Source: Candidatus Cloacimonadota bacterium
GTDB lineage: Bacteria; Cloacimonadota; Cloacimonadia; G963667145
Length of the DNA: 64,000 nt
Direction of reading: 5' to 3'
Assembly (NCBI GenBank): GCA_963676515.1
Contig: OY781061.1
Location: forward strand, 143,041 to 207,040
The notes below the pieces were generated by a model that made no database searches, was not told the DNA's origin, and saw only the letters and a program-made list of their open reading frames with translations. The position numbers were made by a program, and so were the translations under genes. Within the stretch, counting starts at the first letter, position 1. Each line of letters opens with the position of its first letter. This document shows positions 1 to 64,000 of this stretch, piece by piece.

Positions 1-1130
1 TCAGTCCAATCCTCATTTTGTTGAATCAAAATTGCCCCAATCAAAAGATTGCAGCTCGCTTGATTTGGAAAAATTCTAATGCTTTTTTCCCTTCTTCTAA
101 TCTCTTCATTTAGCCTTTCAATCGGATTCGTACTTTTAATTTTTGACCAATGTTTCCCCGATAAACTTATAAAATTGCTCACCTCTGGCAAACTTTCTTC
201 AAGCCAATCAAACAACTGCATTTTCCCTTTAGATTCTACAGCCTCTAACAGCTTTTCTTTATGATATTTAAACTCTTCCAGTGTGGTTGATTTAACAAAG
301 TTGCTACTCAAAGGAACCAGCCAAGACAAATCTTTTTTGGAGACTTTATCCAAAAGATTTCTTTGCCAATGAACTATGCACCTTTGTTGAGTTTGGCAAG
401 GGAAACACTCATTTAAAGCAGCCTTGAGTCCATCGTGATCATCCCTTATCCAAAGCTCTGTTTCTTTCAGTCCTCTGTTTTTTAAATTCATAAAAAACTC
501 TTTCCAAGTGGTTTTAGCCTCTCTATTTCCCATTACAAATCCCAAAATTTCTCGTCTACCATCTTCCCTTAACCCTATCGCAGTCATAATCGTTTGTGGC
601 TTTACTTGCCCATCTTCACGCACTTTGCTATGGATAGCATCAACCCAAATATAAATATATTTTGAAAGCAATTTGCGAGATTTCCATTTATTTACCTCGT
701 GTTGAATTGGCTGGATATAGCGACTAACCGTACTTTTATCAAGATTTTTAATACCCATTTTTTCAAACAATCTATGCATTTTCCTAGTTGAGACTCCATT
801 AATATAAGCGTTCTGAATGGTACTTATCATCGCTCTATCGACCCTTTGATATCTTTCCATAACGGAAGATGTAAACGAACCACTCCTAACTTTCGGAAAA
901 TCAATCTCCAGATTACCAATACTTGTTTTAAGTCCCCTTTTTCTAGTGCCACTTCTATAAGTCGTTCTCGCCTCGTTTCTTTCATATTTTTTAGCATTCA
1001 AATGCCGATCTAATTCTGCCTGAACGGTTTGATTTACAGCTATTTTTAATAATTCTGCTAAATTATTCCCCGTTTCTTGCTTGACAAGTTGGGTAAGCTC
1101 TTTCAATTTATTATTGCTTGTTTTGGTCAT
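1..1130 (-). CDS. IS256-family (Mutator-like DDE) transposase, 3'-partial
   Basis: I translated it by hand. The ATG is at 1130 with AGGAG 8 nt upstream, and the frame stays open for 376 codons to the window edge. It has no stop in the window, so it is absent from the ORF track. Typical IS256 blocks are present: RYQRVDRAMISTIQNAYINGVSTRKM, YIYIWVDAIHSKVRED, WIRDDHDGLKAAL, STNPIERLNEEIRRR. Confidence 0.88.
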   Translation of the reverse strand, partial: MTKTSNNKLKELTQLVKQETGNNLAELLKIAVNQTVQAELDRHLNAKKYERNEARTTYRSGTRKRGLKTSIGNLEIDFPKVRSGSFTSSVMERYQRVDRAMISTIQNAYINGVSTRKMHRLFEKMGIKNLDKSTVSRYIQPIQHEVNKWKSRKLLSKYIYIWVDAIHSKVREDGQVKPQTIMTAIGLREDGRREILGFVMGNREAKTTWKEFFMNLKNRGLKETELWIRDDHDGLKAALNECFPCQTQQRCIVHWQRNLLDKVSKKDLSWLVPLSSNFVKSTTLEEFKYHKEKLLEAVESKGKMQLFDWLEESLPEVSNFISLSGKHWSKIKSTNPIERLNEEIRRREKSIRIFPNQASCNLLIGAILIQQNEDWT

Positions 1131-1219
1131 TTTTGTCTCCTTGTTCTTTTTATTTAGAACATAAGAACGAAAGTGACCATTTTCATTTTCTAAATTTACA
1201 CCAACTTTGAGACGTTACC
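1..1219 (-). mobile_element. IS256-family insertion sequence, copy A (left end plus most of the transposase gene; the other end lies beyond the window start)
   Basis: Transposase ORF plus an 89-nt leader. Read inward on the minus strand, the end is GGTAACGTCTCAAAGTTGGTGTAAATT (1219->1193). It matches 20/27 the inward-read end of copy B (1408->1382, AGTCAAGTCCCATTTGTGGTGTAAATT), which gives imperfect terminal inverted repeats. The ..AAGTCC..TGTGTAAA.. core resembles IS256 IRs as I remember them. Confidence 0.8.
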
Positions 1220-1360
1220 CAAGCGAGCTGCAATCTTTTGATTGGGGCAATTTTAATTCAACAAAATGAGGATTGGACTGAAGGTAAAATCTATCTAAAT
1301 GTCGAAAAAGAAAAAAAACAGAACCTGCTTATTAAATTGAAGATAGCAGAGAATTTTTAG
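1220..1360 (+). pseudogene. Last 46 codons plus stop of the IS256-family transposase (copy B)
   Basis: The plus-strand frame reads QASCNLLIGAILIQQNEDWTEGKIYLNVEKEKKQNLLIKLKIAENF*. The first 20 residues are identical to the last residues of the copy A ORF at the window edge. Confidence 0.78.
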
Positions 1361-1408
1361 TAATAATTTAGAGCATGAGAGAATTTACACCACAAATGGG
1401 ACTTGACT
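1220..1408 (+). mobile_element. 3' remnant of a second IS256-family copy (copy B), interrupted by the insertion of copy A
   Basis: 1220-1281 is the reverse complement of 62-1 (61/62 identical). The sequence continues to the transposase stop and then to an IR-like end at 1382-1408. Confidence 0.72.
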
Positions 1409-1588
1409 TTGCTGCGACAGTATTTTCCGAAGAAAATGGAGCTTGACAATATTGAGGACGAACAAGTTATAGAAGCTGTTAACAAGCTTAATGATAGACC
1501 GAGGAAATACCTTAGTTATATGACTCCAAGAGAAGTTTTTGAAAGCCAAACAGGAATAAATTTAAGAGAATACGGGATTATGCACTAA
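1403..1588 (+). pseudogene. IS30-family transposase, C-terminal fragment (truncated by IS256 copy B)
   Basis: The ORF-track peptide ...EAVNKLNDRPRKYLSYMTPREVFES... matches the conserved C-terminal LNxRPRKxLxxxTPxEVF block of IS30 transposases. There is no N-terminal or catalytic part, and the apparent TTG start lies inside the IS256 end. Confidence 0.65.
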
Positions 1589-1632
1589 TGAGTCGAATTC
1601 AGCAAATTACTCCTATCTCTAAATATTAAAAA

Positions 1633-2301
1633 TCAAACTTTTGCTATTGTAACTATCGAAAATCCAAAATTTTTCATAAAAGTTTTATTTACTAATTTAC
1701 CTGCAAAAATTAATCTATTTGGTGTTACATTAGGTAAAAGCCAATTATCAACATAAGACTCACTTACTTTTAGTTCAGACTGCATAAAAATATTTAGCAT
1801 ATATTCCTTAGAAAATTTTAAAGCCATTCTTTCTTGTTTTTTAAGCAAAGCAAATAAATACATAAGCAAATTATTTCTGTTCGGTTCAATTGAAACAACG
1901 TATTTTTTTGCTACTCTTTTCATCTCTTGCAAAGCAAGAATTCTATCTTTCTCTATTAAATGATGCAATAAACCTGAGGCAACTACAATATCAAAACTAT
2001 TTTTGTCAAAAGAAAGCTTGGTGGCTAAACCAAAATATTTTTCTTTACAAGGGTTAACTGCTAACATTTTTTGAGAGTAATCTACACCAACAACCTTAAT
2101 AAATTCTTTTTCCAAGCTATATTGGAAAAAACCATTTCCACAACCAACATCCAAAACAGAACTATTTTTACTTTCAGCAAGCAAAGAGCTCACCTTCTTT
2201 GCAAAAGGTTCAAAAACGCCTCTCACCGTGGGATGGTGTGCAGACCTTCTGCTTTTTTTAGAAGAAAACCAATAATGCTCTTGTTGTTGTTTTTTATTCA
2301 T
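1633..2301 (-). CDS. Class I SAM-dependent methyltransferase
   Basis: 222 aa. Motif I is VLDVGCGNGFF, with Methyltransf_11-like spacing. AGGA lies ~8 nt upstream of the ATG. Confidence 0.75.
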   Translation of the reverse strand: MNKKQQQEHYWFSSKKSRRSAHHPTVRGVFEPFAKKVSSLLAESKNSSVLDVGCGNGFFQYSLEKEFIKVVGVDYSQKMLAVNPCKEKYFGLATKLSFDKNSFDIVVASGLLHHLIEKDRILALQEMKRVAKKYVVSIEPNRNNLLMYLFALLKKQERMALKFSKEYMLNIFMQSELKVSESYVDNWLLPNVTPNRLIFAGKLVNKTFMKNFGFSIVTIAKV

Positions 2302-2326
2302 CGTATAAAATCCTATTAATTTCTAA

Positions 2327-3226
2327 TTATTTTTTAACATATTCAATCAAATTTTTATTACCCCAAAAACAACTATAAAAATAAGAACTTATCGCTGGTA
2401 TAATAATCACCAATAAATAAACAAGCAAAGAGTAAGAAAGAATCTCTTCCATAGAAACTCCTAATGGAGATAGAAAATAAAACATTACAAACTCTCGCAA
2501 ACCAATTCCTGAGACAGTTAATGGCATTAAAGAAACTAACTCAGTCAATGCAAATAATCCTAAAATTTCAAAGTAAGAAAGATTTAATTCAACAAAAGAA
2601 AAAAGAAAAAACAACCTATTAAGACAAAGAAAGCCAATAAATATGCTGACAAAAAATAAAAATATTAAAACCCCCTTTTTTTTTAGGGAAAAAAACAAAA
2701 AATATTTAACTTTTTTAAAGCAAAAGTAAAACAACAATGAAAGAAATAAAGAAAAAAATAAACTAACTAAAAAAACTAATTTTAATTTTAAAAAATTTAT
2801 TATAAAAATAATAAAAAAAGAATACGCAAATAAATCTAAAAATTTATCAATTATAATGGATAAAACTCCTTTAAAATAAGGAACATTTTTTTTTTTTATC
2901 ATCAAAGCCTTTGCAAACTCTCCCAATTTCCCTGGAGAAAAAAAACTAAAAACAGCACACGCATTCCAAACGCCAAAACAGTATTTAAAATTAAAACTAT
3001 ACCCTAATATCTTTAAAATTAATTTCCACCTATATGTTTTAAGAAAGACAATAAAGGGATATATAATTAAAACCAAAATCAAAAAAGCTAAATTTATCCT
3101 AGAAAAAATTGCCCAAAATTCACTCCAATTCAATCTATATAATATATAACAAAAAAAAGGAAAGCCTATAAACTTTAAACAGTAAAATAAAAAATATTTA
3201 GACCCTTTCAAAATAAGCCTTTCCAA
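2327..3226 (-). CDS. Polytopic membrane protein, UPF0104 / lysyl-PG-synthase-TM ('flippase-like') type
   Basis: 299 aa with ~8 hydrophobic helices and no soluble domain. The family call rests on architecture and context only. It overlaps the upstream radical SAM gene by 19 nt. Confidence 0.45.
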   Translation of the reverse strand: MERLILKGSKYFLFYCLKFIGFPFFCYILYRLNWSEFWAIFSRINLAFLILVLIIYPFIVFLKTYRWKLILKILGYSFNFKYCFGVWNACAVFSFFSPGKLGEFAKALMIKKKNVPYFKGVLSIIIDKFLDLFAYSFFIIFIINFLKLKLVFLVSLFFSLFLSLLFYFCFKKVKYFLFFSLKKKGVLIFLFFVSIFIGFLCLNRLFFLFSFVELNLSYFEILGLFALTELVSLMPLTVSGIGLREFVMFYFLSPLGVSMEEILSYSLLVYLLVIIIPAISSYFYSCFWGNKNLIEYVKK

Positions 3227-4275
3227 AAATCTCCCGAATAAATTGAATTAACCCCAACTTCACAGCCTTGCCAACACCCTGGGCACTTTTTTACCCATTT
3301 TCTCTGGGAAATAGCTTTTTCAGAAAACCAAATATCCTTAAGACTAGTTTCGTTTAAATTCCCTACAATTTTCGAATTATATATACAAACAGGAATATCT
3401 CCATTAGGGAGCAAACGCAAGTGGTTATTCAAAGCAACGCAACTAGGATTAGGCTTGCTTACATTATTAACAAACCTATTATACATTCCCTTAAATCTAT
3501 ATCTATTAATAATTCTTTCTTGCCAATTACTGCTTTTCCTAATATCAACTTCAAAAAGTTTAATTATTTTTTGTAAATTTCTTTTGGTAAATTTACCAAA
3601 AGTTTTGAAAGAATTTGAAGGATTAACAACTTTTTCATTACTATATAATGCGTTAGAAGAATCGAAAGCTATAGAAGGATAGACTGGTATTTTATAATTT
3701 TTTAAAACATTTTTCACATTATAATATGCACTTATTTCATCTTCAGAAACAATAACTTGATTTACACCCAAATGAAAATTTGTTCCACTTTCATTTCTAT
3801 ATTCCACAAGTTCTCTAATAGAATTAATAGCTTTATTATAAGCTCCTTCATGATTTCTTACCTTATCATGAAGATTTCCTATATTATCTATAGATATTTT
3901 CAAATGTATTTTTTTTTTGTTAACAATTTTTTCAACTACCGACAATATTTTTTTAGGTAAAGTCCCATTAGTTGTAATATGAATTACTTTGGGGTTACAT
4001 ATTTTATCAATAGAATTTATAATTTCATCCAAATCAGATCGCAAAAAAGGCTCTCCTCCAGTTATCCTTAATACATCTAACTTGCCAATTTTTCTAAAAA
4101 CTTTTTTAATTTGGGAAATATCCATTTCGTTTAAAAATTTATTTCTTTTTCTCCAAACATCACAAAAAACACACTTACAGTTACATCTCCAAGTAGGAAT
4201 AAAAGTAACAAAAGAAGGCTTTTGAACTATCATAAACTTATTATAAACAATTGATTTTATTATATTTAATATCAT
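3208..4275 (-). CDS. Radical SAM enzyme with a C-terminal SPASM/twitch-like Cys cluster
   Basis: 355 aa. FIPTWRCNCKCVFCDVW gives the CX3CX2C cluster, and LRITGGEPFL is the GGE SAM motif. The C-terminus is Cys-rich (PSC...PVC...CPGCWQGC). The start could instead be Met15. Confidence 0.75.
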   Translation of the reverse strand: MILNIIKSIVYNKFMIVQKPSFVTFIPTWRCNCKCVFCDVWRKRNKFLNEMDISQIKKVFRKIGKLDVLRITGGEPFLRSDLDEIINSIDKICNPKVIHITTNGTLPKKILSVVEKIVNKKKIHLKISIDNIGNLHDKVRNHEGAYNKAINSIRELVEYRNESGTNFHLGVNQVIVSEDEISAYYNVKNVLKNYKIPVYPSIAFDSSNALYSNEKVVNPSNSFKTFGKFTKRNLQKIIKLFEVDIRKSSNWQERIINRYRFKGMYNRFVNNVSKPNPSCVALNNHLRLLPNGDIPVCIYNSKIVGNLNETSLKDIWFSEKAISQRKWVKKCPGCWQGCEVGVNSIYSGDFWKGLF

Positions 4276-4291
4276 AATATTCTAAATTCCC

Positions 4292-5164
4292 TTAAAACTG
4301 ATTTTTTCTCAATTCACTAATTTGATCAACGACTAATCCTATTAAAAAAGTCATCATAGCTGAAAGAATAAGTAAAAGAGTCGAAGTAGTAATATTTATC
4401 CAAAAAGGATTAAAGTGCAAATCGTTAATTCCAAAATTTATCATTGCTAATACAAAAAATAAGGTGCTAAATTGTATGAATATTTTCAGCGGATTAAATA
4501 AAACTATCAATCTGAGCATTAACATAACCGTTTGCATACCATGTTTTACTTGTTTTACTGAACTTTTACCCTCTCTTTTTGACACTTTTATTGGCAAATA
4601 CTTAACATCATAACCCATATTTATAAAAGCAATCGTAGAAGTAGTAGAATAAGAAAATCCATCACAAAACAAATTTTCTAGTTTCAACAAAATATCTCGT
4701 TGCACAATCCTAAGACCAGAATTTATATCTGGTATTTTAGAACCCGTCAAATAGTTAGCGATTTTTTTCAAAACCCACTTTCCAGGTTTCCTTATTAAAG
4801 ATTGATGAGAATCTTTACCCCTACTACCCACTAGCATATCTGCATCATCAAAACTATTATACAAATTTAAAAGATCTTGTGGGTGATGCTGACCATCAGC
4901 GTCATAAAAAGCAATAATATCTGTTTTTGCTCTTCTAACACCTAACTTCAAAGATGCCCCATAACCTCTATTAGTTTTTCTATTTATTGATTGAATACTT
5001 GCATAATTTGATATGAGTTCCCCTGTAGAATCGTTTGAACCATCATTAATTACCAATATTTGCCAACTCATTTGTTTAGCTATTGGTACAAGTTCATCTA
5101 GAGTCTTACCAATACCCGCTTCTTCATTATATGCAGGAATAATTATAGTTATTTTTTTTTTCAT
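4292..5164 (-). CDS. GT2 polyprenyl-phosphate glycosyltransferase (GtrB/ArnC/DPM1-like)
   Basis: 290 aa. GT2 signatures are ITIIIPAYNEE, NDGSNDST and YDADGQH (DXD). Two C-terminal TM helices follow, as in GtrB/ArnC-type enzymes. Confidence 0.8.
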   Translation of the reverse strand: MKKKITIIIPAYNEEAGIGKTLDELVPIAKQMSWQILVINDGSNDSTGELISNYASIQSINRKTNRGYGASLKLGVRRAKTDIIAFYDADGQHHPQDLLNLYNSFDDADMLVGSRGKDSHQSLIRKPGKWVLKKIANYLTGSKIPDINSGLRIVQRDILLKLENLFCDGFSYSTTSTIAFINMGYDVKYLPIKVSKREGKSSVKQVKHGMQTVMLMLRLIVLFNPLKIFIQFSTLFFVLAMINFGINDLHFNPFWINITTSTLLLILSAMMTFLIGLVVDQISELRKNQF

Positions 5165-5174
5165 TATTTTAAAT

Positions 5175-6557
5175 TTATCCTAAATGACAACATTTTTTTT
5201 CAAAATAGTCACACATTTTTTTTACATAAAAACTATTAAAAATATAAAACCAAAATAAAGGTATAAAGATAAAAACAATACGCTTATAAGAAGAAAATCT
5301 AATTGTTCTTAACATAGACTCTAAAGACCTTCCATAGCCTGAAAAAGAAAAATAAAAAATAACTCCATAAAAAAACCACATCAAAGCAATTATTTCTAGA
5401 AATCTCCATTCGTATAACTGATTTTTTTTTATATTAATACCCAGAAATAGAGTAAAAAACCAAAAAGATAAACCAAACAGGTTTAGGGAAAAATTAGTTT
5501 CTAACATTGTTTTGAAAATCAAAAAAATATCATGAAAATTTATAGTCAATGAATCAAAAATTTTAGATCTAATCTGCTCTTTACCAAAGAGAAATAAGCA
5601 GATTTGCCACAAAATAAAAATAAAAGTAGGAGGCAATAAATAAAGAAAAGCCCTCTTTACTCTCTTTTTTCTCCATTCACAATATAAAAGGATACAAAAA
5701 ATACCTCCCACAAAAGCTATGGCTTCATTTCTTATCCAAACTGAACCACATAACATCAAACAAGATAAAATTAAATCATCTTTTTTATTGTCCCTAAAAT
5801 AAATTAAACAATACAAGACAGATAATGAAGTATAAAATGCAAGGGGCATATTGGTTGAAGTCAAACTAGAGAAAGCATACATTTCAGGAGTAATAATAAC
5901 AAACAACACAGTCAAAATTGATACAAGTCTGTTTTTACTATATCTAAAAATAAAATTATACAAAACAAAAATGAAATTAATATAAAGTAAGGAAACCACT
6001 ATTTTAACCGTAGATAATCCACAAAAATAAGCTAAACTAAAAGCATACATAGGTAACAGCGGATAAAGAAAAAGATTTTCAGTAAATGCAGAAAGATTAA
6101 CAAACCTATTCAAACAAGTACCTTCAAAAACAATTAATTTTGCTGTTAGTACATAATTATGCACAGCATCAAAATTAAAAGTAGGCCAAAATAAAGATTT
6201 ACGCACAGAAGCATAAATAAAAAATAGAACTATGCTCAATAAAAAAAGCCAAACAAAATTATAATTTTTGATGCCAAAATTTCCCCAAAATAATTTAATT
6301 TTTAGACAATCTTTTTTTAAATTACCTTTTACAAATAAAAAGAATAACATGGAAAATATAGAAGGTAAAATGTAAATAATAAACAAATTCAGCTTAATCT
6401 GAAAAACATTTAAAAAAAACATTCCCAAAGTTTGAAGCAGTAGACCCACTAAAAAAGATAACCCTAACTTTTCCAAAATATTTTCCATTCCCAAAAAGCT
6501 TAAAGCAAGATAGCCAAAGAAAGTGATTAATAAAATCAATAAAATAAATGCCATCAT
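5175..6557 (-). CDS. Large polytopic membrane protein, possible GT-C-type (ArnT/GtrC-like) glycosyltransferase
   Basis: 460 aa with at least 10 hydrophobic segments and no soluble domain. The call rests on size, topology and its position next to the GtrB-like GT2. I verified no catalytic motif. Confidence 0.4.
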   Translation of the reverse strand: MMAFILLILLITFFGYLALSFLGMENILEKLGLSFLVGLLLQTLGMFFLNVFQIKLNLFIIYILPSIFSMLFFLFVKGNLKKDCLKIKLFWGNFGIKNYNFVWLFLLSIVLFFIYASVRKSLFWPTFNFDAVHNYVLTAKLIVFEGTCLNRFVNLSAFTENLFLYPLLPMYAFSLAYFCGLSTVKIVVSLLYINFIFVLYNFIFRYSKNRLVSILTVLFVIITPEMYAFSSLTSTNMPLAFYTSLSVLYCLIYFRDNKKDDLILSCLMLCGSVWIRNEAIAFVGGIFCILLYCEWRKKRVKRAFLYLLPPTFIFILWQICLFLFGKEQIRSKIFDSLTINFHDIFLIFKTMLETNFSLNLFGLSFWFFTLFLGINIKKNQLYEWRFLEIIALMWFFYGVIFYFSFSGYGRSLESMLRTIRFSSYKRIVFIFIPLFWFYIFNSFYVKKMCDYFEKKCCHLG

Positions 6558-7087
6558 TTCCCCTCTCTTATAGAATACACACCAAATTTAGAAACTTTTA
6601 GGTTTGGAATTAATTCTTTGTGACCCTTACCGTCAATTATAGCAACATGAGTTACATCCATGTTAAGTTCAGCAATATCTTTTTCTGTTCTAACTGGTAC
6701 TCTAGGATAAAGAAAAAATAGTTCCCACTCTCCTGAACCTAAACGCTTTGATCCATTAAACTTGGAATTTTTGGGGAAAAGAATAACAGCATCGTCAGGT
6801 GTACTCGCATTCAAAAAGTTTAAGAATTTGTAATCTTCCTGGCATTTAATATACCATTTATTTTCAAGAGTAAGATTAGAATTATTTTTAATAAGCTCCA
6901 AATTCCCTTTTGCTAAAGAATGATAGACCCACTTGTATGAAGGAACAAAGTTTGAAATTAATGTCCATAAAATAACCATGAAAAAAATCACCGCAACATT
7001 AAAAAAAAAATGCTTGAAAAAAATATTTTCCTTCATCTTTGGCGAATGATTAGATTTGTTCTTTTTTTTCTTTTTTTTCTTCCCCAT
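6554..7087 (-). CDS. Membrane-anchored hypothetical protein
   Basis: 177 aa. It has a Lys-rich N-terminus (MGKKKKKKKNK), one TM helix and a ~120-aa extracytoplasmic part. The ATG lies 1 nt after the nadC stop, with a GGAAGGGTGAG RBS located inside the nadC 3' end. Confidence 0.4.
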   Translation of the reverse strand: MGKKKKKKKNKSNHSPKMKENIFFKHFFFNVAVIFFMVILWTLISNFVPSYKWVYHSLAKGNLELIKNNSNLTLENKWYIKCQEDYKFLNFLNASTPDDAVILFPKNSKFNGSKRLGSGEWELFFLYPRVPVRTEKDIAELNMDVTHVAIIDGKGHKELIPNLKVSKFGVYSIREGK

Positions 7088-7088
7088 C

Positions 7089-8042
7089 TCACCCTTCCAT
7101 TTTTTGGTGCAAGTCTAAGCTGCAAGCACCCTCAGTGATAGCAGATGTAGAAACAACATCCACACCCGATGCTCCGTAATCAACCAGATTGTTGAGCGTT
7201 ATTCCACCTGATGCTTCCAACAAAACCTTATCCCTAAGCGATCTTTCTTCCAGCATATCACAAAAAGTAGAGATATTACTTGGTAATATATTATCCAGCA
7301 TAATTATCGGCACACCTTCGTAGCGACTCCTCGCAAAAATCTGTGCAGCCAAAAGCCCATCTTCCAGCGTCTCGACCTCTATTTCGACAGGAACTTTAAC
7401 CTCTTCACAAGCTGTGATGACAGACTCTATCGCCTCTTTCCCTTGAAACTTCTTAATAATGTCCAAATGACAATCTTTGATCATTATATGCTTATCCAAA
7501 CCTATTCTATGGGTAAGTCCACCCCCTACATACACAGCTCTTTTCTCCATCAGCTCACAAGTTACCACTTTCCGTGTAGCAGCCACCTGTGCTCCTGAAC
7601 CTTGCAAAAGCTGAGCATAACTTCTCGTAGCAGTGGCTATTCCAGACATTCTTCGTACGATGTTCAGCCCCACTCTTTCCAAAGTTAAAAGTGTTTGTGC
7701 CGACCCTGTAATTTCTACCAGTCTCTGATTTTTTATTATCTCTTGACCGTCGGCTATTAAAAATTTTAAACTCACATTTTGCGACTTATACAAGAAGTTT
7801 AACTCCTGCTGACCACAAAATACGCCGCTCTCTTTGCTCTTGATGACAGCACTCATTTCCAAGCCCATAGGTATTACAGTCTGAGTGGTGATGTCTCCAG
7901 TACCGACATCCTCACGCAAAGCTGTAGAAATAAACTCTCCTACTTGCCTTGAATATTCTTGATTTTCAAAGTTAAGATTTTTACCTTGCTGATAAACTTG
8001 CTCCACTCTTTCTTTTCTTCTCATTTGATTTATATCTCTCAT
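7089..8042 (-). CDS. nadC: Nicotinate-nucleotide diphosphorylase (quinolinate phosphoribosyltransferase)
   Basis: 317 aa. LREDVGTGDITT is present, the length fits a type II PRTase, and the gene sits downstream of nadA/nadB. Confidence 0.9.
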   Translation of the reverse strand: MRDINQMRRKERVEQVYQQGKNLNFENQEYSRQVGEFISTALREDVGTGDITTQTVIPMGLEMSAVIKSKESGVFCGQQELNFLYKSQNVSLKFLIADGQEIIKNQRLVEITGSAQTLLTLERVGLNIVRRMSGIATATRSYAQLLQGSGAQVAATRKVVTCELMEKRAVYVGGGLTHRIGLDKHIMIKDCHLDIIKKFQGKEAIESVITACEEVKVPVEIEVETLEDGLLAAQIFARSRYEGVPIIMLDNILPSNISTFCDMLEERSLRDKVLLEASGGITLNNLVDYGASGVDVVSTSAITEGACSLDLHQKMEG

Positions 8043-8044
8043 AT

Positions 8045-8944
8045 CTAACTCAAAGCCAACATCTTATCAATACATCCTTTCGCTTTGTCCATAACATCTT
8101 TTTCTAAGACAATCTCATTGCTACCTAACTGCAAGCAATCTTTAACCATTTGTAATTCTGTCAACTTCATATCCTGACAAACAGCATCTGCTTTGAGCGG
8201 GAAAAATTTTTTGTCGGGACACTCTTGTCTTAATTTGGCGATCATTCCAATTTCTGTACCCACTACGAAGCTGCTCGCACCATTTGATTTTGCCACCGAA
8301 ATCATCTGTGAGGTAGAACAAACATGATCGCAAAGCTCGACCACTTCGGGGCAAGATTCTGGATGAATCATAATTGGAGCTTGCGGATAAAGGGCTCTAG
8401 CTCTTTGCACATCCTTCACACGGATGTCATTATGCACATAGCAATAGCCATCCACCAAAATAACCTCTTTTTTACTATTTGCCGCCACATTAGCACCAAG
8501 ATTTTTATCTGGAACAAAGATTACCTGTTCTTGAGGCAAAGAGTTAACCACTTTCGCAGCGTTGGCACTAGTAACGCACACATCGCATTCCGTCTTGGTT
8601 TCAGCGGTGGTATTCACATAGCAAGCCACTACAGCTTGGGGGTATTTCTTTTTCATAGCCCGCACCATTCCAGCATCGACCATCTCAGCCATTCGGCAAC
8701 CAGCTTGTTTTGCTGCCAATAAAACTTTTTTGCTAGGATTCAAAATTTTTGCGGTCTCCGCCATAAATTTTACTCCGCAAAACACGATGATATCCGCCTG
8801 CACATCTTTTGCTTTTTTTGCCAATTCCAAGCTATCACCTACAAAATCTGCCACCTGATAAATCTCAGAGGGTTGATAATTGTGAGCCAAAATCACAGCT
8901 TTTTTCTCTTCTTTTAGTCGCTTAATCTCTTCTAAAATAGACAT
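8045..8944 (-). CDS. nadA: Quinolinate synthase
   Basis: 299 aa. Motifs are VILAHNYQ, FVGDSLELA and IHPESCPEV, with conserved Cys residues. It lies between nadB and nadC. Confidence 0.9.
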   Translation of the reverse strand: MSILEEIKRLKEEKKAVILAHNYQPSEIYQVADFVGDSLELAKKAKDVQADIIVFCGVKFMAETAKILNPSKKVLLAAKQAGCRMAEMVDAGMVRAMKKKYPQAVVACYVNTTAETKTECDVCVTSANAAKVVNSLPQEQVIFVPDKNLGANVAANSKKEVILVDGYCYVHNDIRVKDVQRARALYPQAPIMIHPESCPEVVELCDHVCSTSQMISVAKSNGASSFVVGTEIGMIAKLRQECPDKKFFPLKADAVCQDMKLTELQMVKDCLQLGSNEIVLEKDVMDKAKGCIDKMLALS

Positions 8945-8963
8945 ATTTCTTCTCTATAATTTT

Positions 8964-10637
8964 TTAAATTTGGGGAAAAATTTCTTTTTTAATTACCGTA
9001 GGCATTTTAAACTTTTCATCTTTTTGCTGATAATCTTCTCTGTAATGACAACCTCGCGACTCCTTGCGAGACAAAGCACAAGAAGTTATCATTTTGGCTA
9101 CTAGAGTCAAATTTCTTAGCTCCAAAGTTTGTAAAGAAGCAGGAATTTTCTCATAAATATCATGAGCTGCAGAAGCCAAAGAATCTGTAATTTTGGTCGC
9201 CAAGTATAACCGCTGGTAGTTCCGCTCTATTCCACAAAGATTTGTCATAGACTCTCTGGTAATGTCCCAAAACTGGTTCATCGTAGCCTTATCCACCTTT
9301 TGAGTTTGTCCCACAGTTTCCCAATCGGGAATTTTCAGTTGAGAGACACCTTCTTCTTTGCTATGCAAAGCGTGATTTGCAGCCCTTTCGGCAAAGTAGC
9401 AACCTTCTGGCAAAGAGTTAGAAGCAAGACGGTTAGCTCCCATCAAACCTGTATAGGCAGACTCTCCCACCACATACAAGTTGCTCACATCGCTAAGCCC
9501 ATCCTCGTTAACCATCACACCACCACAAATGTAATGTGCCGCCGGCACCACAGGAATCGGATCTTTCTCCAGACAGTAGCCATTCTCGAGACATTTCTCA
9601 TAAATGCTGGGATAGTGTTTTTGGAAAAAGTCTTTACTTTTACCAGTAACACTTTTAGTAAGATTCAGCCAAACATGTTGTAATCCAAGCTCTTTAATCT
9701 TAATATCGATAGCTCTAGAAACTACATCCCTTGTAGCATGAGAGCCTCTTTCGTCAAAAGCCAAAACAAAATCTTCCTTACTTTCTCTCTGCAAAGTCAA
9801 GATTCCACCAAGATTTTCGCCCCGCAAAGCTTCGGTTATCAAAAATCGACGCTCTTTTACCTCTATCTCGGGCTGATAAAGCACCGTGGGATGAAATTGT
9901 ACAAACTCCATATTGGCTATCCTCGCCCCCGCTCTATACGCCATAGCTATCCCATCACCCGTGGCTACTACTGGATTGCTGGTGTATTTGAAAACTTTAC
10001 CAGCTCCACCTGTAGCCAAAATAGTTTTTTTGGATCTAATGGTTCTAACTTCATCAGTTTTAATATTTAGCACATAAGCACCCAAACATTTATCTTTAAA
10101 ATTGGTACTAGACAAAAGATAATTCTGTGTAATGAGATTGATAGCCATATGGTTCGCAAAACAAGCAATATTTTTCGTTTCTTTCACCCTCTGAACAAGG
10201 GTCTGGATAATGTTATGACCAGTATGATCTTCTACACAGTAGATACGCTCATGACTATGTCCACCCTCTTGATGCAAAATAAATTCGCCATTTTCCTGAT
10301 TGCTAAAATTTACACCAAATTCCAAAAGAGATTTTATAGACGAAGTGTAGAAACCTTTAATGCAATCACTTACAACTTTTTCGTTGCACATTCCATCACC
10401 CGAAACACAAGTATCTTGGAAATGGAAAGCATAATCATCTAACCCCAAGCGGACCTTCTCTTTATCTACGGCAGCTATCCCACCTTGAGCATAATAAGAG
10501 TTATTCTCATGCAATTCGTTTTTAGAAATAAGAACCACAGAACTTTGCTCATTTTTAGACAAGTGCAAAGAGGTCATAAGACCCGCTATTCCAGAGCCCA
10601 CCACCAAAAAATCACAATCAATGTTTAAGTTCATCAT
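8964..10637 (-). CDS. nadB: L-aspartate oxidase
   Basis: 557 aa. It has the FAD fold VVGSGIAGL, plus GGIAAV, VQFHPT and RGCHYRED, as in the succinate dehydrogenase/fumarate reductase flavoprotein family. Confidence 0.9.
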   Translation of the reverse strand: MMNLNIDCDFLVVGSGIAGLMTSLHLSKNEQSSVVLISKNELHENNSYYAQGGIAAVDKEKVRLGLDDYAFHFQDTCVSGDGMCNEKVVSDCIKGFYTSSIKSLLEFGVNFSNQENGEFILHQEGGHSHERIYCVEDHTGHNIIQTLVQRVKETKNIACFANHMAINLITQNYLLSSTNFKDKCLGAYVLNIKTDEVRTIRSKKTILATGGAGKVFKYTSNPVVATGDGIAMAYRAGARIANMEFVQFHPTVLYQPEIEVKERRFLITEALRGENLGGILTLQRESKEDFVLAFDERGSHATRDVVSRAIDIKIKELGLQHVWLNLTKSVTGKSKDFFQKHYPSIYEKCLENGYCLEKDPIPVVPAAHYICGGVMVNEDGLSDVSNLYVVGESAYTGLMGANRLASNSLPEGCYFAERAANHALHSKEEGVSQLKIPDWETVGQTQKVDKATMNQFWDITRESMTNLCGIERNYQRLYLATKITDSLASAAHDIYEKIPASLQTLELRNLTLVAKMITSCALSRKESRGCHYREDYQQKDEKFKMPTVIKKEIFPQI

Positions 10638-10706
10638 TCATCTTCCCCAAAACAAAACCAAACCCAGAACTAAACATTTGTTTATTCTGCAGAGATTTTG
10701 TAATTC

Positions 10707-11993
10707 TCAGCTCTTGGCTGCCATCTCCTCTAACATCTCACTTGTTACACTTTTGGGTCTTATGATAGAAGAGTTCACGCCGCGGGCGATGACAAGCTGA
10801 GCACAGAAACCTAAAATCCGAGAAACACCAAAAATCACCGTGTAATAGTCGAAACGCTCTAAGCCCAAAGCGTAAAGAACAGTTCCCGAGATAGCATCCA
10901 CATTCGGATACACAGAACTCGCCTTACCTTGCTCTTTGAGAACCACTGGTGCTACTTCGCTCATCAAGCTCACGATTTTGATCAATTTGTTGTCTGGCAA
11001 GTGCTTATTGGCAAACTTCTTGATCTCGGTAAATCTAGGATCTGTCTTTCTCAACACAGCGTGTCCATAGCCTGGGATCACTTTGCCTGTCTCCAACCAA
11101 CTACGCAAATATTTTTCCATCTGCTCTTTGTTTGGGCAACCGTCGAACTTATCTTTGATTGCCAAAACAAATTTTAAAGAATTCTGATTAGCAAGGCCGT
11201 GCAAAGGACCTGCCAAAGCGTTCAACCCAGAAGAAACAGCTCTATAAACATCAGACAAAGTTGAGCTAACAACTCTAGAAGTAAAAGCACTCGCATTGCA
11301 ACCCTCATGGTCACAATGTAGCACCAAATAAAGCCTCATCAAATCTGCAAACACATCTTCATCGGGAGTATCAATTCCAAGCATGTTGGCAAAATTTGCC
11401 GACCAATCAAGGTCTGGATCGTAGCTTTGGATAAGGTCATCTTTTTCGTAACGAATGCGATAGATAGCCGCTGCGATGCTCGGCACCTTAGCTATCAGCT
11501 CCAAACAATCTTCCAAAGTGGATTTCCAAAAATCTTTTTTCCGCAAACCTTGTTCATATTTGTCTCTAAACACAGACTCTCTCTCCAAAACCAAAATAGC
11601 AATACTAAACATCGTCATCGGGTGAGTATTGTCAGGCAATGCAAAAAGAATGTTCCAAACTTCTCTCGGCACACTAGAACGAAGAGCCAAGTTTTTTTGC
11701 AAACAGCGGAGCTCATCTTTTTGTGGCAAACTTCCAGCACAAAGAAGATAAAAAATTTCTTCCGCCTTTTTATCAGAAAGTTCACTCAAAGGATATCCTT
11801 TTATAATCAGCCCTTTATCGGCATCGACATAGGAAGTGTTGCACACCACCTCTACTATACCCCTCATTCCAGCAAAAATATTTTTAGGAGTGACTTTACA
11901 AATCTCTTTATCTCCATATTTTTCTATAATTTGAGCATTCTTTTCCCTAATTCTCAGTATCTCTTCAGAAATTCTTTTTCTTAAAGTTGTCAT
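10707..11993 (-). CDS. gltA: Citrate synthase
   Basis: Motifs are LVLHCDHEGCNASAF and PGYGHAVLR. I chose the internal ATG at 11993, which has AAGGAG ~7 nt upstream. The ORF-track start at 12077 would overlap dut by 68 nt. Confidence 0.85.
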   Translation of the reverse strand: MTTLRKRISEEILRIREKNAQIIEKYGDKEICKVTPKNIFAGMRGIVEVVCNTSYVDADKGLIIKGYPLSELSDKKAEEIFYLLCAGSLPQKDELRCLQKNLALRSSVPREVWNILFALPDNTHPMTMFSIAILVLERESVFRDKYEQGLRKKDFWKSTLEDCLELIAKVPSIAAAIYRIRYEKDDLIQSYDPDLDWSANFANMLGIDTPDEDVFADLMRLYLVLHCDHEGCNASAFTSRVVSSTLSDVYRAVSSGLNALAGPLHGLANQNSLKFVLAIKDKFDGCPNKEQMEKYLRSWLETGKVIPGYGHAVLRKTDPRFTEIKKFANKHLPDNKLIKIVSLMSEVAPVVLKEQGKASSVYPNVDAISGTVLYALGLERFDYYTVIFGVSRILGFCAQLVIARGVNSSIIRPKSVTSEMLEEMAAKS

Positions 11994-12009
11994 AAATACT
12001 CCTTTGGAA

Positions 12010-12447
12010 TTAAACATTGGTGTGACCAAATCCACCACTACCTCTTTCGGTAGCATCCAATTGGTCAACACACTCAAAACTTACTTGTGGCACTTTCGCT
12101 ATCACCATCTGTGCTATCCTATCACTATTTTCTATAATAAAATCTTTCTTACCAAAATTTGCTAAAATCACTTTAACCTCTCCTCTATAATCTGCATCTA
12201 TAGTACCAGGAGAGTTTAGAACTCCAATACCGCACTTAATTGCTAGCCCGCTTCTTGGTCTTATCTGAGCCTCATACCCTACAGGAATAGCCATAGCAAA
12301 ACCACACGGCACCAAAGCTATTTCCCCTGCAGAAATTTTTAAACTGCTCTCCAAACAAGCACTAATATCTGCTCCAGCTGCGTGTTCGCTCATCTTTTGT
12401 GGCAAACATGCTTTCTGCGACAACTTCTTGAATTTAACTCTTACCAT
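12010..12447 (-). CDS. dut: dUTP diphosphatase
   Basis: 145 aa. dUTPase motifs are IRPRSGLA, GTIDADYRGE and ERGSGGFGHT. Confidence 0.9.
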   Translation of the reverse strand: MVRVKFKKLSQKACLPQKMSEHAAGADISACLESSLKISAGEIALVPCGFAMAIPVGYEAQIRPRSGLAIKCGIGVLNSPGTIDADYRGEVKVILANFGKKDFIIENSDRIAQMVIAKVPQVSFECVDQLDATERGSGGFGHTNV

Positions 12448-13325
12448 CTACTCAGATAAAGATAGTCGGTAAATCTCTGCAACATAAGAGCTTTATCGTG
12501 GTATTTATTCAAAATGTCTTTCGCTCTTTGCATCAGTTGCTCCACCTGGTTCTTCGACTCTTGCAACCCATATAAAGCAGGATAAGTAACCTTTTGAGCT
12601 TCCTCATCTTTGCCGATAGTTTTGCCTCTTTCCTGAAAAGTTCCTTCAATGTCCAAAATATCATCCACTATCTGAAAAGAAAGCCCAACATTTCCAGCAT
12701 ACTCCTCCAGCAATTCCGTTTCTTCGGCTGAAACATCTGCCATTATACACGCCATCGTAGCTGTAGATTGGATAAATCCAGCAGTTTTATTTGTGTGAAT
12801 ATAAGCCAATTTTGCTTTGTCAACTTTCTTGCCTTGGTTATTCACATCTTCCCACTGACCTCCCACCAATCCACAAGGTCCTGCCATCTTGGACATCTTT
12901 TCCAAAATCTTTGCCTTCAACTTATCAGAAATCTCCATCTGGGAAACAATGTCATACGCATAAATCAGCAATGTGTCACCCGACAACAAAGCTATATCTT
13001 CACCAAAAAGTTTATGGCAAGTTGGTTTGCCCCTTCTAAAATCATCATTGTCTAGATACGGCAAATCGTCGTGAATCAAAGTGTATGTATGAAGCATCTC
13101 CAAGGCTGCACCCAACGGCAAAATAGGTTGAATATCTTTCTCAAAAATCGAGTAAATCTTGATCAACATATAACTACGAATCCCCTTCCCTCCAGCGAAA
13201 AGCGAATGTCTGATAGCTTTGTGAATATTTTTGGGATACTCATCTTTGCGTGGCAAGAATCTATCAATTTGAATATTCACGGTTTCTCTAATTTTTTTGA
13301 GATCTTTTTTTAAAGCTTTATACAC
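12441..13325 (-). CDS. ispA: (E)-polyprenyl (farnesyl/geranylgeranyl) diphosphate synthase
   Basis: 294 aa. The first Asp-rich motif is IHDDLPYLDNDDFRRGK and the second is VDDILD. It is coupled to xseB as in many bacteria. Confidence 0.85.
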   Translation of the reverse strand: MYKALKKDLKKIRETVNIQIDRFLPRKDEYPKNIHKAIRHSLFAGGKGIRSYMLIKIYSIFEKDIQPILPLGAALEMLHTYTLIHDDLPYLDNDDFRRGKPTCHKLFGEDIALLSGDTLLIYAYDIVSQMEISDKLKAKILEKMSKMAGPCGLVGGQWEDVNNQGKKVDKAKLAYIHTNKTAGFIQSTATMACIMADVSAEETELLEEYAGNVGLSFQIVDDILDIEGTFQERGKTIGKDEEAQKVTYPALYGLQESKNQVEQLMQRAKDILNKYHDKALMLQRFTDYLYLSRW

Positions 13326-13515
13326 TCTCGTTTTGCTCCTTATCTAGCTCTATCAATTTGTTTTCGACAACTTTTAACTTCTTTTTGCAATATTTCACCA
13401 AATCTTGACCCTCTTTGTAAAGTTCCAAAACTTGATCAAACTCTAAATCGCTATTTTCCAACTTATCTACAATTTCATCGATCTGTTTCATGCTTTCTTC
13501 AAAACTTTTTTTCAT
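13318..13515 (-). CDS. xseB: Exodeoxyribonuclease VII small subunit
   Basis: 65 aa, helical. The SFEESMKQIDEIVDKLE type N-terminus and the xseB-ispA overlap are typical. Confidence 0.8.
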   Translation of the reverse strand: MKKSFEESMKQIDEIVDKLENSDLEFDQVLELYKEGQDLVKYCKKKLKVVENKLIELDKEQNESV

Positions 13516-13527
13516 AAAATTGCCCTA

Positions 13528-13577
13528 TATAAAAAATTTACTTCAAACCTTTTCCACTGGAGAATATTTGAAGTAAA
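13528..13577 (-). terminator. Intrinsic terminator or attenuator between the M23 peptidase gene and xseB
   Basis: Perfect 11-bp arms (13537-13547 TTTACTTCAAA and 13567-13577 TTTGAAGTAAA) with a 19-nt loop, followed on the minus strand by U6. The stem is AT-rich and the loop is large, which lowers confidence. Confidence 0.45.
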
Positions 13578-13591
13578 ACAGTTAAAAAATG

Positions 13592-14527
13592 CTATTTAGC
13601 GGCTAAATTCAAATCGGTAGATTTACTAAGATAAGGTTCGGGGTTTCTATAACTTCCATATCTACGCACTTCGTAATGCAAATGGGAACCTGTAGACCTG
13701 CCAGTAGATCCCATATAGCCGATTATTTCACCTTTATTAATTCTTTGCCCTCTTTCCACTAGTACTTCTGACAAGTGAGCATAACGCGTGGAAAAACCAT
13801 ACTTGTGTCTAATTATTATATTTTTCCCAAAACTTCCCGAACTGGCACTTTTAGACATAATTACCACACCGTTGGCAGTAGCGTGAACGGAAGTTCCCTT
13901 TCTGTTGGCTATATCGATGCCTTCGTGAAATATTTTCCTGCCCAAAATCGGGTGAACTCTATAACCGTAAGGACTAGTAACATAACCATACACTGGATAA
14001 ATAGTCGGTGTATTTTCGTACATATCTTGACGAAACTCACTATTTTTTTTCAACTCAGACATCAATTCAGTTTCTAGTTCCACTCTAACTATAAGTTGTT
14101 CCAATTGTAATTTCAAAAAAGCACAATCTAACCTAAGATCAGAAGGAAGCTTCGAGGTAGCACTATCCAAAGAAGGAACACCACCAATACCCATCTGACG
14201 AATCTGTGGATCGACTGGCTTGAAATTTCTTTGCTTGCGGATTTGACTTTCCCAAGAACGAACAGCACCTAGCTTAGCCTTTACAGAATCTATAGCTTGA
14301 TTAAACTCACTGAGCTGATTTCTAAGTATTTTATTCTCTTCTTCTAACATTTCTTGTTGATCTATCTTGTCAAAATAAGAGCCGACAGTGCTCATCTTCC
14401 ACAAAAAAATGCACAATGTCAAGCTAAAAAGGAAAAGGAAAGATAGAAAAGTTTTGTTGGAGAAAGAGAAAGTATAGCTTCTCACCCACTCTATATGTCC
14501 AAAACTAAAAAACCATCTTTTTTTCAA
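13592..14527 (-). CDS. M23/LytM-family peptidoglycan endopeptidase with N-terminal TM anchor and coiled coil
   Basis: 311 aa. The catalytic motifs HEGIDI and GSHLHYEV are intact. A coiled-coil segment lies upstream, as in EnvC/NlpD-like proteins. Confidence 0.8.
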   Translation of the reverse strand: MKKRWFFSFGHIEWVRSYTFSFSNKTFLSFLFLFSLTLCIFLWKMSTVGSYFDKIDQQEMLEEENKILRNQLSEFNQAIDSVKAKLGAVRSWESQIRKQRNFKPVDPQIRQMGIGGVPSLDSATSKLPSDLRLDCAFLKLQLEQLIVRVELETELMSELKKNSEFRQDMYENTPTIYPVYGYVTSPYGYRVHPILGRKIFHEGIDIANRKGTSVHATANGVVIMSKSASSGSFGKNIIIRHKYGFSTRYAHLSEVLVERGQRINKGEIIGYMGSTGRSTGSHLHYEVRRYGSYRNPEPYLSKSTDLNLAAK

Positions 14528-14677
14528 TTTTGACCTCTCCTTTTATTCTTTTGTTATTAGATAAAACCTTTCTATTAAAGACATAAAGCAAATTTGTTAT
14601 AGCTGTGTCAATTTCTTTTTACAACTTTTTGTTTTTCAAGGCGTTTTGCGTTTTTCCCCGATTATCTTTCTTAACGA

Positions 14678-15934
14678 TTATCTTATCTTATCGGATATTA
14701 TTTGTATGACCTCTTGGTAATGGCTGTCTTCTACGACTATCACAGCTGTAGCGGAGATTTGCTCAAAACTAAAATCGATAATAGGTAAATCTTGCAAATC
14801 GGCAACAAAAGACAAAACTTTTGCCCAGTCTAATCCTTGCCCAACTAAGCCCAAAACGGTGTATTTCTCTTTGTACAATACAAGTTTACATTCCAGCTCT
14901 TCGGGTAATTTGTCGGTCTCGTACTTACCATAAATATATGCGTAGTCTGCCGTAAATCTGCTAAAAATTGATTTGAAGCCTAAGTTTTTCAACGCAGATA
15001 TATCTTTAGCCAACTCTCTCTGATCTAAATTTTCTTTGTTTATGCTTATCTTAGAAAGGTTTTTAACACCCGAAACTGCAACCACAGGCATTTTTTTTAC
15101 TTCTCTTTGGCAAGAGATAGTTGTTCCCTTGTCTTCTGGTCTCAAAGTATTTTTTATTTGAATAGGAATACCCGCTGCTGCCACAGGTGATATCGCCTCA
15201 CTGTGGAAAACATTCGTCCCAAAGCAAGCCATCTGCCGAAGCTCGGCGTAAGTTATCTCGGGTACAAAAGAGGGGTTATCTACAATTCGCGGATCAGCAG
15301 TTAACACTCCTGAAACATCCGTCCAATTTTGATAAACATCAGCTTGAGCACAAACAGCCAAGATGGCACCAGTAATATCCGATCCTCCTCGTGAAAAAGT
15401 TTTAATTTTACCATCTTTATCCAAACCATAAAATCCCGGCACTATGGTCGAAATATTTCTATCCAAAATTTTTGCCCCTAACTCATAAGTAAGAGAATCG
15501 ATACTCCCATCATCTCTCAAACGAACAAATTCTGCAGCATCTACAAAGCGAAACCCCAAATATTCACTAATGAGTAAGGCGTTAAGATATTCTCCCCTAG
15601 AGGCTACAAAATCCTGACTAACTCCCTGCAATATCTCTTTTGCAATAGCATCCAAAGCTTCCAAAACCGCCTTACCTTCTACTGCAAGCCCCTTTATCAT
15701 CAACTCAAATCTAGATTTTATCTCTAAAAAAATGTTACCAAATTTTGATTCTTGAGAAGTATTAGCAGCCAAAGAATAAAGCAAATCGGTTACTTTAATG
15801 TCTTGGTCAAATCTTTTTCCAGGAGCAGAAACCACTACCATAGAAACTTCAGTGACACTTTTGATTATTTTCGCTACCGCTTTAATTTTGGTAGCTTCTG
15901 CTAAAGATGTGCCACCAAACTTATAAACTATCAT
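14678..15934 (-). CDS. ask: Aspartate kinase
   Basis: 418 aa. It has the MIVYKFGGTSLA N-terminus, FSRGGSD, and a C-terminal ACT-like region. It starts only 26 nt downstream of the IclR gene, which leaves no room for a lysine riboswitch. Confidence 0.85.
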   Translation of the reverse strand: MIVYKFGGTSLAEATKIKAVAKIIKSVTEVSMVVVSAPGKRFDQDIKVTDLLYSLAANTSQESKFGNIFLEIKSRFELMIKGLAVEGKAVLEALDAIAKEILQGVSQDFVASRGEYLNALLISEYLGFRFVDAAEFVRLRDDGSIDSLTYELGAKILDRNISTIVPGFYGLDKDGKIKTFSRGGSDITGAILAVCAQADVYQNWTDVSGVLTADPRIVDNPSFVPEITYAELRQMACFGTNVFHSEAISPVAAAGIPIQIKNTLRPEDKGTTISCQREVKKMPVVAVSGVKNLSKISINKENLDQRELAKDISALKNLGFKSIFSRFTADYAYIYGKYETDKLPEELECKLVLYKEKYTVLGLVGQGLDWAKVLSFVADLQDLPIIDFSFEQISATAVIVVEDSHYQEVIQIISDKIR

Positions 15935-15960
15935 CTATTTCTCCTTAAAAATTCACTTCC

Positions 15961-16719
15961 TTAAGTTTTTCTAATTTGCTTCGTTATCTCAAAAGCTGCC
16001 TTAATCACATCATCAACATGAGCAGTAACTTTTTTTGAGGAAATCCTTATGCTAGGTCCAGAAAAAGACAAGCATGCCAAAACCTCATCCTCAACTCCAA
16101 AAATAGGAGCACTCACAGAGACAAGCTCATCCGAAAACTCTTTATCTTCTACGGCATAACCTTGGTTTTTGCATTTTTCCAGCTCTTTTTCCAACTCTTT
16201 TCGATCGGTGATAGTATACTTACTCAGCTGGATAAATTCCATCTTGTCCAACAACTTCTCGCGTCTGGTTTTAGTCATATACGCCAAAAACAATTTGCCA
16301 GAAGAGCAAGAATAAAGGGGGAAAACTGATGTTTTTTCAGGATTAAGCATTAGATGGTGTTCGGGTGATTTAATGCTGTGAATAGCAAAAACTTTGCTCT
16401 CTACCATCGTAGTTAGGTAAACATTTTCGTGAACAATATTCATAAGTTTTTCCATCTCTGGCTCTGCCACACTTTTTAAAACTTTGGTAACAGGAGCGGT
16501 ACGCCCCAAAGATAAAAGCTTAAAAGTCAGATTATATCCATTTTCACCTTTGTAAATATAGCCCACCTCTATAAGAGTGGCCAAAAGTCGATAAGTATTT
16601 GTCTTATTGAACCTTAATTTTTTGGTAATCTCTGGTGCAGTAATAGGCTGGTTGGCAGCGATACACTCCAAGAGACGAAAGGCTTTTCCCACCGAAGAAG
16701 ACACATTATATTTTGCCAT
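15961..16719 (-). CDS. IclR-family transcriptional regulator
   Basis: 252 aa. The N-terminal wHTH is KAFRLLECIAANQPITAPEITKKL, followed by an IclR-type effector domain. Confidence 0.85.
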   Translation of the reverse strand: MAKYNVSSSVGKAFRLLECIAANQPITAPEITKKLRFNKTNTYRLLATLIEVGYIYKGENGYNLTFKLLSLGRTAPVTKVLKSVAEPEMEKLMNIVHENVYLTTMVESKVFAIHSIKSPEHHLMLNPEKTSVFPLYSCSSGKLFLAYMTKTRREKLLDKMEFIQLSKYTITDRKELEKELEKCKNQGYAVEDKEFSDELVSVSAPIFGVEDEVLACLSFSGPSIRISSKKVTAHVDDVIKAAFEITKQIRKT

Positions 16720-16846
16720 AGCAATCCTTTTTTGTTTTCAAATTTCAAGTAAACAGTTAAATTATGAAAAATATGTCAATAATTATTAATTTAGAAAAGT
16801 AAAAAAATCTATCAAGCTTTCATTTAAGAAAAAAACTCTCAAAGTC

Positions 16847-17569
16847 TTAGAATTCTTTCTTGTTCAAACTACTATAAACATAATCTATCATGGTAAGAAA
16901 ATCAAACACTGGAAGCCCTGTTGCTCTTTGTACAACAGCCCCATAAGGGGGCAGCATACTGCATTCTAAAAGAATAGCTCCGATGCTTTTATCTTTTTTT
17001 TGAAGTAACAACGCTGCGTCTATTACTTCTTTTTCTATGGTAGCCTTATCTAAAAAACCAGATTCCGCTATCACGGTTTGTTTAAAAGCAGGTGATTCTT
17101 CCAATCCCACAATTATCAGCTTATCGTCTTTTTCCAATCCTATCTTCTGGAAAACCTTTTCCGTGAGCACTTCAGCATTTGCGGTGATAATACCTAATTT
17201 TTCTTTGCTTTTTAGCATCGACCTGATAAACGGAATTTGTAGCAAACTAGACAAAAAAACTGGCAAATTTAGTTGCTCTTTGAGTTCCTCTTGATAGATA
17301 GCCATAAATCCACAATCACCTGTGATTGCCCTTACACCTTCTCTTTGTAGCTCCTTGGCTGCCTCTATCATCGCAAAAAGGTATTTTGAATCCAATTCAA
17401 AAATTTTTTGAACAGTCAATCCTTGCACTTTTTTGAAGCGAACAGGATAATCATAACTAGTAGCATTTCCCACATCTCCAGGGATAAAAGGACAAAAAGT
17501 GTCCAGCAAAAGTATCCCAATAGATTCTCCATAGCTAGTTTGTCCTTTTTTCGCTTTATAAATCAACAT
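16847..17569 (-). CDS. Asp/Glu/hydantoin racemase-fold protein (EutA-like)
   Basis: 240 aa. Two candidate catalytic Cys sit in TGDCGFM and LLECSML, as in two-thiol racemases and maleate isomerases. Size and fold class match the ectoine-utilisation protein EutA. The call was made by eye. Confidence 0.55.
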   Translation of the reverse strand: MLIYKAKKGQTSYGESIGILLLDTFCPFIPGDVGNATSYDYPVRFKKVQGLTVQKIFELDSKYLFAMIEAAKELQREGVRAITGDCGFMAIYQEELKEQLNLPVFLSSLLQIPFIRSMLKSKEKLGIITANAEVLTEKVFQKIGLEKDDKLIIVGLEESPAFKQTVIAESGFLDKATIEKEVIDAALLLQKKDKSIGAILLECSMLPPYGAVVQRATGLPVFDFLTMIDYVYSSLNKKEF

Positions 17570-17618
17570 ACCTCCTTATAAGTAATACAAAAGAACAATT
17601 CTGTTTATACAAAAGAAA

Positions 17619-18785
17619 CTAATCTACATCAAAAGGGTAGTCAAAAAGATGCTCAATCCCATCATCGGTTACCCTAATACTGGCGTCCAACTCATATCCT
17701 ACATCTTCCTGCCATATACCTGGAATGAGGTGCAAAGTCATATTTTTTTGTACTATGGTCTTGTCACCTTCTCGCACGCTGATGGTTTGCTCTCCCCAAT
17801 CTGGTGGATAATTTACTCCTATCGAATAACCTAGTCGTGCCTTTTTTTCCACTCCGTGGCGTGCAATATAATCTCGCCAAATCTTTTCTATAGACTCTAT
17901 ACTCACCCCTGGCTTGATGCTATCTAAAGTAGTTTGCAAGCCATCTTTTACCACCTGAGAGACTTTTTTCATCTTTTTGGGCATCTGTGTTCCTAAGAAA
18001 ATCGTCCGAGCGATAGGACAATGGTAGTGTCTATATGTACCGCAGAGCTCCAGAAGCACTGGCTCGTTTGCCTGATAGACTGCCTCCGTCCAAGTAAGAT
18101 GAGGAGTCTTGATTGCCTCACCGCTCATCATCAAAGGCACAATAGCAGGATAGTCGCCAGCATACTCGCCCACCCCTTCATACTCTGCTCTCACAATCTG
18201 CGCTGCAACATCACACTCTCTTGCTCCAACTTTTATGTATTTTACCGCTGTTTCCATCACCTTTTCCGCTATTTTTCCAGCTATTTTCATAAACCTAATT
18301 TCAGCTTCCGACTTTATCACTCTCACCCAATTTACCAAAATATTCGCATCGACAAAAATAGCTTCGGGCAAACCTTTATGCAACACTTGAAAAGATTTGT
18401 GAGTGAAATAGAACTGATCAGACTCCACCCCTATTCTTTTTTTTTGCCAACCTTTTGCTTTTATAATATCGACGACAAAATCCATCGGATGACAAATAAT
18501 CGAATGAACATAATCATCGGCATACTGATATATATTTTCTTTCGCCAGATATGAGGTTATCCTTGCACCATTGGCATCCATCCCTCTGCCTATCCAAGTG
18601 GGCTCTTCTTGATCCAAACTAACTAGAACGCATTGGTGAACATAAAAACTCCACCCATCATAGCCTGTCAAATAGTTCATATTGGCAGGATGCGACACTA
18701 TCAAAAGCTCTATGCCATTTGCTACCATACTTTTTTTGGTATTCTCTACACGCTTACGATACTCACTTTTTTCAAAGAGTAACAT
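17619..18785 (-). CDS. M24 creatinase/prolidase-fold hydrolase, DoeA/EutD (ectoine hydrolase)-like
   Basis: 388 aa. I recognise the blocks NYLTGYDGWSFYVHQCVL, GDYPAIVPLM, YRHYHCPIARTIFLG and GYSIGVNYPPDWGE as characteristic of the DoeA/EutD clade rather than Xaa-Pro peptidases. This is from memory and unverified. Confidence 0.65.
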   Translation of the reverse strand: MLLFEKSEYRKRVENTKKSMVANGIELLIVSHPANMNYLTGYDGWSFYVHQCVLVSLDQEEPTWIGRGMDANGARITSYLAKENIYQYADDYVHSIICHPMDFVVDIIKAKGWQKKRIGVESDQFYFTHKSFQVLHKGLPEAIFVDANILVNWVRVIKSEAEIRFMKIAGKIAEKVMETAVKYIKVGARECDVAAQIVRAEYEGVGEYAGDYPAIVPLMMSGEAIKTPHLTWTEAVYQANEPVLLELCGTYRHYHCPIARTIFLGTQMPKKMKKVSQVVKDGLQTTLDSIKPGVSIESIEKIWRDYIARHGVEKKARLGYSIGVNYPPDWGEQTISVREGDKTIVQKNMTLHLIPGIWQEDVGYELDASIRVTDDGIEHLFDYPFDVD

Positions 18786-18907
18786 TTTATTCCTCCTTCA
18801 AATTGCAAAACACAAAATAAAGCAACAAAAAAGCAATTCTCAATTATCTCTATATTTCTTAATTTAAATAAATTTCCCTAGCTTGTTATAAGCTATACAG
18901 TAGCAAT

Positions 18908-20188
18908 TTACCCAGCCATAGAAATGCTAGGTAGGAATGTAGCAATCTGAGGAAAAACTATGATTAAAACAGTTACCAAGATTAAAATTAAAATGAACGG
19001 TGGCGTCTCTCGGATTACTTCCAGATATGGTCGTTTGAAGATCAATTGCGCTGTAAAAATATCACAACCAAAAGGTGGTGTAGCAGAGCCAATGGCAGCT
19101 TGCAAAGTGACCAAAGTTCCCAAGAAAATCGGGTCTATACCAGTAGAAGCTACATAAGGAGAAAAGATAGGAGACAACACATAAATTGCCACGATAGGAT
19201 CCACGAACATGCATGCAATAAAATAAGAGATGACAACTACCACAATAACTTTCAACTGAGTAACATCTTGACCCATAATAAGAGGCATAAACTCTTGGGG
19301 AAGTCGCAAAAAGCTAATCAGCCAAGAAAAAGCTTGCCCCGCACCGACCAAGATAAAAACAACAGCCGTGATGACACCTGTGTCCATGGCTATGCTTACC
19401 AGTTTTTTGAAATTCAAAGTTTTAAAAAGTACGCCTTCCAAAAAGATAGCATAAAGTACCGCTACAGCAGCAGCCTCTGTTGGACTAAAGAATCCAGCAT
19501 AGATACCACCCACAATAATCAGCGGAAAACCTAAAACAGGATAACCCTCTCTAAAAGATTGTTTTTTCTCTTCCCAAGTAGCTTTTGGCAACATTCCTAC
19601 CTTCTTTTTTTTGGAATAAAAATAGCAATAAATAGAAAATAGAAGAAAAATAAGCAAACCTGGTAATATCCCTGCCAAGAAAAGTTTTCCCACCGATGTA
19701 CTCGTAACAACTCCATACACAATAAACCCAATACTAGGCGGAATCAAAAAAGCTATATCACTGGAGTTGATGATAAGCCCCAAAGTAAATGGGCTAGAGT
19801 ATCCAGCCTTCAAAAGCATAGGTCTCATAGTGCCACCTATGGCTGCCACAGTTGCTTGTGTAGAGCCAGAGACAGCTCCAAACATCGTACAACTAGCGTT
19901 AGTAGTGATGGCAAGACCTCCAGGCAAGTGTCCTACCATTGCCTTAATCATATTAATAAGCCTCTTGGCAGCTTGCCCTGAAGTGATGATATTCGCACCC
20001 AAAATAAACATCGGAACGCATACCAAAGCCTGTGGCGTAAGACCAGTTATCACCTGTTGCACAAAAATGACAGGCGAGAGATCAGGCATATTCACTCCTA
20101 CAAACATCAACAAAGAGCCCAGTATGACCACCATAAAGGGCACAGCCATAAAAAGCATCAAAATCATACTAATCCATAATAAACTCAT
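18908..20188 (-). CDS. dctM: TRAP transporter large permease subunit
   Basis: 426 aa with ~12 TM. It completes the canonical DctP-DctQ-DctM order. Confidence 0.85.
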   Translation of the reverse strand: MSLLWISMILMLFMAVPFMVVILGSLLMFVGVNMPDLSPVIFVQQVITGLTPQALVCVPMFILGANIITSGQAAKRLINMIKAMVGHLPGGLAITTNASCTMFGAVSGSTQATVAAIGGTMRPMLLKAGYSSPFTLGLIINSSDIAFLIPPSIGFIVYGVVTSTSVGKLFLAGILPGLLIFLLFSIYCYFYSKKKKVGMLPKATWEEKKQSFREGYPVLGFPLIIVGGIYAGFFSPTEAAAVAVLYAIFLEGVLFKTLNFKKLVSIAMDTGVITAVVFILVGAGQAFSWLISFLRLPQEFMPLIMGQDVTQLKVIVVVVISYFIACMFVDPIVAIYVLSPIFSPYVASTGIDPIFLGTLVTLQAAIGSATPPFGCDIFTAQLIFKRPYLEVIRETPPFILILILVTVLIIVFPQIATFLPSISMAG

Positions 20189-20201
20189 AAAACATCCTTA
20201 T

Positions 20202-20741
20202 CTAATATTCGATAACATCGTCTGAATACTCGGAAGTAACCTCTGGAGATATCCAAATATCATCACCTTTCTCCTTGATGTTTTTGATAATCGTCAGCGT
20301 ATACTGTATGCCTGCTGAAAAGAAACCCAGCGGGATGATAATCACAAAAATCCAAAATGGCAACCGAAGGGCTGAACTTGATTGTGCTCGAGTAAAAACC
20401 ATAAGAACATACTCAGCAGAAAAGTAAGCCATGGTAAACATCGTAATAGCACTAGCTACGCAGATAAAATATTCAATGCACTTCTCTACAGATTTAGGAG
20501 CTAAATCTATGAGTGCTCCCATTCTGATATGACGACCTTTTCTCGCGGCATAACTCACACCCACAAAAGTGATAAAGATAGTCAAAAATTCGCTGACCTC
20601 CTCAGCAAAGTAGATGCTGGTAAAAAAAGTCCTAGCAATGACATTTATGATAAGCGTAATGAAGAGTGCAAAAATGCAAAAGGTGATACAGCTTGTTTCA
20701 AAAAAATTCAAAACTTTTACAACTTTGTTTTCTCCTTCCAT
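20202..20741 (-). CDS. dctQ: TRAP transporter small permease subunit
   Basis: 179 aa with 4 TM, located between the DctP and DctM genes. Confidence 0.75.
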   Translation of the reverse strand: MEGENKVVKVLNFFETSCITFCIFALFITLIINVIARTFFTSIYFAEEVSEFLTIFITFVGVSYAARKGRHIRMGALIDLAPKSVEKCIEYFICVASAITMFTMAYFSAEYVLMVFTRAQSSSALRLPFWIFVIIIPLGFFSAGIQYTLTIIKNIKEKGDDIWISPEVTSEYSDDVIEY

Positions 20742-20816
20742 AATTCCTCCTTAATGGGAAAAGTTTTGCACAGCCTTTCTTTTTTCAAGAAAAAACTGTG
20801 CAAAAAATCACAATTT

Positions 20817-21881
20817 TTACTTAACTCCCAAAGCTTTCTTAGCATCAGCTATGTCTTTGAGTAGTGCTTTGAGCATAACATCTGCATCATCGCCTCCCAC
20901 TTTCTCAAATTTTGCAAAAACTTTTTCAGCCTTGACTTTCATCTTCTTGACTTGATTATCGTTGTATTCATAGAATTTAACTTTTGGTCTTTCTTTAGCT
21001 ATTTTAGCTTTGTCATCGGCGTTTCTTTGCTTGATCCATTTACCAGCTGGTATGATAGATTCTACCCAAAACTCTTTCATCATTTCTTGTTTTTCTGAGC
21101 TTAGAGAGTTATAAAAATCCAAATTTACTGTGGGGATGCTGACGAAAACTTCAGCCCAAAACTGAGTAAAATAGTCGGTTACTTCATAGAATTTCATACT
21201 ATAATCGGCGAACATCGGGTTAATTTGAGCATCCAATAATCCTGTTTGTAGCCCACTATAGATTTCACCATAAGACATAGGTGTAGAGGTCATCCCATAA
21301 GACAACAAGTTTTCTACCAAAAGCTTAGATCCCATAACTCTTGTTTTCATTCCTTGAATTTTACTGATTTTGTCGGTAGGTTTTTTGGAGGTAACCCATT
21401 GCCAGCCTTCGAACATCATCGCAAGAGGAAGGAGTCCTTTCTCTTTAAACTTTTCCTCTAACATAGGGAAAAACTTGCCGTTGCGAGTAACCCAATCGAT
21501 TACCTCTATTGTTTTCTCTCTTGGCCAAATATAGTTCAAACACAAAACTTGAGCTTGCGGTACAAAGGCACTTATCCATGCATAATCTGAAAAGACAAAC
21601 TTAGCCACGCCCATTTGACACAACTCGTTGATATCACGATTGTCTCCAATGGTTCCATATGGATAGACGATTATTTGCATATCACCGTCTGTTTGTTTTT
21701 TCATACTTTCAGCAAAATTGTTTGCCCACACAGTCATAAAATCGCCCTCGATCTCTTCGGAGGCGAATTTTGCCTTCACTTCAGAACTTTTCCCCCAAAA
21801 TGCATACAAACCAGTAGTAAAAAGTCCCATTATTAAAACTAGACTTAAAATTCTCTTGCTCATTTTTTCTCCTTTTTTCAA
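20817..21881 (-). CDS. dctP: TRAP transporter substrate-binding protein
   Basis: 354 aa with a signal peptide. GMKTRVMGS contains the conserved carboxylate-binding Arg context of the DctP family. The start may be Met7 (21863). It overlaps the M20 gene stop by 4 nt. Confidence 0.8.
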   Translation of the reverse strand: MKKGEKMSKRILSLVLIMGLFTTGLYAFWGKSSEVKAKFASEEIEGDFMTVWANNFAESMKKQTDGDMQIIVYPYGTIGDNRDINELCQMGVAKFVFSDYAWISAFVPQAQVLCLNYIWPREKTIEVIDWVTRNGKFFPMLEEKFKEKGLLPLAMMFEGWQWVTSKKPTDKISKIQGMKTRVMGSKLLVENLLSYGMTSTPMSYGEIYSGLQTGLLDAQINPMFADYSMKFYEVTDYFTQFWAEVFVSIPTVNLDFYNSLSSEKQEMMKEFWVESIIPAGKWIKQRNADDKAKIAKERPKVKFYEYNDNQVKKMKVKAEKVFAKFEKVGGDDADVMLKALLKDIADAKKALGVK

Positions 21882-23065
21882 TTTTCTCCATCTTCCAAAT
21901 ACTGACTTACAATCTCTACAAAAAATTTCACTCCGTTTTTCATCACCTCCTCATCTACATTAAATTTTGAGTTATGATGGGCATAATCAGAGCCTTTTTG
22001 GCTATTCTTACAACCCAGATGAATAAATACAGAAGGTACTCGATCGGCAAAAGCAGAAAAATCTTCACTCGCCAAAGAAGCGTATTCACGAAGATTTTTT
22101 TCGCCTACTATATTACCCAAGACCTTCCTCGCCATATTAACCATAGCGCTATCGTTCACTACTACATCATTTTCCCGCTGCATTTGGATTTGCACCTTAC
22201 ATCCATGAAGTTGACAAACCTGCTCAACTTTTTCTCGGAAGAGGATGGCAGGATCATCGCTTCTATCTTCTTTAGGTTGGAAAAGATAACGAATAGTCCC
22301 TTCCAAATAAGCATTTTCAGGAATAACATTGTTTTTTTGCGAGCCCCCTTTAATTTTGGTAAACATTATGACAGTGGGTTTGAGAGCACCGAGTTTCCGT
22401 GTCTGGATCGCTTGCATAGACAAAATAACATCCGCAGCAGCAATGATAGGATCTATAGCATTCTCGGGGGCTCCCGTGTGTCCATCTTTCCCAATAATCT
22501 TAATCTTAAACACATCCATATTGGACATAATCGCACCACTTTTCACGCCAACTGTGCCACTAGGCAAAAGCGACCAAATATGAGTAGCTACACACGCGTC
22601 CACCTTGGGATTGTCCAACACACCTTCCAATATCATCTGTTCTGCCCCTGCTGTCTCTTCGTTGGGCTGAAAGATAAATTTAACATTGCCTTTAAATTTA
22701 TGTTTGTTTTCAGACAAAACTTTTGCTGCTACCAAAAGCATAGCCATATGAGCATCGTGCCCACAGGCGTGCATCAGTCCAGGATTGAGAGATTTATACT
22801 CTACCTGCGTCTCCTCTTCGATAGGCAAAGCATCCATATCTGCACGCAAGGCGATGGTTTTGCCTGCCCTCTTTCCGATAAGAGTAGCTACCACTCCTGT
22901 GGTAGCTACTCTCTTTGTCTGTAAACCAAGATTTTGTAAATACGCTTCTATCTTCTTAGCTGTCTCAAATTCGTGAAAACCAAGCTCGGGATATCTGTGA
23001 AAATCACGACGCAACTCAACCAACTCTGGCTCTAAAGATAAAATAGTTCTATCACATTCATCCAT
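21878..23065 (-). CDS. M20D-family amidohydrolase (N-acyl-amino-acid deacylase / hippurate hydrolase type)
   Basis: 395 aa. Metal-site blocks are MHACGHDAH and QPNEETAGAEQM, and a dimerisation lid domain is present. Confidence 0.85.
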   Translation of the reverse strand: MDECDRTILSLEPELVELRRDFHRYPELGFHEFETAKKIEAYLQNLGLQTKRVATTGVVATLIGKRAGKTIALRADMDALPIEEETQVEYKSLNPGLMHACGHDAHMAMLLVAAKVLSENKHKFKGNVKFIFQPNEETAGAEQMILEGVLDNPKVDACVATHIWSLLPSGTVGVKSGAIMSNMDVFKIKIIGKDGHTGAPENAIDPIIAAADVILSMQAIQTRKLGALKPTVIMFTKIKGGSQKNNVIPENAYLEGTIRYLFQPKEDRSDDPAILFREKVEQVCQLHGCKVQIQMQRENDVVVNDSAMVNMARKVLGNIVGEKNLREYASLASEDFSAFADRVPSVFIHLGCKNSQKGSDYAHHNSKFNVDEEVMKNGVKFFVEIVSQYLEDGEN

Positions 23066-23066
23066 T

Positions 23067-24089
23067 TTAGATCAAATCTCTTTTAATCAATGTTTCGGCA
23101 ATCTGGACAGAATTAAGTGCTGCCCCTTTACGAATATTGTTCGAAACTACCCACAAATTAAGACCATTTTCTATGCTCATATCTTTACGAATCCTACCTA
23201 CGAAAGTGTCATCCTCTTTGTTTGTCATAAGAGGTGTCGGATATATCTCTTGCGAAGGATCGTCCATCACCTGTACGCTTTCGGCGGCAGCCAATAGTTC
23301 TCTAGCCTTTTCTACGGAGATATTTTTCTCTGTCTCTACATTGACCGACTCGCTGTGTCCATACCAGACGGGAACTCTAACACAAGTAACTGAAGTTTCG
23401 ATGCTCTTATCCAGAATCTTTTTTGTTTCATTCACCATCTTCCACTCTTCTTTGGTATACCCTTCCTCTTGGAAAACATCTATGTGAGCAAGGCAGTTAA
23501 AAGCTATTTGCTTTGAGTAAGCTATAGGCTTTGTAATCTTTCCTTTTTCCAAATACTCCTTGCTCTCAGTTGCCAAACCTTGGAAAGCTTTTATGCCTGA
23601 ACCTGATACAGATTGGTAGGTAGAGACTACCACCCTCTTTATTTTCGCGTAATCGTGCAAAGGCTTGAGCACAACCATCAACTGAATGGTGGAGCAGTTT
23701 GGATTGGCGATAATTCCTTTGTGCCAGTCCAAGTCTTGCGGATTGACCTCTGGCACCACCAGCGGACAGTCTGGATTCATTCTCCATTGAGCACTGTTAT
23801 CCACCACCACAGCACCTGCTTTGGCTGCTATAGGAGCCAAAACAAGACTAGCTTCCCCTCCTGCTGAGAAGATAGCTATATCAACGCCTTGAAAATTCTT
23901 GGCATTAGCCTCTACACAAGCAAACTCTTGCCCGTTAAACTTAACTTTTTCGCCTTCTTTTTCTTTCACATCCATAGGAACGAAAGTATACATCGGAAAA
24001 TTTCTTCTTTCCAAAGTCCTGATCATCTCGCTACCGACTATCCCCAAAGCTCCCACAACCGCTACCGTATATTTTTCTTTTTTACCCAT
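23067..24089 (-). CDS. asd: Aspartate-semialdehyde dehydrogenase (canonical Asd)
   Basis: 340 aa. It has the VAVVGALGIVG Rossmann motif and the active-site Cys in IANPNCSTIQ. Confidence 0.9.
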   Translation of the reverse strand: MGKKEKYTVAVVGALGIVGSEMIRTLERRNFPMYTFVPMDVKEKEGEKVKFNGQEFACVEANAKNFQGVDIAIFSAGGEASLVLAPIAAKAGAVVVDNSAQWRMNPDCPLVVPEVNPQDLDWHKGIIANPNCSTIQLMVVLKPLHDYAKIKRVVVSTYQSVSGSGIKAFQGLATESKEYLEKGKITKPIAYSKQIAFNCLAHIDVFQEEGYTKEEWKMVNETKKILDKSIETSVTCVRVPVWYGHSESVNVETEKNISVEKARELLAAAESVQVMDDPSQEIYPTPLMTNKEDDTFVGRIRKDMSIENGLNLWVVSNNIRKGAALNSVQIAETLIKRDLI

Positions 24090-24115
24090 TTTAATTCACC
24101 CCTTAAAAAAAACTA

Positions 24116-25486
24116 TCACTCTTTAATTTTCCCAGACTCTATATCTTTGATCACATCGATTATAATCTCAACACCTTTACTCAATAGTTCTTTTGTGATA
24201 ACCAAAGGAGGTAAAAGGCGAGCTACATTGTTATAGTGCCCTCCCACCTCTATCATCACTCCTCTTTGATGAGCGTGCTTTCTAATCAATTTGCCTAGAA
24301 CAGAAGCTGGTTCTTTCGATTTTTTGTCTTTAACCATCTCGATGGCAATCATAAGACCGATGCCTCGCACCTCTCCTACGATGGAGGAAGTTTTAGCAAA
24401 CTCTTGCAATCTTTTGGTAGCCATATCACCTACTAAATTTACATGCTCCAGCAAGTTTACCTCTTTCATCCAGTCCAGAGCAGCCTTACCTGCAGCGAAG
24501 GCGATCATGTTCCCTCTAAAAGTACCGATAGATTTTCCAGCAGGCATCGTGTTTAATTTTTCTTTGTAAGCAATCGCCGAGATAGGAAGACCAATGCCTC
24601 CCAAAGCTTTGCTAATAGTTACAATGTCTGGGACTATATCAAAATGTTCAAAAGCGAACATTTTCCCTGTTCTGCCTAATCCTGCTTGGATCTCATCGCA
24701 AATCATCAAAACATCGTGCTTATCACAAATCTCTCGAACTCTTTTCATAAACCTAGTAGTCGGGATTATAGTACCCCCTTCTCCTTGCACAGACTCCAAG
24801 ATCACAGCCGCTGGTTTGGCAAAGCCAGAATGGCTATCGCTCAAAACTCTTTCCAAATTCTCAGCCGCTTGCAAATCCACATCTTCGTCGGGACAACCAA
24901 AAGGGTTTCTATATTTATAAGGAAAAGGAATAAAAGATACACCTGGTACAGTAGAACCCACACCATGGTGGGAATCATCACAAGTCAACGCCAGAGCAAC
25001 ACCAGTCATCCCGTGATAAGCTCCTTCAAAAGCTATTATAGTATCTCTGCCTGTGTTGTATTTTGCCAGCTTTATAGCTTGCTCCACAGCGTCACTGCCT
25101 GTTGGTCCACCAAAAAATAAACGAGTTAGCTCTTTGGGTAGTAACGATTTGAGCGTAGCCACCATTCCTTCTCTCTCGACAGTGGGTATATCAAGTGTGT
25201 GAGTTATTTTGTCCAATTGCTTGTGAGCTGCTGCCAAAACCACAGGGTGAGAATGCCCTAAAGCCATCACTCCCGCTCCAGAAAACATATCAATGTAAAC
25301 ATTGTCGTCCTCATCGACCAAAGTTGCTCCTTTTCCAGTTTTCAAACTCATCGGCATCCCTTTGGAATATGAAACTGCCGAACCTTCATTGCCGGCTTGA
25401 AAATCTAATATCTTTTTAGATTTTGGTCCCGGTGGCACCACATTGATAATTGGTGCTTCGTTGATAGATAATTGTTCCAACTTCAT
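24116..25486 (-). CDS. Class III PLP aminotransferase, diaminobutyrate-2-oxoglutarate transaminase-like (EctB/Dat/DoeD type)
   Basis: 456 aa. Motifs are DEIQAGLGRTG, TISKALGGIGLP (Schiff-base Lys) and the GTFRGN block, which I associate with DABA transaminases. Confidence 0.8.
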   Translation of the reverse strand: MKLEQLSINEAPIINVVPPGPKSKKILDFQAGNEGSAVSYSKGMPMSLKTGKGATLVDEDDNVYIDMFSGAGVMALGHSHPVVLAAAHKQLDKITHTLDIPTVEREGMVATLKSLLPKELTRLFFGGPTGSDAVEQAIKLAKYNTGRDTIIAFEGAYHGMTGVALALTCDDSHHGVGSTVPGVSFIPFPYKYRNPFGCPDEDVDLQAAENLERVLSDSHSGFAKPAAVILESVQGEGGTIIPTTRFMKRVREICDKHDVLMICDEIQAGLGRTGKMFAFEHFDIVPDIVTISKALGGIGLPISAIAYKEKLNTMPAGKSIGTFRGNMIAFAAGKAALDWMKEVNLLEHVNLVGDMATKRLQEFAKTSSIVGEVRGIGLMIAIEMVKDKKSKEPASVLGKLIRKHAHQRGVMIEVGGHYNNVARLLPPLVITKELLSKGVEIIIDVIKDIESGKIKE

Positions 25487-25590
25487 TTTTTTTACTCCTT
25501 GCTCTTTAATTTAGAAGTAAACCCCTTTATATGGAAACAGTCCATGCAGCGAGTCACACTTTCTTTATGATTCTTAACAGCCTTTAGTTT

Positions 25591-25621
25591 CACTATATGA
25601 ACCAAAAACCACTATGTGAAC
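25591..25621 (-). promoter_or_regulatory. Candidate operator: two direct 12-nt boxes CACTAT(A/G)TGAAC
   Basis: The boxes lie at 25591-25602 and 25610-25621 (11/12 identical, 19-bp period). They sit just downstream (on the minus strand) of a TTGACA at 25652-25647, in the 254-bp leader of the aminotransferase operon. A partial third copy ATATGAAC lies at 25676-25683. Confidence 0.3.
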
Positions 25622-25740
25622 TAAAATGATTTCATTATTCTCAATCTGTCAACTTAAAAGTTATATTTTTTATAAATATGAACTCAAAATATGATAACGA
25701 AAGGCTTTTTAAAGAATCTAAACAAAAAAATAAAAGGAAA

Positions 25741-26472
25741 TTATGAGAAAATTTTTAGCTCTGCTTTACCAGATTGTAACTCAAGATACGAATTGTGCAC
25801 TAGCCAATCGCCACAATTAGCGTAAAGACCGGAAGACACAGACTGCAAAAGAGGATGGTGCGTATGCCCCATCACGACAAGGTCATAGCCTTCTTTGCTT
25901 ATTTTGGTTTGAGCAAATTGTAAAAGTTCTGCCTCTTTTTTCGTAAGTTTTTTTTCGTCCACTTTGCGAGAACGAGAACTTCTTGATGCCAAAGAACCAA
26001 TCCTAATGGCTAACGCTGGATGAACTATTCCAAAAAATAACTCGAAAATTTTGGAGCGAATAAGAAGTTTGTAAAATTTGTAACGAAAATCGTTTTCCCC
26101 ATGACTATCACCGTGAGTGACAAAAATTTTACGATTGTCTATTTGCAAGACACACTCAGATTTGAAAATCTCGATCCCCAACTGATTTTGCAAAAAATAC
26201 CGAAAATAGAAGTCGTGGTTACCTGCAATCATCTTGATTTTACAACCGCTATCTCGCAAAGATTTCAAGGCGTAATATACAGGAAAAAACTCAGAAAGCA
26301 CGATGTTTTTCCAGTCGTACCAAAGGTCGAAAAAATCTCCCGCAATAACTAAAATATCGGCTTTACCTGTGATACTTTCCAAAAATTGTACCACTGTTTT
26401 TTGCCTTGCTATATCTTCTGCCGTTTTGGGTACAGGCTTCAGATGAGTATCGGAAATAAAGTACGCCTTCAT
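25741..26472 (-). CDS. lpxH: UDP-2,3-diacylglucosamine diphosphatase (LpxH-like calcineurin-type phosphoesterase)
   Basis: 243 aa. The motifs ISDTHL, AGDFFDLW, AGNHDF, THGD, GHTHHP and CGDW occur in LpxH order and spacing. Confidence 0.7.
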   Translation of the reverse strand: MKAYFISDTHLKPVPKTAEDIARQKTVVQFLESITGKADILVIAGDFFDLWYDWKNIVLSEFFPVYYALKSLRDSGCKIKMIAGNHDFYFRYFLQNQLGIEIFKSECVLQIDNRKIFVTHGDSHGENDFRYKFYKLLIRSKIFELFFGIVHPALAIRIGSLASRSSRSRKVDEKKLTKKEAELLQFAQTKISKEGYDLVVMGHTHHPLLQSVSSGLYANCGDWLVHNSYLELQSGKAELKIFS

Positions 26473-27810
26473 TTACGCAAAATCTTTTTCCACTTGGCGA
26501 ATATAACGATGATACAAAATAAGGGTTACCACAAAAGCCAAAATATCTGAGATAGGAAAAGATATCCAAATCCCGGTAATGCCAAAAATGGGCGATAAAA
26601 TATAAACAAAAGGTATCAAAAAAACAAGTTGCCTCAATGTGTTCAAGATTAACGCTGGACGATACTTACCGATAGACATAAAGCCCATCGAACCTATCAT
26701 CTGAAAGCCCACCAAAGGGTAAGCCAGACTGAGTAAAACCAAAGCTGATTTGCCTGCAGGCAATATTTCCAAATCACTGGTAAAAATCCTGATCACCAAG
26801 GATGGGAAAAAGCACATCGCCACAAATCCCAAAGTGGTAACCACCGTCGCCCAGATGGTCGCTTTGTGGAAAACCTCTTTTACCTTACCAAAAGTGCGAG
26901 AACCGAAATGATAACCAGCTATAGGTTGCATACCTTGTGCCAAACCATAAACTGGCATACAGATGAGCATCGCCATCCTGTGGTAAATACTAAAGATGCT
27001 GATAGCCACTCCACCTCCATAGGTGGACAAACGGTTGTTGAGTACCACTATGAGTATGGAGGAACTGACCTGATTGATAAAAGAAGAAAATCCCAATACC
27101 ACCGTCTGCTTGAATATTCTCCAGTCAAAAATCAATCTCTCGAAATGAACTCTGCTGCCATGGTTGGAAAAGTGAAAAACGACATAGCAACTTGCCACTA
27201 CCTGAGCTATCACTGTGGCTAGAGCTGCTCCAAAAGTACCCATTTTAAAAAGATAAATCATAAAAAAATCTAGCACAATATTTAAGCCACCGCCCAAAAC
27301 CAAAATCCACATAGCCGCATTACTACGACCTTCGGCACGCAAAAGAGAATTGGTGACCAAAGATCCCATAAAAAATACTGTCCCCAAAATCATCACCACC
27401 AAATAGCGTTTGGCATAAAGATACACTAGTCCCTCAGCACCCGACAAGCGAAGGAAAATGGGCAAGCCCAAAATAGAAACCACAGTAATAATCACGCCTG
27501 TAGCCAAAGTCCCAAACACCACGGTACTCAGAGTGGAATAAGCCCTGCTGACTCTGCCCTCTCCCAAAGCTCTGGAAATGATAGATCCTCCGCCCACACC
27601 AAACATCATTGCGACAGACATAATAAACAACTGGAAAGGAAATCCGATAAAAACGCCCGCAATGCCGATAGGACCGATACAATGACCAACAAAAATAGTA
27701 TCCACCAAACTGTAAGTGGCTACCACGCTCATCCCCACTATCGCAGGCAAAGACATATTCAAAAGAGATCTGTTTATGTTTTGGTCTCCCAATACTTCGT
27801 TGTGTATCAT
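26473..27810 (-). CDS. MATE-family efflux transporter
   Basis: 445 aa with 12 TM, showing the duplicated MatE architecture. Confidence 0.85.
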   Translation of the reverse strand: MIHNEVLGDQNINRSLLNMSLPAIVGMSVVATYSLVDTIFVGHCIGPIGIAGVFIGFPFQLFIMSVAMMFGVGGGSIISRALGEGRVSRAYSTLSTVVFGTLATGVIITVVSILGLPIFLRLSGAEGLVYLYAKRYLVVMILGTVFFMGSLVTNSLLRAEGRSNAAMWILVLGGGLNIVLDFFMIYLFKMGTFGAALATVIAQVVASCYVVFHFSNHGSRVHFERLIFDWRIFKQTVVLGFSSFINQVSSSILIVVLNNRLSTYGGGVAISIFSIYHRMAMLICMPVYGLAQGMQPIAGYHFGSRTFGKVKEVFHKATIWATVVTTLGFVAMCFFPSLVIRIFTSDLEILPAGKSALVLLSLAYPLVGFQMIGSMGFMSIGKYRPALILNTLRQLVFLIPFVYILSPIFGITGIWISFPISDILAFVVTLILYHRYIRQVEKDFA

Positions 27811-27811
27811 T

Positions 27812-28672
27812 CTATTTCCTTAGGTTGCTATTTTTCTGATTGCACAAAAATAAAAGATTTTTAAAAATACAGTAAGTAGTAACCCTACCAACTCCACCTG
27901 GCACCACGCTGATGGCACTAGCTACCGACTTACAATCTGCAAAATCGACATCACCCACCACTTGCTCATGTCCATCCACAGTTATCTGATTGATGCCCAC
28001 ATCTATCACCACCACGCCAGGCTTCAGATAGTCAGCCTTTATTTTTTCGGGGCAACCAATAGCCACCACCAAGACATCCGCCTGCTGGGTGTAATCTTTA
28101 GGATTAGGAGTGTTAATATCTATCATCGTAACCTGCACACCACCATGGTAAGCTATCCAATTTAACAAAGGTTTGCCCACTAGCGTGGAGATTCCCATTA
28201 TCACTACTTTTTTTCCAAACTGCAAAAGATTATGCTTTTTGATAAGAGCAAATACCGCCCTAGCTGTACAAGGTACAGGAGCTTCATTTCCAGAGATAAT
28301 TTTCCCTAGATTCTCATCCACCACACCTTCCACATCTTTATCCGCTGGGATTATCTTCAGCAATTCGTCTAAATCTATTCCTTGTGGCAAAGGTCTTTGG
28401 AGCATTATCCCATCTACAGCACTGTCATCTGCTAAAGTTTGCATTTTCTCTTTTAGCTCTTTAGAAGTGACTGACGAGGGAAAACTCTCAATCTGGCAAA
28501 CTATCCCCAGCTGCTTAGCTTTTTGCTGAATATTTTTTACATAAATAAAAGAAGCTGGATTTTCTCCCACAACCACTACCATCAAGGTAGGTTTTTGCAA
28601 GAAATTTCCAACCTCTGCTTTAATCTCAGCTTTTAATTCTTTCAAAAGCGGGACTACTTTTAGTTTGCTCAT
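27812..28672 (-). CDS. folD: Bifunctional methylenetetrahydrofolate dehydrogenase/cyclohydrolase
   Basis: 286 aa. Motifs are VDGIMLQRPLP and VPGGVGRVTT. Confidence 0.9.
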   Translation of the reverse strand: MSKLKVVPLLKELKAEIKAEVGNFLQKPTLMVVVVGENPASFIYVKNIQQKAKQLGIVCQIESFPSSVTSKELKEKMQTLADDSAVDGIMLQRPLPQGIDLDELLKIIPADKDVEGVVDENLGKIISGNEAPVPCTARAVFALIKKHNLLQFGKKVVIMGISTLVGKPLLNWIAYHGGVQVTMIDINTPNPKDYTQQADVLVVAIGCPEKIKADYLKPGVVVIDVGINQITVDGHEQVVGDVDFADCKSVASAISVVPGGVGRVTTYCIFKNLLFLCNQKNSNLRK

Positions 28673-29441
28673 ATCCCCTTTTTATTCTCTCAATCTTAAC
28701 AGTTTTACCTTTTTGTAACTCGACAAACACGGCGTTTATCTCTAGCCCTTCCCACGATGGGTGGTATCTTGCGGGCATACCACTAACATTTTTTCTCACC
28801 ACTATCTCACGCTTCACACCGATGCCCGAGAGGTGTCCACCACTCATTCCCACATCCGTGATATAGCCACAGCCCGACGGCAATATTTGCTCGTCTGCTG
28901 TTTGGATGTGTGTGTGCGTCCCCACTAAGCAGGAGATTTTACCATCAAAGTACAAAGACAACATCCTCTTCTCGCCTGTGGCTTCAGCATGAAAATCGAC
29001 AAAAACATTTTCCACGCCTGCTAAATCTCCTTGCAACATCTCGTCCAAAATTTCGATGGGAAAATTTGCTGGAGGCATAAAAGTTTGCCCAATAAGACAC
29101 ACCACGGCACACTCTTGACCATCTGCAGCTTTAAAGCGATAATATTCACCACCTAAAGCCTGTTTCTGTACATTCACCGGTTTCAATATCTCAGGGCTGT
29201 TGGCAAGAAAATCCAAGCTCTGTCTATTGTCCCAAAGGTGATTGCCCGAAGTGAAAACATCTACGCCTGCTCTTTTCATCTGCAAGATAGATTTTTCACT
29301 AACCCCTCGACCATGATTTAGATTTTCACAATTGGCTATACACAAGTCAATTGCATACTCTTGCCTAAGATTAGCTAAATGCTCTTCTAGTAAATATCGA
29401 CCAGGACCACCATAGATATCGCCAATAAACAAAATCTTCAT
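28626..29441 (-). CDS. ymdB: YmdB-type metallophosphoesterase (TIGR00282 family)
   Basis: 271 aa. Motifs are MKILFIGDIYG, SGNHLWD and VGTHTHIQTAD. It sits immediately downstream of rny, as in Firmicutes. Confidence 0.8.
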   Translation of the reverse strand: MKILFIGDIYGGPGRYLLEEHLANLRQEYAIDLCIANCENLNHGRGVSEKSILQMKRAGVDVFTSGNHLWDNRQSLDFLANSPEILKPVNVQKQALGGEYYRFKAADGQECAVVCLIGQTFMPPANFPIEILDEMLQGDLAGVENVFVDFHAEATGEKRMLSLYFDGKISCLVGTHTHIQTADEQILPSGCGYITDVGMSGGHLSGIGVKREIVVRKNVSGMPARYHPSWEGLEINAVFVELQKGKTVKIERIKRGYEQTKSSPAFERIKS

Positions 29442-30985
29442 TATTTGGCTATACCAGACATCCTGTTTTCTCTGATGACCGTAACTTTTATTTGTCCTGG
29501 ATACTGCATCTCTGCCTCAATCCTACCGACAATATCTTCCACCAAAAAGGCACAATTATCCTCTTTAATTTTCTCGGGATTCACTATCACTCTCAGCTCT
29601 CTTCCGGCTTGCACAGCAAAGACCTGCTTCACACCATCCATAGAGCTTGCGATCTCTTCCAGCTTGTCCAGTCTCTCTACATAAGACTCCAACACCTCGC
29701 GTCTAGCTCCTGGTCTTGCTCCTGATATAGAATCGCCAGCTTGCACTATCGGGCAATAAACATTCGTAGATTCGATCTCTTCATGGTGAGCCTTGATAGC
29801 ATCCACTATCACCTGTTTCTCGCCGTTCTTCTTGGCAAAGTTGCCACCAATGATAGCGTGAGTGCCTTCCACTTCGTAATCTATAGCTTTACCGATATCG
29901 TGTAAAAATCCCGCTCTTCTAGCTAAGCGTTGGTTCAATCCAAGTTCCGAAGCTATCATCCCTGATATCCAGCCCACTTCCATACTGTGCTTGAGCACAT
30001 TCTGTCCATAGCTCGTCCTGTAATGCAGACGCCCAATCAGATTGACAATATTTCTGGGAATTGTGCCCACATTCATCTTCAAACAAGCTTTCTTCCCGTA
30101 ATTCTCTATTCTTTTGTCTATTTCAGCTTTAGATTTTTTCACAACCTCTTCGATTCTAGCTGGATGTATTCTGCCATCTTCGATCAACTTCTTCATAGCG
30201 TGCGAGGCGACCTCTCTCCTGACTGCCGAGAAGCACGAGAGCACAATAGCACCCGGAGTGTCATCCACTATTACATCCACACCAGTCTCTTTTTCAAAAG
30301 TCCTAATGTTTCTCCCTTCCCTACCTATTACCCTGCCTTTCATCTCGTCCGAGGACAAAGTTATCACGCTCACCACGGAGTCGGAAGCGTAATCAACTGC
30401 CAATTTCTGTACACTATCTGCCAAAATTTTAGCAGACTTTTCTTTGGCGTTCTCTTTCACCTCTTGCTCTATATCGTTGATTTTACGAGCTACGCCCTCT
30501 CTTGCTTTTTCCAAAAGATTATTCATCAACACATCAAGTGCCTCATCTTTAGAATAGCCAGCTATTTGAGACAACTTATCAGTTTGCTCAGCTACAAGCT
30601 CATCTACTTTTTCGGTTTTCTCTTCGATGGTTTTTGTCTTCTCTTGCAAGTTGCTTTCTAAACTTTTGATATTTTCTTCTTTCTTATCCAGAGTTTCTAA
30701 GCGAGCATCTAATTTGCTAATTCTTTTGTTGTAAGCATTTTCTTGTCGTCTTAGTTCTTCTTCTCGTGTAGAAAGTTTTCTCAATCGGTGTTTTTCTTTC
30801 TTAGCAATTGAACTTTCTGCTTCTCTCATTTTTTGATTTATCAAGTTGTCAGCTTTTTTTTGTGCGTCTTTGATGGTTTTCTGAGCCTTTTTGTAATTCC
30901 CCGAAAGCCGAACTTTGAGGAAAAAAGACAAAGCAAACACCAAAAGGGTCGCCCCCATAAAAGTATAATTTAATGTATTTAACAT
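29441..30985 (-). CDS. rny: Ribonuclease Y
   Basis: 514 aa. It has an N-terminal TM, a coiled coil, a KH motif (GREGRNIR) and an HD domain (GFLHDIGK). Confidence 0.92.
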   Translation of the reverse strand: MLNTLNYTFMGATLLVFALSFFLKVRLSGNYKKAQKTIKDAQKKADNLINQKMREAESSIAKKEKHRLRKLSTREEELRRQENAYNKRISKLDARLETLDKKEENIKSLESNLQEKTKTIEEKTEKVDELVAEQTDKLSQIAGYSKDEALDVLMNNLLEKAREGVARKINDIEQEVKENAKEKSAKILADSVQKLAVDYASDSVVSVITLSSDEMKGRVIGREGRNIRTFEKETGVDVIVDDTPGAIVLSCFSAVRREVASHAMKKLIEDGRIHPARIEEVVKKSKAEIDKRIENYGKKACLKMNVGTIPRNIVNLIGRLHYRTSYGQNVLKHSMEVGWISGMIASELGLNQRLARRAGFLHDIGKAIDYEVEGTHAIIGGNFAKKNGEKQVIVDAIKAHHEEIESTNVYCPIVQAGDSISGARPGARREVLESYVERLDKLEEIASSMDGVKQVFAVQAGRELRVIVNPEKIKEDNCAFLVEDIVGRIEAEMQYPGQIKVTVIRENRMSGIAK

Positions 30986-31003
30986 TATATCTCCTTAGTA
31001 TAA

Positions 31004-31035
31004 TAAAAAAACCCGTAATACCGTGTAGCACGGCT
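31004..31035 (-). terminator. Hairpin plus U7 tract just upstream of the rny RBS
   Basis: The minus strand reads AAGCCGUG-CUA-CACGG UAUUACGGG UUUUUUU. The U tract is not directly adjacent to the best stem, so terminator strength is unclear. Confidence 0.4.
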
Positions 31036-31170
31036 TATCTTGAACTTAACTTCAAGGTGGGATATTCATCAAGCTACTCCGCAAATCCGAGTACAATCAC
31101 GGCTCAAGCTAAGAGCAGAAGCTTACATCCCTTATTATAACTAGTTCAAATGATATAACTAGCCGTCTAT
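31011..31170 (-). ncRNA. Structured RNA candidate (6S-RNA-like long interrupted hairpin) between zapA and rny
   Basis: Hand fold of the minus strand gives these stems: ACGGCU(31166-31161)/AGCCGU(31035-31030), UUGAACU/AGUUCAA, GGGAU/AUCCC, AAGCU/AGCUU, and CUGCUC/GAGUAG. An 11/12-nt internal bubble separates stems 2 and 3. The region has no ORF. Its position after zapA mirrors the E. coli zapA-ssrS arrangement. Confidence 0.35.
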
Positions 31171-31178
31171 CACTAATA

Positions 31179-31445
31179 TTACAGGCTTTTATCCAATAAA
31201 ATTTCTATTTTGCCAATAGTTTCTTCACTATCTATCTGATCTGACAAAAAATCCAAACACAGCAAGGTCAATATCTTTATCTGCGAGGTCGAATCTCCCA
31301 TTTTCCTTGATTTTTGACCTATCAATCTGTTTAATTTTTTGACACATTCTTCCAACTTGTCTTTACTTTCGGCATTTACTTTGAACTCATAAGGAAGACC
31401 GAAAATATTAACTTGAACTGAAACTTTCTCATCAGGAGTTATCAT
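31179..31445 (-). CDS. zapA: Cell division protein ZapA
   Basis: 88 aa. The N-terminal beta segment VQVNIFGLPYEFKV is followed by a C-terminal helix. It lies downstream of pheT, as in Bacillus. Confidence 0.7.
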   Translation of the reverse strand: MITPDEKVSVQVNIFGLPYEFKVNAESKDKLEECVKKLNRLIGQKSRKMGDSTSQIKILTLLCLDFLSDQIDSEETIGKIEILLDKSL

Positions 31446-31675
31446 AAACTTTTTACAAGGCTTTGCAACTTTTCCATCTTAGTGGCAATTTGCTCTAGTT
31501 TACTTTCTTTGGCTACCAACTTCCCTTTTAACACGAGTATCTCTTCTTCTTCTGTTTGTTTGTCTGACTCCGCTTTGCTAAAATCCAACACACCCTGATC
31601 AAGCTCAGCTTCCAATCTTTTACACTTATCTACCAGCCTGTTTATTTTCTCTTCTATTTTAGATAGTTTACTCAT
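31442..31675 (-). CDS. Small coiled-coil protein (ZapB-like?)
   Basis: 77 aa, predicted entirely heptad-like and helical. It overlaps both pheT and zapA by 4 nt. Confidence 0.45.
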   Translation of the reverse strand: MSKLSKIEEKINRLVDKCKRLEAELDQGVLDFSKAESDKQTEEEEILVLKGKLVAKESKLEQIATKMEKLQSLVKSL

Positions 31676-34050
31676 CTGAGCTTTGCACCAAACTCACTTT
31701 GCATCACTTTTACTATCTTTTCAAACTCTTTTCCTGCCATATCATCGGTCAAGGTTTTTTCACTTGAAAAAAAATCGAGAGCAAAAGTCAAACTTCTCTT
31801 ATCAGCTTCAATTCCTTTGCCTGTATATTTATCATAAAGTTTTATATTTTGCAAAAATTTGGAGCTACTTTTTATTTTTCTTTTTATCTTATCGTAGCTA
31901 TATTCCAGAGGCACGATAATGGATAAATCTCTTTTTACACTAGGATATTTTTGCGGAGCTATGAACTCAAAACCTTTTTGGGTAAGCAAAGAAAGTACCT
32001 TTTCAAAATCAAACACCAAAGCAAAAACCTCTTTTTTTACGCCAAAATTTTTAGCTATTACTCTATCGACTCTGCCCAAAACCGCTACTTGCTTTCCCTT
32101 AATCTTCAACTCTAATTCACAAGTCGAATCGAATAAAACTTGCTCGCCAGAATAAGAGAACTCATAATCTTTCACCCCTAAGACTGCCAAGTAATCTTTC
32201 AGCACACCTTTTAAATCGTAAATATCATAATCTCTGTCTAGCATAGACCAGTGCAACTTCTTCGCTTTGCCACACACCACCAATGCTAGTTGTAAGGGCT
32301 CATGAGCAAATCCGTCATCTTTTGCAAAATATATTTTATTTAGCTCGAAAAGTTTCACCGCTTCTTGACCTTTGTTGAGATTGTATTCCATATTTTTCAG
32401 GAGCTGAGGAATAAGCTCTTTTCGCAAGTAAGCCATATCTGCACCTAACGGATTGGTAAGCTCCACAGCCTGTTTTTCATCCACCATACCCGTTTTTTGC
32501 TCTTCACTCACAAAGCTGGTATTCAATGCTTGATAAAACCCTTGTAAAACCAAAAAATCTTCCGTTTTCCTTTTGATTTCCCTCTTGAATTTATCTCCGA
32601 TGACCTGCTCCCCACTAGAAGACGGCACATTGTTGTACCCGTGCAATCTAATAATCTCCTCTATAAGATCTATCTCGCGATAAATATCTTGTCTAAAATA
32701 AGGAACTCTGAATTTCAATAAATCTTGCTCTTGTGCGACCAACTCCAAATCCAAAGCTGTAAGATAAGAGATGATGCTCTTTTCTGGAATGCTCACATTG
32801 AGCAATCTTTTCACTCTAGATAGGCGAACGCCCACTATTTTTTCTTCTTCCGATTGTGGATTTGAATCCGCATAAACTGTTTGTAACTCACCTTCACTCA
32901 CAGTTGCCATCATCTTGGCAGCTCTAGGAACGACATAATCTAAAGCTTTGGGCGACAACCCTCTTTCGTAACGATAAGAAGCATCGGTGAAAATTTTATG
33001 AAAATGGGAAGTTTTGTGCACACAAGGGTAAGAAAAATTAGCAACCTCCAGCAAAACATTTTTCGTGTCTTCGCTCACTGCGGACGATTTACCGCCAATG
33101 ACACCTGCTATTCCCAAAATTTTCACTGCGTCTGCTACCACCAAATCGGAACTCCGCAACTGATAGGTCTTGCCGTTTAACGCCTCAAGTGTCTCGCCAT
33201 CACGAGCGAAACGCACCTCTACTTTGCCACCTTCTATTTTGTCCAAATCGTAAGCGTGCATAGGCTGACCTTGCTCCAAAAGCAAATAGTTGGTCACTCC
33301 CACCAGATCGTTGACCTTGTTTACTCCGTTGGCATCCAAAGCAGATGCCATCCAGTCGGGCATATCACCACTAACAGACAGATTATTTATTTGAGTAAGG
33401 GTAAAACGAGGACATGCCTCAGAAACATTGTTTATTAGCTTTATCCCACATGGCAAATCCCCAGGCGTAAGACCCAAATCGGCTGTCTTGGGCTGTGTGT
33501 AAGGTTTACCCAAAATAGCTGCGACATCTCTGGCGAGACCCACCATACCTAGCAGATCTGGACGGTTCGGCGTAATTTCCACATCCACCACCACATCACC
33601 ATAGCCAAGTGTAGCCAAGGACGCACCCAATTCGGCATCTTGCTCTAGCTCCATAATGCCACTATGGTCGTTGTCCAGACAGAGCTCTTTCCCACTGCAA
33701 AGCATACCATTTGATTCCACACCACGAAGTTTTGCTTTCTTGATCTTGAAATTCCCTATTACAGCACCCACAGGAGCAAAAGCTGTAAGCATACCTTCTT
33801 TGCAGTTAGGAGCTCCACACACTACCTGATACTCGGCTTTCCCATCGGACACGGTGCAAAGTTTCAAGCGATCAGCGTTCGGATGTGGCTCAGCCTTTAG
33901 CACTTTCGCCACTACGATGTCTTTGATAGCCGTCAAGGAATCTATCACCTCTTCTACCTCTATGCCGGCAAAAGTTATCTTATCCGTAAAATCGTCTATC
34001 GATAGGTCAAACTCCACAAATTGTTTTAACCATTTTAAAGATATTTTCAT
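31672..34050 (-). CDS. pheT: Phenylalanine--tRNA ligase beta subunit
   Basis: 792 aa. It has the N-terminal tRNA-binding domain (VVAKVLKAEPHPNADRLKLC), the B3/4 and B5 domains, and a C-terminal FDX-ACB domain. Confidence 0.92.
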   Translation of the reverse strand: MKISLKWLKQFVEFDLSIDDFTDKITFAGIEVEEVIDSLTAIKDIVVAKVLKAEPHPNADRLKLCTVSDGKAEYQVVCGAPNCKEGMLTAFAPVGAVIGNFKIKKAKLRGVESNGMLCSGKELCLDNDHSGIMELEQDAELGASLATLGYGDVVVDVEITPNRPDLLGMVGLARDVAAILGKPYTQPKTADLGLTPGDLPCGIKLINNVSEACPRFTLTQINNLSVSGDMPDWMASALDANGVNKVNDLVGVTNYLLLEQGQPMHAYDLDKIEGGKVEVRFARDGETLEALNGKTYQLRSSDLVVADAVKILGIAGVIGGKSSAVSEDTKNVLLEVANFSYPCVHKTSHFHKIFTDASYRYERGLSPKALDYVVPRAAKMMATVSEGELQTVYADSNPQSEEEKIVGVRLSRVKRLLNVSIPEKSIISYLTALDLELVAQEQDLLKFRVPYFRQDIYREIDLIEEIIRLHGYNNVPSSSGEQVIGDKFKREIKRKTEDFLVLQGFYQALNTSFVSEEQKTGMVDEKQAVELTNPLGADMAYLRKELIPQLLKNMEYNLNKGQEAVKLFELNKIYFAKDDGFAHEPLQLALVVCGKAKKLHWSMLDRDYDIYDLKGVLKDYLAVLGVKDYEFSYSGEQVLFDSTCELELKIKGKQVAVLGRVDRVIAKNFGVKKEVFALVFDFEKVLSLLTQKGFEFIAPQKYPSVKRDLSIIVPLEYSYDKIKRKIKSSSKFLQNIKLYDKYTGKGIEADKRSLTFALDFFSSEKTLTDDMAGKEFEKIVKVMQSEFGAKLR

Positions 34051-34171
34051 CTATTCTCCTCAACCATGATAATCTTCTCTCAAAATTTATTTTATAAAAA
34101 AGCGGAAATGGGAATCCTGCCGATACTACTAAAAACTTACATTTTCAAAGACAGAACTCAGCTTTTTTTAC

Positions 34172-35179
34172 TTAACTTAATTGTTGCAAAAACTCTATGT
34201 CATTTTCAAAAAGTAGCCGAATATCGGGGATTTTGTATTTGAGCATCGTGATACGATCTATACCCAAACCGAAAGCAAACCCTGTGTATTTTTCGGAATC
34301 GATACCGACATTGTCCAGGACATTGGGATCAACCATACCACATCCACCCATCTCCAACCACCCACTGTTTTTGCAGACAGGGCAACCTTGCCCGCCACAA
34401 GACACGCAAGAGATGTCTATCTCTCCGCTAGGCTCTGTGAAGGGGAAAAAATGAGGACGGAAGCGAGAACGAACAGCGGCACCAAACATCTTGGTGGTGA
34501 ACATCTGCAAAGTGTCCCTAAGGTCTGTAAAAGAGGTATGCTCGGTCACGACCAAAGCCTCCACTTGATGAAACACGGGTGAATGAGAAGCATCGGGGCT
34601 ATCTTTGCGATAACATCTGCCCAGCGAGATAATCTTAATCGGAGGTTGAAAATTTTCCATCACCCTGATTTGCTCAGTCGAGGTTTGAGATCGCAAAAGC
34701 TTGCCACCTTTGGTGTAAAAAGTGTCCGTGATATTTCTGGAAGAATGGTCTGCAGGTGTATTCAAAGCATCGAAATTATGATAATCGTCCTCCACCTCAC
34801 CATACGAAGATATCTCGAAACCCATAGAGATAAAGACATCTTCAATTTGGCGGGAGACGATACTCAGAGGGTGCAATTTCCCTAAAGCTCTACTTCTGGC
34901 AGGCATAGTCAAATCAACATTCTTATCGCCTTGCTTAGAATCCAAAAAATCAACTGCCGATTTTATCTTAGACAAAATCTTGGTTTTGAACACATTCACA
35001 AGTTTCCCAAATTCTGGTCTTTTTTCTTGGGGAAGCTCTTTCATCTTGATCAGTAAAGATGAAATTTCACTTTTTTTCCCCACGAAAGCGGACTTTATGT
35101 TGTTTATCTCGTGACTGGTTTTGGCACTCTCCAACTTTTCTTTCAGCTCAGAGTATATTTGCTCCAACTTCGCCTGCAT
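34172..35179 (-). CDS. pheS: Phenylalanine--tRNA ligase alpha subunit
   Basis: 335 aa. Class II motifs are FFPFTEPSGE and GFAFGLGIDR. Confidence 0.92.
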   Translation of the reverse strand: MQAKLEQIYSELKEKLESAKTSHEINNIKSAFVGKKSEISSLLIKMKELPQEKRPEFGKLVNVFKTKILSKIKSAVDFLDSKQGDKNVDLTMPARSRALGKLHPLSIVSRQIEDVFISMGFEISSYGEVEDDYHNFDALNTPADHSSRNITDTFYTKGGKLLRSQTSTEQIRVMENFQPPIKIISLGRCYRKDSPDASHSPVFHQVEALVVTEHTSFTDLRDTLQMFTTKMFGAAVRSRFRPHFFPFTEPSGEIDISCVSCGGQGCPVCKNSGWLEMGGCGMVDPNVLDNVGIDSEKYTGFAFGLGIDRITMLKYKIPDIRLLFENDIEFLQQLS

Positions 35180-35207
35180 AATTCGATCCTTCCTGTTTAA
35201 TCTTCTT

Positions 35208-35567
35208 TTAGTTAGCTAGGCTGGATTTTACTTGCTCACAAATCTTGTCGAAAGCCTCTTTGTCGTGCATAGCTAGGTAGGCAAGAGTCTTTCTGTTCAA
35301 TTGGATGTTGCTCTTGGCAAGTCCATCTATAAATTTGCTATAGCTCAGCCCATTTACTCTGGCAGCAGCATTTATTCTCACGATCCACAATTTCCTGAAC
35401 TCTCTTTTGCGTACTTTACGGTCACGATAAGCGTACAAGTTACTTTTTTCCACAGCCAATTTGGCAGTACGATAAAGTTTACTTTTTCCTCCAAAATATC
35501 CTTTGGCGGAGTCTAAAACTTTTTTTCTTCTTTTCTTAGCAGCTACATTATTTGTACTTCTTGACAT
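35208..35567 (-). CDS. rplT: 50S ribosomal protein L20
   Basis: 119 aa with a basic N-terminus and a [16 protein letters not shown] block. Confidence 0.92.
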
Positions 35568-35577
35568 TTTATTCTCC

Positions 35578-35769
35578 TTAGCCCAACATTCTCTTTATTC
35601 TAGGTGCATCTGCTTTACTCACTAGAGTAGCACCTCTCAAATTTCTTTCTCTTTTGGGGCTTTTTTTGGTCATAATATGACCAGCATTAGCTTGATTTCT
35701 TTTCACTTTTCCATTAGCGGTTAACTTAAATCTTTTTACCGCTCCCTTGCGAGTTTTCATTTTCGGCAT
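35578..35769 (-). CDS. rpmI: 50S ribosomal protein L35
   Basis: 63 aa, beginning [15 protein letters not shown]. Confidence 0.9.
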
Positions 35770-35782
35770 AACAAACTCCTGT

Positions 35783-36343
35783 TTAACTATTCTTTTGTGT
35801 TAATGGCGACATAACCATATAGACCACTCTTCCTTCGTTGGAAGGAGCTTGATCCAGTTTGGCATAATCCACCATGTCTTGTTTAATCTTCTCTAACAAA
35901 TCAAAGCCCAATTGCTTATTCGCCAATTGACGACCTTTGAACCTTACTGTAAATCTTACTTTATCTTTGGATTGGAGGAATCTTATTGCATTTTTTATTT
36001 TAAACTGATAATCGTGTTCATCTGTAAGAGGTCCAAACTTTATCTCTTTTGTTAAAACAATATGCTGTTTTTTCCTAGATTCTCGCAAAGATCTTTCTTT
36101 TTGATAATGATATTTTCCAAAATCCAAAATCTTGCAAACTGGAGGGCTAGCTTTTGGCGATACCTCCACCAAATCCATTCCTGCAGACTTGGCTCTGGTG
36201 ATCCCATCAGATAGAGAGACGACCCCCACTTGCTCACCAACCTCGTCTATGAGCCTTATCTGCTCGACTCTAATTTCTCTGTTTATCCTCTCTTTGGATA
36301 CAGTGGGTTTCAGCTTAGCTTTACCCTTTCTTATTCGAATAAT
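35783..36343 (-). CDS. infC: Translation initiation factor IF-3, non-canonical AUU start
   Basis: The ORF-track version (148 aa) lacks the IF-3 N-domain. The frame stays open upstream and reads [38 protein letters not shown]. Three consecutive ATT codons lie at 36346-36338, 3-9 nt after a GGGAGG SD (36355-36350). I chose 36343 as the start. AUU initiation is the classical infC autoregulatory feature. Confidence 0.85.
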
Positions 36344-36679
36344 AATTGACCTCCCTTAATAATAGACTATTGTCTTAATTCTTATATAAATTAATTGCCA
36401 AAAAAAAAGGCAAATTGTAAAAAAATACAACCTGCCTATCTAAATAAAATAGCCTATCACAACTGCTTCCCTTCGATAAATCGCGGGAGCAATAAAAATA
36501 CTCTATAATAAGACCTTAATCGATGTCTCTAAAGTTCCAACAGCTGTCAAAACCCGCACCATAAGGTAGGAAGCAAATTCCATTTCTCTTATTCTCAAAA
36601 TTTTAGACCCCGCAAAAGAGTCAAGCTTTTTCGCAGAACTGCTTTGTTTTACCACTTTAACCTGTAAGAGGTAAAAAAA

Positions 36680-39600
36680 TTACCAATTTGGTTTTTTATC
36701 TGATGTCCATTCAGAAGAAGTGGATGAATCGAAAGAGCTATAATTAGTTACAGACGAAACATCCCAGCCACTGATGTCTTGCTTGAAAACAGATGCACCA
36801 TAAAACATAGCAAACATATTGGTAACATTACTCACATCCCAGCCACTGATGTCTTGATTGAAAACTTTTGCATAGTAAAACATAGAGCTCATATCGGTAA
36901 CTTTGCTTACGACCCAATTATTAAGGGAGCCATTAAATGCAGATGCACCAGAAAACATCCTACTCATATTGGTAACACTACTAACATCCCAATTATTAAG
37001 GGAGTCATTAAATGTGGGCACATTGTAAAACATCCAACTCATATCTGTAACTTTGCTTACGACCCAATTATCAAGAGGTTTATTGAATACTGTCGCACCA
37101 GTAAACATCTTACTCATATTGGTAACATTACTCACATCCCAGTCATTAAGAGGTTTGTCATATGCAGATGCCATTTTAAACATACTACTCATATTGGTAA
37201 CATTACTCACGACCCAATTATTGATGTTTTGATTAAAAGCGGTTGCAACATAAAACATACAACCCATATCGGTGACATTGCTCACATCCCAATCATTAAG
37301 CGGCTTATTGAATACAGATGCCTGATAAAACATAGCAAACATATTGGTAACACTACTCACGACCCAATTATTGAGTGAGTCATTAAATGCAGATGCACCA
37401 TAAAACATATTTCTCATATTGATTACATTACTCACATCCCAGTCATTGAGACTTTGATGGAAAGTTGCTGCCTCTGCAAACATAAAACTCATATCGTTTA
37501 CACTACTAACATCCCAACCACTAATGTCTTGATTGAAAACTTCTGCTTTTCTAAACATAAAATTCATATCAGTTACATTGCTCACATCCCAATTATTGAT
37601 GTTTTGGTTAAAAGCTTCTGCACCATAAAACATAGAGCTCATATCTGTGACATTGCTCACATCCCAGCCGCTGATGTCTTGATTGAAAGTGGTATTTTCT
37701 TTAAAAAGCTCGCTCATATCGGTAATACCAGCAACATTTATCTTAGTAACATCTTCACCATCGGCAATCATCTGTAATAACTCTTCTCTAGACATCATAA
37801 TATTCGGTTTCTTGTCGTCTGTCCACTCACTCGAAGTGCCAAAATTGTAAAAACTGTAATTAGTCAAAGCAGAAAAAATATCCCAACTACTAATATCTTG
37901 TTTGAACGCGGTTGCATTACAAAACATGTAACTCATATTAGTAACATTACCCACATTCCAATCATTGAGGGAATCATTAAATGCACTTGCATCTCTAAAC
38001 ATATTACTCATATTAGTAACATTAATCACATCCCAGCCACTGATGTCTTGGTTAAAAGCAGATGCACCAGAGAACATAGAACTCATATCGGTAACATTGC
38101 TTACATCCCAATCATTAAGAGGTTTGCTAAATGCTGATGCACTACAAAACATCATACTCATATCTGTAATCTTGCTCACGAACCAACCATTAATGTCTTG
38201 ATTAAAAGTTCTTGCACCGTAAAACATCCCACTCATATCGCTAACATTGTTCACATCCCAATCATTAAGAGGCTTATCAAATGAAGATGCATAACAAAAC
38301 ATATAGCTCATATCGGTAACATTACTTACGACCCAATTATTGAGTGGCTTATCGAATACAAATGCATGATAAAACATATAGCTCATATCAGTAACATTGC
38401 TTACATCCCAAGTACTAAGTGAGTCATTAAATGCAAATGCATTATAAAACATAGAGCTCATATTGGTAACATTGCTTACATCCCAGCCACTGATGTCTTG
38501 ATTGAAGGTGGTATTGTTTTTAAAAAGCTCGCTCATATCTGTAATACGAATAGTATTTGCCTTAGTGACATCATCACCTTTTTCTATTTTGCTCACAAGT
38601 TCTGCCTTAGTTAGTGGAAAATTTGGTTCGTTTATACTTTTCAATGCACTATAAAATGAAGTAAAAGCATCATATTTGCTAACCTTATCAACATTCCAAT
38701 TACTTATATCTTTATTAAATCTAAATGCCTGGTTAAACATACCACTCATATCAGTAACATTGCTCACATCCCAGCCGCTGATGTCTTGATTAAAAATTTT
38801 TGAATAGTTAAACATATTACTCATATCGGTAACTTTGCTCACAATCCAATTATTGAGTGAGTCATTAAATACATATGTTCTACTAAACATATCACTCATG
38901 TCGGTAACATTGCTTACGACCCAGCCGCTGATGTCTTTATTAAACTTCGTTGCATAATAAAACATCCCACTCATATTGGTTACATTGCTCACATCCCAGT
39001 TACTGATGTCTTGATTAAAGTTTCTAACTATTGAGCAAGAAGAAATAGTTTCGCCTCTTTCATCGGCAACTGCCTGCATCAAATCTGACATATCTGTAAT
39101 GCCAGAAACATTCACTCGAGTTACATACGCATTTAAACTCAACAAATACACAAGTATTTGCTTATTTATTTTTGGTTTCTCAGCATTTAACCAAAGAGAT
39201 GAAGTATTACCATCAAAACCATAAAAAGAGTACTTAGAAGTTAGACCCACTATGTCCCATTTGCTGAGATCTTGGTCAAAAGAGCTTGCATTAGAAAACA
39301 TACAATACATACTAATAACTTTACTCACATCCCAACTACTTATGTCTTGATTGAAAGCAGACGCACCAGAGAACATCGAAATCATATGAGTAACTTTACT
39401 CACATCCCAGTCACTGATATCCTGGTTAAAAGCAGAGGCACCAGAGAACATAGAAATCATATTGGTAACATTGCTTACATCCCAGTCACTGATGTCTTGA
39501 TTGAAAGTGGCATTATTTATAAAAAGGTCTTTCATAGCAATAATGCTAGAAACATTTGCTTGAGTTACATCCAAATTTTTTGCTATTCTATCCACTAACT

Positions 39601-41590
39601 CTGCTTTGGTCACCATGTTTGTTGTAAACTCTCTGACCTCAGTCTCTTTGCTCGTCCTGCCATCTGTCGCTACTACTTTCCAATAGCAAGTTGTATTGTA
39701 AACCTGAGTAGGCAAAGAGCAGCTCGTATCGACAGTATCTGCTGCAATGATAGCCAAATCCTGAGCGGATGTCCCAAAATAAACATCATAGCTATCAGCG
39801 TTCCCACTCCAAGTTAGTTTGATATTACTTACAAATGTGCTCACTGAATCCACTGGAGAGACCAAACTAACAGCCACATCATCTCTTGTGGTAAAGGTAC
39901 TTACAGCACTCTGGGTTTCTTCTTCCCCATCTTTACCCACGATTCCCCAGTAATATTTTTGCCCATAATCTAGATTATTGAAAGCATAACTGGTATCTTT
40001 CAAATCGGAAGCTACTACACTTAAACTATTTTCGGATGTCCCCAAATAAAGGTCGTATTTTTTTACATTCTCTCCGCTCCAGCTCAAGGTGAGGTCTGTG
40101 TATTGCCAAGATGCACCTTCTGCAGGAGAAGACAAAGTCACCAGCGGTTGTTCCTTGGTGGTGAAACTGTAGACAGAGCTAGCAGTGTCCAGCTGTCCAT
40201 AGCTTGCTACTACTTGCCAGTAGTAAGTTTGCCCATACTCGATTCCCTCTGGAGTGTAGCTGGTAGTTGTCAAATCTGAGGCTACTTCGAGCAAACTACC
40301 TTCGGCTGTACCCAGAAATACATCGTAGTTGTCAACATTGCTTCCGTTCCAACTAATCTCTAAATTAGTAAACTGTTCGGTTGCTTGATCGGTGGGAGAG
40401 TTCAAACTCAAACTCGTCATCCCCTTGGTGGTAAAGCTCTGTACCTCACTAGCAACATCTAACTCTTCACTTTTCCCCACGACTTTCCAATAGTAAGTTG
40501 TATTATAACCCAAAGTAGACAAAGAGTAGCTTGTATCGACAGTATCTACTGCAATGACAGCCAAATCCTGAGCAGATGTCCCAAAATAAACATCATAACT
40601 ATCAGCGTTCCCACTCCAAGTTAGTTTGATATTACTTACAAATGTGCTCACTGAATCCACTGGAGATACCAAGCTAACAGCCACATCATCCCTAGTAGTA
40701 AAGGTGTTTGTAACACTCTGGGTTTCTTCTTCTCCATCTTTACCCATGACTTTCCAATAGTATTTTTGCCCATAATCCAGATTATTGAGAGCGTAACTGG
40801 TATCTGCCAAATCGGAAGCTACTACACTTAAACTATTTTCGGATGTTCCCAAATAGAGATCGTATGTTTTTACATTCTCTCCGCTCCAACTCAGGGTGAG
40901 GTCTGTGTATTGCCAAGATGCACCTTCTGTAGGAGAAGCCAAAGTCACCAGCGGTTGTTCCTTGGTGGTGAAGCTGTAAATGTCGCTGGACATCTGTGAG
41001 TACTCATCGCTGGCGATCACTTGCCAATGGTAGGTTTGCCCATATTCCAAAGAATCTAATGCATAAACTGTATCTGCTATATCTGTCGTGATTTGATGCA
41101 AAGAATCTTCAGAAATGCCCAAATAGAATTCGTATTTCTCAGCGTTACTACTCCAGCCAAAATCAATGCGATTTGTGTATTTCGCAGTATCACTGTTTTG
41201 GGGAGATAAGAGATTTATAAAAAGTTCCTTTTTCTTAGTTTTAAAACTCCGAACTTCACTTTTTTTGCTAGAAACGCCATTTTTGCTCACTACTTGCCAA
41301 TAGTAGGTAGTAAAATATTTTAAATCTTCTAACTTATAGGTTACTACTGCTAAACTCTTGAGGAGCTTCAAATCCAAAGGCGATTCTGAAAAGTATAGAT
41401 CAAAGCTACTAGCTTCTCCACTCCAACTCAAAACGACATCTAAATCTTGCTCTTCGGCTTGATCAGCAGGAGAGCTCAAATTTATAGAAACGGCTGGTAT
41501 CTCTTCGCTACTAGTCGTTCCTTCGGAGCTATTACAAGAAAAGAAAACAACAACTAGCGACAAAAATAAAAATATCCGAAAAAGTTTCAC
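36680..41590 (-). CDS. Giant surface lipoprotein: 7 Fn3-like modules plus 4 blocks of BspA/DUF285-type leucine-rich repeats
   Basis: 1636 aa. The signal peptide has a lipobox (VVFFSC). Seven ~90-aa modules follow the pattern (L.SP....L.LSWSG....YD.Y.G.....L......TSY.L..L.YG..YYW.V). Dozens of ~25-aa FNQDISGWDVSNVTDMSxMF repeats then fall into 4 blocks, each ending in a ..SSEWT.DKKPN-like linker. Confidence 0.85.
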   Translation of the reverse strand: MKLFRIFLFLSLVVVFFSCNSSEGTTSSEEIPAVSINLSSPADQAEEQDLDVVLSWSGEASSFDLYFSESPLDLKLLKSLAVVTYKLEDLKYFTTYYWQVVSKNGVSSKKSEVRSFKTKKKELFINLLSPQNSDTAKYTNRIDFGWSSNAEKYEFYLGISEDSLHQITTDIADTVYALDSLEYGQTYHWQVIASDEYSQMSSDIYSFTTKEQPLVTLASPTEGASWQYTDLTLSWSGENVKTYDLYLGTSENSLSVVASDLADTSYALNNLDYGQKYYWKVMGKDGEEETQSVTNTFTTRDDVAVSLVSPVDSVSTFVSNIKLTWSGNADSYDVYFGTSAQDLAVIAVDTVDTSYSLSTLGYNTTYYWKVVGKSEELDVASEVQSFTTKGMTSLSLNSPTDQATEQFTNLEISWNGSNVDNYDVFLGTAEGSLLEVASDLTTTSYTPEGIEYGQTYYWQVVASYGQLDTASSVYSFTTKEQPLVTLSSPAEGASWQYTDLTLSWSGENVKKYDLYLGTSENSLSVVASDLKDTSYAFNNLDYGQKYYWGIVGKDGEEETQSAVSTFTTRDDVAVSLVSPVDSVSTFVSNIKLTWSGNADSYDVYFGTSAQDLAIIAADTVDTSCSLPTQVYNTTCYWKVVATDGRTSKETEVREFTTNMVTKAELVDRIAKNLDVTQANVSSIIAMKDLFINNATFNQDISDWDVSNVTNMISMFSGASAFNQDISDWDVSKVTHMISMFSGASAFNQDISSWDVSKVISMYCMFSNASSFDQDLSKWDIVGLTSKYSFYGFDGNTSSLWLNAEKPKINKQILVYLLSLNAYVTRVNVSGITDMSDLMQAVADERGETISSCSIVRNFNQDISNWDVSNVTNMSGMFYYATKFNKDISGWVVSNVTDMSDMFSRTYVFNDSLNNWIVSKVTDMSNMFNYSKIFNQDISGWDVSNVTDMSGMFNQAFRFNKDISNWNVDKVSKYDAFTSFYSALKSINEPNFPLTKAELVSKIEKGDDVTKANTIRITDMSELFKNNTTFNQDISGWDVSNVTNMSSMFYNAFAFNDSLSTWDVSNVTDMSYMFYHAFVFDKPLNNWVVSNVTDMSYMFCYASSFDKPLNDWDVNNVSDMSGMFYGARTFNQDINGWFVSKITDMSMMFCSASAFSKPLNDWDVSNVTDMSSMFSGASAFNQDISGWDVINVTNMSNMFRDASAFNDSLNDWNVGNVTNMSYMFCNATAFKQDISSWDIFSALTNYSFYNFGTSSEWTDDKKPNIMMSREELLQMIADGEDVTKINVAGITDMSELFKENTTFNQDISGWDVSNVTDMSSMFYGAEAFNQNINNWDVSNVTDMNFMFRKAEVFNQDISGWDVSSVNDMSFMFAEAATFHQSLNDWDVSNVINMRNMFYGASAFNDSLNNWVVSSVTNMFAMFYQASVFNKPLNDWDVSNVTDMGCMFYVATAFNQNINNWVVSNVTNMSSMFKMASAYDKPLNDWDVSNVTNMSKMFTGATVFNKPLDNWVVSKVTDMSWMFYNVPTFNDSLNNWDVSSVTNMSRMFSGASAFNGSLNNWVVSKVTDMSSMFYYAKVFNQDISGWDVSNVTNMFAMFYGASVFKQDISGWDVSSVTNYSSFDSSTSSEWTSDKKPNW
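39675..40171. repeat. Internal duplication, copy B (Fn3-like modules 6-7)
   Basis: It aligns base for base with 40482-40978 at a constant offset of 807 bp (269 codons). By eye, most positions are identical with scattered substitutions. Confidence 0.85.
40482..40978. repeat. Internal duplication, copy A (Fn3-like modules 3-4)
   Basis: Partner of 39675-40171. Long identical runs include ttacattctctccgctcca, gtgaggtctgtgtattgccaagatgcaccttctg and agtcaccagcggttgttccttggtggtgaa. Confidence 0.85.
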
Positions 41591-41758
41591 AATTTAAACC
41601 TCCAAAATTTATTTAGAAAAAATAGTGTAAAAATAAAACTAAACCATAAATTGCAATACTTCCATATTCGTCAAAAACTTTTTATGTGTTTTAGAACTTT
41701 TTACAAAAAAAAAGATTGACTCAAAACCACACTAATAAAATTTGCCAGAATACATAGT

Positions 41759-41835
41759 GCGCCCGTGGCTCAATTGGATAGAGTATCTGACTACGGATCA
41801 GAAGGTTTGGGGTTCGAATCCCTTCGGGCGTACCA
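41759..41835 (+). tRNA. tRNA-Arg (anticodon ACG)
   Basis: 77 nt. The cloverleaf folds by hand: acceptor GCGCCCG/CGGGCGU, D-arm GCTC..GAGT, anticodon stem TCTGA/TCAGA with loop CTACGGA, T-loop TTCGAAT, and an encoded CCA. Confidence 0.9.
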
Positions 41836-41859
41836 TTTTTTTTCTTTGGGAGTAGATTG

Positions 41860-42237
41860 ATGATTTATGGTATTGGGATAGACATCGTCAAAGTAGCTCG
41901 CCTAGATAATACTATAAACAAATTGGGTGAAAAGTTTTTACAGAAAGTTTTTTTGCCAGAAGAAGTATCCTACTGCCAAAGCAAACCTTATCCCGCTATA
42001 CACTTTGCCGCTCGCTTTGCAGCCAAAGAAGCCCTAAGTAAAGCTATCAAGACTGGATTTACCCAAGGCGTGTGTCCGAAGCAGATCGAGATAGTCAAAG
42101 CAAAAAATGGCAATGTATCTCTCAAATTACACGGAATTACAAAGAAAATATGTGCTGAGCTGGCTATTAAACATCTACACCTGAGCATCTCTCACGAAAA
42201 AGAGATGGCTATAGCACAAGTTTTAGCAGAAATTTAA
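41860..42237 (+). CDS. acpS: Holo-[acyl-carrier-protein] synthase
   Basis: 125 aa counted from the ATG at 41860, with GGGAG 8 nt upstream. Features are the IYGIGIDIV N-terminus, an FAAKEA block and a HLSISHE block. Confidence 0.85.
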   Translation: MIYGIGIDIVKVARLDNTINKLGEKFLQKVFLPEEVSYCQSKPYPAIHFAARFAAKEALSKAIKTGFTQGVCPKQIEIVKAKNGNVSLKLHGITKKICAELAIKHLHLSISHEKEMAIAQVLAEI

Positions 42238-42254
42238 TCGCAACCTATATTCAA

Positions 42255-42345
42255 GGAGATGTGTCCGAGTGGTTGAAGGAGCACGCTTGGAAAGCGTGTG
42301 TATGCTCAGCGCGTACCTAGGGTTCGAATCCCTACATCTCCGCCA
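42255..42345 (+). tRNA. tRNA-Ser (anticodon GGA), class II with long variable arm
   Basis: 91 nt. Acceptor is GGAGATG/CATCTCC, the anticodon stem CACGC/GCGTG carries loop TTGGAAA, the long variable arm is TGTATGCTCAGCGCGTAC, the T-loop is TTCGAAT, and CCA is encoded. Confidence 0.9.
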
Positions 42346-42350
42346 TTTTT

Positions 42351-42587
42351 CTATGCCAACCAAGAGTTTAGCTCTTTATCACTGGGAATTCTACCCGAGC
42401 ACTTAACTTGTCCATCGATGACCAAACCAGGAACGCTCATCACTCCATATTTCATCACTTCCACAATATCTGTTACCTTAGACACCTCTGCAGGAATATT
42501 TTTATCACTGACCATTTTTGCTATTTTATCTTTCAGATTGGTGCAAGTCACACAATTTTCAGAACCTAGAACTACTACTTTTTTCAT
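42351..42587 (-). CDS. Small thioredoxin-fold protein (redox-active disulfide protein 2 / Thioredoxin_3 type)
   Basis: 78 aa with a CxxC in VVLGSENCVTCT. The stop codon lies 5 nt from the tRNA-Ser 3' end (convergent). Confidence 0.75.
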   Translation of the reverse strand: MKKVVVLGSENCVTCTNLKDKIAKMVSDKNIPAEVSKVTDIVEVMKYGVMSVPGLVIDGQVKCSGRIPSDKELNSWLA

Positions 42588-42604
42588 TATTTCTCCTTAT
42601 AATA

Positions 42605-44242
42605 TTAAAAAATCAAATTATACAAATATCCAACTACAACAAACGAGATGAACAGAAATATTGTAAAATATGCCAGCAAGCGAACCTTCAACACCTTGCG
42701 AAGGATAATCATCTCGGGTAAACTAATGGCAACCACACTCATCATCATCGCTAGCACAGTTCCTATCGGCACGCCTTTACCCAGCAGAGCCTCGGCAATA
42801 GGTATGACACCCGTGGCGTTGGAATATAGAGGAATGCCCATTATCACCGCCAAAGGCACGGCAAAAAAGTTGTCTGCACTCGCGTATTTTGCAAAGAACT
42901 CCTCGGGAACATAGCCGTGCAAAAAAGCACCTACACCAATACCGATAATAATATAAAGCCAGATTTTTTTGATGATTCCCTTGGCGTAGCTCCACGCATA
43001 GGCAAGACGCTCGTCGAAAGTTGAAATGCCGTTTTCAGCTATATTCTGCTTGCCCATGCGAATATCGTAAACATAGCCTTCCACATATTTTTCCATTCCC
43101 AGTTTTTCCAGCAATATCCCCCCGATAAGTCCGATGCTCATCCCTGTGATGACATAAACAAATGCCAGCTGTCCACCTACGGCGGAAGCAAAAACGAGAA
43201 TAGCTATTTCGTTAATCATCGGCGAGGTAATAAGAAAAGCCATCGTGACTCCAAAAGGGATGCCAGCTTCGACAAAACCGATGAAAAGCGGGATGGAAGA
43301 ACAAGAGCAAAAGGGAGTAATCGCTCCCAAAAGCACCGCCATAATGTAAGCCAGCCACTTAGGTTTTCCTTCCAGATATTGGCGAACCTTCTCAGGGTTT
43401 AGTTTGGAGCGGAAAAAAGAGACTGCCGTCGTCATCGCTGTCAAAAGAAAGAAAATTTTGCTAACATCTTCGATGAAAAAATGCAAAGCCTCTGCCAAAT
43501 GCGTGCCACTTTCCAGAGCGAAAATATTGTAAACAATAAAATCTGCCAGCAAAGTAAACCACGAGAGAATATTTAGACCAAAACCAAGCGTGGTTACTAA
43601 ATAGTAAACACCTCCTATTACGAAAACCCAACCTGTTATCTTTCTAGCCCATTTCTCGAATAAAACAATCTTGCTGTAAACTTTCACAATGTTTTTAATA
43701 CTAAACGCCAGAATAAAAGCCAAAACCAAAACTGGCAAACCCGTACCTATTCCGTACAAAATCAGCGAAAACACATTTCCTTTGGTTTGGATAAGATTGC
43801 CTAAAAACAAAGCCGCAGAGACAGGGCATAAAGCAAGTGCAAAGAAAATTCCCAGCAGAAAAGCTCCTATCAAACCTTGTTTTTCCATATTTTTTTGCGA
43901 ATCTTCTTTTAAGCCGAATTTAGGAAGTTTTATCTTGATAATATCCAAAATCATCAACCCAACTAAAATTAACGCTGGAGCAACGACATAGGGCATATTA
44001 TTTTGCAGAAATTGCGAAACAAGCGGTATAGATGAAAAACTGAGCGACAAAGCAAGACCTAAAATAGTATAGAGTGCTGTTCGCCCCAAAGTATAAAAAA
44101 TCCCTGAGAGCAAAACATAGTAAGGCTTGCCAACTTTTTGCCCAATATAAGAGATGGCAGTTATATTTGTCGTGAGCGGACACGGACTGATTGAAGTCAA
44201 TATCCCTAGCCAGAGTGAAGTTAAAAGTAATCCCATTTCCAT
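42605..44242 (-). CDS. Fusion membrane protein: N-terminal CcdA/DsbD-type thiol-disulfide transporter domain plus C-terminal DUF318/ArsP-type permease
   Basis: 545 aa. Residues ~1-225 carry the two membrane-embedded Cys-Pro motifs (ISPCPL, ALCPVS) typical of CcdA/DsbD-beta. Residues ~230-545 carry the ITPFCSCSSIPLFIGF motif and the topology of the DUF318 'predicted permease' family. Confidence 0.65.
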   Translation of the reverse strand: MEMGLLLTSLWLGILTSISPCPLTTNITAISYIGQKVGKPYYVLLSGIFYTLGRTALYTILGLALSLSFSSIPLVSQFLQNNMPYVVAPALILVGLMILDIIKIKLPKFGLKEDSQKNMEKQGLIGAFLLGIFFALALCPVSAALFLGNLIQTKGNVFSLILYGIGTGLPVLVLAFILAFSIKNIVKVYSKIVLFEKWARKITGWVFVIGGVYYLVTTLGFGLNILSWFTLLADFIVYNIFALESGTHLAEALHFFIEDVSKIFFLLTAMTTAVSFFRSKLNPEKVRQYLEGKPKWLAYIMAVLLGAITPFCSCSSIPLFIGFVEAGIPFGVTMAFLITSPMINEIAILVFASAVGGQLAFVYVITGMSIGLIGGILLEKLGMEKYVEGYVYDIRMGKQNIAENGISTFDERLAYAWSYAKGIIKKIWLYIIIGIGVGAFLHGYVPEEFFAKYASADNFFAVPLAVIMGIPLYSNATGVIPIAEALLGKGVPIGTVLAMMMSVVAISLPEMIILRKVLKVRLLAYFTIFLFISFVVVGYLYNLIF

Positions 44243-44243
44243 T

Positions 44244-44669
44244 TTATTCTCCTTGATCCATTAAAAAAGTGTCTATTTCATTTTTCACATAAATTTTGAA
44301 TTTATTCTCGTCTCTCAAATAATTCCAGATTTTATCCAAATTTTTATAACTCACTTCTTTGCCATCTTTTATCTTTACGATAACTACAGATTTTGCATAA
44401 AGTTCATAATCGGTGATAAAATGCTTATTTTCCGACTTCTGCACATCTACAATTCTCAACTCCAGCTTATCCTTAAAGTTTTCTTCAAAAACTTCTTTCG
44501 TGTATTTTTCTATTTTCAGGCACGAGGTGCATCTCACATTGCTGTGGAAATAATAAATCACCGATTTTGCAGGTGATTTAGCACTTAAATTCAGCTCATT
44601 CTCTTTCCCTTTACAGCTCGTCACAAAAAAGAGTATCGCTATTAAAAGCAAAGAATACTTTCTAATCAT
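44244..44669 (-). CDS. Thioredoxin-like CxxC lipoprotein
   Basis: I chose the ATG at 44669, which gives MIRKYSLLLIAILFFVTSC with a lipobox. A CxxC lies in NVRCTSCLKIE. The start overlaps the arsR stop by 8 nt. The ORF-track start at 44714 would add 15 residues ahead of the signal peptide. Confidence 0.6.
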   Translation of the reverse strand: MIRKYSLLLIAILFFVTSCKGKENELNLSAKSPAKSVIYYFHSNVRCTSCLKIEKYTKEVFEENFKDKLELRIVDVQKSENKHFITDYELYAKSVVIVKIKDGKEVSYKNLDKIWNYLRDENKFKIYVKNEIDTFLMDQGE

Positions 44670-44979
44670 TTTTCGCTCCTTGTTGGCAACTGCAGTTGAA
44701 TTTGCGACAATCATCTATCAAAAAATCACCCAGCGATTTGATAAAATCACAATTTGCATAATAATGAATGAACTTGCCTTGTTTCTCTTTTCTTATTAGT
44801 TTCGCATTTCCCAGCTCTTTTAGATGAAAAGAGAGATTGGAGTTCGTCATATCAAGCTTTTTCACCAGATTGCAAGGACAAAGTCCCTCTTGTCCAAACT
44901 TTACCAGTTCTTTGAGAATTTTCACTCTGCTCTCTTGTGCTAAAGCACTAAAAGCTTTCACCAATGTTTTATAATCCAT
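44662..44979 (-). CDS. arsR: ArsR/SmtB-family metalloregulator
   Basis: 105 aa counted from the ATG at 44979 (AGGTGG upstream). Features are the ESRVKILKEL wHTH, the LCPCNLV Cys pair at the ArsR metalloid site position, NLSFHLKEL, and extra C-terminal Cys residues (CRKFNCSC). Confidence 0.8.
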   Translation of the reverse strand: MDYKTLVKAFSALAQESRVKILKELVKFGQEGLCPCNLVKKLDMTNSNLSFHLKELGNAKLIRKEKQGKFIHYYANCDFIKSLGDFLIDDCRKFNCSCQQGAKND

Positions 44980-45107
44980 TTCGATTCCACCTGGGGACAA
45001 TTCAATATTTTTAGAAATGTTGTAAAGTTAATAACTAAAGTTTCGTTAAAAAATTATTTTTGATTTAAAAAGGTTAGCTGTAAAATCAAACTAGCAGAGA
45101 GAAATTT

Positions 45108-46205
45108 CTAATCGGCAAAGCAAATGCCCACTCCTCTGGCTGTCTTGACCATATCGGACTTCTCATCAACCAAATTATAAGTAGCAATAGCTTTGCTCAG
45201 GCAAACCGACTCTATCCTCTTGTGATTGACGACCACCATTTTTCCGTACTCTTTGTCCAGCACCATTTGAAATGCTTTCACACCAAATTGAGCGGCAAGA
45301 TTGCGATCAAAGGGGTTTGGTCTGCCGCCTCGCTGCAAATGTCCCAAAACTGATGTCCGTATGTCTGCCAATATCTCTGGGTCGGCTCTTAACTCTTTTT
45401 CTAATTGCAAACCAATACCGCCCAAAACATGCGACATATGCCCTACTTCCTGGCTTTTACTGCCGACGGAACTTCCACCTTTTTCTTTCGCTCCCTCGGC
45501 TACCACCAATATCAAAAATCCTTTCTCCAAAAGCCTTTTCTTTACCTTCGCTTTGAGAATCGCCATATCATAGGGAATCTCAGGGATGATGCAAATCTCT
45601 GCTCCAGCAGCCAAGGAGCTGTGCAACGCTATCCAGCCAGCGTCTCTACCCATTACCTCCAAGATAAGCACTCTGTGGTGCGATGCTGCGGTCGTGACCA
45701 ACTTGTCGATAGCGTCCGTGGCTACATCGACAGCTGTGGAGAATCCAAAGGTGAAGTCTGTGCAAGAGAGGTCGTTGTCGATAGTTTTGGGTACTCCGAC
45801 TATATTTAGCCCTTTCTCAAAAAGTTTTTGGCTGATCGCCTGCGAACCGTCTCCTCCGATGCTGATTACCGCAGTGAACCCTGCTTCTGTTAGCTCTCTT
45901 ATCATTAGGTCAGATCTGTCTTCCAGTACTGTCTTCCCTTGGCTATCTGTCACAGGGAAAGCAAAAGGGCCGCCTTTGTTCGTCGTGCCCAAGATAGTAC
46001 CGCCCTGCACATGAATGCCAGAGACTACCTCTTTATCGAGCCTTATCAGTCGCCATGGCTGCTGCAACACCCCGTTGAAGGCGTCCACACTGCCCCATAT
46101 CTCCCAATCATCTTCTCGACTGGCTCTTTTCACTATGGCTCTTATTACAGCGTTGAGTCCGGGACAATCTCCTCCCCCGGTTGCTATTAAACATTTTTTC
46201 TTCAT
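45108..46205 (-). CDS. pfkA: 6-phosphofructokinase (PfkA family; GGDGS / PKTIDND type)
   Basis: 365 aa. Motifs are TGGGDCPGLN, IGGDGS, GVPKTIDNDL and MGRDAGW. Phosphoryl-donor specificity cannot be decided by eye, because the Gly104/Lys124-type residues are mixed. Confidence 0.85.
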   Translation of the reverse strand: MKKKCLIATGGGDCPGLNAVIRAIVKRASREDDWEIWGSVDAFNGVLQQPWRLIRLDKEVVSGIHVQGGTILGTTNKGGPFAFPVTDSQGKTVLEDRSDLMIRELTEAGFTAVISIGGDGSQAISQKLFEKGLNIVGVPKTIDNDLSCTDFTFGFSTAVDVATDAIDKLVTTAASHHRVLILEVMGRDAGWIALHSSLAAGAEICIIPEIPYDMAILKAKVKKRLLEKGFLILVVAEGAKEKGGSSVGSKSQEVGHMSHVLGGIGLQLEKELRADPEILADIRTSVLGHLQRGGRPNPFDRNLAAQFGVKAFQMVLDKEYGKMVVVNHKRIESVCLSKAIATYNLVDEKSDMVKTARGVGICFAD

Positions 46206-46296
46206 CTTAACCTCTTCGTATTTTGGTTTGGACTACAAAAAAAGCTCTTTTCTTATTATGGAAAAAAGCTCTTTTAAATTTAAGACAGACAACGGT

Positions 46297-47499
46297 TTAC
46301 AACTTTTCTACCTTGGGTGCTCTCAAACGATTGGGCAATCTAAATCCAGAACCTACAAGTGGTCGCAAATAGTAGATAAATTCTTGGCTTATGTTGTTAC
46401 CATTTTCGTTGATAAATTCATCGGGCATTGTTCTGGTCTTCCCAGCCACTTCTTTGATGTTTATCAGTTTGTAATCGACAGAATAAAGTCCAGTGCGGCG
46501 AATACTCATAGAGCCATCGACCTTGTGCCATATGGCATACTGCACTGCTCTTTCTGCGATCTCTCTTGCCTCGTTTTGATCCACATCGGATACACAGCCA
46601 GCAAATGACCTCTGTAAATAGCCAAAAGTGTCGGCTCTCACTCTGGAAATATTAGTGCTTTTGCGAACATAGTCTGCCAGCAAATCGCCCAAAGCTCCAC
46701 AGCCGGAGAGTTGCACATTGCCATGTGCATCGCACTCTTGGTGTTTTTGCAGCTTGGTGATAATTTCTTTGCCGTTTTTGTCAACTATACCTTCTGAGAC
46801 AGCGACTACACAACGACCAAATTTTTTGTAAACTTCCATAATATCACCCACGAACTTCCTTTTGTCGAAAGCTCTCTCTGGCAAGTAAATGAGATGCGGA
46901 CCATCGTCGGGATATTTTTTCGCCAGACAAGAGGCTGCCGTGAGCCAGCCCGCGTGGCGACCCATTACTACACCGATATACACCCCTGGCAAAGCTCTAT
47001 TGTCCAGATTTGCCCCCATAAAAGCCTGAGCCACGAATCTGGCTGCCGATCCATATCCCGGAGTGTGGTCATTAGCCACCAAGTCGTTATCAACCGTCTT
47101 GGGAATGTGGATAGCTCGAAAGGCATAATTGTCTTTTTTTGCTTCGTCTTTGACAATGCGGACTGTATCGGATGAGTCGTTGCCACCTATATAGAAAAAA
47201 TAGCGGATATCATATTTTTTGAGCACCGCAAAAATTCTTTTACAATAGGCGGCATCAGGCTTGATTCTTGTAGATTTGAGGGCTGAAGACGGTGTAAGAG
47301 CTACCTGCTCCAGATTGTGAGTGGTTTCTTGTGTAAGATCCAAGAAATTCTCCTCAACTATTCCTTCCAAACCGTTGAGAGCACCATACACTCTTGTTAC
47401 CTGCCGAAATTTCCTAGATTCTAATACCACCCCCACAAGAGACTGATTTATCACAGCTGTAGGACCTCCACCCTGTGCTACTAAAACTTTACCTTCCAT
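46297..47499 (-). CDS. Phosphofructokinase paralogue (divergent group; PPi- or ATP-dependent)
   Basis: 400 aa. Motifs are QGGGPTAVIN, IGGNDS, IPKTVDNDL and MGRHAGW. Confidence 0.8.
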   Translation of the reverse strand: MEGKVLVAQGGGPTAVINQSLVGVVLESRKFRQVTRVYGALNGLEGIVEENFLDLTQETTHNLEQVALTPSSALKSTRIKPDAAYCKRIFAVLKKYDIRYFFYIGGNDSSDTVRIVKDEAKKDNYAFRAIHIPKTVDNDLVANDHTPGYGSAARFVAQAFMGANLDNRALPGVYIGVVMGRHAGWLTAASCLAKKYPDDGPHLIYLPERAFDKRKFVGDIMEVYKKFGRCVVAVSEGIVDKNGKEIITKLQKHQECDAHGNVQLSGCGALGDLLADYVRKSTNISRVRADTFGYLQRSFAGCVSDVDQNEAREIAERAVQYAIWHKVDGSMSIRRTGLYSVDYKLINIKEVAGKTRTMPDEFINENGNNISQEFIYYLRPLVGSGFRLPNRLRAPKVEKL

Positions 47500-47587
47500 T
47501 ATAATATCTCCTTATTTCGTTGTAATGAACTCTGTCCCAAACAGCTTAGTGTCAAGCTATAAATAGCTAAAAATTCCCTTGTATAAG

Positions 47588-49576
47588 TTAAAAATCCCAA
47601 GTAAGCTCTTCTTTCTTTAGATAAGGTTTGTCTGTGTCCAAACCTTGCCAATAAGTAGGTGAGAGCTCCATTTTCTCCCAAAGCTCTTGGTAAGAAATCG
47701 CAGCCTCTCCATCATAACCCAAAGAGTCTTGAGTGCTAAATGTAGCAGTGAAATCTCCTTTGTAGTAGCAATCGGCAAAATGATCTGCAGAAACACCCTG
47801 CACATTACCGACAATCCAGCCAGCTCTACCACCCTTGGGATAATCGAAAGAATGAGCAGAGATTCGGTCATTTTCTGTCTGTGCATCGACAAAATTACTC
47901 GCCATAAAAGGAGGATTATCTATCGTCATCGAACCCATTATTCCACCTACATTGGCAAAATTTGAAGAGAGGGGTCTGCCTTGCAAAAACAAACCTCTTA
48001 CTATATTGTGTTCTATCTTGGATGCGCCGATAGAACATCCTATCAAGCCTCCTATATCCACTGTATTCGCTGAACTCAATGAAAAAAAAGTACCGCTTAC
48101 CAAGCAATTTTTTATCTCTATTCCTTTATTTTGCAACTCCCCCACCAATGTTCCAGCAGAAAAAGAAATTGTAGAGTTGTTAAAAAAATACCCTCCATTA
48201 AAATTCCTAACCGCTGTCCTAACTATATGATTTTTAGCATTGCCTATCACTCCTATCGAGCCAAAGGGATTATTTACTCTCACACCAGCTATTTCGTGTC
48301 CCATTCCATCAAAAGGGCAATAGTTACATTCCACAAGGCAGTTTTCGGTGTTACCTTTTTCAGCAGCGTTTATGTCTATTCCCCACATTTTGTTTTCTTG
48401 TAAATCACTTGATATCAACTGAATATCTGTTCCCAACTGCAATGTGTCTTTCCCATACATTTTTCCATCATTCACCATTTTCGTAAACATTAAAGCTGTG
48501 CCAATTTTGGTCACTGGATTGCCTTCGCTATAATCTTTTTGGTCGTGTTCAAACCCTCTACGGGTAATAAGATTCTTTGTGTTAATCTTACTATTTATGA
48601 GTCTCGGATATTTGCTCTCTGCAGGAAAATCCCAGAAATTAAAGTTAAATTCACTAATAAGAGCCCAAAAATTAAAATCGGAACAAATCGGAGAAACTTG
48701 GGAATTGCAATCTCCCACAAAAAAATTTCCTCCATGCTTGGCAGTCGTTGTACAGTCTCCCGTGCCTATATAGCTTTCCTCGGCTGTCCAGTTAGGATAA
48801 TATTTGTAATAATAAGAGTTACTTCGCTTGCTCCAAAGTGCAAAACCTACCTCTCCCCACCCGTAGTTTCTCTTCAAGATCCCCTCACCACCTGCTATCC
48901 TTCCTACATTACCATTTTTAGTTGGTGAAGTATGCAAATAAAACAAATCCATCATCACCACGCAGTTGCTCACCATATGATCAACGCAGTTTTTGCCTAC
49001 TATTCCTCCCAAATAGACCGAAGGGTCTTCGCTAATAGAAACCAAAGTGTCGTTTACGACTAAACAGTTTTCAATATTCCCCAAATTCGCACCAGCTATT
49101 ACACCCACAAGATTTTTGCCTTGCACCTTGGAATCTGCTACCATACAGTTACTGATAATGCTACCCGAAAGCACAGTCCCCGTCAAGACACCCACATTGT
49201 TCCCCATAGAGCTAACTCTAACATTTTGCAAAGCCAGATTCCTAATACTCCCATCTAAATCCTCAAAAACCCCTGCTCCGCCGTCTTCAACATTAATTTG
49301 AAAATTGGACAGTGTGAAACATCCTCCCTCAAAAGAACCTCTAAAATTTTTAAAAGGCAAAAGAGATTCACCTTCTAAATCTATATTATTCCCTAAAATT
49401 ATCCTCCAGACCAAATCTTCGTTCTGCAACCTCCGATTAGTATTGAACCATCCTAAAAACTGCTCTTTTGAATTTATAAGAAGAATAGAATCTTTTTGTA
49501 CCGCCATAAGAGAGCAATTCAATCCCCCAACCAACACACTAAAAATTAAGAATTTTTTTAAGCTTAAAATTTTCAT
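47588..49576 (-). CDS. Secreted GLUG-motif repeat protein
   Basis: 662 aa with a signal peptide. G-[VIL]-[VIL]-[GAT]-G type units recur, for example NVGVLTGTVLSGSIISNC, NLVGVIAGANLGNIENC, LGGIVGKNC, VGRIAGG, IGGLIGCSIG, VGGIMGS and AGWIVGN. Confidence 0.55.
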   Translation of the reverse strand: MKILSLKKFLIFSVLVGGLNCSLMAVQKDSILLINSKEQFLGWFNTNRRLQNEDLVWRIILGNNIDLEGESLLPFKNFRGSFEGGCFTLSNFQINVEDGGAGVFEDLDGSIRNLALQNVRVSSMGNNVGVLTGTVLSGSIISNCMVADSKVQGKNLVGVIAGANLGNIENCLVVNDTLVSISEDPSVYLGGIVGKNCVDHMVSNCVVMMDLFYLHTSPTKNGNVGRIAGGEGILKRNYGWGEVGFALWSKRSNSYYYKYYPNWTAEESYIGTGDCTTTAKHGGNFFVGDCNSQVSPICSDFNFWALISEFNFNFWDFPAESKYPRLINSKINTKNLITRRGFEHDQKDYSEGNPVTKIGTALMFTKMVNDGKMYGKDTLQLGTDIQLISSDLQENKMWGIDINAAEKGNTENCLVECNYCPFDGMGHEIAGVRVNNPFGSIGVIGNAKNHIVRTAVRNFNGGYFFNNSTISFSAGTLVGELQNKGIEIKNCLVSGTFFSLSSANTVDIGGLIGCSIGASKIEHNIVRGLFLQGRPLSSNFANVGGIMGSMTIDNPPFMASNFVDAQTENDRISAHSFDYPKGGRAGWIVGNVQGVSADHFADCYYKGDFTATFSTQDSLGYDGEAAISYQELWEKMELSPTYWQGLDTDKPYLKKEELTWDF

Positions 49577-49787
49577 CTATATCTTGTCACCTTTCCCTAC
49601 TTTCTTTCTCTTTTTCATTTTCACGAAAAGCAAATTTACAAAAAATAATGTCAATGATTTTCTCTTGGTAAAAATTTTACCTTGCTTAACTTCGCAGCTG
49701 ATTATCAATATTACCCCTTTTTAAATCTCCACCGAAATAAACATTGACACAGCAATCTATTTCGTATGCATTGCTTAATATTTAATT

Positions 49788-50372
49788 ATGAAAAATAAAC
49801 TTTTAATTTTTTTGGAAAAACATTTGGGAGCTTGGCTACTGAGGATTCTGCTCTCAACCTGCAAAAAAACACAGTACAATCTGCCCACCGATAACAAGAT
49901 GAAAATTTTTGTGTCATGGCACTGCAATCTCCTAGCTTTTACATATATGCACAGAAATGAAGATAAAGTAGCGTTGGTGTCTGCATCCAAAGATGGTCAA
50001 CTGATAGCAGGACCGTTAGAAGTTCTAGGCTTCCACACCATAAGAGGTTCTTCCAGCCGAAACAGCGTGCTAGCACTCAGGAGTCTGCTCAAAACCGACA
50101 AATCTATGGCTATCACCGTCGATGGTCCCAAAGGTCCTCCCTTTAAATGCAAGCCTGGCATACTATATCTGGCACAAAAAAGGAAACTCCCTATTATCTG
50201 TTGCAGTGCGTGGTTCAGTTCCACTTGGCAGATACCCTCGTGGGACAAACTCAGAATCCCTAAACCTTTCAGTAGAATTAGCTTAAAATACCATCCCGCT
50301 ATCCTCATCGGCAAAGATGAAGACATAGAAAAAAAATCAAAGCTGGTCGAAGATAAACTTAACCAAATTTAA
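49788..50372 (+). CDS. DUF374-domain protein (lysophospholipid-acyltransferase-like, LPS-associated)
   Basis: 194 aa. Blocks recalled from DUF374 are VSASKDGQLIAGPLEVLGFHTIRGSSSR and ITVDGPKGP. Confidence 0.6.
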   Translation: MKNKLLIFLEKHLGAWLLRILLSTCKKTQYNLPTDNKMKIFVSWHCNLLAFTYMHRNEDKVALVSASKDGQLIAGPLEVLGFHTIRGSSSRNSVLALRSLLKTDKSMAITVDGPKGPPFKCKPGILYLAQKRKLPIICCSAWFSSTWQIPSWDKLRIPKPFSRISLKYHPAILIGKDEDIEKKSKLVEDKLNQI

Positions 50373-50381
50373 AATAAAAAG

Positions 50382-52640
50382 CTATTCTTCACTCTGGCTT
50401 TGTTCGCGGAAACCATCTTTTTTGACTTGCTCTATTTTGTCTTTTAGTCGCAATAAGAAAGGCAAATCTCCGTTGGCTGGTCGATACTCTTTCAATTCCC
50501 TTTCAAAAATAAAATAAAAGTATGCTGGCAAATTTTCTCCTATAAGTGTGTAAAATTCGAGTTGCGACATCTTGGCGTAGTGCTCACTGCCTGTCTTGAA
50601 ATCGTAAAGAGCCCCAGAAGACAAATAATCTAATCTTCCTTTAAGGTTTACCTCATAATCAGTAAAACTCTTTTGCAAACTTTTCTCACACTCGCCCTGA
50701 GTTCCAGCGTAATTCTTTTTGAAATATTTTGCACTCGCTTTTATTTTTCCCATCACATACTTTTCGAAATACATTTTGTGATAGTTGTCGGGTAATTTAT
50801 CTTGATAATCTTGCAAAACTTCTGACGCAATTTTTTCTAAATCCACAAACTCTTCCGACTGCAAGTAATTTTGGAAAATCTTATGTGCTATCTCCCCGAC
50901 CAAACTTGGCTCGATACTCCTAGCTGGTGGTTGAAACTCCCTGATGCCAAGGATAGCTTGCAAATAGTAGCGTTCTGCGTCTTCCAAAAAACAAGCCGCT
51001 TGGCTATATGAAAAATCTTGCAGAGATTGTCCACTGTAAGGAAAGAAAAAATCTCCCTCTTTTCTAGGTTTGTAAGTTTGCTCTCCAGCCAAAAATAACA
51101 ATAGCAACTCGCGTAAGTCTAACCTCGAAAACTTCTGCAAGGTTACATCTACAGAAAAATGCAACAACTCGTCCACCAAAGAAGCTCTTTGCACATTTTC
51201 TTCTAAATTCTCATATGTGTAAATCTCCACCTGCTTCGAAGATAAAAGAAGCGAATAGAAAGAAAATCTTGCAATATTTTTCTTTTGCTCCTTTGTTATC
51301 AGAGATATCTGCTCTCTTTGCTTTTGACCAAAAAAATCGCTTTCGTTTTCGTCTACATCCAGAAAAGGTTCTGTAGCGTTATAAATCGCCACCTTATTTG
51401 CTGGCTTGAGAGCACTCAAAGATTTGATAGATATTTTGTTTTGGTCTATCGACACCACAGTTTTAGCAAACTCGCTTAAAAAAAACTCCAGAGCTTGAAA
51501 ACTATTTAACCCCAATGTATTAGAAATTTCTTCCAATTCCTCGATTTTAGCAAGGTAAATAGAGTCTGTATCTAGCCCTCTCAGATAATCTAAAAATACC
51601 GCTAAATCTTCGTCCAAACTTCGCAAAAAATTCAAGAAAGAGGTTCTTAGAAGTTCATATCTGGAATTTACAGGGAAAAATTTATAGCGTTTATCTATCC
51701 AAGCCAAAACCAATTCGCTATCTAACAAAATATCTTGCTCAGCTCCCAACCTCCACGGCTGAAGTGAAACCAGACGCAAAAGTTTATCTAAAGGTATCCT
51801 CTGGCTCTTTTGATAATTTTGCAAAAGCTCTTTGAGAGCTTGTAATATTTGGAAGCTCTGTTTATCTTGCAATAAAATGTCGCTGCCAAAAATTCCAAAA
51901 GCCGCTTGCGATTTTTTCCCATAAGCTATCAAATGTCCATCGTTTACTAGTGCCGCATCCATAAATATTTTTTGCTCATATTGCTTTATATTTATTTGAG
52001 GGAACTCTCGCCACTGCAAATCAGAAATGGAAAAATCTGAAAGAGAAAAATTTTCACAATTGTAAATTTCTTGTGGAAAAGAAAATTTTAACTCAATCTC
52101 ACTTTCACTATTTTTCAGCCATTTTTTTTGCTGCGGAGAGAAAGATAAGCAATCGTAAAAAACTATCGGTCTATCATAATCGGATTTGAGAGCATAAGTG
52201 TAGCCTTGCACATGACTATCGGCAAACCCCCAACTATGCATTTTTGCCAGATACTTTTCTCGCTTTTTTAGCATTTTGTTCCATATCTCTTTTTGATTAA
52301 AAACCAAAATTTTTTCTAGCTCAGCAAAGCTAATATTTAAACCGTTTACCTCTTGCCAAAATTTAAGAAAAGATTTCGCTTTTATTTTCGCTAAATGGTA
52401 GTCCAAGTTAGGCACACACGCCTGCCAAAACCCAAGATAACGACACTCAGAAGGAATTGAGCTACCTACAACTTGTTGAAGCAAGCAAGCAAAAAATTGC
52501 TCCTTCGTAAGATAAATGCCAGCAGGCAACTGGCGTGCATCTTGTAAGACCTGTAGACACCTTTTAAGGCTGAAGCTATCGCTAAAAACATAAACTTTAT
52601 CTTCACAAAGATCAAGTGGCGTAATTTTAAAATTAAACAT
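50382..52640 (-). CDS. AddB-like PD-(D/E)XK nuclease-superfamily protein (no helicase motifs)
   Basis: 752 aa. The C-terminal GRLDYL...(x8)...LYDFKTG...QLEFY fits a D...(D/E)xK...Q..xY nuclease core. I found no GxxxxGK[ST] Walker A motif anywhere. Confidence 0.5.
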   Translation of the reverse strand: MFNFKITPLDLCEDKVYVFSDSFSLKRCLQVLQDARQLPAGIYLTKEQFFACLLQQVVGSSIPSECRYLGFWQACVPNLDYHLAKIKAKSFLKFWQEVNGLNISFAELEKILVFNQKEIWNKMLKKREKYLAKMHSWGFADSHVQGYTYALKSDYDRPIVFYDCLSFSPQQKKWLKNSESEIELKFSFPQEIYNCENFSLSDFSISDLQWREFPQINIKQYEQKIFMDAALVNDGHLIAYGKKSQAAFGIFGSDILLQDKQSFQILQALKELLQNYQKSQRIPLDKLLRLVSLQPWRLGAEQDILLDSELVLAWIDKRYKFFPVNSRYELLRTSFLNFLRSLDEDLAVFLDYLRGLDTDSIYLAKIEELEEISNTLGLNSFQALEFFLSEFAKTVVSIDQNKISIKSLSALKPANKVAIYNATEPFLDVDENESDFFGQKQREQISLITKEQKKNIARFSFYSLLLSSKQVEIYTYENLEENVQRASLVDELLHFSVDVTLQKFSRLDLRELLLLFLAGEQTYKPRKEGDFFFPYSGQSLQDFSYSQAACFLEDAERYYLQAILGIREFQPPARSIEPSLVGEIAHKIFQNYLQSEEFVDLEKIASEVLQDYQDKLPDNYHKMYFEKYVMGKIKASAKYFKKNYAGTQGECEKSLQKSFTDYEVNLKGRLDYLSSGALYDFKTGSEHYAKMSQLEFYTLIGENLPAYFYFIFERELKEYRPANGDLPFLLRLKDKIEQVKKDGFREQSQSEE

Positions 52641-52671
52641 AAAATTTATTTCTCTTAAGAATTTCCTTAAC

Positions 52672-52705
52672 TAAAAAAACGGAGACTTAAAAAAGCCTCC
52701 GTTTA
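52672..52705 (-). terminator. Intrinsic terminator after the BMP lipoprotein gene
   Basis: The minus strand reads AAACGGAGGC-uuuuuuaagu-CUCCGUUU followed by a U run. Confidence 0.7.
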
Positions 52706-52721
52706 AATACCGAATCAGCAA

Positions 52722-53795
52722 TTACTTACTATTACCAACTATGTTATCTACAAGCCAGTTCATACTCAAAAGTTCTTGTGGGACCATTTCTTGACCCTTC
52801 TTAACTCTCAGTTTGCCATCTCTATCATAGATAGGACCTTTAAAGATTTTATAATCTCCAGCAACAATTTTTTTCTTCATAGCCAACACTTTCTTTTGAA
52901 CCTTTTTAGGTACATTTTTGGTGAATGGAGTAAGTCCAGCCACGCCAGTACCGATGCCAGGCCAAAAGTCTGTAGGACCTTGAGCTTTCCAAGTTCCATT
53001 ATGCACAGCTTCAGCTACCATATTATAGATTACACCCCAATGCCAAACAACTGAAGTAAGACTTTTTGTAGGAGCATAAGCACTCATATCGTTGTCATGA
53101 CCGATAGCCCATACACCAGCTTTTTCAGCAGCTTGTTGAGGAGCAGGAGAGTCACCACCTTGAGTAATAACATCACAACCTTGCTCTATCATAGACTTAG
53201 CAGCATCCATCTCTTTAGCTGGATCGAACCAAGAACCAACCCAAACTACTTGTACTTTAGCTTTTTTGTTCACATACTTTACACCCAAAGAAAAGGCGTC
53301 TACAAGACGGTAAATTTCAGGAATAGCAATAGGAGCTACATAACCGATTTTATTAGACTCTGTCATCATGCCAGCAACCATACCACCCAAGAACTTAGCT
53401 TGGTAGATTTTACCGTAATATGTTCCCATATTATCAGCAGTCTTGTAACCTGAACAATGCATAAACACTACATCAGGATTAGCTTTAGCAACTTTCAAAG
53501 TTTGGTCCATATAACCAAAAGAACTAGTAAAAATAAGGTTACATTTTCCCAACTTTACCATTTGGTTTAACACTTTCTCAGCCTCAGAACTTTCTGGAAC
53601 TTCTTCTTTCTTCATGATGTTCTTTACATAAGACAAATCACGCAAAGATTCAATACCATCATCATGGGCTTGTGTCCATCCTCCGTCACGGGCGGGTCCT
53701 ATGTAAACAGCTCCCACTCTCAGGTCTTTTGCCATAAGATTAACTCCCAGGCACAACATTGTTGCGATTGCAAAAAGTAATTTTGCTTTTCTCAT
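52722..53795 (-). CDS. BMP-family (PnrA/Med-like) ABC substrate-binding lipoprotein, nucleoside type
   Basis: 357 aa with a signal peptide. It shows the Bmp-family layout and sits beside a two-NBD ATPase and two permeases, as in nucleoside uptake systems. Confidence 0.8.
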   Translation of the reverse strand: MRKAKLLFAIATMLCLGVNLMAKDLRVGAVYIGPARDGGWTQAHDDGIESLRDLSYVKNIMKKEEVPESSEAEKVLNQMVKLGKCNLIFTSSFGYMDQTLKVAKANPDVVFMHCSGYKTADNMGTYYGKIYQAKFLGGMVAGMMTESNKIGYVAPIAIPEIYRLVDAFSLGVKYVNKKAKVQVVWVGSWFDPAKEMDAAKSMIEQGCDVITQGGDSPAPQQAAEKAGVWAIGHDNDMSAYAPTKSLTSVVWHWGVIYNMVAEAVHNGTWKAQGPTDFWPGIGTGVAGLTPFTKNVPKKVQKKVLAMKKKIVAGDYKIFKGPIYDRDGKLRVKKGQEMVPQELLSMNWLVDNIVGNSK

Positions 53796-54115
53796 CTCTC
53801 ACTCCTTTATTTTTTAAATGTGATTTTCAATGATTGCCAACTGTTAAAACAATCTTTTTTAGTGTCAAATCTTTTTTACTTAAATAAATTTAGAAAACAT
53901 TCTTATACAGTCCTATATCTCCAAATTTCAATATTTTAACTGTAAAAAGATTTCACAAAAAATAACTGGTTTTTTAAGCTTTCTTTGCTTTTTTAGGTGT
54001 CCATAAAAGACGAATTTCATAAAAACAAAAAATTCTCTTGCCACGAATATTGTCGCAAGTTTCTATGGCAAAAATTTTATTCAATGGATTTTGGATAAAA
54101 AATCAAGGAGGCAAT

Positions 54116-55651
54116 TTGAGCGATATTCTAGTAAAAATGAACAAAATTAATAAAAGTTTTTTTGGTGTCAAAGCTAATAACAACATTGATTTTGTTCTTA
54201 AAAAAGGTGAAATTCATGCCTTGCTGGGTGAAAACGGTGCTGGCAAAACTACACTGATGAATATTTTGACCGGTGTGTACCAACAAGATTCTGGTAATAT
54301 TGAGTTTGATGGAAAACCTTTGGAACTCAATTTCCCTGGAGAGGCACTGCAAAAAGGCATAGGAATGGTACACCAAAGACTTTCTTTGGTGGGAAATCTT
54401 ACAATCTTAGAAAATATTATTCTGGGTTTACCTTCCAACAAAATTTGGCTGAATATGAAGGAACGAAAAGAGTTCATCATGAAGTATGCCAAGAAATTTG
54501 ATTTCAATCTCGATTGGGATACCAGATGCGACCAAGTGCCTATCGGCGTGCGGCAAAAAGCGGAAATACTAAAAATGCTGGTGCGTGATGTCGAAGTGCT
54601 AATAGTGGATGAACCGACTACAGTCCTCACCAAACAAGAGGCAGATAATCTCTTGGATACTTTCAAAAAAATCGCTGCCACTGGCAAAGGTGTCATTTTT
54701 ATTACCCATAAAATGCCAGAGGTTTTCAAAGTAGCAGACACTATTACCGTGATGCGTAAAGGCGAGAAGATCGGCACTATCGCCACAGACAAAGTAGAAC
54801 CGATGAAACTTTCGGTGATGATGGTTGGCGAAAAGGAAGCAATAATATTTGATCGCAAAAAAACCAACTCCAGCCAGAATACTATTTTGGTGGAAAATCT
54901 GACTGTGGGTAATGTAGTACCTACTGTAAACAATGTGAGCTTCAGCATCAAAAAAGGTGAAATCTTGGGAATAGCAGGTGTTACTGGCAACGGACAGCAC
55001 GATTTGATGGAATCAATTATGGGGATTAAACCTTATAAAAGTGGGAAAATCACCTTTAACGAAAAAGACATCACTGACTGCTCTGTAAAAGAAAGGATAG
55101 ATGCTGGCATCAGCTATATCCCCAGCGATAGAGTGAATGTCGGAGTGGCAGGGAATCGACCTATTTGGGAGAATTCCGTCTCGAAAGTTTACCGCAAAAA
55201 TGCTTATCAAAAGAGAAGATTTTTAAAAATAGGCAAATTAAAGAATTACACAGATGTAAATATTTTGGAGAAGTACGATGTTTTGCATCCTGGTTTAAAT
55301 TTCCCAGCTATCCTTCTTTCTGGTGGAAATTTGCAAAAGATCATCATCGGGCGAGAAATAGAGGCTGGAAGCGACCTTTTCATCTGCTCATACCCCACAA
55401 GAGGTCTAGATGTAGGTGCTACAGATTTTGTGCGTAAAGCACTTTTGGAGCTACGCAACAAAGGTAAATCAGTTTTACTTATCTCTAGTGATTTCGATGA
55501 GCTTTTCGGTTTGGCGGATAATCTGGCGGTGATGTACGAAGGTAAATTTACGGGTCAATTCAAAAATGGCGATTACGATATCAGCGAAATTGGATTGATG
55601 ATGAGTGGAACCTATCAAAAAGATTTGGATAAGGAAAAGGAGTCTTGCTAA
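54116..55651 (+). CDS. ABC transporter ATP-binding protein (tandem NBDs)
   Basis: Walker A motifs are GENGAGKTT and GVTGNGQ. LSGGNLQK is the second signature motif, and the Walker B is LIVDEPT. The start is uncertain: TTG at 54116 lies 4 nt after AAGGAGG, and the alternative is ATG at 54137. The ORF-track start at 54038 has no RBS. Confidence 0.85.
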   Translation: MSDILVKMNKINKSFFGVKANNNIDFVLKKGEIHALLGENGAGKTTLMNILTGVYQQDSGNIEFDGKPLELNFPGEALQKGIGMVHQRLSLVGNLTILENIILGLPSNKIWLNMKERKEFIMKYAKKFDFNLDWDTRCDQVPIGVRQKAEILKMLVRDVEVLIVDEPTTVLTKQEADNLLDTFKKIAATGKGVIFITHKMPEVFKVADTITVMRKGEKIGTIATDKVEPMKLSVMMVGEKEAIIFDRKKTNSSQNTILVENLTVGNVVPTVNNVSFSIKKGEILGIAGVTGNGQHDLMESIMGIKPYKSGKITFNEKDITDCSVKERIDAGISYIPSDRVNVGVAGNRPIWENSVSKVYRKNAYQKRRFLKIGKLKNYTDVNILEKYDVLHPGLNFPAILLSGGNLQKIIIGREIEAGSDLFICSYPTRGLDVGATDFVRKALLELRNKGKSVLLISSDFDELFGLADNLAVMYEGKFTGQFKNGDYDISEIGLMMSGTYQKDLDKEKESC

Positions 55652-56715
55652 TGATAAAACTAAAATTGATCCAAAAGGAAAGAGTAAATACACAAATGGA
55701 TGTGGGCATTTCGATTATCGCTATTTGTATCGCTTTTATCATCTGTGGCATCATCGTAGCTATCCAAGGGGTAAACCCTCTAGACGCTTTGTGGGTCTCA
55801 GTGGATACGACTCTTTTTAATGCATACGGACTAAGTGAAGTTCTAGTGAAAGCTACGCCTTTAATTTTTTGCGGGCTTGCCGTGGGGATCGCCCTTACTA
55901 GTAAAGTATGGAACATCGGAGCAGAAGGGCAACTGTACATGGGTGCTATGTTTGCCACAGCAGTGGTGATGCATCTGCCGACTATGCCTACTTTCATCCA
56001 GCTGACTGTGATGATCATAGCTGGTGGTATAGGTGGAGCTTTTTGGGCTCTCATTCCTGCAGTGTTAAAAATACGCTTCAAAGTTGACGAAATTATTACC
56101 ACTCTGCTTCTCAACTATGTGGCTATCTATCTTGTTGATCATCTTATTTTTGGTATTTGGAAAAACGAAGATAACTACCCTTTTACGCCAGAATTCCCAG
56201 TACAAGCAAGACTCCCACTTTTGGGTTTTGAGCGAGTGCATTTCGGCATTATACTAGCTGTTATCGCTACTATCGTCATCTTTTTGCTCATCAAATACTC
56301 TAGCTGGGGATACAAAGTAAGACTAACTGGAGCGTCTACTCAATCGGCTAAATATTCTGGAATAAATGTCAAAAAAATCATGTTTTCTATCTTTATTGTC
56401 AGTGGAATTTTAGCGGGTCTGGCTGGTGTGAGCGAAGTGGCTGGAGTACAATACAAATTACAGCATCAACTTTCTATGGGCTTTGGATTTACGGGTATCA
56501 TCGTGGCATGGCTAGCAAGAGCGAACCCTATCGGGATCGTGATTTATTCGCTCTTCATGAGTGCGGTCATCACCAGCTCGGAGATGCTAGAGATGCTGAT
56601 GGGATTGCCTGCATCGATGGGTACTATCGCCCAAGGAATAATTTTGTTCGCCATCTTGGGTAGCGAAATATTTAAAAGCTATAACATCAAAGTGATAATA
56701 AAGGAGAAAAAATAG
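55645..56715 (+). CDS. ABC transporter permease (BPD_transp_2 type)
   Basis: 356 aa with ~9-10 TM. It overlaps the ATPase stop. Confidence 0.8.
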   Translation: MLMIKLKLIQKERVNTQMDVGISIIAICIAFIICGIIVAIQGVNPLDALWVSVDTTLFNAYGLSEVLVKATPLIFCGLAVGIALTSKVWNIGAEGQLYMGAMFATAVVMHLPTMPTFIQLTVMIIAGGIGGAFWALIPAVLKIRFKVDEIITTLLLNYVAIYLVDHLIFGIWKNEDNYPFTPEFPVQARLPLLGFERVHFGIILAVIATIVIFLLIKYSSWGYKVRLTGASTQSAKYSGINVKKIMFSIFIVSGILAGLAGVSEVAGVQYKLQHQLSMGFGFTGIIVAWLARANPIGIVIYSLFMSAVITSSEMLEMLMGLPASMGTIAQGIILFAILGSEIFKSYNIKVIIKEKK

Positions 56716-56716
56716 T

Positions 56717-57649
56717 ATGAGTTGGTATTCAGTTTTACAAGCCATTTTGGTTACTGGTGTCGCTAGTGGTACTGTAGTCTTATTCGCCATTGTCGGAGAG
56801 ATAGTCACCGAAAAATCAGGCATCTGCAACTTGGGTATAGAAGGTATGATGCTGATGGGAGCTTGCACAGGTTTTGGTGTCGCCTTCCATTACAACAGTA
56901 TCTTTTTGGGGGTAGCGGTTGCTGGTGTGGTTGGGCTAGTTTTAGCATTAATTTTCGCTTTTTTGACAATCACCCTCAGAGCAAATCAATATGTAACGGG
57001 AATAGCTCTTACCATTTTTGGTACTGGGCTTAGTGGTATGCTAGGAGAGGAGCTTATCGGTAAATCTTTGACTCACAGTTTACCTGCCCTCCCTATTCCT
57101 CTTTTGTCAAAAATTCCTTTGCTCGGTCCTATTTTCTTTAGTCACAATATTTTGGTTTACCTTAGTTATGTTTTGGTTATTTGTGTTTGGTTGTTTTTGA
57201 ACAGAACTAAGTATGGACTTGCTGTAAAAGCTACGGGAGAAGAACCTCTCGCCAGTGAGATTATGGGTATCCATGTAATCAAAATTCGTTACCTCTGCAC
57301 AATTTTCGGAGGTTTCTTTGCTGGTGTGGCTGGTGCTTATCTTTCCCTGTGCTACACACCTTTTTGGGTAGAAAAGATGACTTCAGGCAAAGGTTGGATC
57401 GTTATCGCTTTGGTGATTTTTGCCAACTGGAATCCTTACTACGCTTTCGGTGGAGCTTTCCTTTTTGGAATTTTGGAAGCGATGCAACCCCGATTGCAAG
57501 CTATGGGATTCAATGTTCCTACATTTTTGCTAAATACTATTCCTTACCTTGCCACGATCGCTTTTTTGCTTTATGTTAACTTGCGTGGTAGAATAGCTCA
57601 AACTCCTAAAGCTATTGGGGTGCCTTACTTCAGAGAGAATAGAGACTAA
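56717..57649 (+). CDS. ABC transporter permease (second subunit)
   Basis: 310 aa, polytopic. It starts 1 nt after the first permease ends. Confidence 0.8.
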   Translation: MSWYSVLQAILVTGVASGTVVLFAIVGEIVTEKSGICNLGIEGMMLMGACTGFGVAFHYNSIFLGVAVAGVVGLVLALIFAFLTITLRANQYVTGIALTIFGTGLSGMLGEELIGKSLTHSLPALPIPLLSKIPLLGPIFFSHNILVYLSYVLVICVWLFLNRTKYGLAVKATGEEPLASEIMGIHVIKIRYLCTIFGGFFAGVAGAYLSLCYTPFWVEKMTSGKGWIVIALVIFANWNPYYAFGGAFLFGILEAMQPRLQAMGFNVPTFLLNTIPYLATIAFLLYVNLRGRIAQTPKAIGVPYFRENRD

Positions 57650-57665
57650 ATAAACATTTACAAAT

Positions 57666-57697
57666 AAAAAAGGCAACTTTCAAAGTTGCCTTTTTTA
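57666..57697. terminator. Bidirectional intrinsic terminator between the convergent ABC operon and the TRIC gene
   Basis: AAAAAAGGCAACTT-tca-AAGTTGCCTTTTTT. The GC-containing 8-bp stem is flanked by an A run on one side and a T run on the other. Confidence 0.8.
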
Positions 57698-57721
57698 TTA
57701 TCTTTAGTACGAATTTAATCT

Positions 57722-58342
57722 CTACTTCTTATCCAATGAAAAACACGGAAAATGCACTTTATAGTGAACGACCAAAAACCTAGTCAGTATCATAAGCAAA
57801 AGCGGCAATAACTTGCTAAAACCTCCCCAATCTCCTAGATAATGAACCAAAACAAAATACAATCCACCACCCACAAGCGATATGGTGGCATAAACTTCTT
57901 GATGAAAAATCACGGGAATATCTCCTACCAATATGTCTCGTAAAACTCCACCAAAAGCTCCTGTGATCGTTCCCAAGATGATACAATTCAAGAACCCGAG
58001 CTGAAAATTTATTCCGATTTGCACGCCCGCCACTGTGTAGAGAGCCAGACCAATAGTGTCAAAAAAGAAGAGAGTTTTGAGCAAATAACCTAGATAGTGG
58101 CGAAAAATCACTGCTATGAAGCTACCCGCCAAGATTGCGTACAGATAACCAACCTCAGCAAGCCAAAAGACAGATTTACCGTCTATCATAATGTCCCGCA
58201 GAGTGCCTCCACCCGTAGCTGTTACAAAAGCGATAATAAGCACTCCGAAAGCATCAAATTTCTTCTGCATAGCAGTCAAAGCTCCCGAAATAGCGAAAAT
58301 AAAAGCTCCCAACACGCTGATATAGTTTAAAATTATTTCCAT
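57722..58342 (-). CDS. TRIC/UPF0126-family cation channel
   Basis: 206 aa with 7 TM. Two internal repeats each carry a G-G-x-L-R-D motif (TGGGTLRDI, AFGGVLRDI). Confidence 0.7.
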   Translation of the reverse strand: MEIILNYISVLGAFIFAISGALTAMQKKFDAFGVLIIAFVTATGGGTLRDIMIDGKSVFWLAEVGYLYAILAGSFIAVIFRHYLGYLLKTLFFFDTIGLALYTVAGVQIGINFQLGFLNCIILGTITGAFGGVLRDILVGDIPVIFHQEVYATISLVGGGLYFVLVHYLGDWGGFSKLLPLLLMILTRFLVVHYKVHFPCFSLDKK

Positions 58343-58367
58343 TTTTTATTTAGTTTCCTTCATCTTC

Positions 58368-58406
58368 AAAAAAAACACGCTCTACCGAATTTATCAGCAG
58401 AGCGGT
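58368..58406 (-). terminator. Intrinsic terminator after the DUF1015 gene
   Basis: The minus strand reads CGCUCU-gcugauaaauucggu-AGAGCG followed by UGUUUUUUUU. Confidence 0.65.
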
Positions 58407-58425
58407 ATTTTAAAATATAAATATC

Positions 58426-59679
58426 TTAGTCTAAGATGTTCACTACCAAACCTGATCTAAGCTTAGGCTCAAACCATGTAGATTTGGGAGGCATAATCTT
58501 GCCAGCATCGGCGATATCCATAAGTTGCTTGATAGATGTAGGATAAAGAGCAAAAGCTACTGCTTCGCCTTTGTCCACTCTACCAGATAACTCCTTCAGA
58601 CCTCTAATGCCACCGACAAAGTCAATCCTATCACTAGTTTTGGGGTCTTGAATATCTAACACTGGAGTCAACAAATTATCTTGCAAAATAGCTGTATCCA
58701 AAACGCCGATCACGCTACTAGTGTCGATGATTTCTGGCTTTGCGGTGAGCTTGTACCAGCTCCCGTCCAGATACATAGAGTATTCGTGCAACTTGCTCGG
58801 TTTTTGCTCACTGCTGAGTTTTTCCACTGCGAATTTTTTCTTAGTTTCAGCCAAAAAATCGTCAACAGATAATCCGTTAAGGTCTTGCACGATCCTATTG
58901 TAATCCATAATGTACAAGTGACTAGCTGGGAAAAGCACAGACAAGAAGAAATTATACCCTTCATCACCAGTGTGATTAGGATTAGCTTTTCTATGACGGG
59001 CCCCTACGATAGCAGCACTGGCTGAGCGATGGTGTCCATCGGCAACATACAAGTATTTAGTCTTGGCAAAGCTGCTTTCCAATGCTGAAACGGTCTTGGC
59101 ATCGCTAATCTTCCAAAGCGTGTGTTGCACGCCATCACCACAATCGAAATCGTACAAAGGTTTGTCTTCCATCACTTTAGCTACCATTGCATCGACATCA
59201 GCTTGGTCACGATAAGTAAGGAAAATAGGACCAGCGTTAGCGTTCTGAGTTTCGACATGTTTTACTCTATCTGCCTCTTTGTCAGAGCGAGTCTTCTCAT
59301 GTTTTTTGATGATGTCGTTTTCGTAGTCTTCTACAGAAGCTCCTACCACCAAGCCAACTTGGCTGACATTGCCCCAAACCAACTTGTAAACATACATAGT
59401 AGGCTGCTCATCGCGAACAAGAGTGCCCTCTTCCAAGAATCGATAAAGGTTCTCTTTACCTTTTTGATAAACAGGATCCGAATACAGATCCACACCATCT
59501 GGAAGGTCTATTTCTGGTTTTACTACATGCAAAAAGCTATAAGGATTCCCCTTAGCTTCTACTTTCGCTTCCGCAGAATTTAGCACATCGTATGGGCGTG
59601 ATGCCACCTTTTCAACTTTGTCCAGAGCAGGTCTTACTCCTCTGATTCCTCTGATTTTAGCCATCTGAATCTCCTTCAA
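58426..59679 (-). CDS. DUF1015-domain protein
   Basis: 417 aa. The N-terminus (IRGIRGVRP), the ADGHHR block and the overall length match my recollection of DUF1015. The start may be Met6. Confidence 0.65.
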   Translation of the reverse strand: MKEIQMAKIRGIRGVRPALDKVEKVASRPYDVLNSAEAKVEAKGNPYSFLHVVKPEIDLPDGVDLYSDPVYQKGKENLYRFLEEGTLVRDEQPTMYVYKLVWGNVSQVGLVVGASVEDYENDIIKKHEKTRSDKEADRVKHVETQNANAGPIFLTYRDQADVDAMVAKVMEDKPLYDFDCGDGVQHTLWKISDAKTVSALESSFAKTKYLYVADGHHRSASAAIVGARHRKANPNHTGDEGYNFFLSVLFPASHLYIMDYNRIVQDLNGLSVDDFLAETKKKFAVEKLSSEQKPSKLHEYSMYLDGSWYKLTAKPEIIDTSSVIGVLDTAILQDNLLTPVLDIQDPKTSDRIDFVGGIRGLKELSGRVDKGEAVAFALYPTSIKQLMDIADAGKIMPPKSTWFEPKLRSGLVVNILD

Positions 59680-59683
59680 ACAA

Positions 59684-60388
59684 TTATATTTTTTCTAAAC
59701 TTTTAGATTTTATCCAACCCACAAACCCTTGTTCAAGTTTAATCTTACTCCAATCATTCTCTTGTTGTAGCACAGAAAACTTATTACCCTGGTGTATTGT
59801 AAATACCTGCTTATTATCCCCTGATGGTCCGCTATATCCTACCGCTTGCTCTGCCATTAGCACCGCTTGCCTACTCATCGCTCGGTGTTGATGATAAGTA
59901 AAAAATCCAAGCACAAAACAAAGCAAAAGAACAAACACCGCAAAATAAACACTACGAGGACGATAAACAGACAAAATCCACAGCAAACCAAAAAGGACAA
60001 AACCACTCAGCAAAGCAATTGCCAAAAAATTAAGCGAAAGGAAGCGAACAACCTTCACCCAAGCTTTCTCTATGGCGGTAAGTTTTGCGGGTTTATCCAG
60101 TAGACTTTTTTCTACTATCTGCAAATTTTTCTCTATCTGCCACGAACCAGGGCTGAGCCTCACAGCACGATGATAGTACAATACAGCTTTCCCCAGCTCC
60201 CCAAGGCGATAATAACAATTGCCAATATTGTAATAAACATCAGCATTCTTAGGCAAACTAAGATACTCCTGCAAAGCCGCTTGGTACTTCTTTTGGGTAT
60301 AATATTTGCCAGCCAAATCTACAGAGCCAAAAGCAAAGCCAGCTGTAATAAAACAGAAAAATAAAACGCTAAATATTATCTTTTTCAT
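59684..60388 (-). CDS. BatE-like envelope protein (signal peptide, TPR, two TM helices, C-terminal SH3b)
   Basis: 234 aa. It has a TPR unit (YYNIGNCYYRLGELGKAVLYYHRAVRL), two hydrophobic helices, and a C-terminal DWSKIKLEQGFVGWIKSKSL SH3-like tail. Confidence 0.55.
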   Translation of the reverse strand: MKKIIFSVLFFCFITAGFAFGSVDLAGKYYTQKKYQAALQEYLSLPKNADVYYNIGNCYYRLGELGKAVLYYHRAVRLSPGSWQIEKNLQIVEKSLLDKPAKLTAIEKAWVKVVRFLSLNFLAIALLSGFVLFGLLWILSVYRPRSVYFAVFVLLLCFVLGFFTYHQHRAMSRQAVLMAEQAVGYSGPSGDNKQVFTIHQGNKFSVLQQENDWSKIKLEQGFVGWIKSKSLEKI

Positions 60389-63194
60389 AAGTTAACCCCA
60401 ACATAAAAGTTATTTTTTTTAGCAAATTTTCAGTCAAGTTATTTTTCACTTTATCAAATATTATTTTAGCTTTCCCTGGTTGTTTTAGATAATAGTAGCA
60501 ATAGATAGCCTTTATGTTTGCTTGTAATACCAACTCTTGTCTATCAGGAAATAAATAAGCGGTTTTCAAAAATTCTACTACCGCTTTTTGGTACTCCTTT
60601 TGTTCATAAAAAAACAGTCCCGAAAGATATCCAGCAGTACTTACTACCTTTTCGTGCTTGCTGCTAAAGAGCTGATTTATTATTTCATTAGCCTTCACAA
60701 AATCTTTTGTCTTGAGAAGATATTCAACTTTGTAGATGTTCGCTTGTTGCAGATACAGCTGATCGGCAAAAGTGGAGTACTGTGCAAATTTGCTCTGAAA
60801 GATAGGGCTTTCGGTCATTGACAAAAACCGTAAATACTCTAACCAAACTTGCTGATTTTGCCCCTTGAGAGCACCCGCCTGCAACTTGCTCAAAGCACCC
60901 AAAGTGTCTTTTTGATTTAACTTTAGCTTCGCCCAATTCAAGACGACTTGCGGATCGTCCGTCTGGCAAACACTATAAACATTATCGGCTTTCTTGTATT
61001 CGCCTAACTCTATGTAATTTTTTGCCAAGAGCAAATTTACCTGCAAATCTTGAGGTCTAATAGAAAGGAATTTTTGACACGAATTGACCGCTTTATCGGG
61101 CAACTTATTGTTTTGGAAATACTCAATCTCTGTGTGTAGGAGCTGAAGTCTAAAAGCTTTGTCTTGGGAGCTTGCAAAAAGAGCAGAAAGCTCCTTGGCT
61201 ACATCTATTGTCGAATCGCAAGCAGCTGCCCACACCAAACCTTCCAAACCCTCTTGCAAAAGTTTACTCTTGGGCAAGATCAGCTTTTTGTAGTAAACTA
61301 TCGACTGCAAATAGTCTCCACCGTTGTAGTAGCAGTTGGCTATAGAAAAATGCAAATCGGGATTTTCCTTTTTTATTTTGCTCTCGTACAAAACGAAGTA
61401 TTTGACCGCACTCTGGTAATCTTCTTTGGCAAAATAGATGTTGGCGATGTCCAAAAGGTAATCTGATGCCTTGTCTTTTTCGTACAACTCTTGGTAAATT
61501 TGCAAAGCTTTATCGTACTCTTGTCCATTATAATACACGGAGGCAATCCGAAGATTTACCTCGGTTTTATTAGCATTTTTAGCTTCCAGAGCTTTTTGAT
61601 AATTTTCCAGAGCCATCTCTAATTTCTGCTGGTCAAAGTAAATATCACCTTGCAAAAGATATTTTTCATAAAGGTTTACTTTCTTTACTTTTGCCAAATA
61701 CTCCGCAGCTTTTTTCAAATTTCCCAATTTATAATTGACCGCCGCCAAGCGAGAATAAGCACTTTCCGACTTTTCGTATTGCAAAAATTTCAAAAAATAA
61801 TCGTTCGCCTGTGCAAACTTTTTCTGGGCAAAATCTATTTCACCTAGATAAAAGTAAGAGCTTGCAACCTTGAGAGATTTGGGAAAGTCGCCTATGACTT
61901 TGTGGAAATTTTCTCTAGATTTAGCAAATTTGTCCAAACGATAATTAATCAATCCCAATTTGTAATAAGCTTGATCGGCAAATTGTTCGCCTTTTTCCAG
62001 ATAGCCTTGATAAGCAGAAATGGCTAAAACTAAGCTGTCTTGAGCAAATAAGCTCTCTGCATATAAAAACAAAGCGTCCGCAAGCAATTGCTTACTAAGA
62101 GGATGAGACAAAGATTTCTTGAGATAAAACTCAGATTTTTGGTACTTCTCCAGATTGAAATAGTTCCAACCGATAAGGTAGAAGGCAGAACCAGAAAATC
62201 TGTGTGAGGGATGATCTTGGACAAACTTTTTCAAATCATAAACGGCGTTCATTGGCGAAATTTTCGATTTCATCTTCGCTAAATAGAAACTGCTATTAGC
62301 TGCTATTTCGGAGTTTGCCGAGTTTTGCAAAGCAGAAAATATTTTTTTTGCTTCCTCTTCTTTCTCTTCCGCGAGCAAAGATACCCCTAAATAGAAACGA
62401 GCTCGAGGATTTTCCAAATCTTGCAAAATTTCTATGGCTCTTTGGTAATTCGCCAGATTGTAATGAGCTATACCCAAGACGGTGTTATAGTTGTTTTGCT
62501 CTTTGCTCTCCAGATTGGCAAGCTCTACACTAATAGTTATTACCTCTTTATACGACTCAGCACCCAACAAATAAGACAAATAGTTAAGCAAATTTTTGCC
62601 ATACTCCTTATCTTTAACCGAGTTCTCTATCTCTGCACGAGCCTTTTCGGGAGATTTTAGTGCCAAATAGCTCAAAACCAGCTGAGCTCTAGCATAGCCA
62701 GTAGGCTTCGCACGCAAAGAGTTTTGACTCTGCACCACACTTTGGATGAAATCTTCCCGACGGTAAGCTATCAGGGCTAAATAATAATAAACCTGCTCCT
62801 TTTTGCTTTTGTAAGAGTAGCCACTCAATAGCGACTTAGCTTTGGGGAACTCTTGTAAAAAATAGTAGCATTTGGCTTTCCCTAGACATACCTTGTCGTC
62901 GAACTCGGGTAAAAGTTTCTCCACCTCTTGATATTTTTGCAAAGCTTGCTCATAATCTTGGAGGTTAAAATAAACCTCTGCCAAGAGATATTTGGCTTTA
63001 GAACTATGGTCGCCACGAGGATATTTTTGCAAAAACTTCAAAAGCTCGGTTTTGGCAAGAGAGTAATTTTGATCCGAGCATAAACCCAAAATAAATTGCA
63101 AATCTTGCTTTTGTCCTGCAAACAAAGAGAACGCAAAAAAAGCACAAAATAGCAAAGTTAATTTTCTCATTTTTATCTTCCTCCTGACTTGCAA
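60369..63194 (-). CDS. Very large secreted tetratricopeptide-repeat protein
   Basis: 941 aa with a signal peptide (the likely start is Met9 at 63170). More than 15 TPR-like 34-aa units run through the whole protein. Confidence 0.7.
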   Translation of the reverse strand: MQVRRKIKMRKLTLLFCAFFAFSLFAGQKQDLQFILGLCSDQNYSLAKTELLKFLQKYPRGDHSSKAKYLLAEVYFNLQDYEQALQKYQEVEKLLPEFDDKVCLGKAKCYYFLQEFPKAKSLLSGYSYKSKKEQVYYYLALIAYRREDFIQSVVQSQNSLRAKPTGYARAQLVLSYLALKSPEKARAEIENSVKDKEYGKNLLNYLSYLLGAESYKEVITISVELANLESKEQNNYNTVLGIAHYNLANYQRAIEILQDLENPRARFYLGVSLLAEEKEEEAKKIFSALQNSANSEIAANSSFYLAKMKSKISPMNAVYDLKKFVQDHPSHRFSGSAFYLIGWNYFNLEKYQKSEFYLKKSLSHPLSKQLLADALFLYAESLFAQDSLVLAISAYQGYLEKGEQFADQAYYKLGLINYRLDKFAKSRENFHKVIGDFPKSLKVASSYFYLGEIDFAQKKFAQANDYFLKFLQYEKSESAYSRLAAVNYKLGNLKKAAEYLAKVKKVNLYEKYLLQGDIYFDQQKLEMALENYQKALEAKNANKTEVNLRIASVYYNGQEYDKALQIYQELYEKDKASDYLLDIANIYFAKEDYQSAVKYFVLYESKIKKENPDLHFSIANCYYNGGDYLQSIVYYKKLILPKSKLLQEGLEGLVWAAACDSTIDVAKELSALFASSQDKAFRLQLLHTEIEYFQNNKLPDKAVNSCQKFLSIRPQDLQVNLLLAKNYIELGEYKKADNVYSVCQTDDPQVVLNWAKLKLNQKDTLGALSKLQAGALKGQNQQVWLEYLRFLSMTESPIFQSKFAQYSTFADQLYLQQANIYKVEYLLKTKDFVKANEIINQLFSSKHEKVVSTAGYLSGLFFYEQKEYQKAVVEFLKTAYLFPDRQELVLQANIKAIYCYYYLKQPGKAKIIFDKVKNNLTENLLKKITFMLGLTYEKDNI

Positions 63195-63200
63195 CGATAC

Positions 63201-63974
63201 TTAAATAATTTCTTTTATCTGAGCAGTCAAATTAACAAAGTCGGCTTCGGTCAACTTCTCTCCACGCAGAGTAAGGTCAAAGTCTAGCTTTTCCAACTTT
63301 TCTTTGGGCAATAGCTGTTTTAAATTCACTCTGAGCATCTTACGACGACTAACAAAAGCCAAATCAATAATCTTCATAAAAAGTTCTATGTCCACCACTT
63401 CGGGGCGGTCTTTCCTCGGTAAAGCTTGGATGACCGCAGAATCCACTCGTGGTTGTGGATAAAAGGAGGTTCTGTTGACATCCAGAACTTTCTTTACATC
63501 GAAATAGTACTGCATCTTCAAACTTAGTCGTCCGTAAATTTTACTCCCTGCAGATGCCACAATCCTCTCTGCCACCTCTTTTTGGATCATTATCGTCAGT
63601 GCAGAGAAAAGGTCGATATTTTTTACAACCTTGAACAAAAAAGGCGAAGTGATATTATAAGGCAAATTGGCAACAATTTTTAAATTCTTGGGGCAAATCT
63701 TTCGCCAATCTTGCTTTAAGATATCGCCTTTGACCAGCGTTATTTGTTTGCCAAATTTCTTTTGCAAATGATCTTGCAAATCATAATCTATCTCAAATAC
63801 TGTAAGGTTAACTTTTTTTTGCAAAAGAGCTGCGGTAAGCACCCCTTGACCTCCTCCTATTTCCCAAACATCATCGCCAGGACTCACTTTGGCACTTTCC
63901 ACTATTTTGTCTATTACAGACATGTCTTGCAAAAAGTTTTGTCCGAACCTTTTTTTAAATTTGTGCTTCACCAA
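63201..63974 (-). CDS. rsmA: 16S rRNA (adenine1518/1519-N6)-dimethyltransferase
   Basis: 257 aa. Motifs are RFGQNFL, EIGGGQGVLT and ANLPYNITS. Confidence 0.9.
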   Translation of the reverse strand: MVKHKFKKRFGQNFLQDMSVIDKIVESAKVSPGDDVWEIGGGQGVLTAALLQKKVNLTVFEIDYDLQDHLQKKFGKQITLVKGDILKQDWRKICPKNLKIVANLPYNITSPFLFKVVKNIDLFSALTIMIQKEVAERIVASAGSKIYGRLSLKMQYYFDVKKVLDVNRTSFYPQPRVDSAVIQALPRKDRPEVVDIELFMKIIDLAFVSRRKMLRVNLKQLLPKEKLEKLDFDLTLRGEKLTEADFVNLTAQIKEII

Positions 63975-64000
63975 GCAAGACCATAATAAGCAAAAGCCAG

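Follow-up and report, generated by a model that had tools for sequence, protein, structure and literature searches.

The closest described systems are the aerobic ectoine-catabolic clusters of Halomonas elongata (doeABCD), Ruegeria pomeroyi (uehABC-eutABCDE-ssd-atf), and Sinorhizobium meliloti (ehuABCD-eutABCDE). Furthermore, a recent study (Appl Environ Microbiol 2026, PMC13188858) describes putative clusters in Thermodesulfobacteriota and Bacillota. These comprise 9-13 genes in the same orientation, as a rule with two eutD homologues and without eutE or ssd; the study also describes Gram-positive clusters that contain an amidohydrolase. On the biosynthetic side, a specialised aspartokinase, Ask_Ect, is linked to ectABC(D) clusters (PMC5924519).

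Here, we analyzed a 64-kb window (the whole stretch of DNA, from a genome of 1.58 Mb) that contains ten co-directional genes separated by short gaps. All features lie on the minus strand and at the positions given in an earlier note on this DNA, but the gene count is ten and not the eleven claimed there; the gaps range from a 4-nt overlap up to 127 nt, and no further open reading frame fits into them. The sequence blocks quoted in the note were all found (GTFRGN, NPNCST, LTGYDGWSFYVHQ, GDYPAIVPL, YRHYHCP, and YPPDWGE), and its family assignments were upheld by Pfam and NCBIfam matches, with the exception of one EutA-like label described below. The NCBIfam equivalog cut-offs are not reached by the M24 hydrolase (named M24), the class-III aminotransferase (named AT), the M20D amidohydrolase (named M20), or the aspartate kinase (Ask). 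The window is best explained, with slightly better than even confidence, as two adjacent units: an eight-gene cassette (16847-25486) predicted to take up and degrade the salt protectant ectoine with its own aspartate-semialdehyde dehydrogenase (Asd), and a unit of an IclR regulator and a core-gene Ask (14678-16719) that may be able to yield ATP.

The genes for uptake and ring opening carry the ectoine assignment. M24 (17619-18785), a member of the DoeA/EutD (ectoine hydrolase) family, matches the solved DoeA structures 6TWK and 6TWJ with 350 bits and the prolidases with 85 bits, which puts it far nearer to DoeA. Its best NCBIfam family is TIGR02993 (438 bits, cut-off 613), PepQ reaching only 78 bits, and it is 42% identical to H. 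elongata DoeA and 45% identical to S. meliloti EutD. The TRAP solute-binding protein DctP (20817-21881) is of the UehA/TeaA ectoine-binding type; its top solved relatives are 3FXB (163 bits) and 3GYY/2VPN (136 bits), followed by a next best match of 112 bits, and these entries correspond to UehA and TeaA, respectively (PMC5924519). The small and large membrane subunits are encoded by DctQ (20202-20741; Pfam DctQ, 87 bits) and DctM (18908-20188; TIGR00786, 338 bits, above the cut-off), the latter sharing 70-78% identity among related loci.

A core of M20, DctPQM, Rac (a racemase-fold protein), and M24 is common to 80 loci of species-representative genomes from the Spirochaetota, Clostridia, Halanaerobiales, Desulfuromusa, Atribacteria, and Desulfobacterales, all of them anaerobic lineages, and this gene arrangement is far beyond chance expectation. 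The organism of the window is assumed from its relatives to be an anaerobe. The sister clusters also hold genes for EutB (411 bits, cut-off 413), an EutC-type protein, and a second DoeA-type protein, with the EutB and EutC homologues showing 44-46% identity; EutB and EutC homologues and a second hydrolase are absent from the window. The proposal of an ectoine-type uptake and catabolism locus made in the note stands, since M24 and DctP are nearest to ectoine-specific structures and the core recurs in related loci. These similarities make the ectoine assignment of the gene set well supported, and ectoine itself would be the probable substrate. The substrate might instead be a relative such as hydroxyectoine, imported N-acetyl-diaminobutyrate (N-acetyl-DABA), homoectoine, or another cyclic amidine or N-acyl diamino acid, as M24, AT, and M20 score under their equivalog cut-offs, M24 is just 42-45% identical to the characterised enzymes, and the second DoeA-type paralogue in many clusters implies more than one substrate. 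We regard this as very unlikely, because the nearest solved relatives of both DctP and M24 are ectoine-specific and the window lacks the EutB, EutC, and second hydrolase that go with hydroxyectoine use elsewhere.

The deacetylation step is assigned to M20 (21878-23065), a predicted N-alpha-acetyl-DABA deacetylase that passes the cut-off of TIGR01891 with 362 bits, scores 296 bits against DoeB2 (NF038260, cut-off 550) and 383 bits against CpsA, and has YxeP and ILR1-like aminoacylases as its best solved relatives. All related loci with sufficient sequence contain it. The S. meliloti EutE query matched nothing in the window and nothing in 91 loci, which agrees with the earlier view that an M20 amidohydrolase stands in the functional place of DoeB/EutE. 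An M20-type deacetylase of N-acetyl-DABA is not in itself new, as DoeB2 is already curated in NCBIfam under NF038260; the curated family also provides the precedent for an M20 enzyme acting as DoeB. AT (24116-25486), the first cassette gene, is a predicted L-2,4-diaminobutyrate:2-oxoglutarate transaminase, with 344 bits against Pfam Aminotran_3. Among NCBIfam models, it scores highest against the DABA transaminase NF005393 (425 bits), with 376 bits for 'dat' TIGR00709, both under the cut-off, and the GABA-transaminase models score lower (309-319 bits). It shares 68-76% identity with the AT of related clusters and 28% with S. meliloti Atf. Rac (16847-17569), the last cassette gene, belongs to the Asp/Glu-racemase superfamily by virtue of NF005679 (298 bits, above the cut-off) and a weak Pfam Asp_Glu_race match; no relative was detected among solved structures. 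The note had described it as an EutA-like two-Cys protein, of which the two cysteines hold (C86 and C203 are invariant in 60 orthologues) and the likeness to EutA does not, as no similarity to S. meliloti EutA was detectable.

Asd (23067-24089) is a canonical phosphorylating enzyme with NPNCST and GHSES motifs, scoring 449 bits against TIGR01296 asd_B (cut-off 324) and 465 bits against NF011456 (cut-off 223), and a housekeeping Asd from a Victivallales genome matches it at 70% identity. It starts 26 nt past the AT gene in the window, and the gap is just 4 nt in S. smaragdinae. Asd directly follows AT in 23/23 related loci from at least two phyla, and this invariant module fits an Asd acting on the semialdehyde made by AT. 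Queries with S. meliloti Ssd and EutE found no aldehyde dehydrogenase or EutE match in the window or, up to 10 kb from the M24 gene, in the 91 loci. Desulfuromusa possesses two Asd proteins, a resident one 51-55% identical to that of the window, and a cluster one 64-67% identical to those of the window and S. smaragdinae. Collectively, as the note had stated, the locus is devoid of DoeB/EutE, DoeC/Ssd, and MocR/AsnC, and has M20, a canonical Asd, and IclR instead, according to family matches and the S. meliloti queries; a role of Asd in place of DoeC is supported by this context. A route mirroring arginine biosynthesis, in which AT, Asd, and Ask would act on N-acetylated intermediates and M20 would deacetylate N-acetyl-aspartate last, is hardly credible: the four enzyme classes do parallel ArgD, ArgC, ArgB, and ArgE, and AT reaches 386 bits against the acetylornithine-aminotransferase family model, but the true-Asd equivalog cut-off passed by Asd and its identity to a housekeeping enzyme make a change of substrate unlikely, and the aerobic pathway deacetylates before it transaminates (PMC5924519).

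Seven sister genomes, each about 1.55 Mb in size, have the flanking synteny in common and bear on the separation into two units. At the same site, ask is present in 7/7, IclR in 6/7, and the eight-gene cassette in 2/7; four of the five cassette-less genomes keep IclR and ask, and L096 keeps ask alone. The cassette is thus an accessory element that comes and goes in the lineage. Asd is missing at the site in the same five genomes, its presence or absence tracking the cassette. As these genomes retain ask, a further asd is to be expected at some other place in them. No second asd lies in the 64-kb window, and we infer one elsewhere in the genome. The region upstream of the cassette (25487-25740) contains promoter-like hexamers (TTCACA-17-TATAGT), two TTCAYATAGTG repeats at 25589-25620, and a leader of about 45 nt, TGTGACTCGCTGCATGGACTGTTTCCATATAAAGGGGTTTACTTCT, which is nearly identical in sister genome L087 while the sequence around it has diverged.

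The second unit begins behind an A+T-rich spacer (16720-16846) carrying its own IclR-ask promoter; the window, L087, and the cassette-less L086 all have the conserved element TTAATAATTATTGACA upstream of IclR. IclR (15961-16719; Pfam HTH_IclR and IclR_C) is 34-44% identical to the regulators heading related clusters, which are 38-96% identical among themselves, and has a dN/dS of 0.04-0.15 in the sister genomes; it probably controls the cassette and/or ask. Ask (14678-15934) shows the KFGG, SRGGSD, and ADPR motifs, with 139 bits for Pfam AA_kinase, 312 bits for NF006540 (cut-off 434), and 200 bits for TIGR00657 (cut-off 208.7). Its dN/dS of about 0.1 in the sister genomes indicates, like that of IclR, purifying selection. 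Compared with other clusters, it has diverged further than any other gene (38-45% identity), the tree does not place it among the cluster Asks, and a stand-alone Sphaerochaeta Ask shares the 434-aa architecture of the cluster Asks.

The note had read all of these genes as one ectoine operon, with Asd and Ask both dedicated catabolic copies replacing DoeC for substrate-level ATP formation. This is consistent with the co-direction and short gaps, the 26-nt gap between IclR and ask, the lack of a riboswitch or any other Rfam family in 14400-26000 (even at E<=1), the same ten-gene order in L087, and the operons of S. smaragdinae and Desulfuromusa, which end with ask. However, five of the seven sister genomes keep ask under purifying selection without the eight catabolic genes, the promoter before IclR is conserved with or without the cassette, and Ask stands apart from the cluster enzymes. 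The claim that this ask belongs to the operon and is no housekeeping lysC is contradicted by these observations, and the full ten-gene version appears improbable. Ask is a core gene of the lineage that is not dedicated to the pathway, and is probably the general aspartokinase.

Related clusters bear on whether Asd and Ask serve catabolism at all. The gene for Ask lies inside 13 of the 28 evaluable related clusters; in S. smaragdinae it is the last operon gene, 10 nt past the preceding one, and in Desulfuromusa it comes after genes for an NAD-glutamate dehydrogenase and a TfrAB-type fumarate reductase, a content that would be expected of a fermentative operon. Clusters of the Clostridia/Halanaerobiales type have no AT, Asd, or Ask. 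Asd and Ask are thus not obligatory for anaerobic use of the hydrolase system, given that about half of the clusters lack ask and the clostridial type lacks AT and Asd as well. Both proteins are ordinary by sequence and bear no catabolic mark. Together with the core-gene status of Ask and its absence from half of the spirochaete-type clusters, this would suit purely biosynthetic neighbors, with the semialdehyde passing to lysine, threonine, and methionine or to an unlinked oxidation and no gain of ATP. We consider this unlikely, though with a real chance of being correct, as the AT-Asd adjacency is invariant, Asd is gained or lost along with the cassette, a second and differently related Asd adjoins the Desulfuromusa cluster, no aldehyde dehydrogenase was found near M24 in the 91 loci, and there is no obvious reason for a biosynthetic asd within an operon of transporter and hydrolase.

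On the two-unit reading, which we hold slightly above an even chance, ectoine would be imported by the UehA/TeaA-like TRAP transporter and opened by M24 into N-alpha-acetyl-diaminobutyrate, from which M20 would take off acetate. AT would turn the resulting DABA into aspartate semialdehyde, and the cassette Asd, in lieu of a non-phosphorylating aldehyde dehydrogenase, would use phosphate and NAD(P)+ to oxidise this to aspartyl phosphate. During ectoine breakdown, the core Ask of the lineage could then transfer the phosphoryl group to ADP, producing aspartate and ATP. Both enzymes would thereby run in reverse, and ATP formation by Asd and Ask is plausible, with indirect support from lineages such as S. 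smaragdinae and Desulfuromusa that have ask within the operon: the oxidative direction is routinely used in Asd assays, and the aspartokinase equilibrium lies far on the side of ATP and aspartate. In the literature searched, no report of a catabolic, ATP-forming role for Asd and Ask was found. If true, Asd in the place of an aldehyde dehydrogenase could let the cell gain ATP from ectoine.

Like the aerobic clusters, the locus combines a ring hydrolase of the DoeA/EutD family with a TRAP binding protein of the UehA/TeaA type and a transamination step by a class-III enzyme, and would likewise end at aspartate; its sister clusters also share EutB and EutC homologues. The locus differs in having M20D in place of EutE/DoeB, a phosphorylating Asd in place of Ssd/DoeC, an NF005679 protein in place of EutA, IclR in place of EnuR or AsnC, an AT distant from Atf, and hosts from anaerobic lineages. 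The Thermodesulfobacteriota and Bacillota clusters (PMC13188858) and the loci found here evidently belong to the same broad family. That paper left the extra genes unassigned, and the terms asd, semialdehyde dehydrogenase, aspartate kinase, aspartokinase, IclR, Spirochaet, and anaerob are absent from its text; its Bacillales version contains an aldehyde dehydrogenase together with a homoserine dehydrogenase, and not Asd. M20 resembles the M20-family DoeB2 of the curated DoeA2/DoeB2 pair (NF038259 and NF038260), yet lies far under its cut-off and below its own CpsA score, and M24 fits classical DoeA far better than DoeA2 (217 bits). As with Ask_Ect, an aspartokinase gene lies physically near ectoine-related genes, whereas Ask_Ect works forward to feed ectoine synthesis, and the window has no ectA or ectC and a context of uptake and hydrolysis. 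Glyceraldehyde-3-phosphate dehydrogenase and phosphoglycerate kinase oxidise an aldehyde to an acyl phosphate and pass the phosphoryl group to ADP, and Asd with Ask would be formally alike. In the arginine deiminase pathway, carbamate kinase produces ATP in vivo; it has the amino-acid-kinase fold in common with Ask and may offer a parallel for the kinase step.

The locus at 14678-25486 consists of ten genes arranged head to tail on the minus strand, read from 25486 to 14678, with spacing that varies from a 4-nt overlap to a gap of 127 nt. The genes and all the sequence blocks quoted in an earlier note on this DNA are present, but its count of eleven genes is wrong, as there is no eleventh gene. 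Eight genes form a cassette (16847-25486) that encodes a class-III aminotransferase (AT, 24116-25486), an aspartate-semialdehyde dehydrogenase (Asd, 23067-24089), an M20D amidohydrolase (M20, 21878-23065; TIGR01891, 362 bits), the three components of a TRAP transporter (DctP, 20817-21881; DctQ, 20202-20741; DctM, 18908-20188), an M24 hydrolase (17619-18785), and an Asp/Glu-racemase-superfamily protein (Rac, 16847-17569). The cassette is followed by the genes of an IclR regulator (15961-16719) and an aspartate kinase (Ask, 14678-15934). As had been proposed, the IclR type takes the place of the MocR and AsnC regulators: it is the sole regulator gene within 14678-25486, where EnuR (MocR-type) and AsnC are absent. 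The absence of a riboswitch reported earlier also stands, since a search of the locus region matched no Rfam family, even with a permissive threshold. A terminator scan detected a perfect 14-bp inverted repeat (AGAGTAGCTACCAC...GTGGTAGCTACTCT, 22881-22912) on the opposite strand within the M20 coding region.

Ectoine is the best-supported predicted substrate of the locus. Against the solved DoeA of Halomonas elongata (6TWK, 6TWJ), the M24 protein scores 350 bits with 42% identity across 382 residues, a comparison of overall similarity and conserved blocks, and it shares 45% identity with EutD of S. meliloti. Its top NCBIfam model is TIGR02993 (ectoine_eutD) with 438 bits, under the equivalog cut-off of 613. 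The best prolidase match among solved structures reaches 85 bits and PepQ 78 bits; creatinase and prolidase assignments are excluded because the protein scores far higher against DoeA/EutD. The three top solved relatives of DctP are 3FXB (163 bits) and 3GYY/2VPN (136 bits), with the next at 112 bits. The first is UehA with ectoine, and the other two are TeaA (PMC5924519), so that DctP is predicted to be the importer component of the ectoine-specific (Ueh/Tea) type. With M24 nearest to DoeA and DctP nearest to UehA/TeaA, the proposal of an ectoine-catabolic locus of unusual make-up is upheld.

The unusual make-up becomes evident at the steps after ring opening. The annotated ehu-eut cluster on pSymB of S. 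meliloti served as the reference for the aerobic proteins, and its EutA, EutE, and Ssd were unmatched at E<=1e-5 in the window and in all 91 related loci; the whole family thus lacks these three proteins. Mais et al. 2020, cited after PMC8739950, used a EutE/DoeB deacetylase gene adjoining eutD as the criterion for an ectoine catabolic cluster. EutE gave zero tblastn matches, and an M20D amidohydrolase is found in its stead, as the earlier note had pointed out. This protein scores 296 bits with DoeB2 (NF038260), short of the cut-off of 550, within the same M20D superfamily; an M20-type deacetylase, DoeB2, is already curated in NCBIfam. For the AT, the best models are those of diaminobutyrate (DABA) transaminases (NF005393, 425 bits; TIGR00709, 376 bits), with models of GABA transaminases lower and all of them under their cut-offs, and its identity to S. 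meliloti Atf is 28%. Rac had been labeled EutA-like, a label that has to be dropped: the NCBIfam EutA model does not match at the locus, a BLAST comparison with S. meliloti EutA reveals no similarity, and Rac is a member of NF005679. Its two cysteines are invariant in 60 orthologues.

The Asd is assigned at equivalog level by TIGR01296 (449 bits, cut-off 324) and NF011456 (465 bits, cut-off 223), and carries the catalytic Cys and His motifs NPNCST and GHSES. In all 23 species-representative loci with an AT, Asd is the next same-strand gene after it, and the pair is never split; in Sediminispirochaeta smaragdinae the two genes are 4 nt apart. There is strong contextual evidence for a catabolic role, because this phosphorylating enzyme is fixed right after the AT, the predicted source of aspartate semialdehyde, in clusters that hold no other aldehyde-oxidizing enzyme. 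The view that Asd stands in for DoeC is thus well supported, with Asd occupying the DoeC/Ssd step. Judged by sequence, the cluster Asd does not belong to a special subfamily. No signature was found that parts cluster Asd or Ask from housekeeping copies: a Victivallales Asd adjoining homoserine dehydrogenase is 70% identical to the window Asd, and the cluster Asks share their architecture with a stand-alone Ask of Sphaerochaeta.

In Desulfuromusa, the cluster Asd is an extra copy. A further Asd, encoded immediately upstream of the cluster in D. kysingii and a second Desulfuromusa (just upstream of IclR in the related loci L047 and L043), has 55-57% identity to the cluster Asd and 51-55% to the window Asd. 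The cluster Asd of Desulfuromusa groups with the Spirochaete copies, with identities of 64% to the window Asd and 67% to the S. smaragdinae Asd. No second asd or ask lies within the 64-kb window. Those of the sister genomes described below that are without the cassette asd keep ask under selection, and another asd should therefore exist elsewhere in them; by the same reasoning, the window genome probably has a second asd besides that of the cassette.

Relatives of the M24 protein are encoded in 576 stretches found by a scan with one genome per species. The best 80 of these 576 have 54-69% identity and come from Spirochaetota (Sediminispirochaeta, Alkalispirochaeta, Sphaerochaetaceae), Clostridia (Gudongella, Soehngenia, Tindallia, Alkaliphilus), and Halanaerobiales, Desulfuromusa, Atribacteria-type genomes, Syntrophomonadaceae, and Desulfobacterales. 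The cultured members among them are known as strict anaerobes. When the window proteins were mapped on the loci, a common core of M20-DctPQM-Rac-M24 was identified, mostly with an IclR gene. The Spirochaete/Desulfuromusa type reads IclR-AT-Asd-M20-DctPQM-Rac-M24-EutB-EutC-second M24, often with Ask next. The Clostridia/Halanaerobiales/Atribacteria type has a 410-aa glutamate-dehydrogenase-family gene at the place of AT and Asd, and is without AT, Asd, and Ask; a EutB-like PLP enzyme with RidA is often present (related loci L005, L006, L009, L017, L018, L036/L083, L044, L060-L067, and others). Carriers of this second type must handle diaminobutyrate in some other way.

The clusters of related genomes have, after the hydrolase gene, genes for homologues of EutB (411 bits, cut-off 413) and EutC, which are 44-46% identical to the S. 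meliloti proteins, and for a second DoeA-type hydrolase. None of these three genes is found in the window cluster, which therefore resembles a version for ectoine alone. The EutB and EutC homologues of S. smaragdinae (locus L081, 11198-13178) also score 240 bits with BhcB (beta-hydroxyaspartate dehydratase) and 186 bits with BhcD (iminosuccinate reductase). Going by these scores, hydroxyectoine might be degraded through 3-hydroxyaspartate to aspartate, instead of by prior conversion to ectoine.

The D. kysingii locus (L047, 11757-20853) extends further, with a co-directional array after the hydrolase that encodes a 1000-aa NAD-glutamate dehydrogenase, a proline-racemase-family protein, and TfrA/TfrB-type fumarate reductase subunits, with ask last. 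The same gene set is found on a related deltaproteobacterial contig, and the related locus L040 (10259-19274) encodes the NAD-glutamate dehydrogenase, the proline-racemase-family protein, and the TfrA/TfrB-type subunits plus a zinc alcohol dehydrogenase. An Ask (P0206) is encoded on a contig equal in length to that of L040, outside the stretch covered for L040. The arrays of L047 and L040 look like a complete fermentative operon. In the D. kysingii type, the amino acceptor would be regenerated by glutamate dehydrogenase, and the reducing equivalents from glutamate dehydrogenase and Asd would go to fumarate reduction; the gene content of D. kysingii fits such a fermentative route.

The position of Ask is different from that of Asd. 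Six proteins are closely related to the window Ask (64-79% identity); the genes of five lie on contigs of about 1.54-1.59 Mb, and that of the sixth on a 19.7-kb JGI contig. The sister loci share a flanking order of RNase Y, YmdB, FolD, MatE, metallophosphoesterase, a variable region, M23 peptidase, XseB, IspA, Dut, citrate synthase, NadB, NadA, and NadC. The window also carries a 6S RNA gene just downstream of the RNase Y gene (31006-31190, minus strand), a gene for a probable surface protein of 1636 aa that combines eleven DUF285 repeats (1047 bits) with fibronectin-type domains (36680-41590, minus strand), and two adjoining phosphofructokinase paralogues (45108-47499). Within the conserved surroundings, the cassette is a presence/absence polymorphism: two of the seven syntenic genomes of about 1.55 Mb carry it, namely that of the window and L087, whose cassette proteins are 69-92% identical to those of the window, and five do not. 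IclR and Ask are kept in both carriers and, without the cassette, in L085, L086, L095, and L097; L096 retains Ask and has neither cassette nor IclR. A transposase-like gene (HTH_28/rve_3) sits exactly at the place of the cassette in L086, which suggests IS-mediated loss or an insertion hot spot. This cassette-less genome is the nearest relative of the window by both IclR (88%) and Ask (79%).

Furthermore, conservation of a TTAATAATTATTGACA element upstream of IclR does not depend on the presence of the cassette. The dN/dS values, obtained with saturated synonymous sites, are 0.08-0.12 (ask) and 0.04-0.15 (IclR). Because ask is kept without the cassette in five sisters, the promoter element is conserved, and dN/dS is low, we conclude that ask belongs to the core genes of the lineage and has a promoter of its own, and that the cassette is accessory. 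The earlier note had read ask as a dedicated operon member; its presence in seven of seven genomes, against two of seven for the cassette, contradicts that reading.

The Ask protein itself is of ordinary form. It matches AA_kinase with 139 bits, the motifs KFGG, SRGGSD, and ADPR are invariant in the alignment, and the solved 3TVI, its best solved match, aligns to residues 2-305. The C-terminal part has no Pfam ACT match. A loss of feedback control was considered on account of the missing ACT matches and rejected, because this region can be aligned to the ACT regions of other Asks, apart from a deletion of about 10 residues, keeps the VGxG motif, and has the same form in the cassette-less sisters. 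In other lineages, ask is found in 13 of the 28 clusters where this could be judged. It closes the operon in S. smaragdinae, 10 nt after the second hydrolase gene, and is missing from the Sphaerochaetaceae clusters, with one Sphaerochaeta genome having a stand-alone ask of the same 434-aa type. Clustered ask is thus frequent but optional, and the cluster Asks are not a distinct kind. A neighbor-joining tree placed the window Ask, which has a long branch, neither with the cluster Asks nor apart from them.

Upstream of AT, a leader of about 45 nt (TGTGACTCGCTGCATGGACTGTTTCCATATAAAGGGGTTTACTTCT, window ~25500-25555, minus strand) is almost identical in L087, where the adjoining sequence has diverged, and contains the palindrome ATGGA-N5-TCCAT. 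The leader matches no Rfam family, and its fold is no more stable than that of shuffled sequence (z = 0); it may therefore be a protein-binding site. No consistent operator motif was found in common between the AT and IclR upstream regions and the related clusters.

Collectively, a route can be proposed in which the TRAP system would import the substrate, the M24 hydrolase would open the ring, the M20 enzyme would deacetylate the product, and the resulting DABA would be transaminated. Asd may then oxidize the semialdehyde to aspartyl phosphate, and the aspartokinase present, in the window the neighboring core Ask, may move the phosphoryl group to ADP. These last two steps are chemically reasonable because the oxidative direction is the usual assay direction for Asd, the aspartokinase equilibrium lies strongly towards ATP and aspartate, the pair formally resembles glyceraldehyde-3-phosphate dehydrogenase with phosphoglycerate kinase, and carbamate kinase, of the same fold family as Ask, forms ATP in vivo. 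We tentatively propose, as a possibility that falls somewhat short of probable, that anaerobes of the AT-Asd type form aspartyl phosphate from ectoine-derived aspartate semialdehyde with Asd, and ATP with a reversed aspartokinase. This would be an undescribed substrate-level phosphorylation from unmodified biosynthetic enzymes that makes ectoine a fermentable source of energy for Spirochaetota and Desulfuromusa, with the single core Ask of the lineage then working in both directions in the window organism. If Asd and Ask do run in reverse, one ATP would be gained per ectoine, at a step where aerobes gain none, which would add a new case both of substrate-level phosphorylation and of biosynthetic enzymes turned to catabolism. 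The hypothesis is directly testable, since cultured carriers of the cluster family exist (S. smaragdinae, D. kysingii, Alkaliphilus peptidifermentans, and Halanaerobium congolense).

In saline habitats, ectoine ranks among the major organic solutes. The presence of the cluster family in fermenters, sulfur reducers, and relatives of sulfate reducers suggests that ectoine turnover extends to anoxic sediments, soda lakes, and brines. Its consumers were long regarded as aerobic Proteobacteria only, and a 2018 review confined them to Proteobacteria plus one Desulfovibrio (PMC5924519). A 2026 survey widened the consumers to a few other groups, with amidohydrolase-containing clusters in Bacillota, and left additional cluster genes unassigned (PMC13188858); its text is without asd, semialdehyde dehydrogenase, aspartate kinase, aspartokinase, IclR, Spirochaet, and anaerob. 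Full-text searches, with subscription journals outside their scope, returned no literature on anaerobic ectoine degradation via Asd and Ask, or on aspartyl phosphate in substrate-level phosphorylation. For annotation, an Asd or Ask beside a transporter and hydrolases need not signal biosynthesis, and proximity by itself is no proof of pathway membership, as with ask in the window.

In comparison with the aerobic doe/eut clusters, the locus shares the DoeA/EutD-type hydrolase and the ectoine-type importer, whereas EutE/DoeB, DoeC/Ssd, EutA, and the EnuR/AsnC regulators of those clusters are absent from it.
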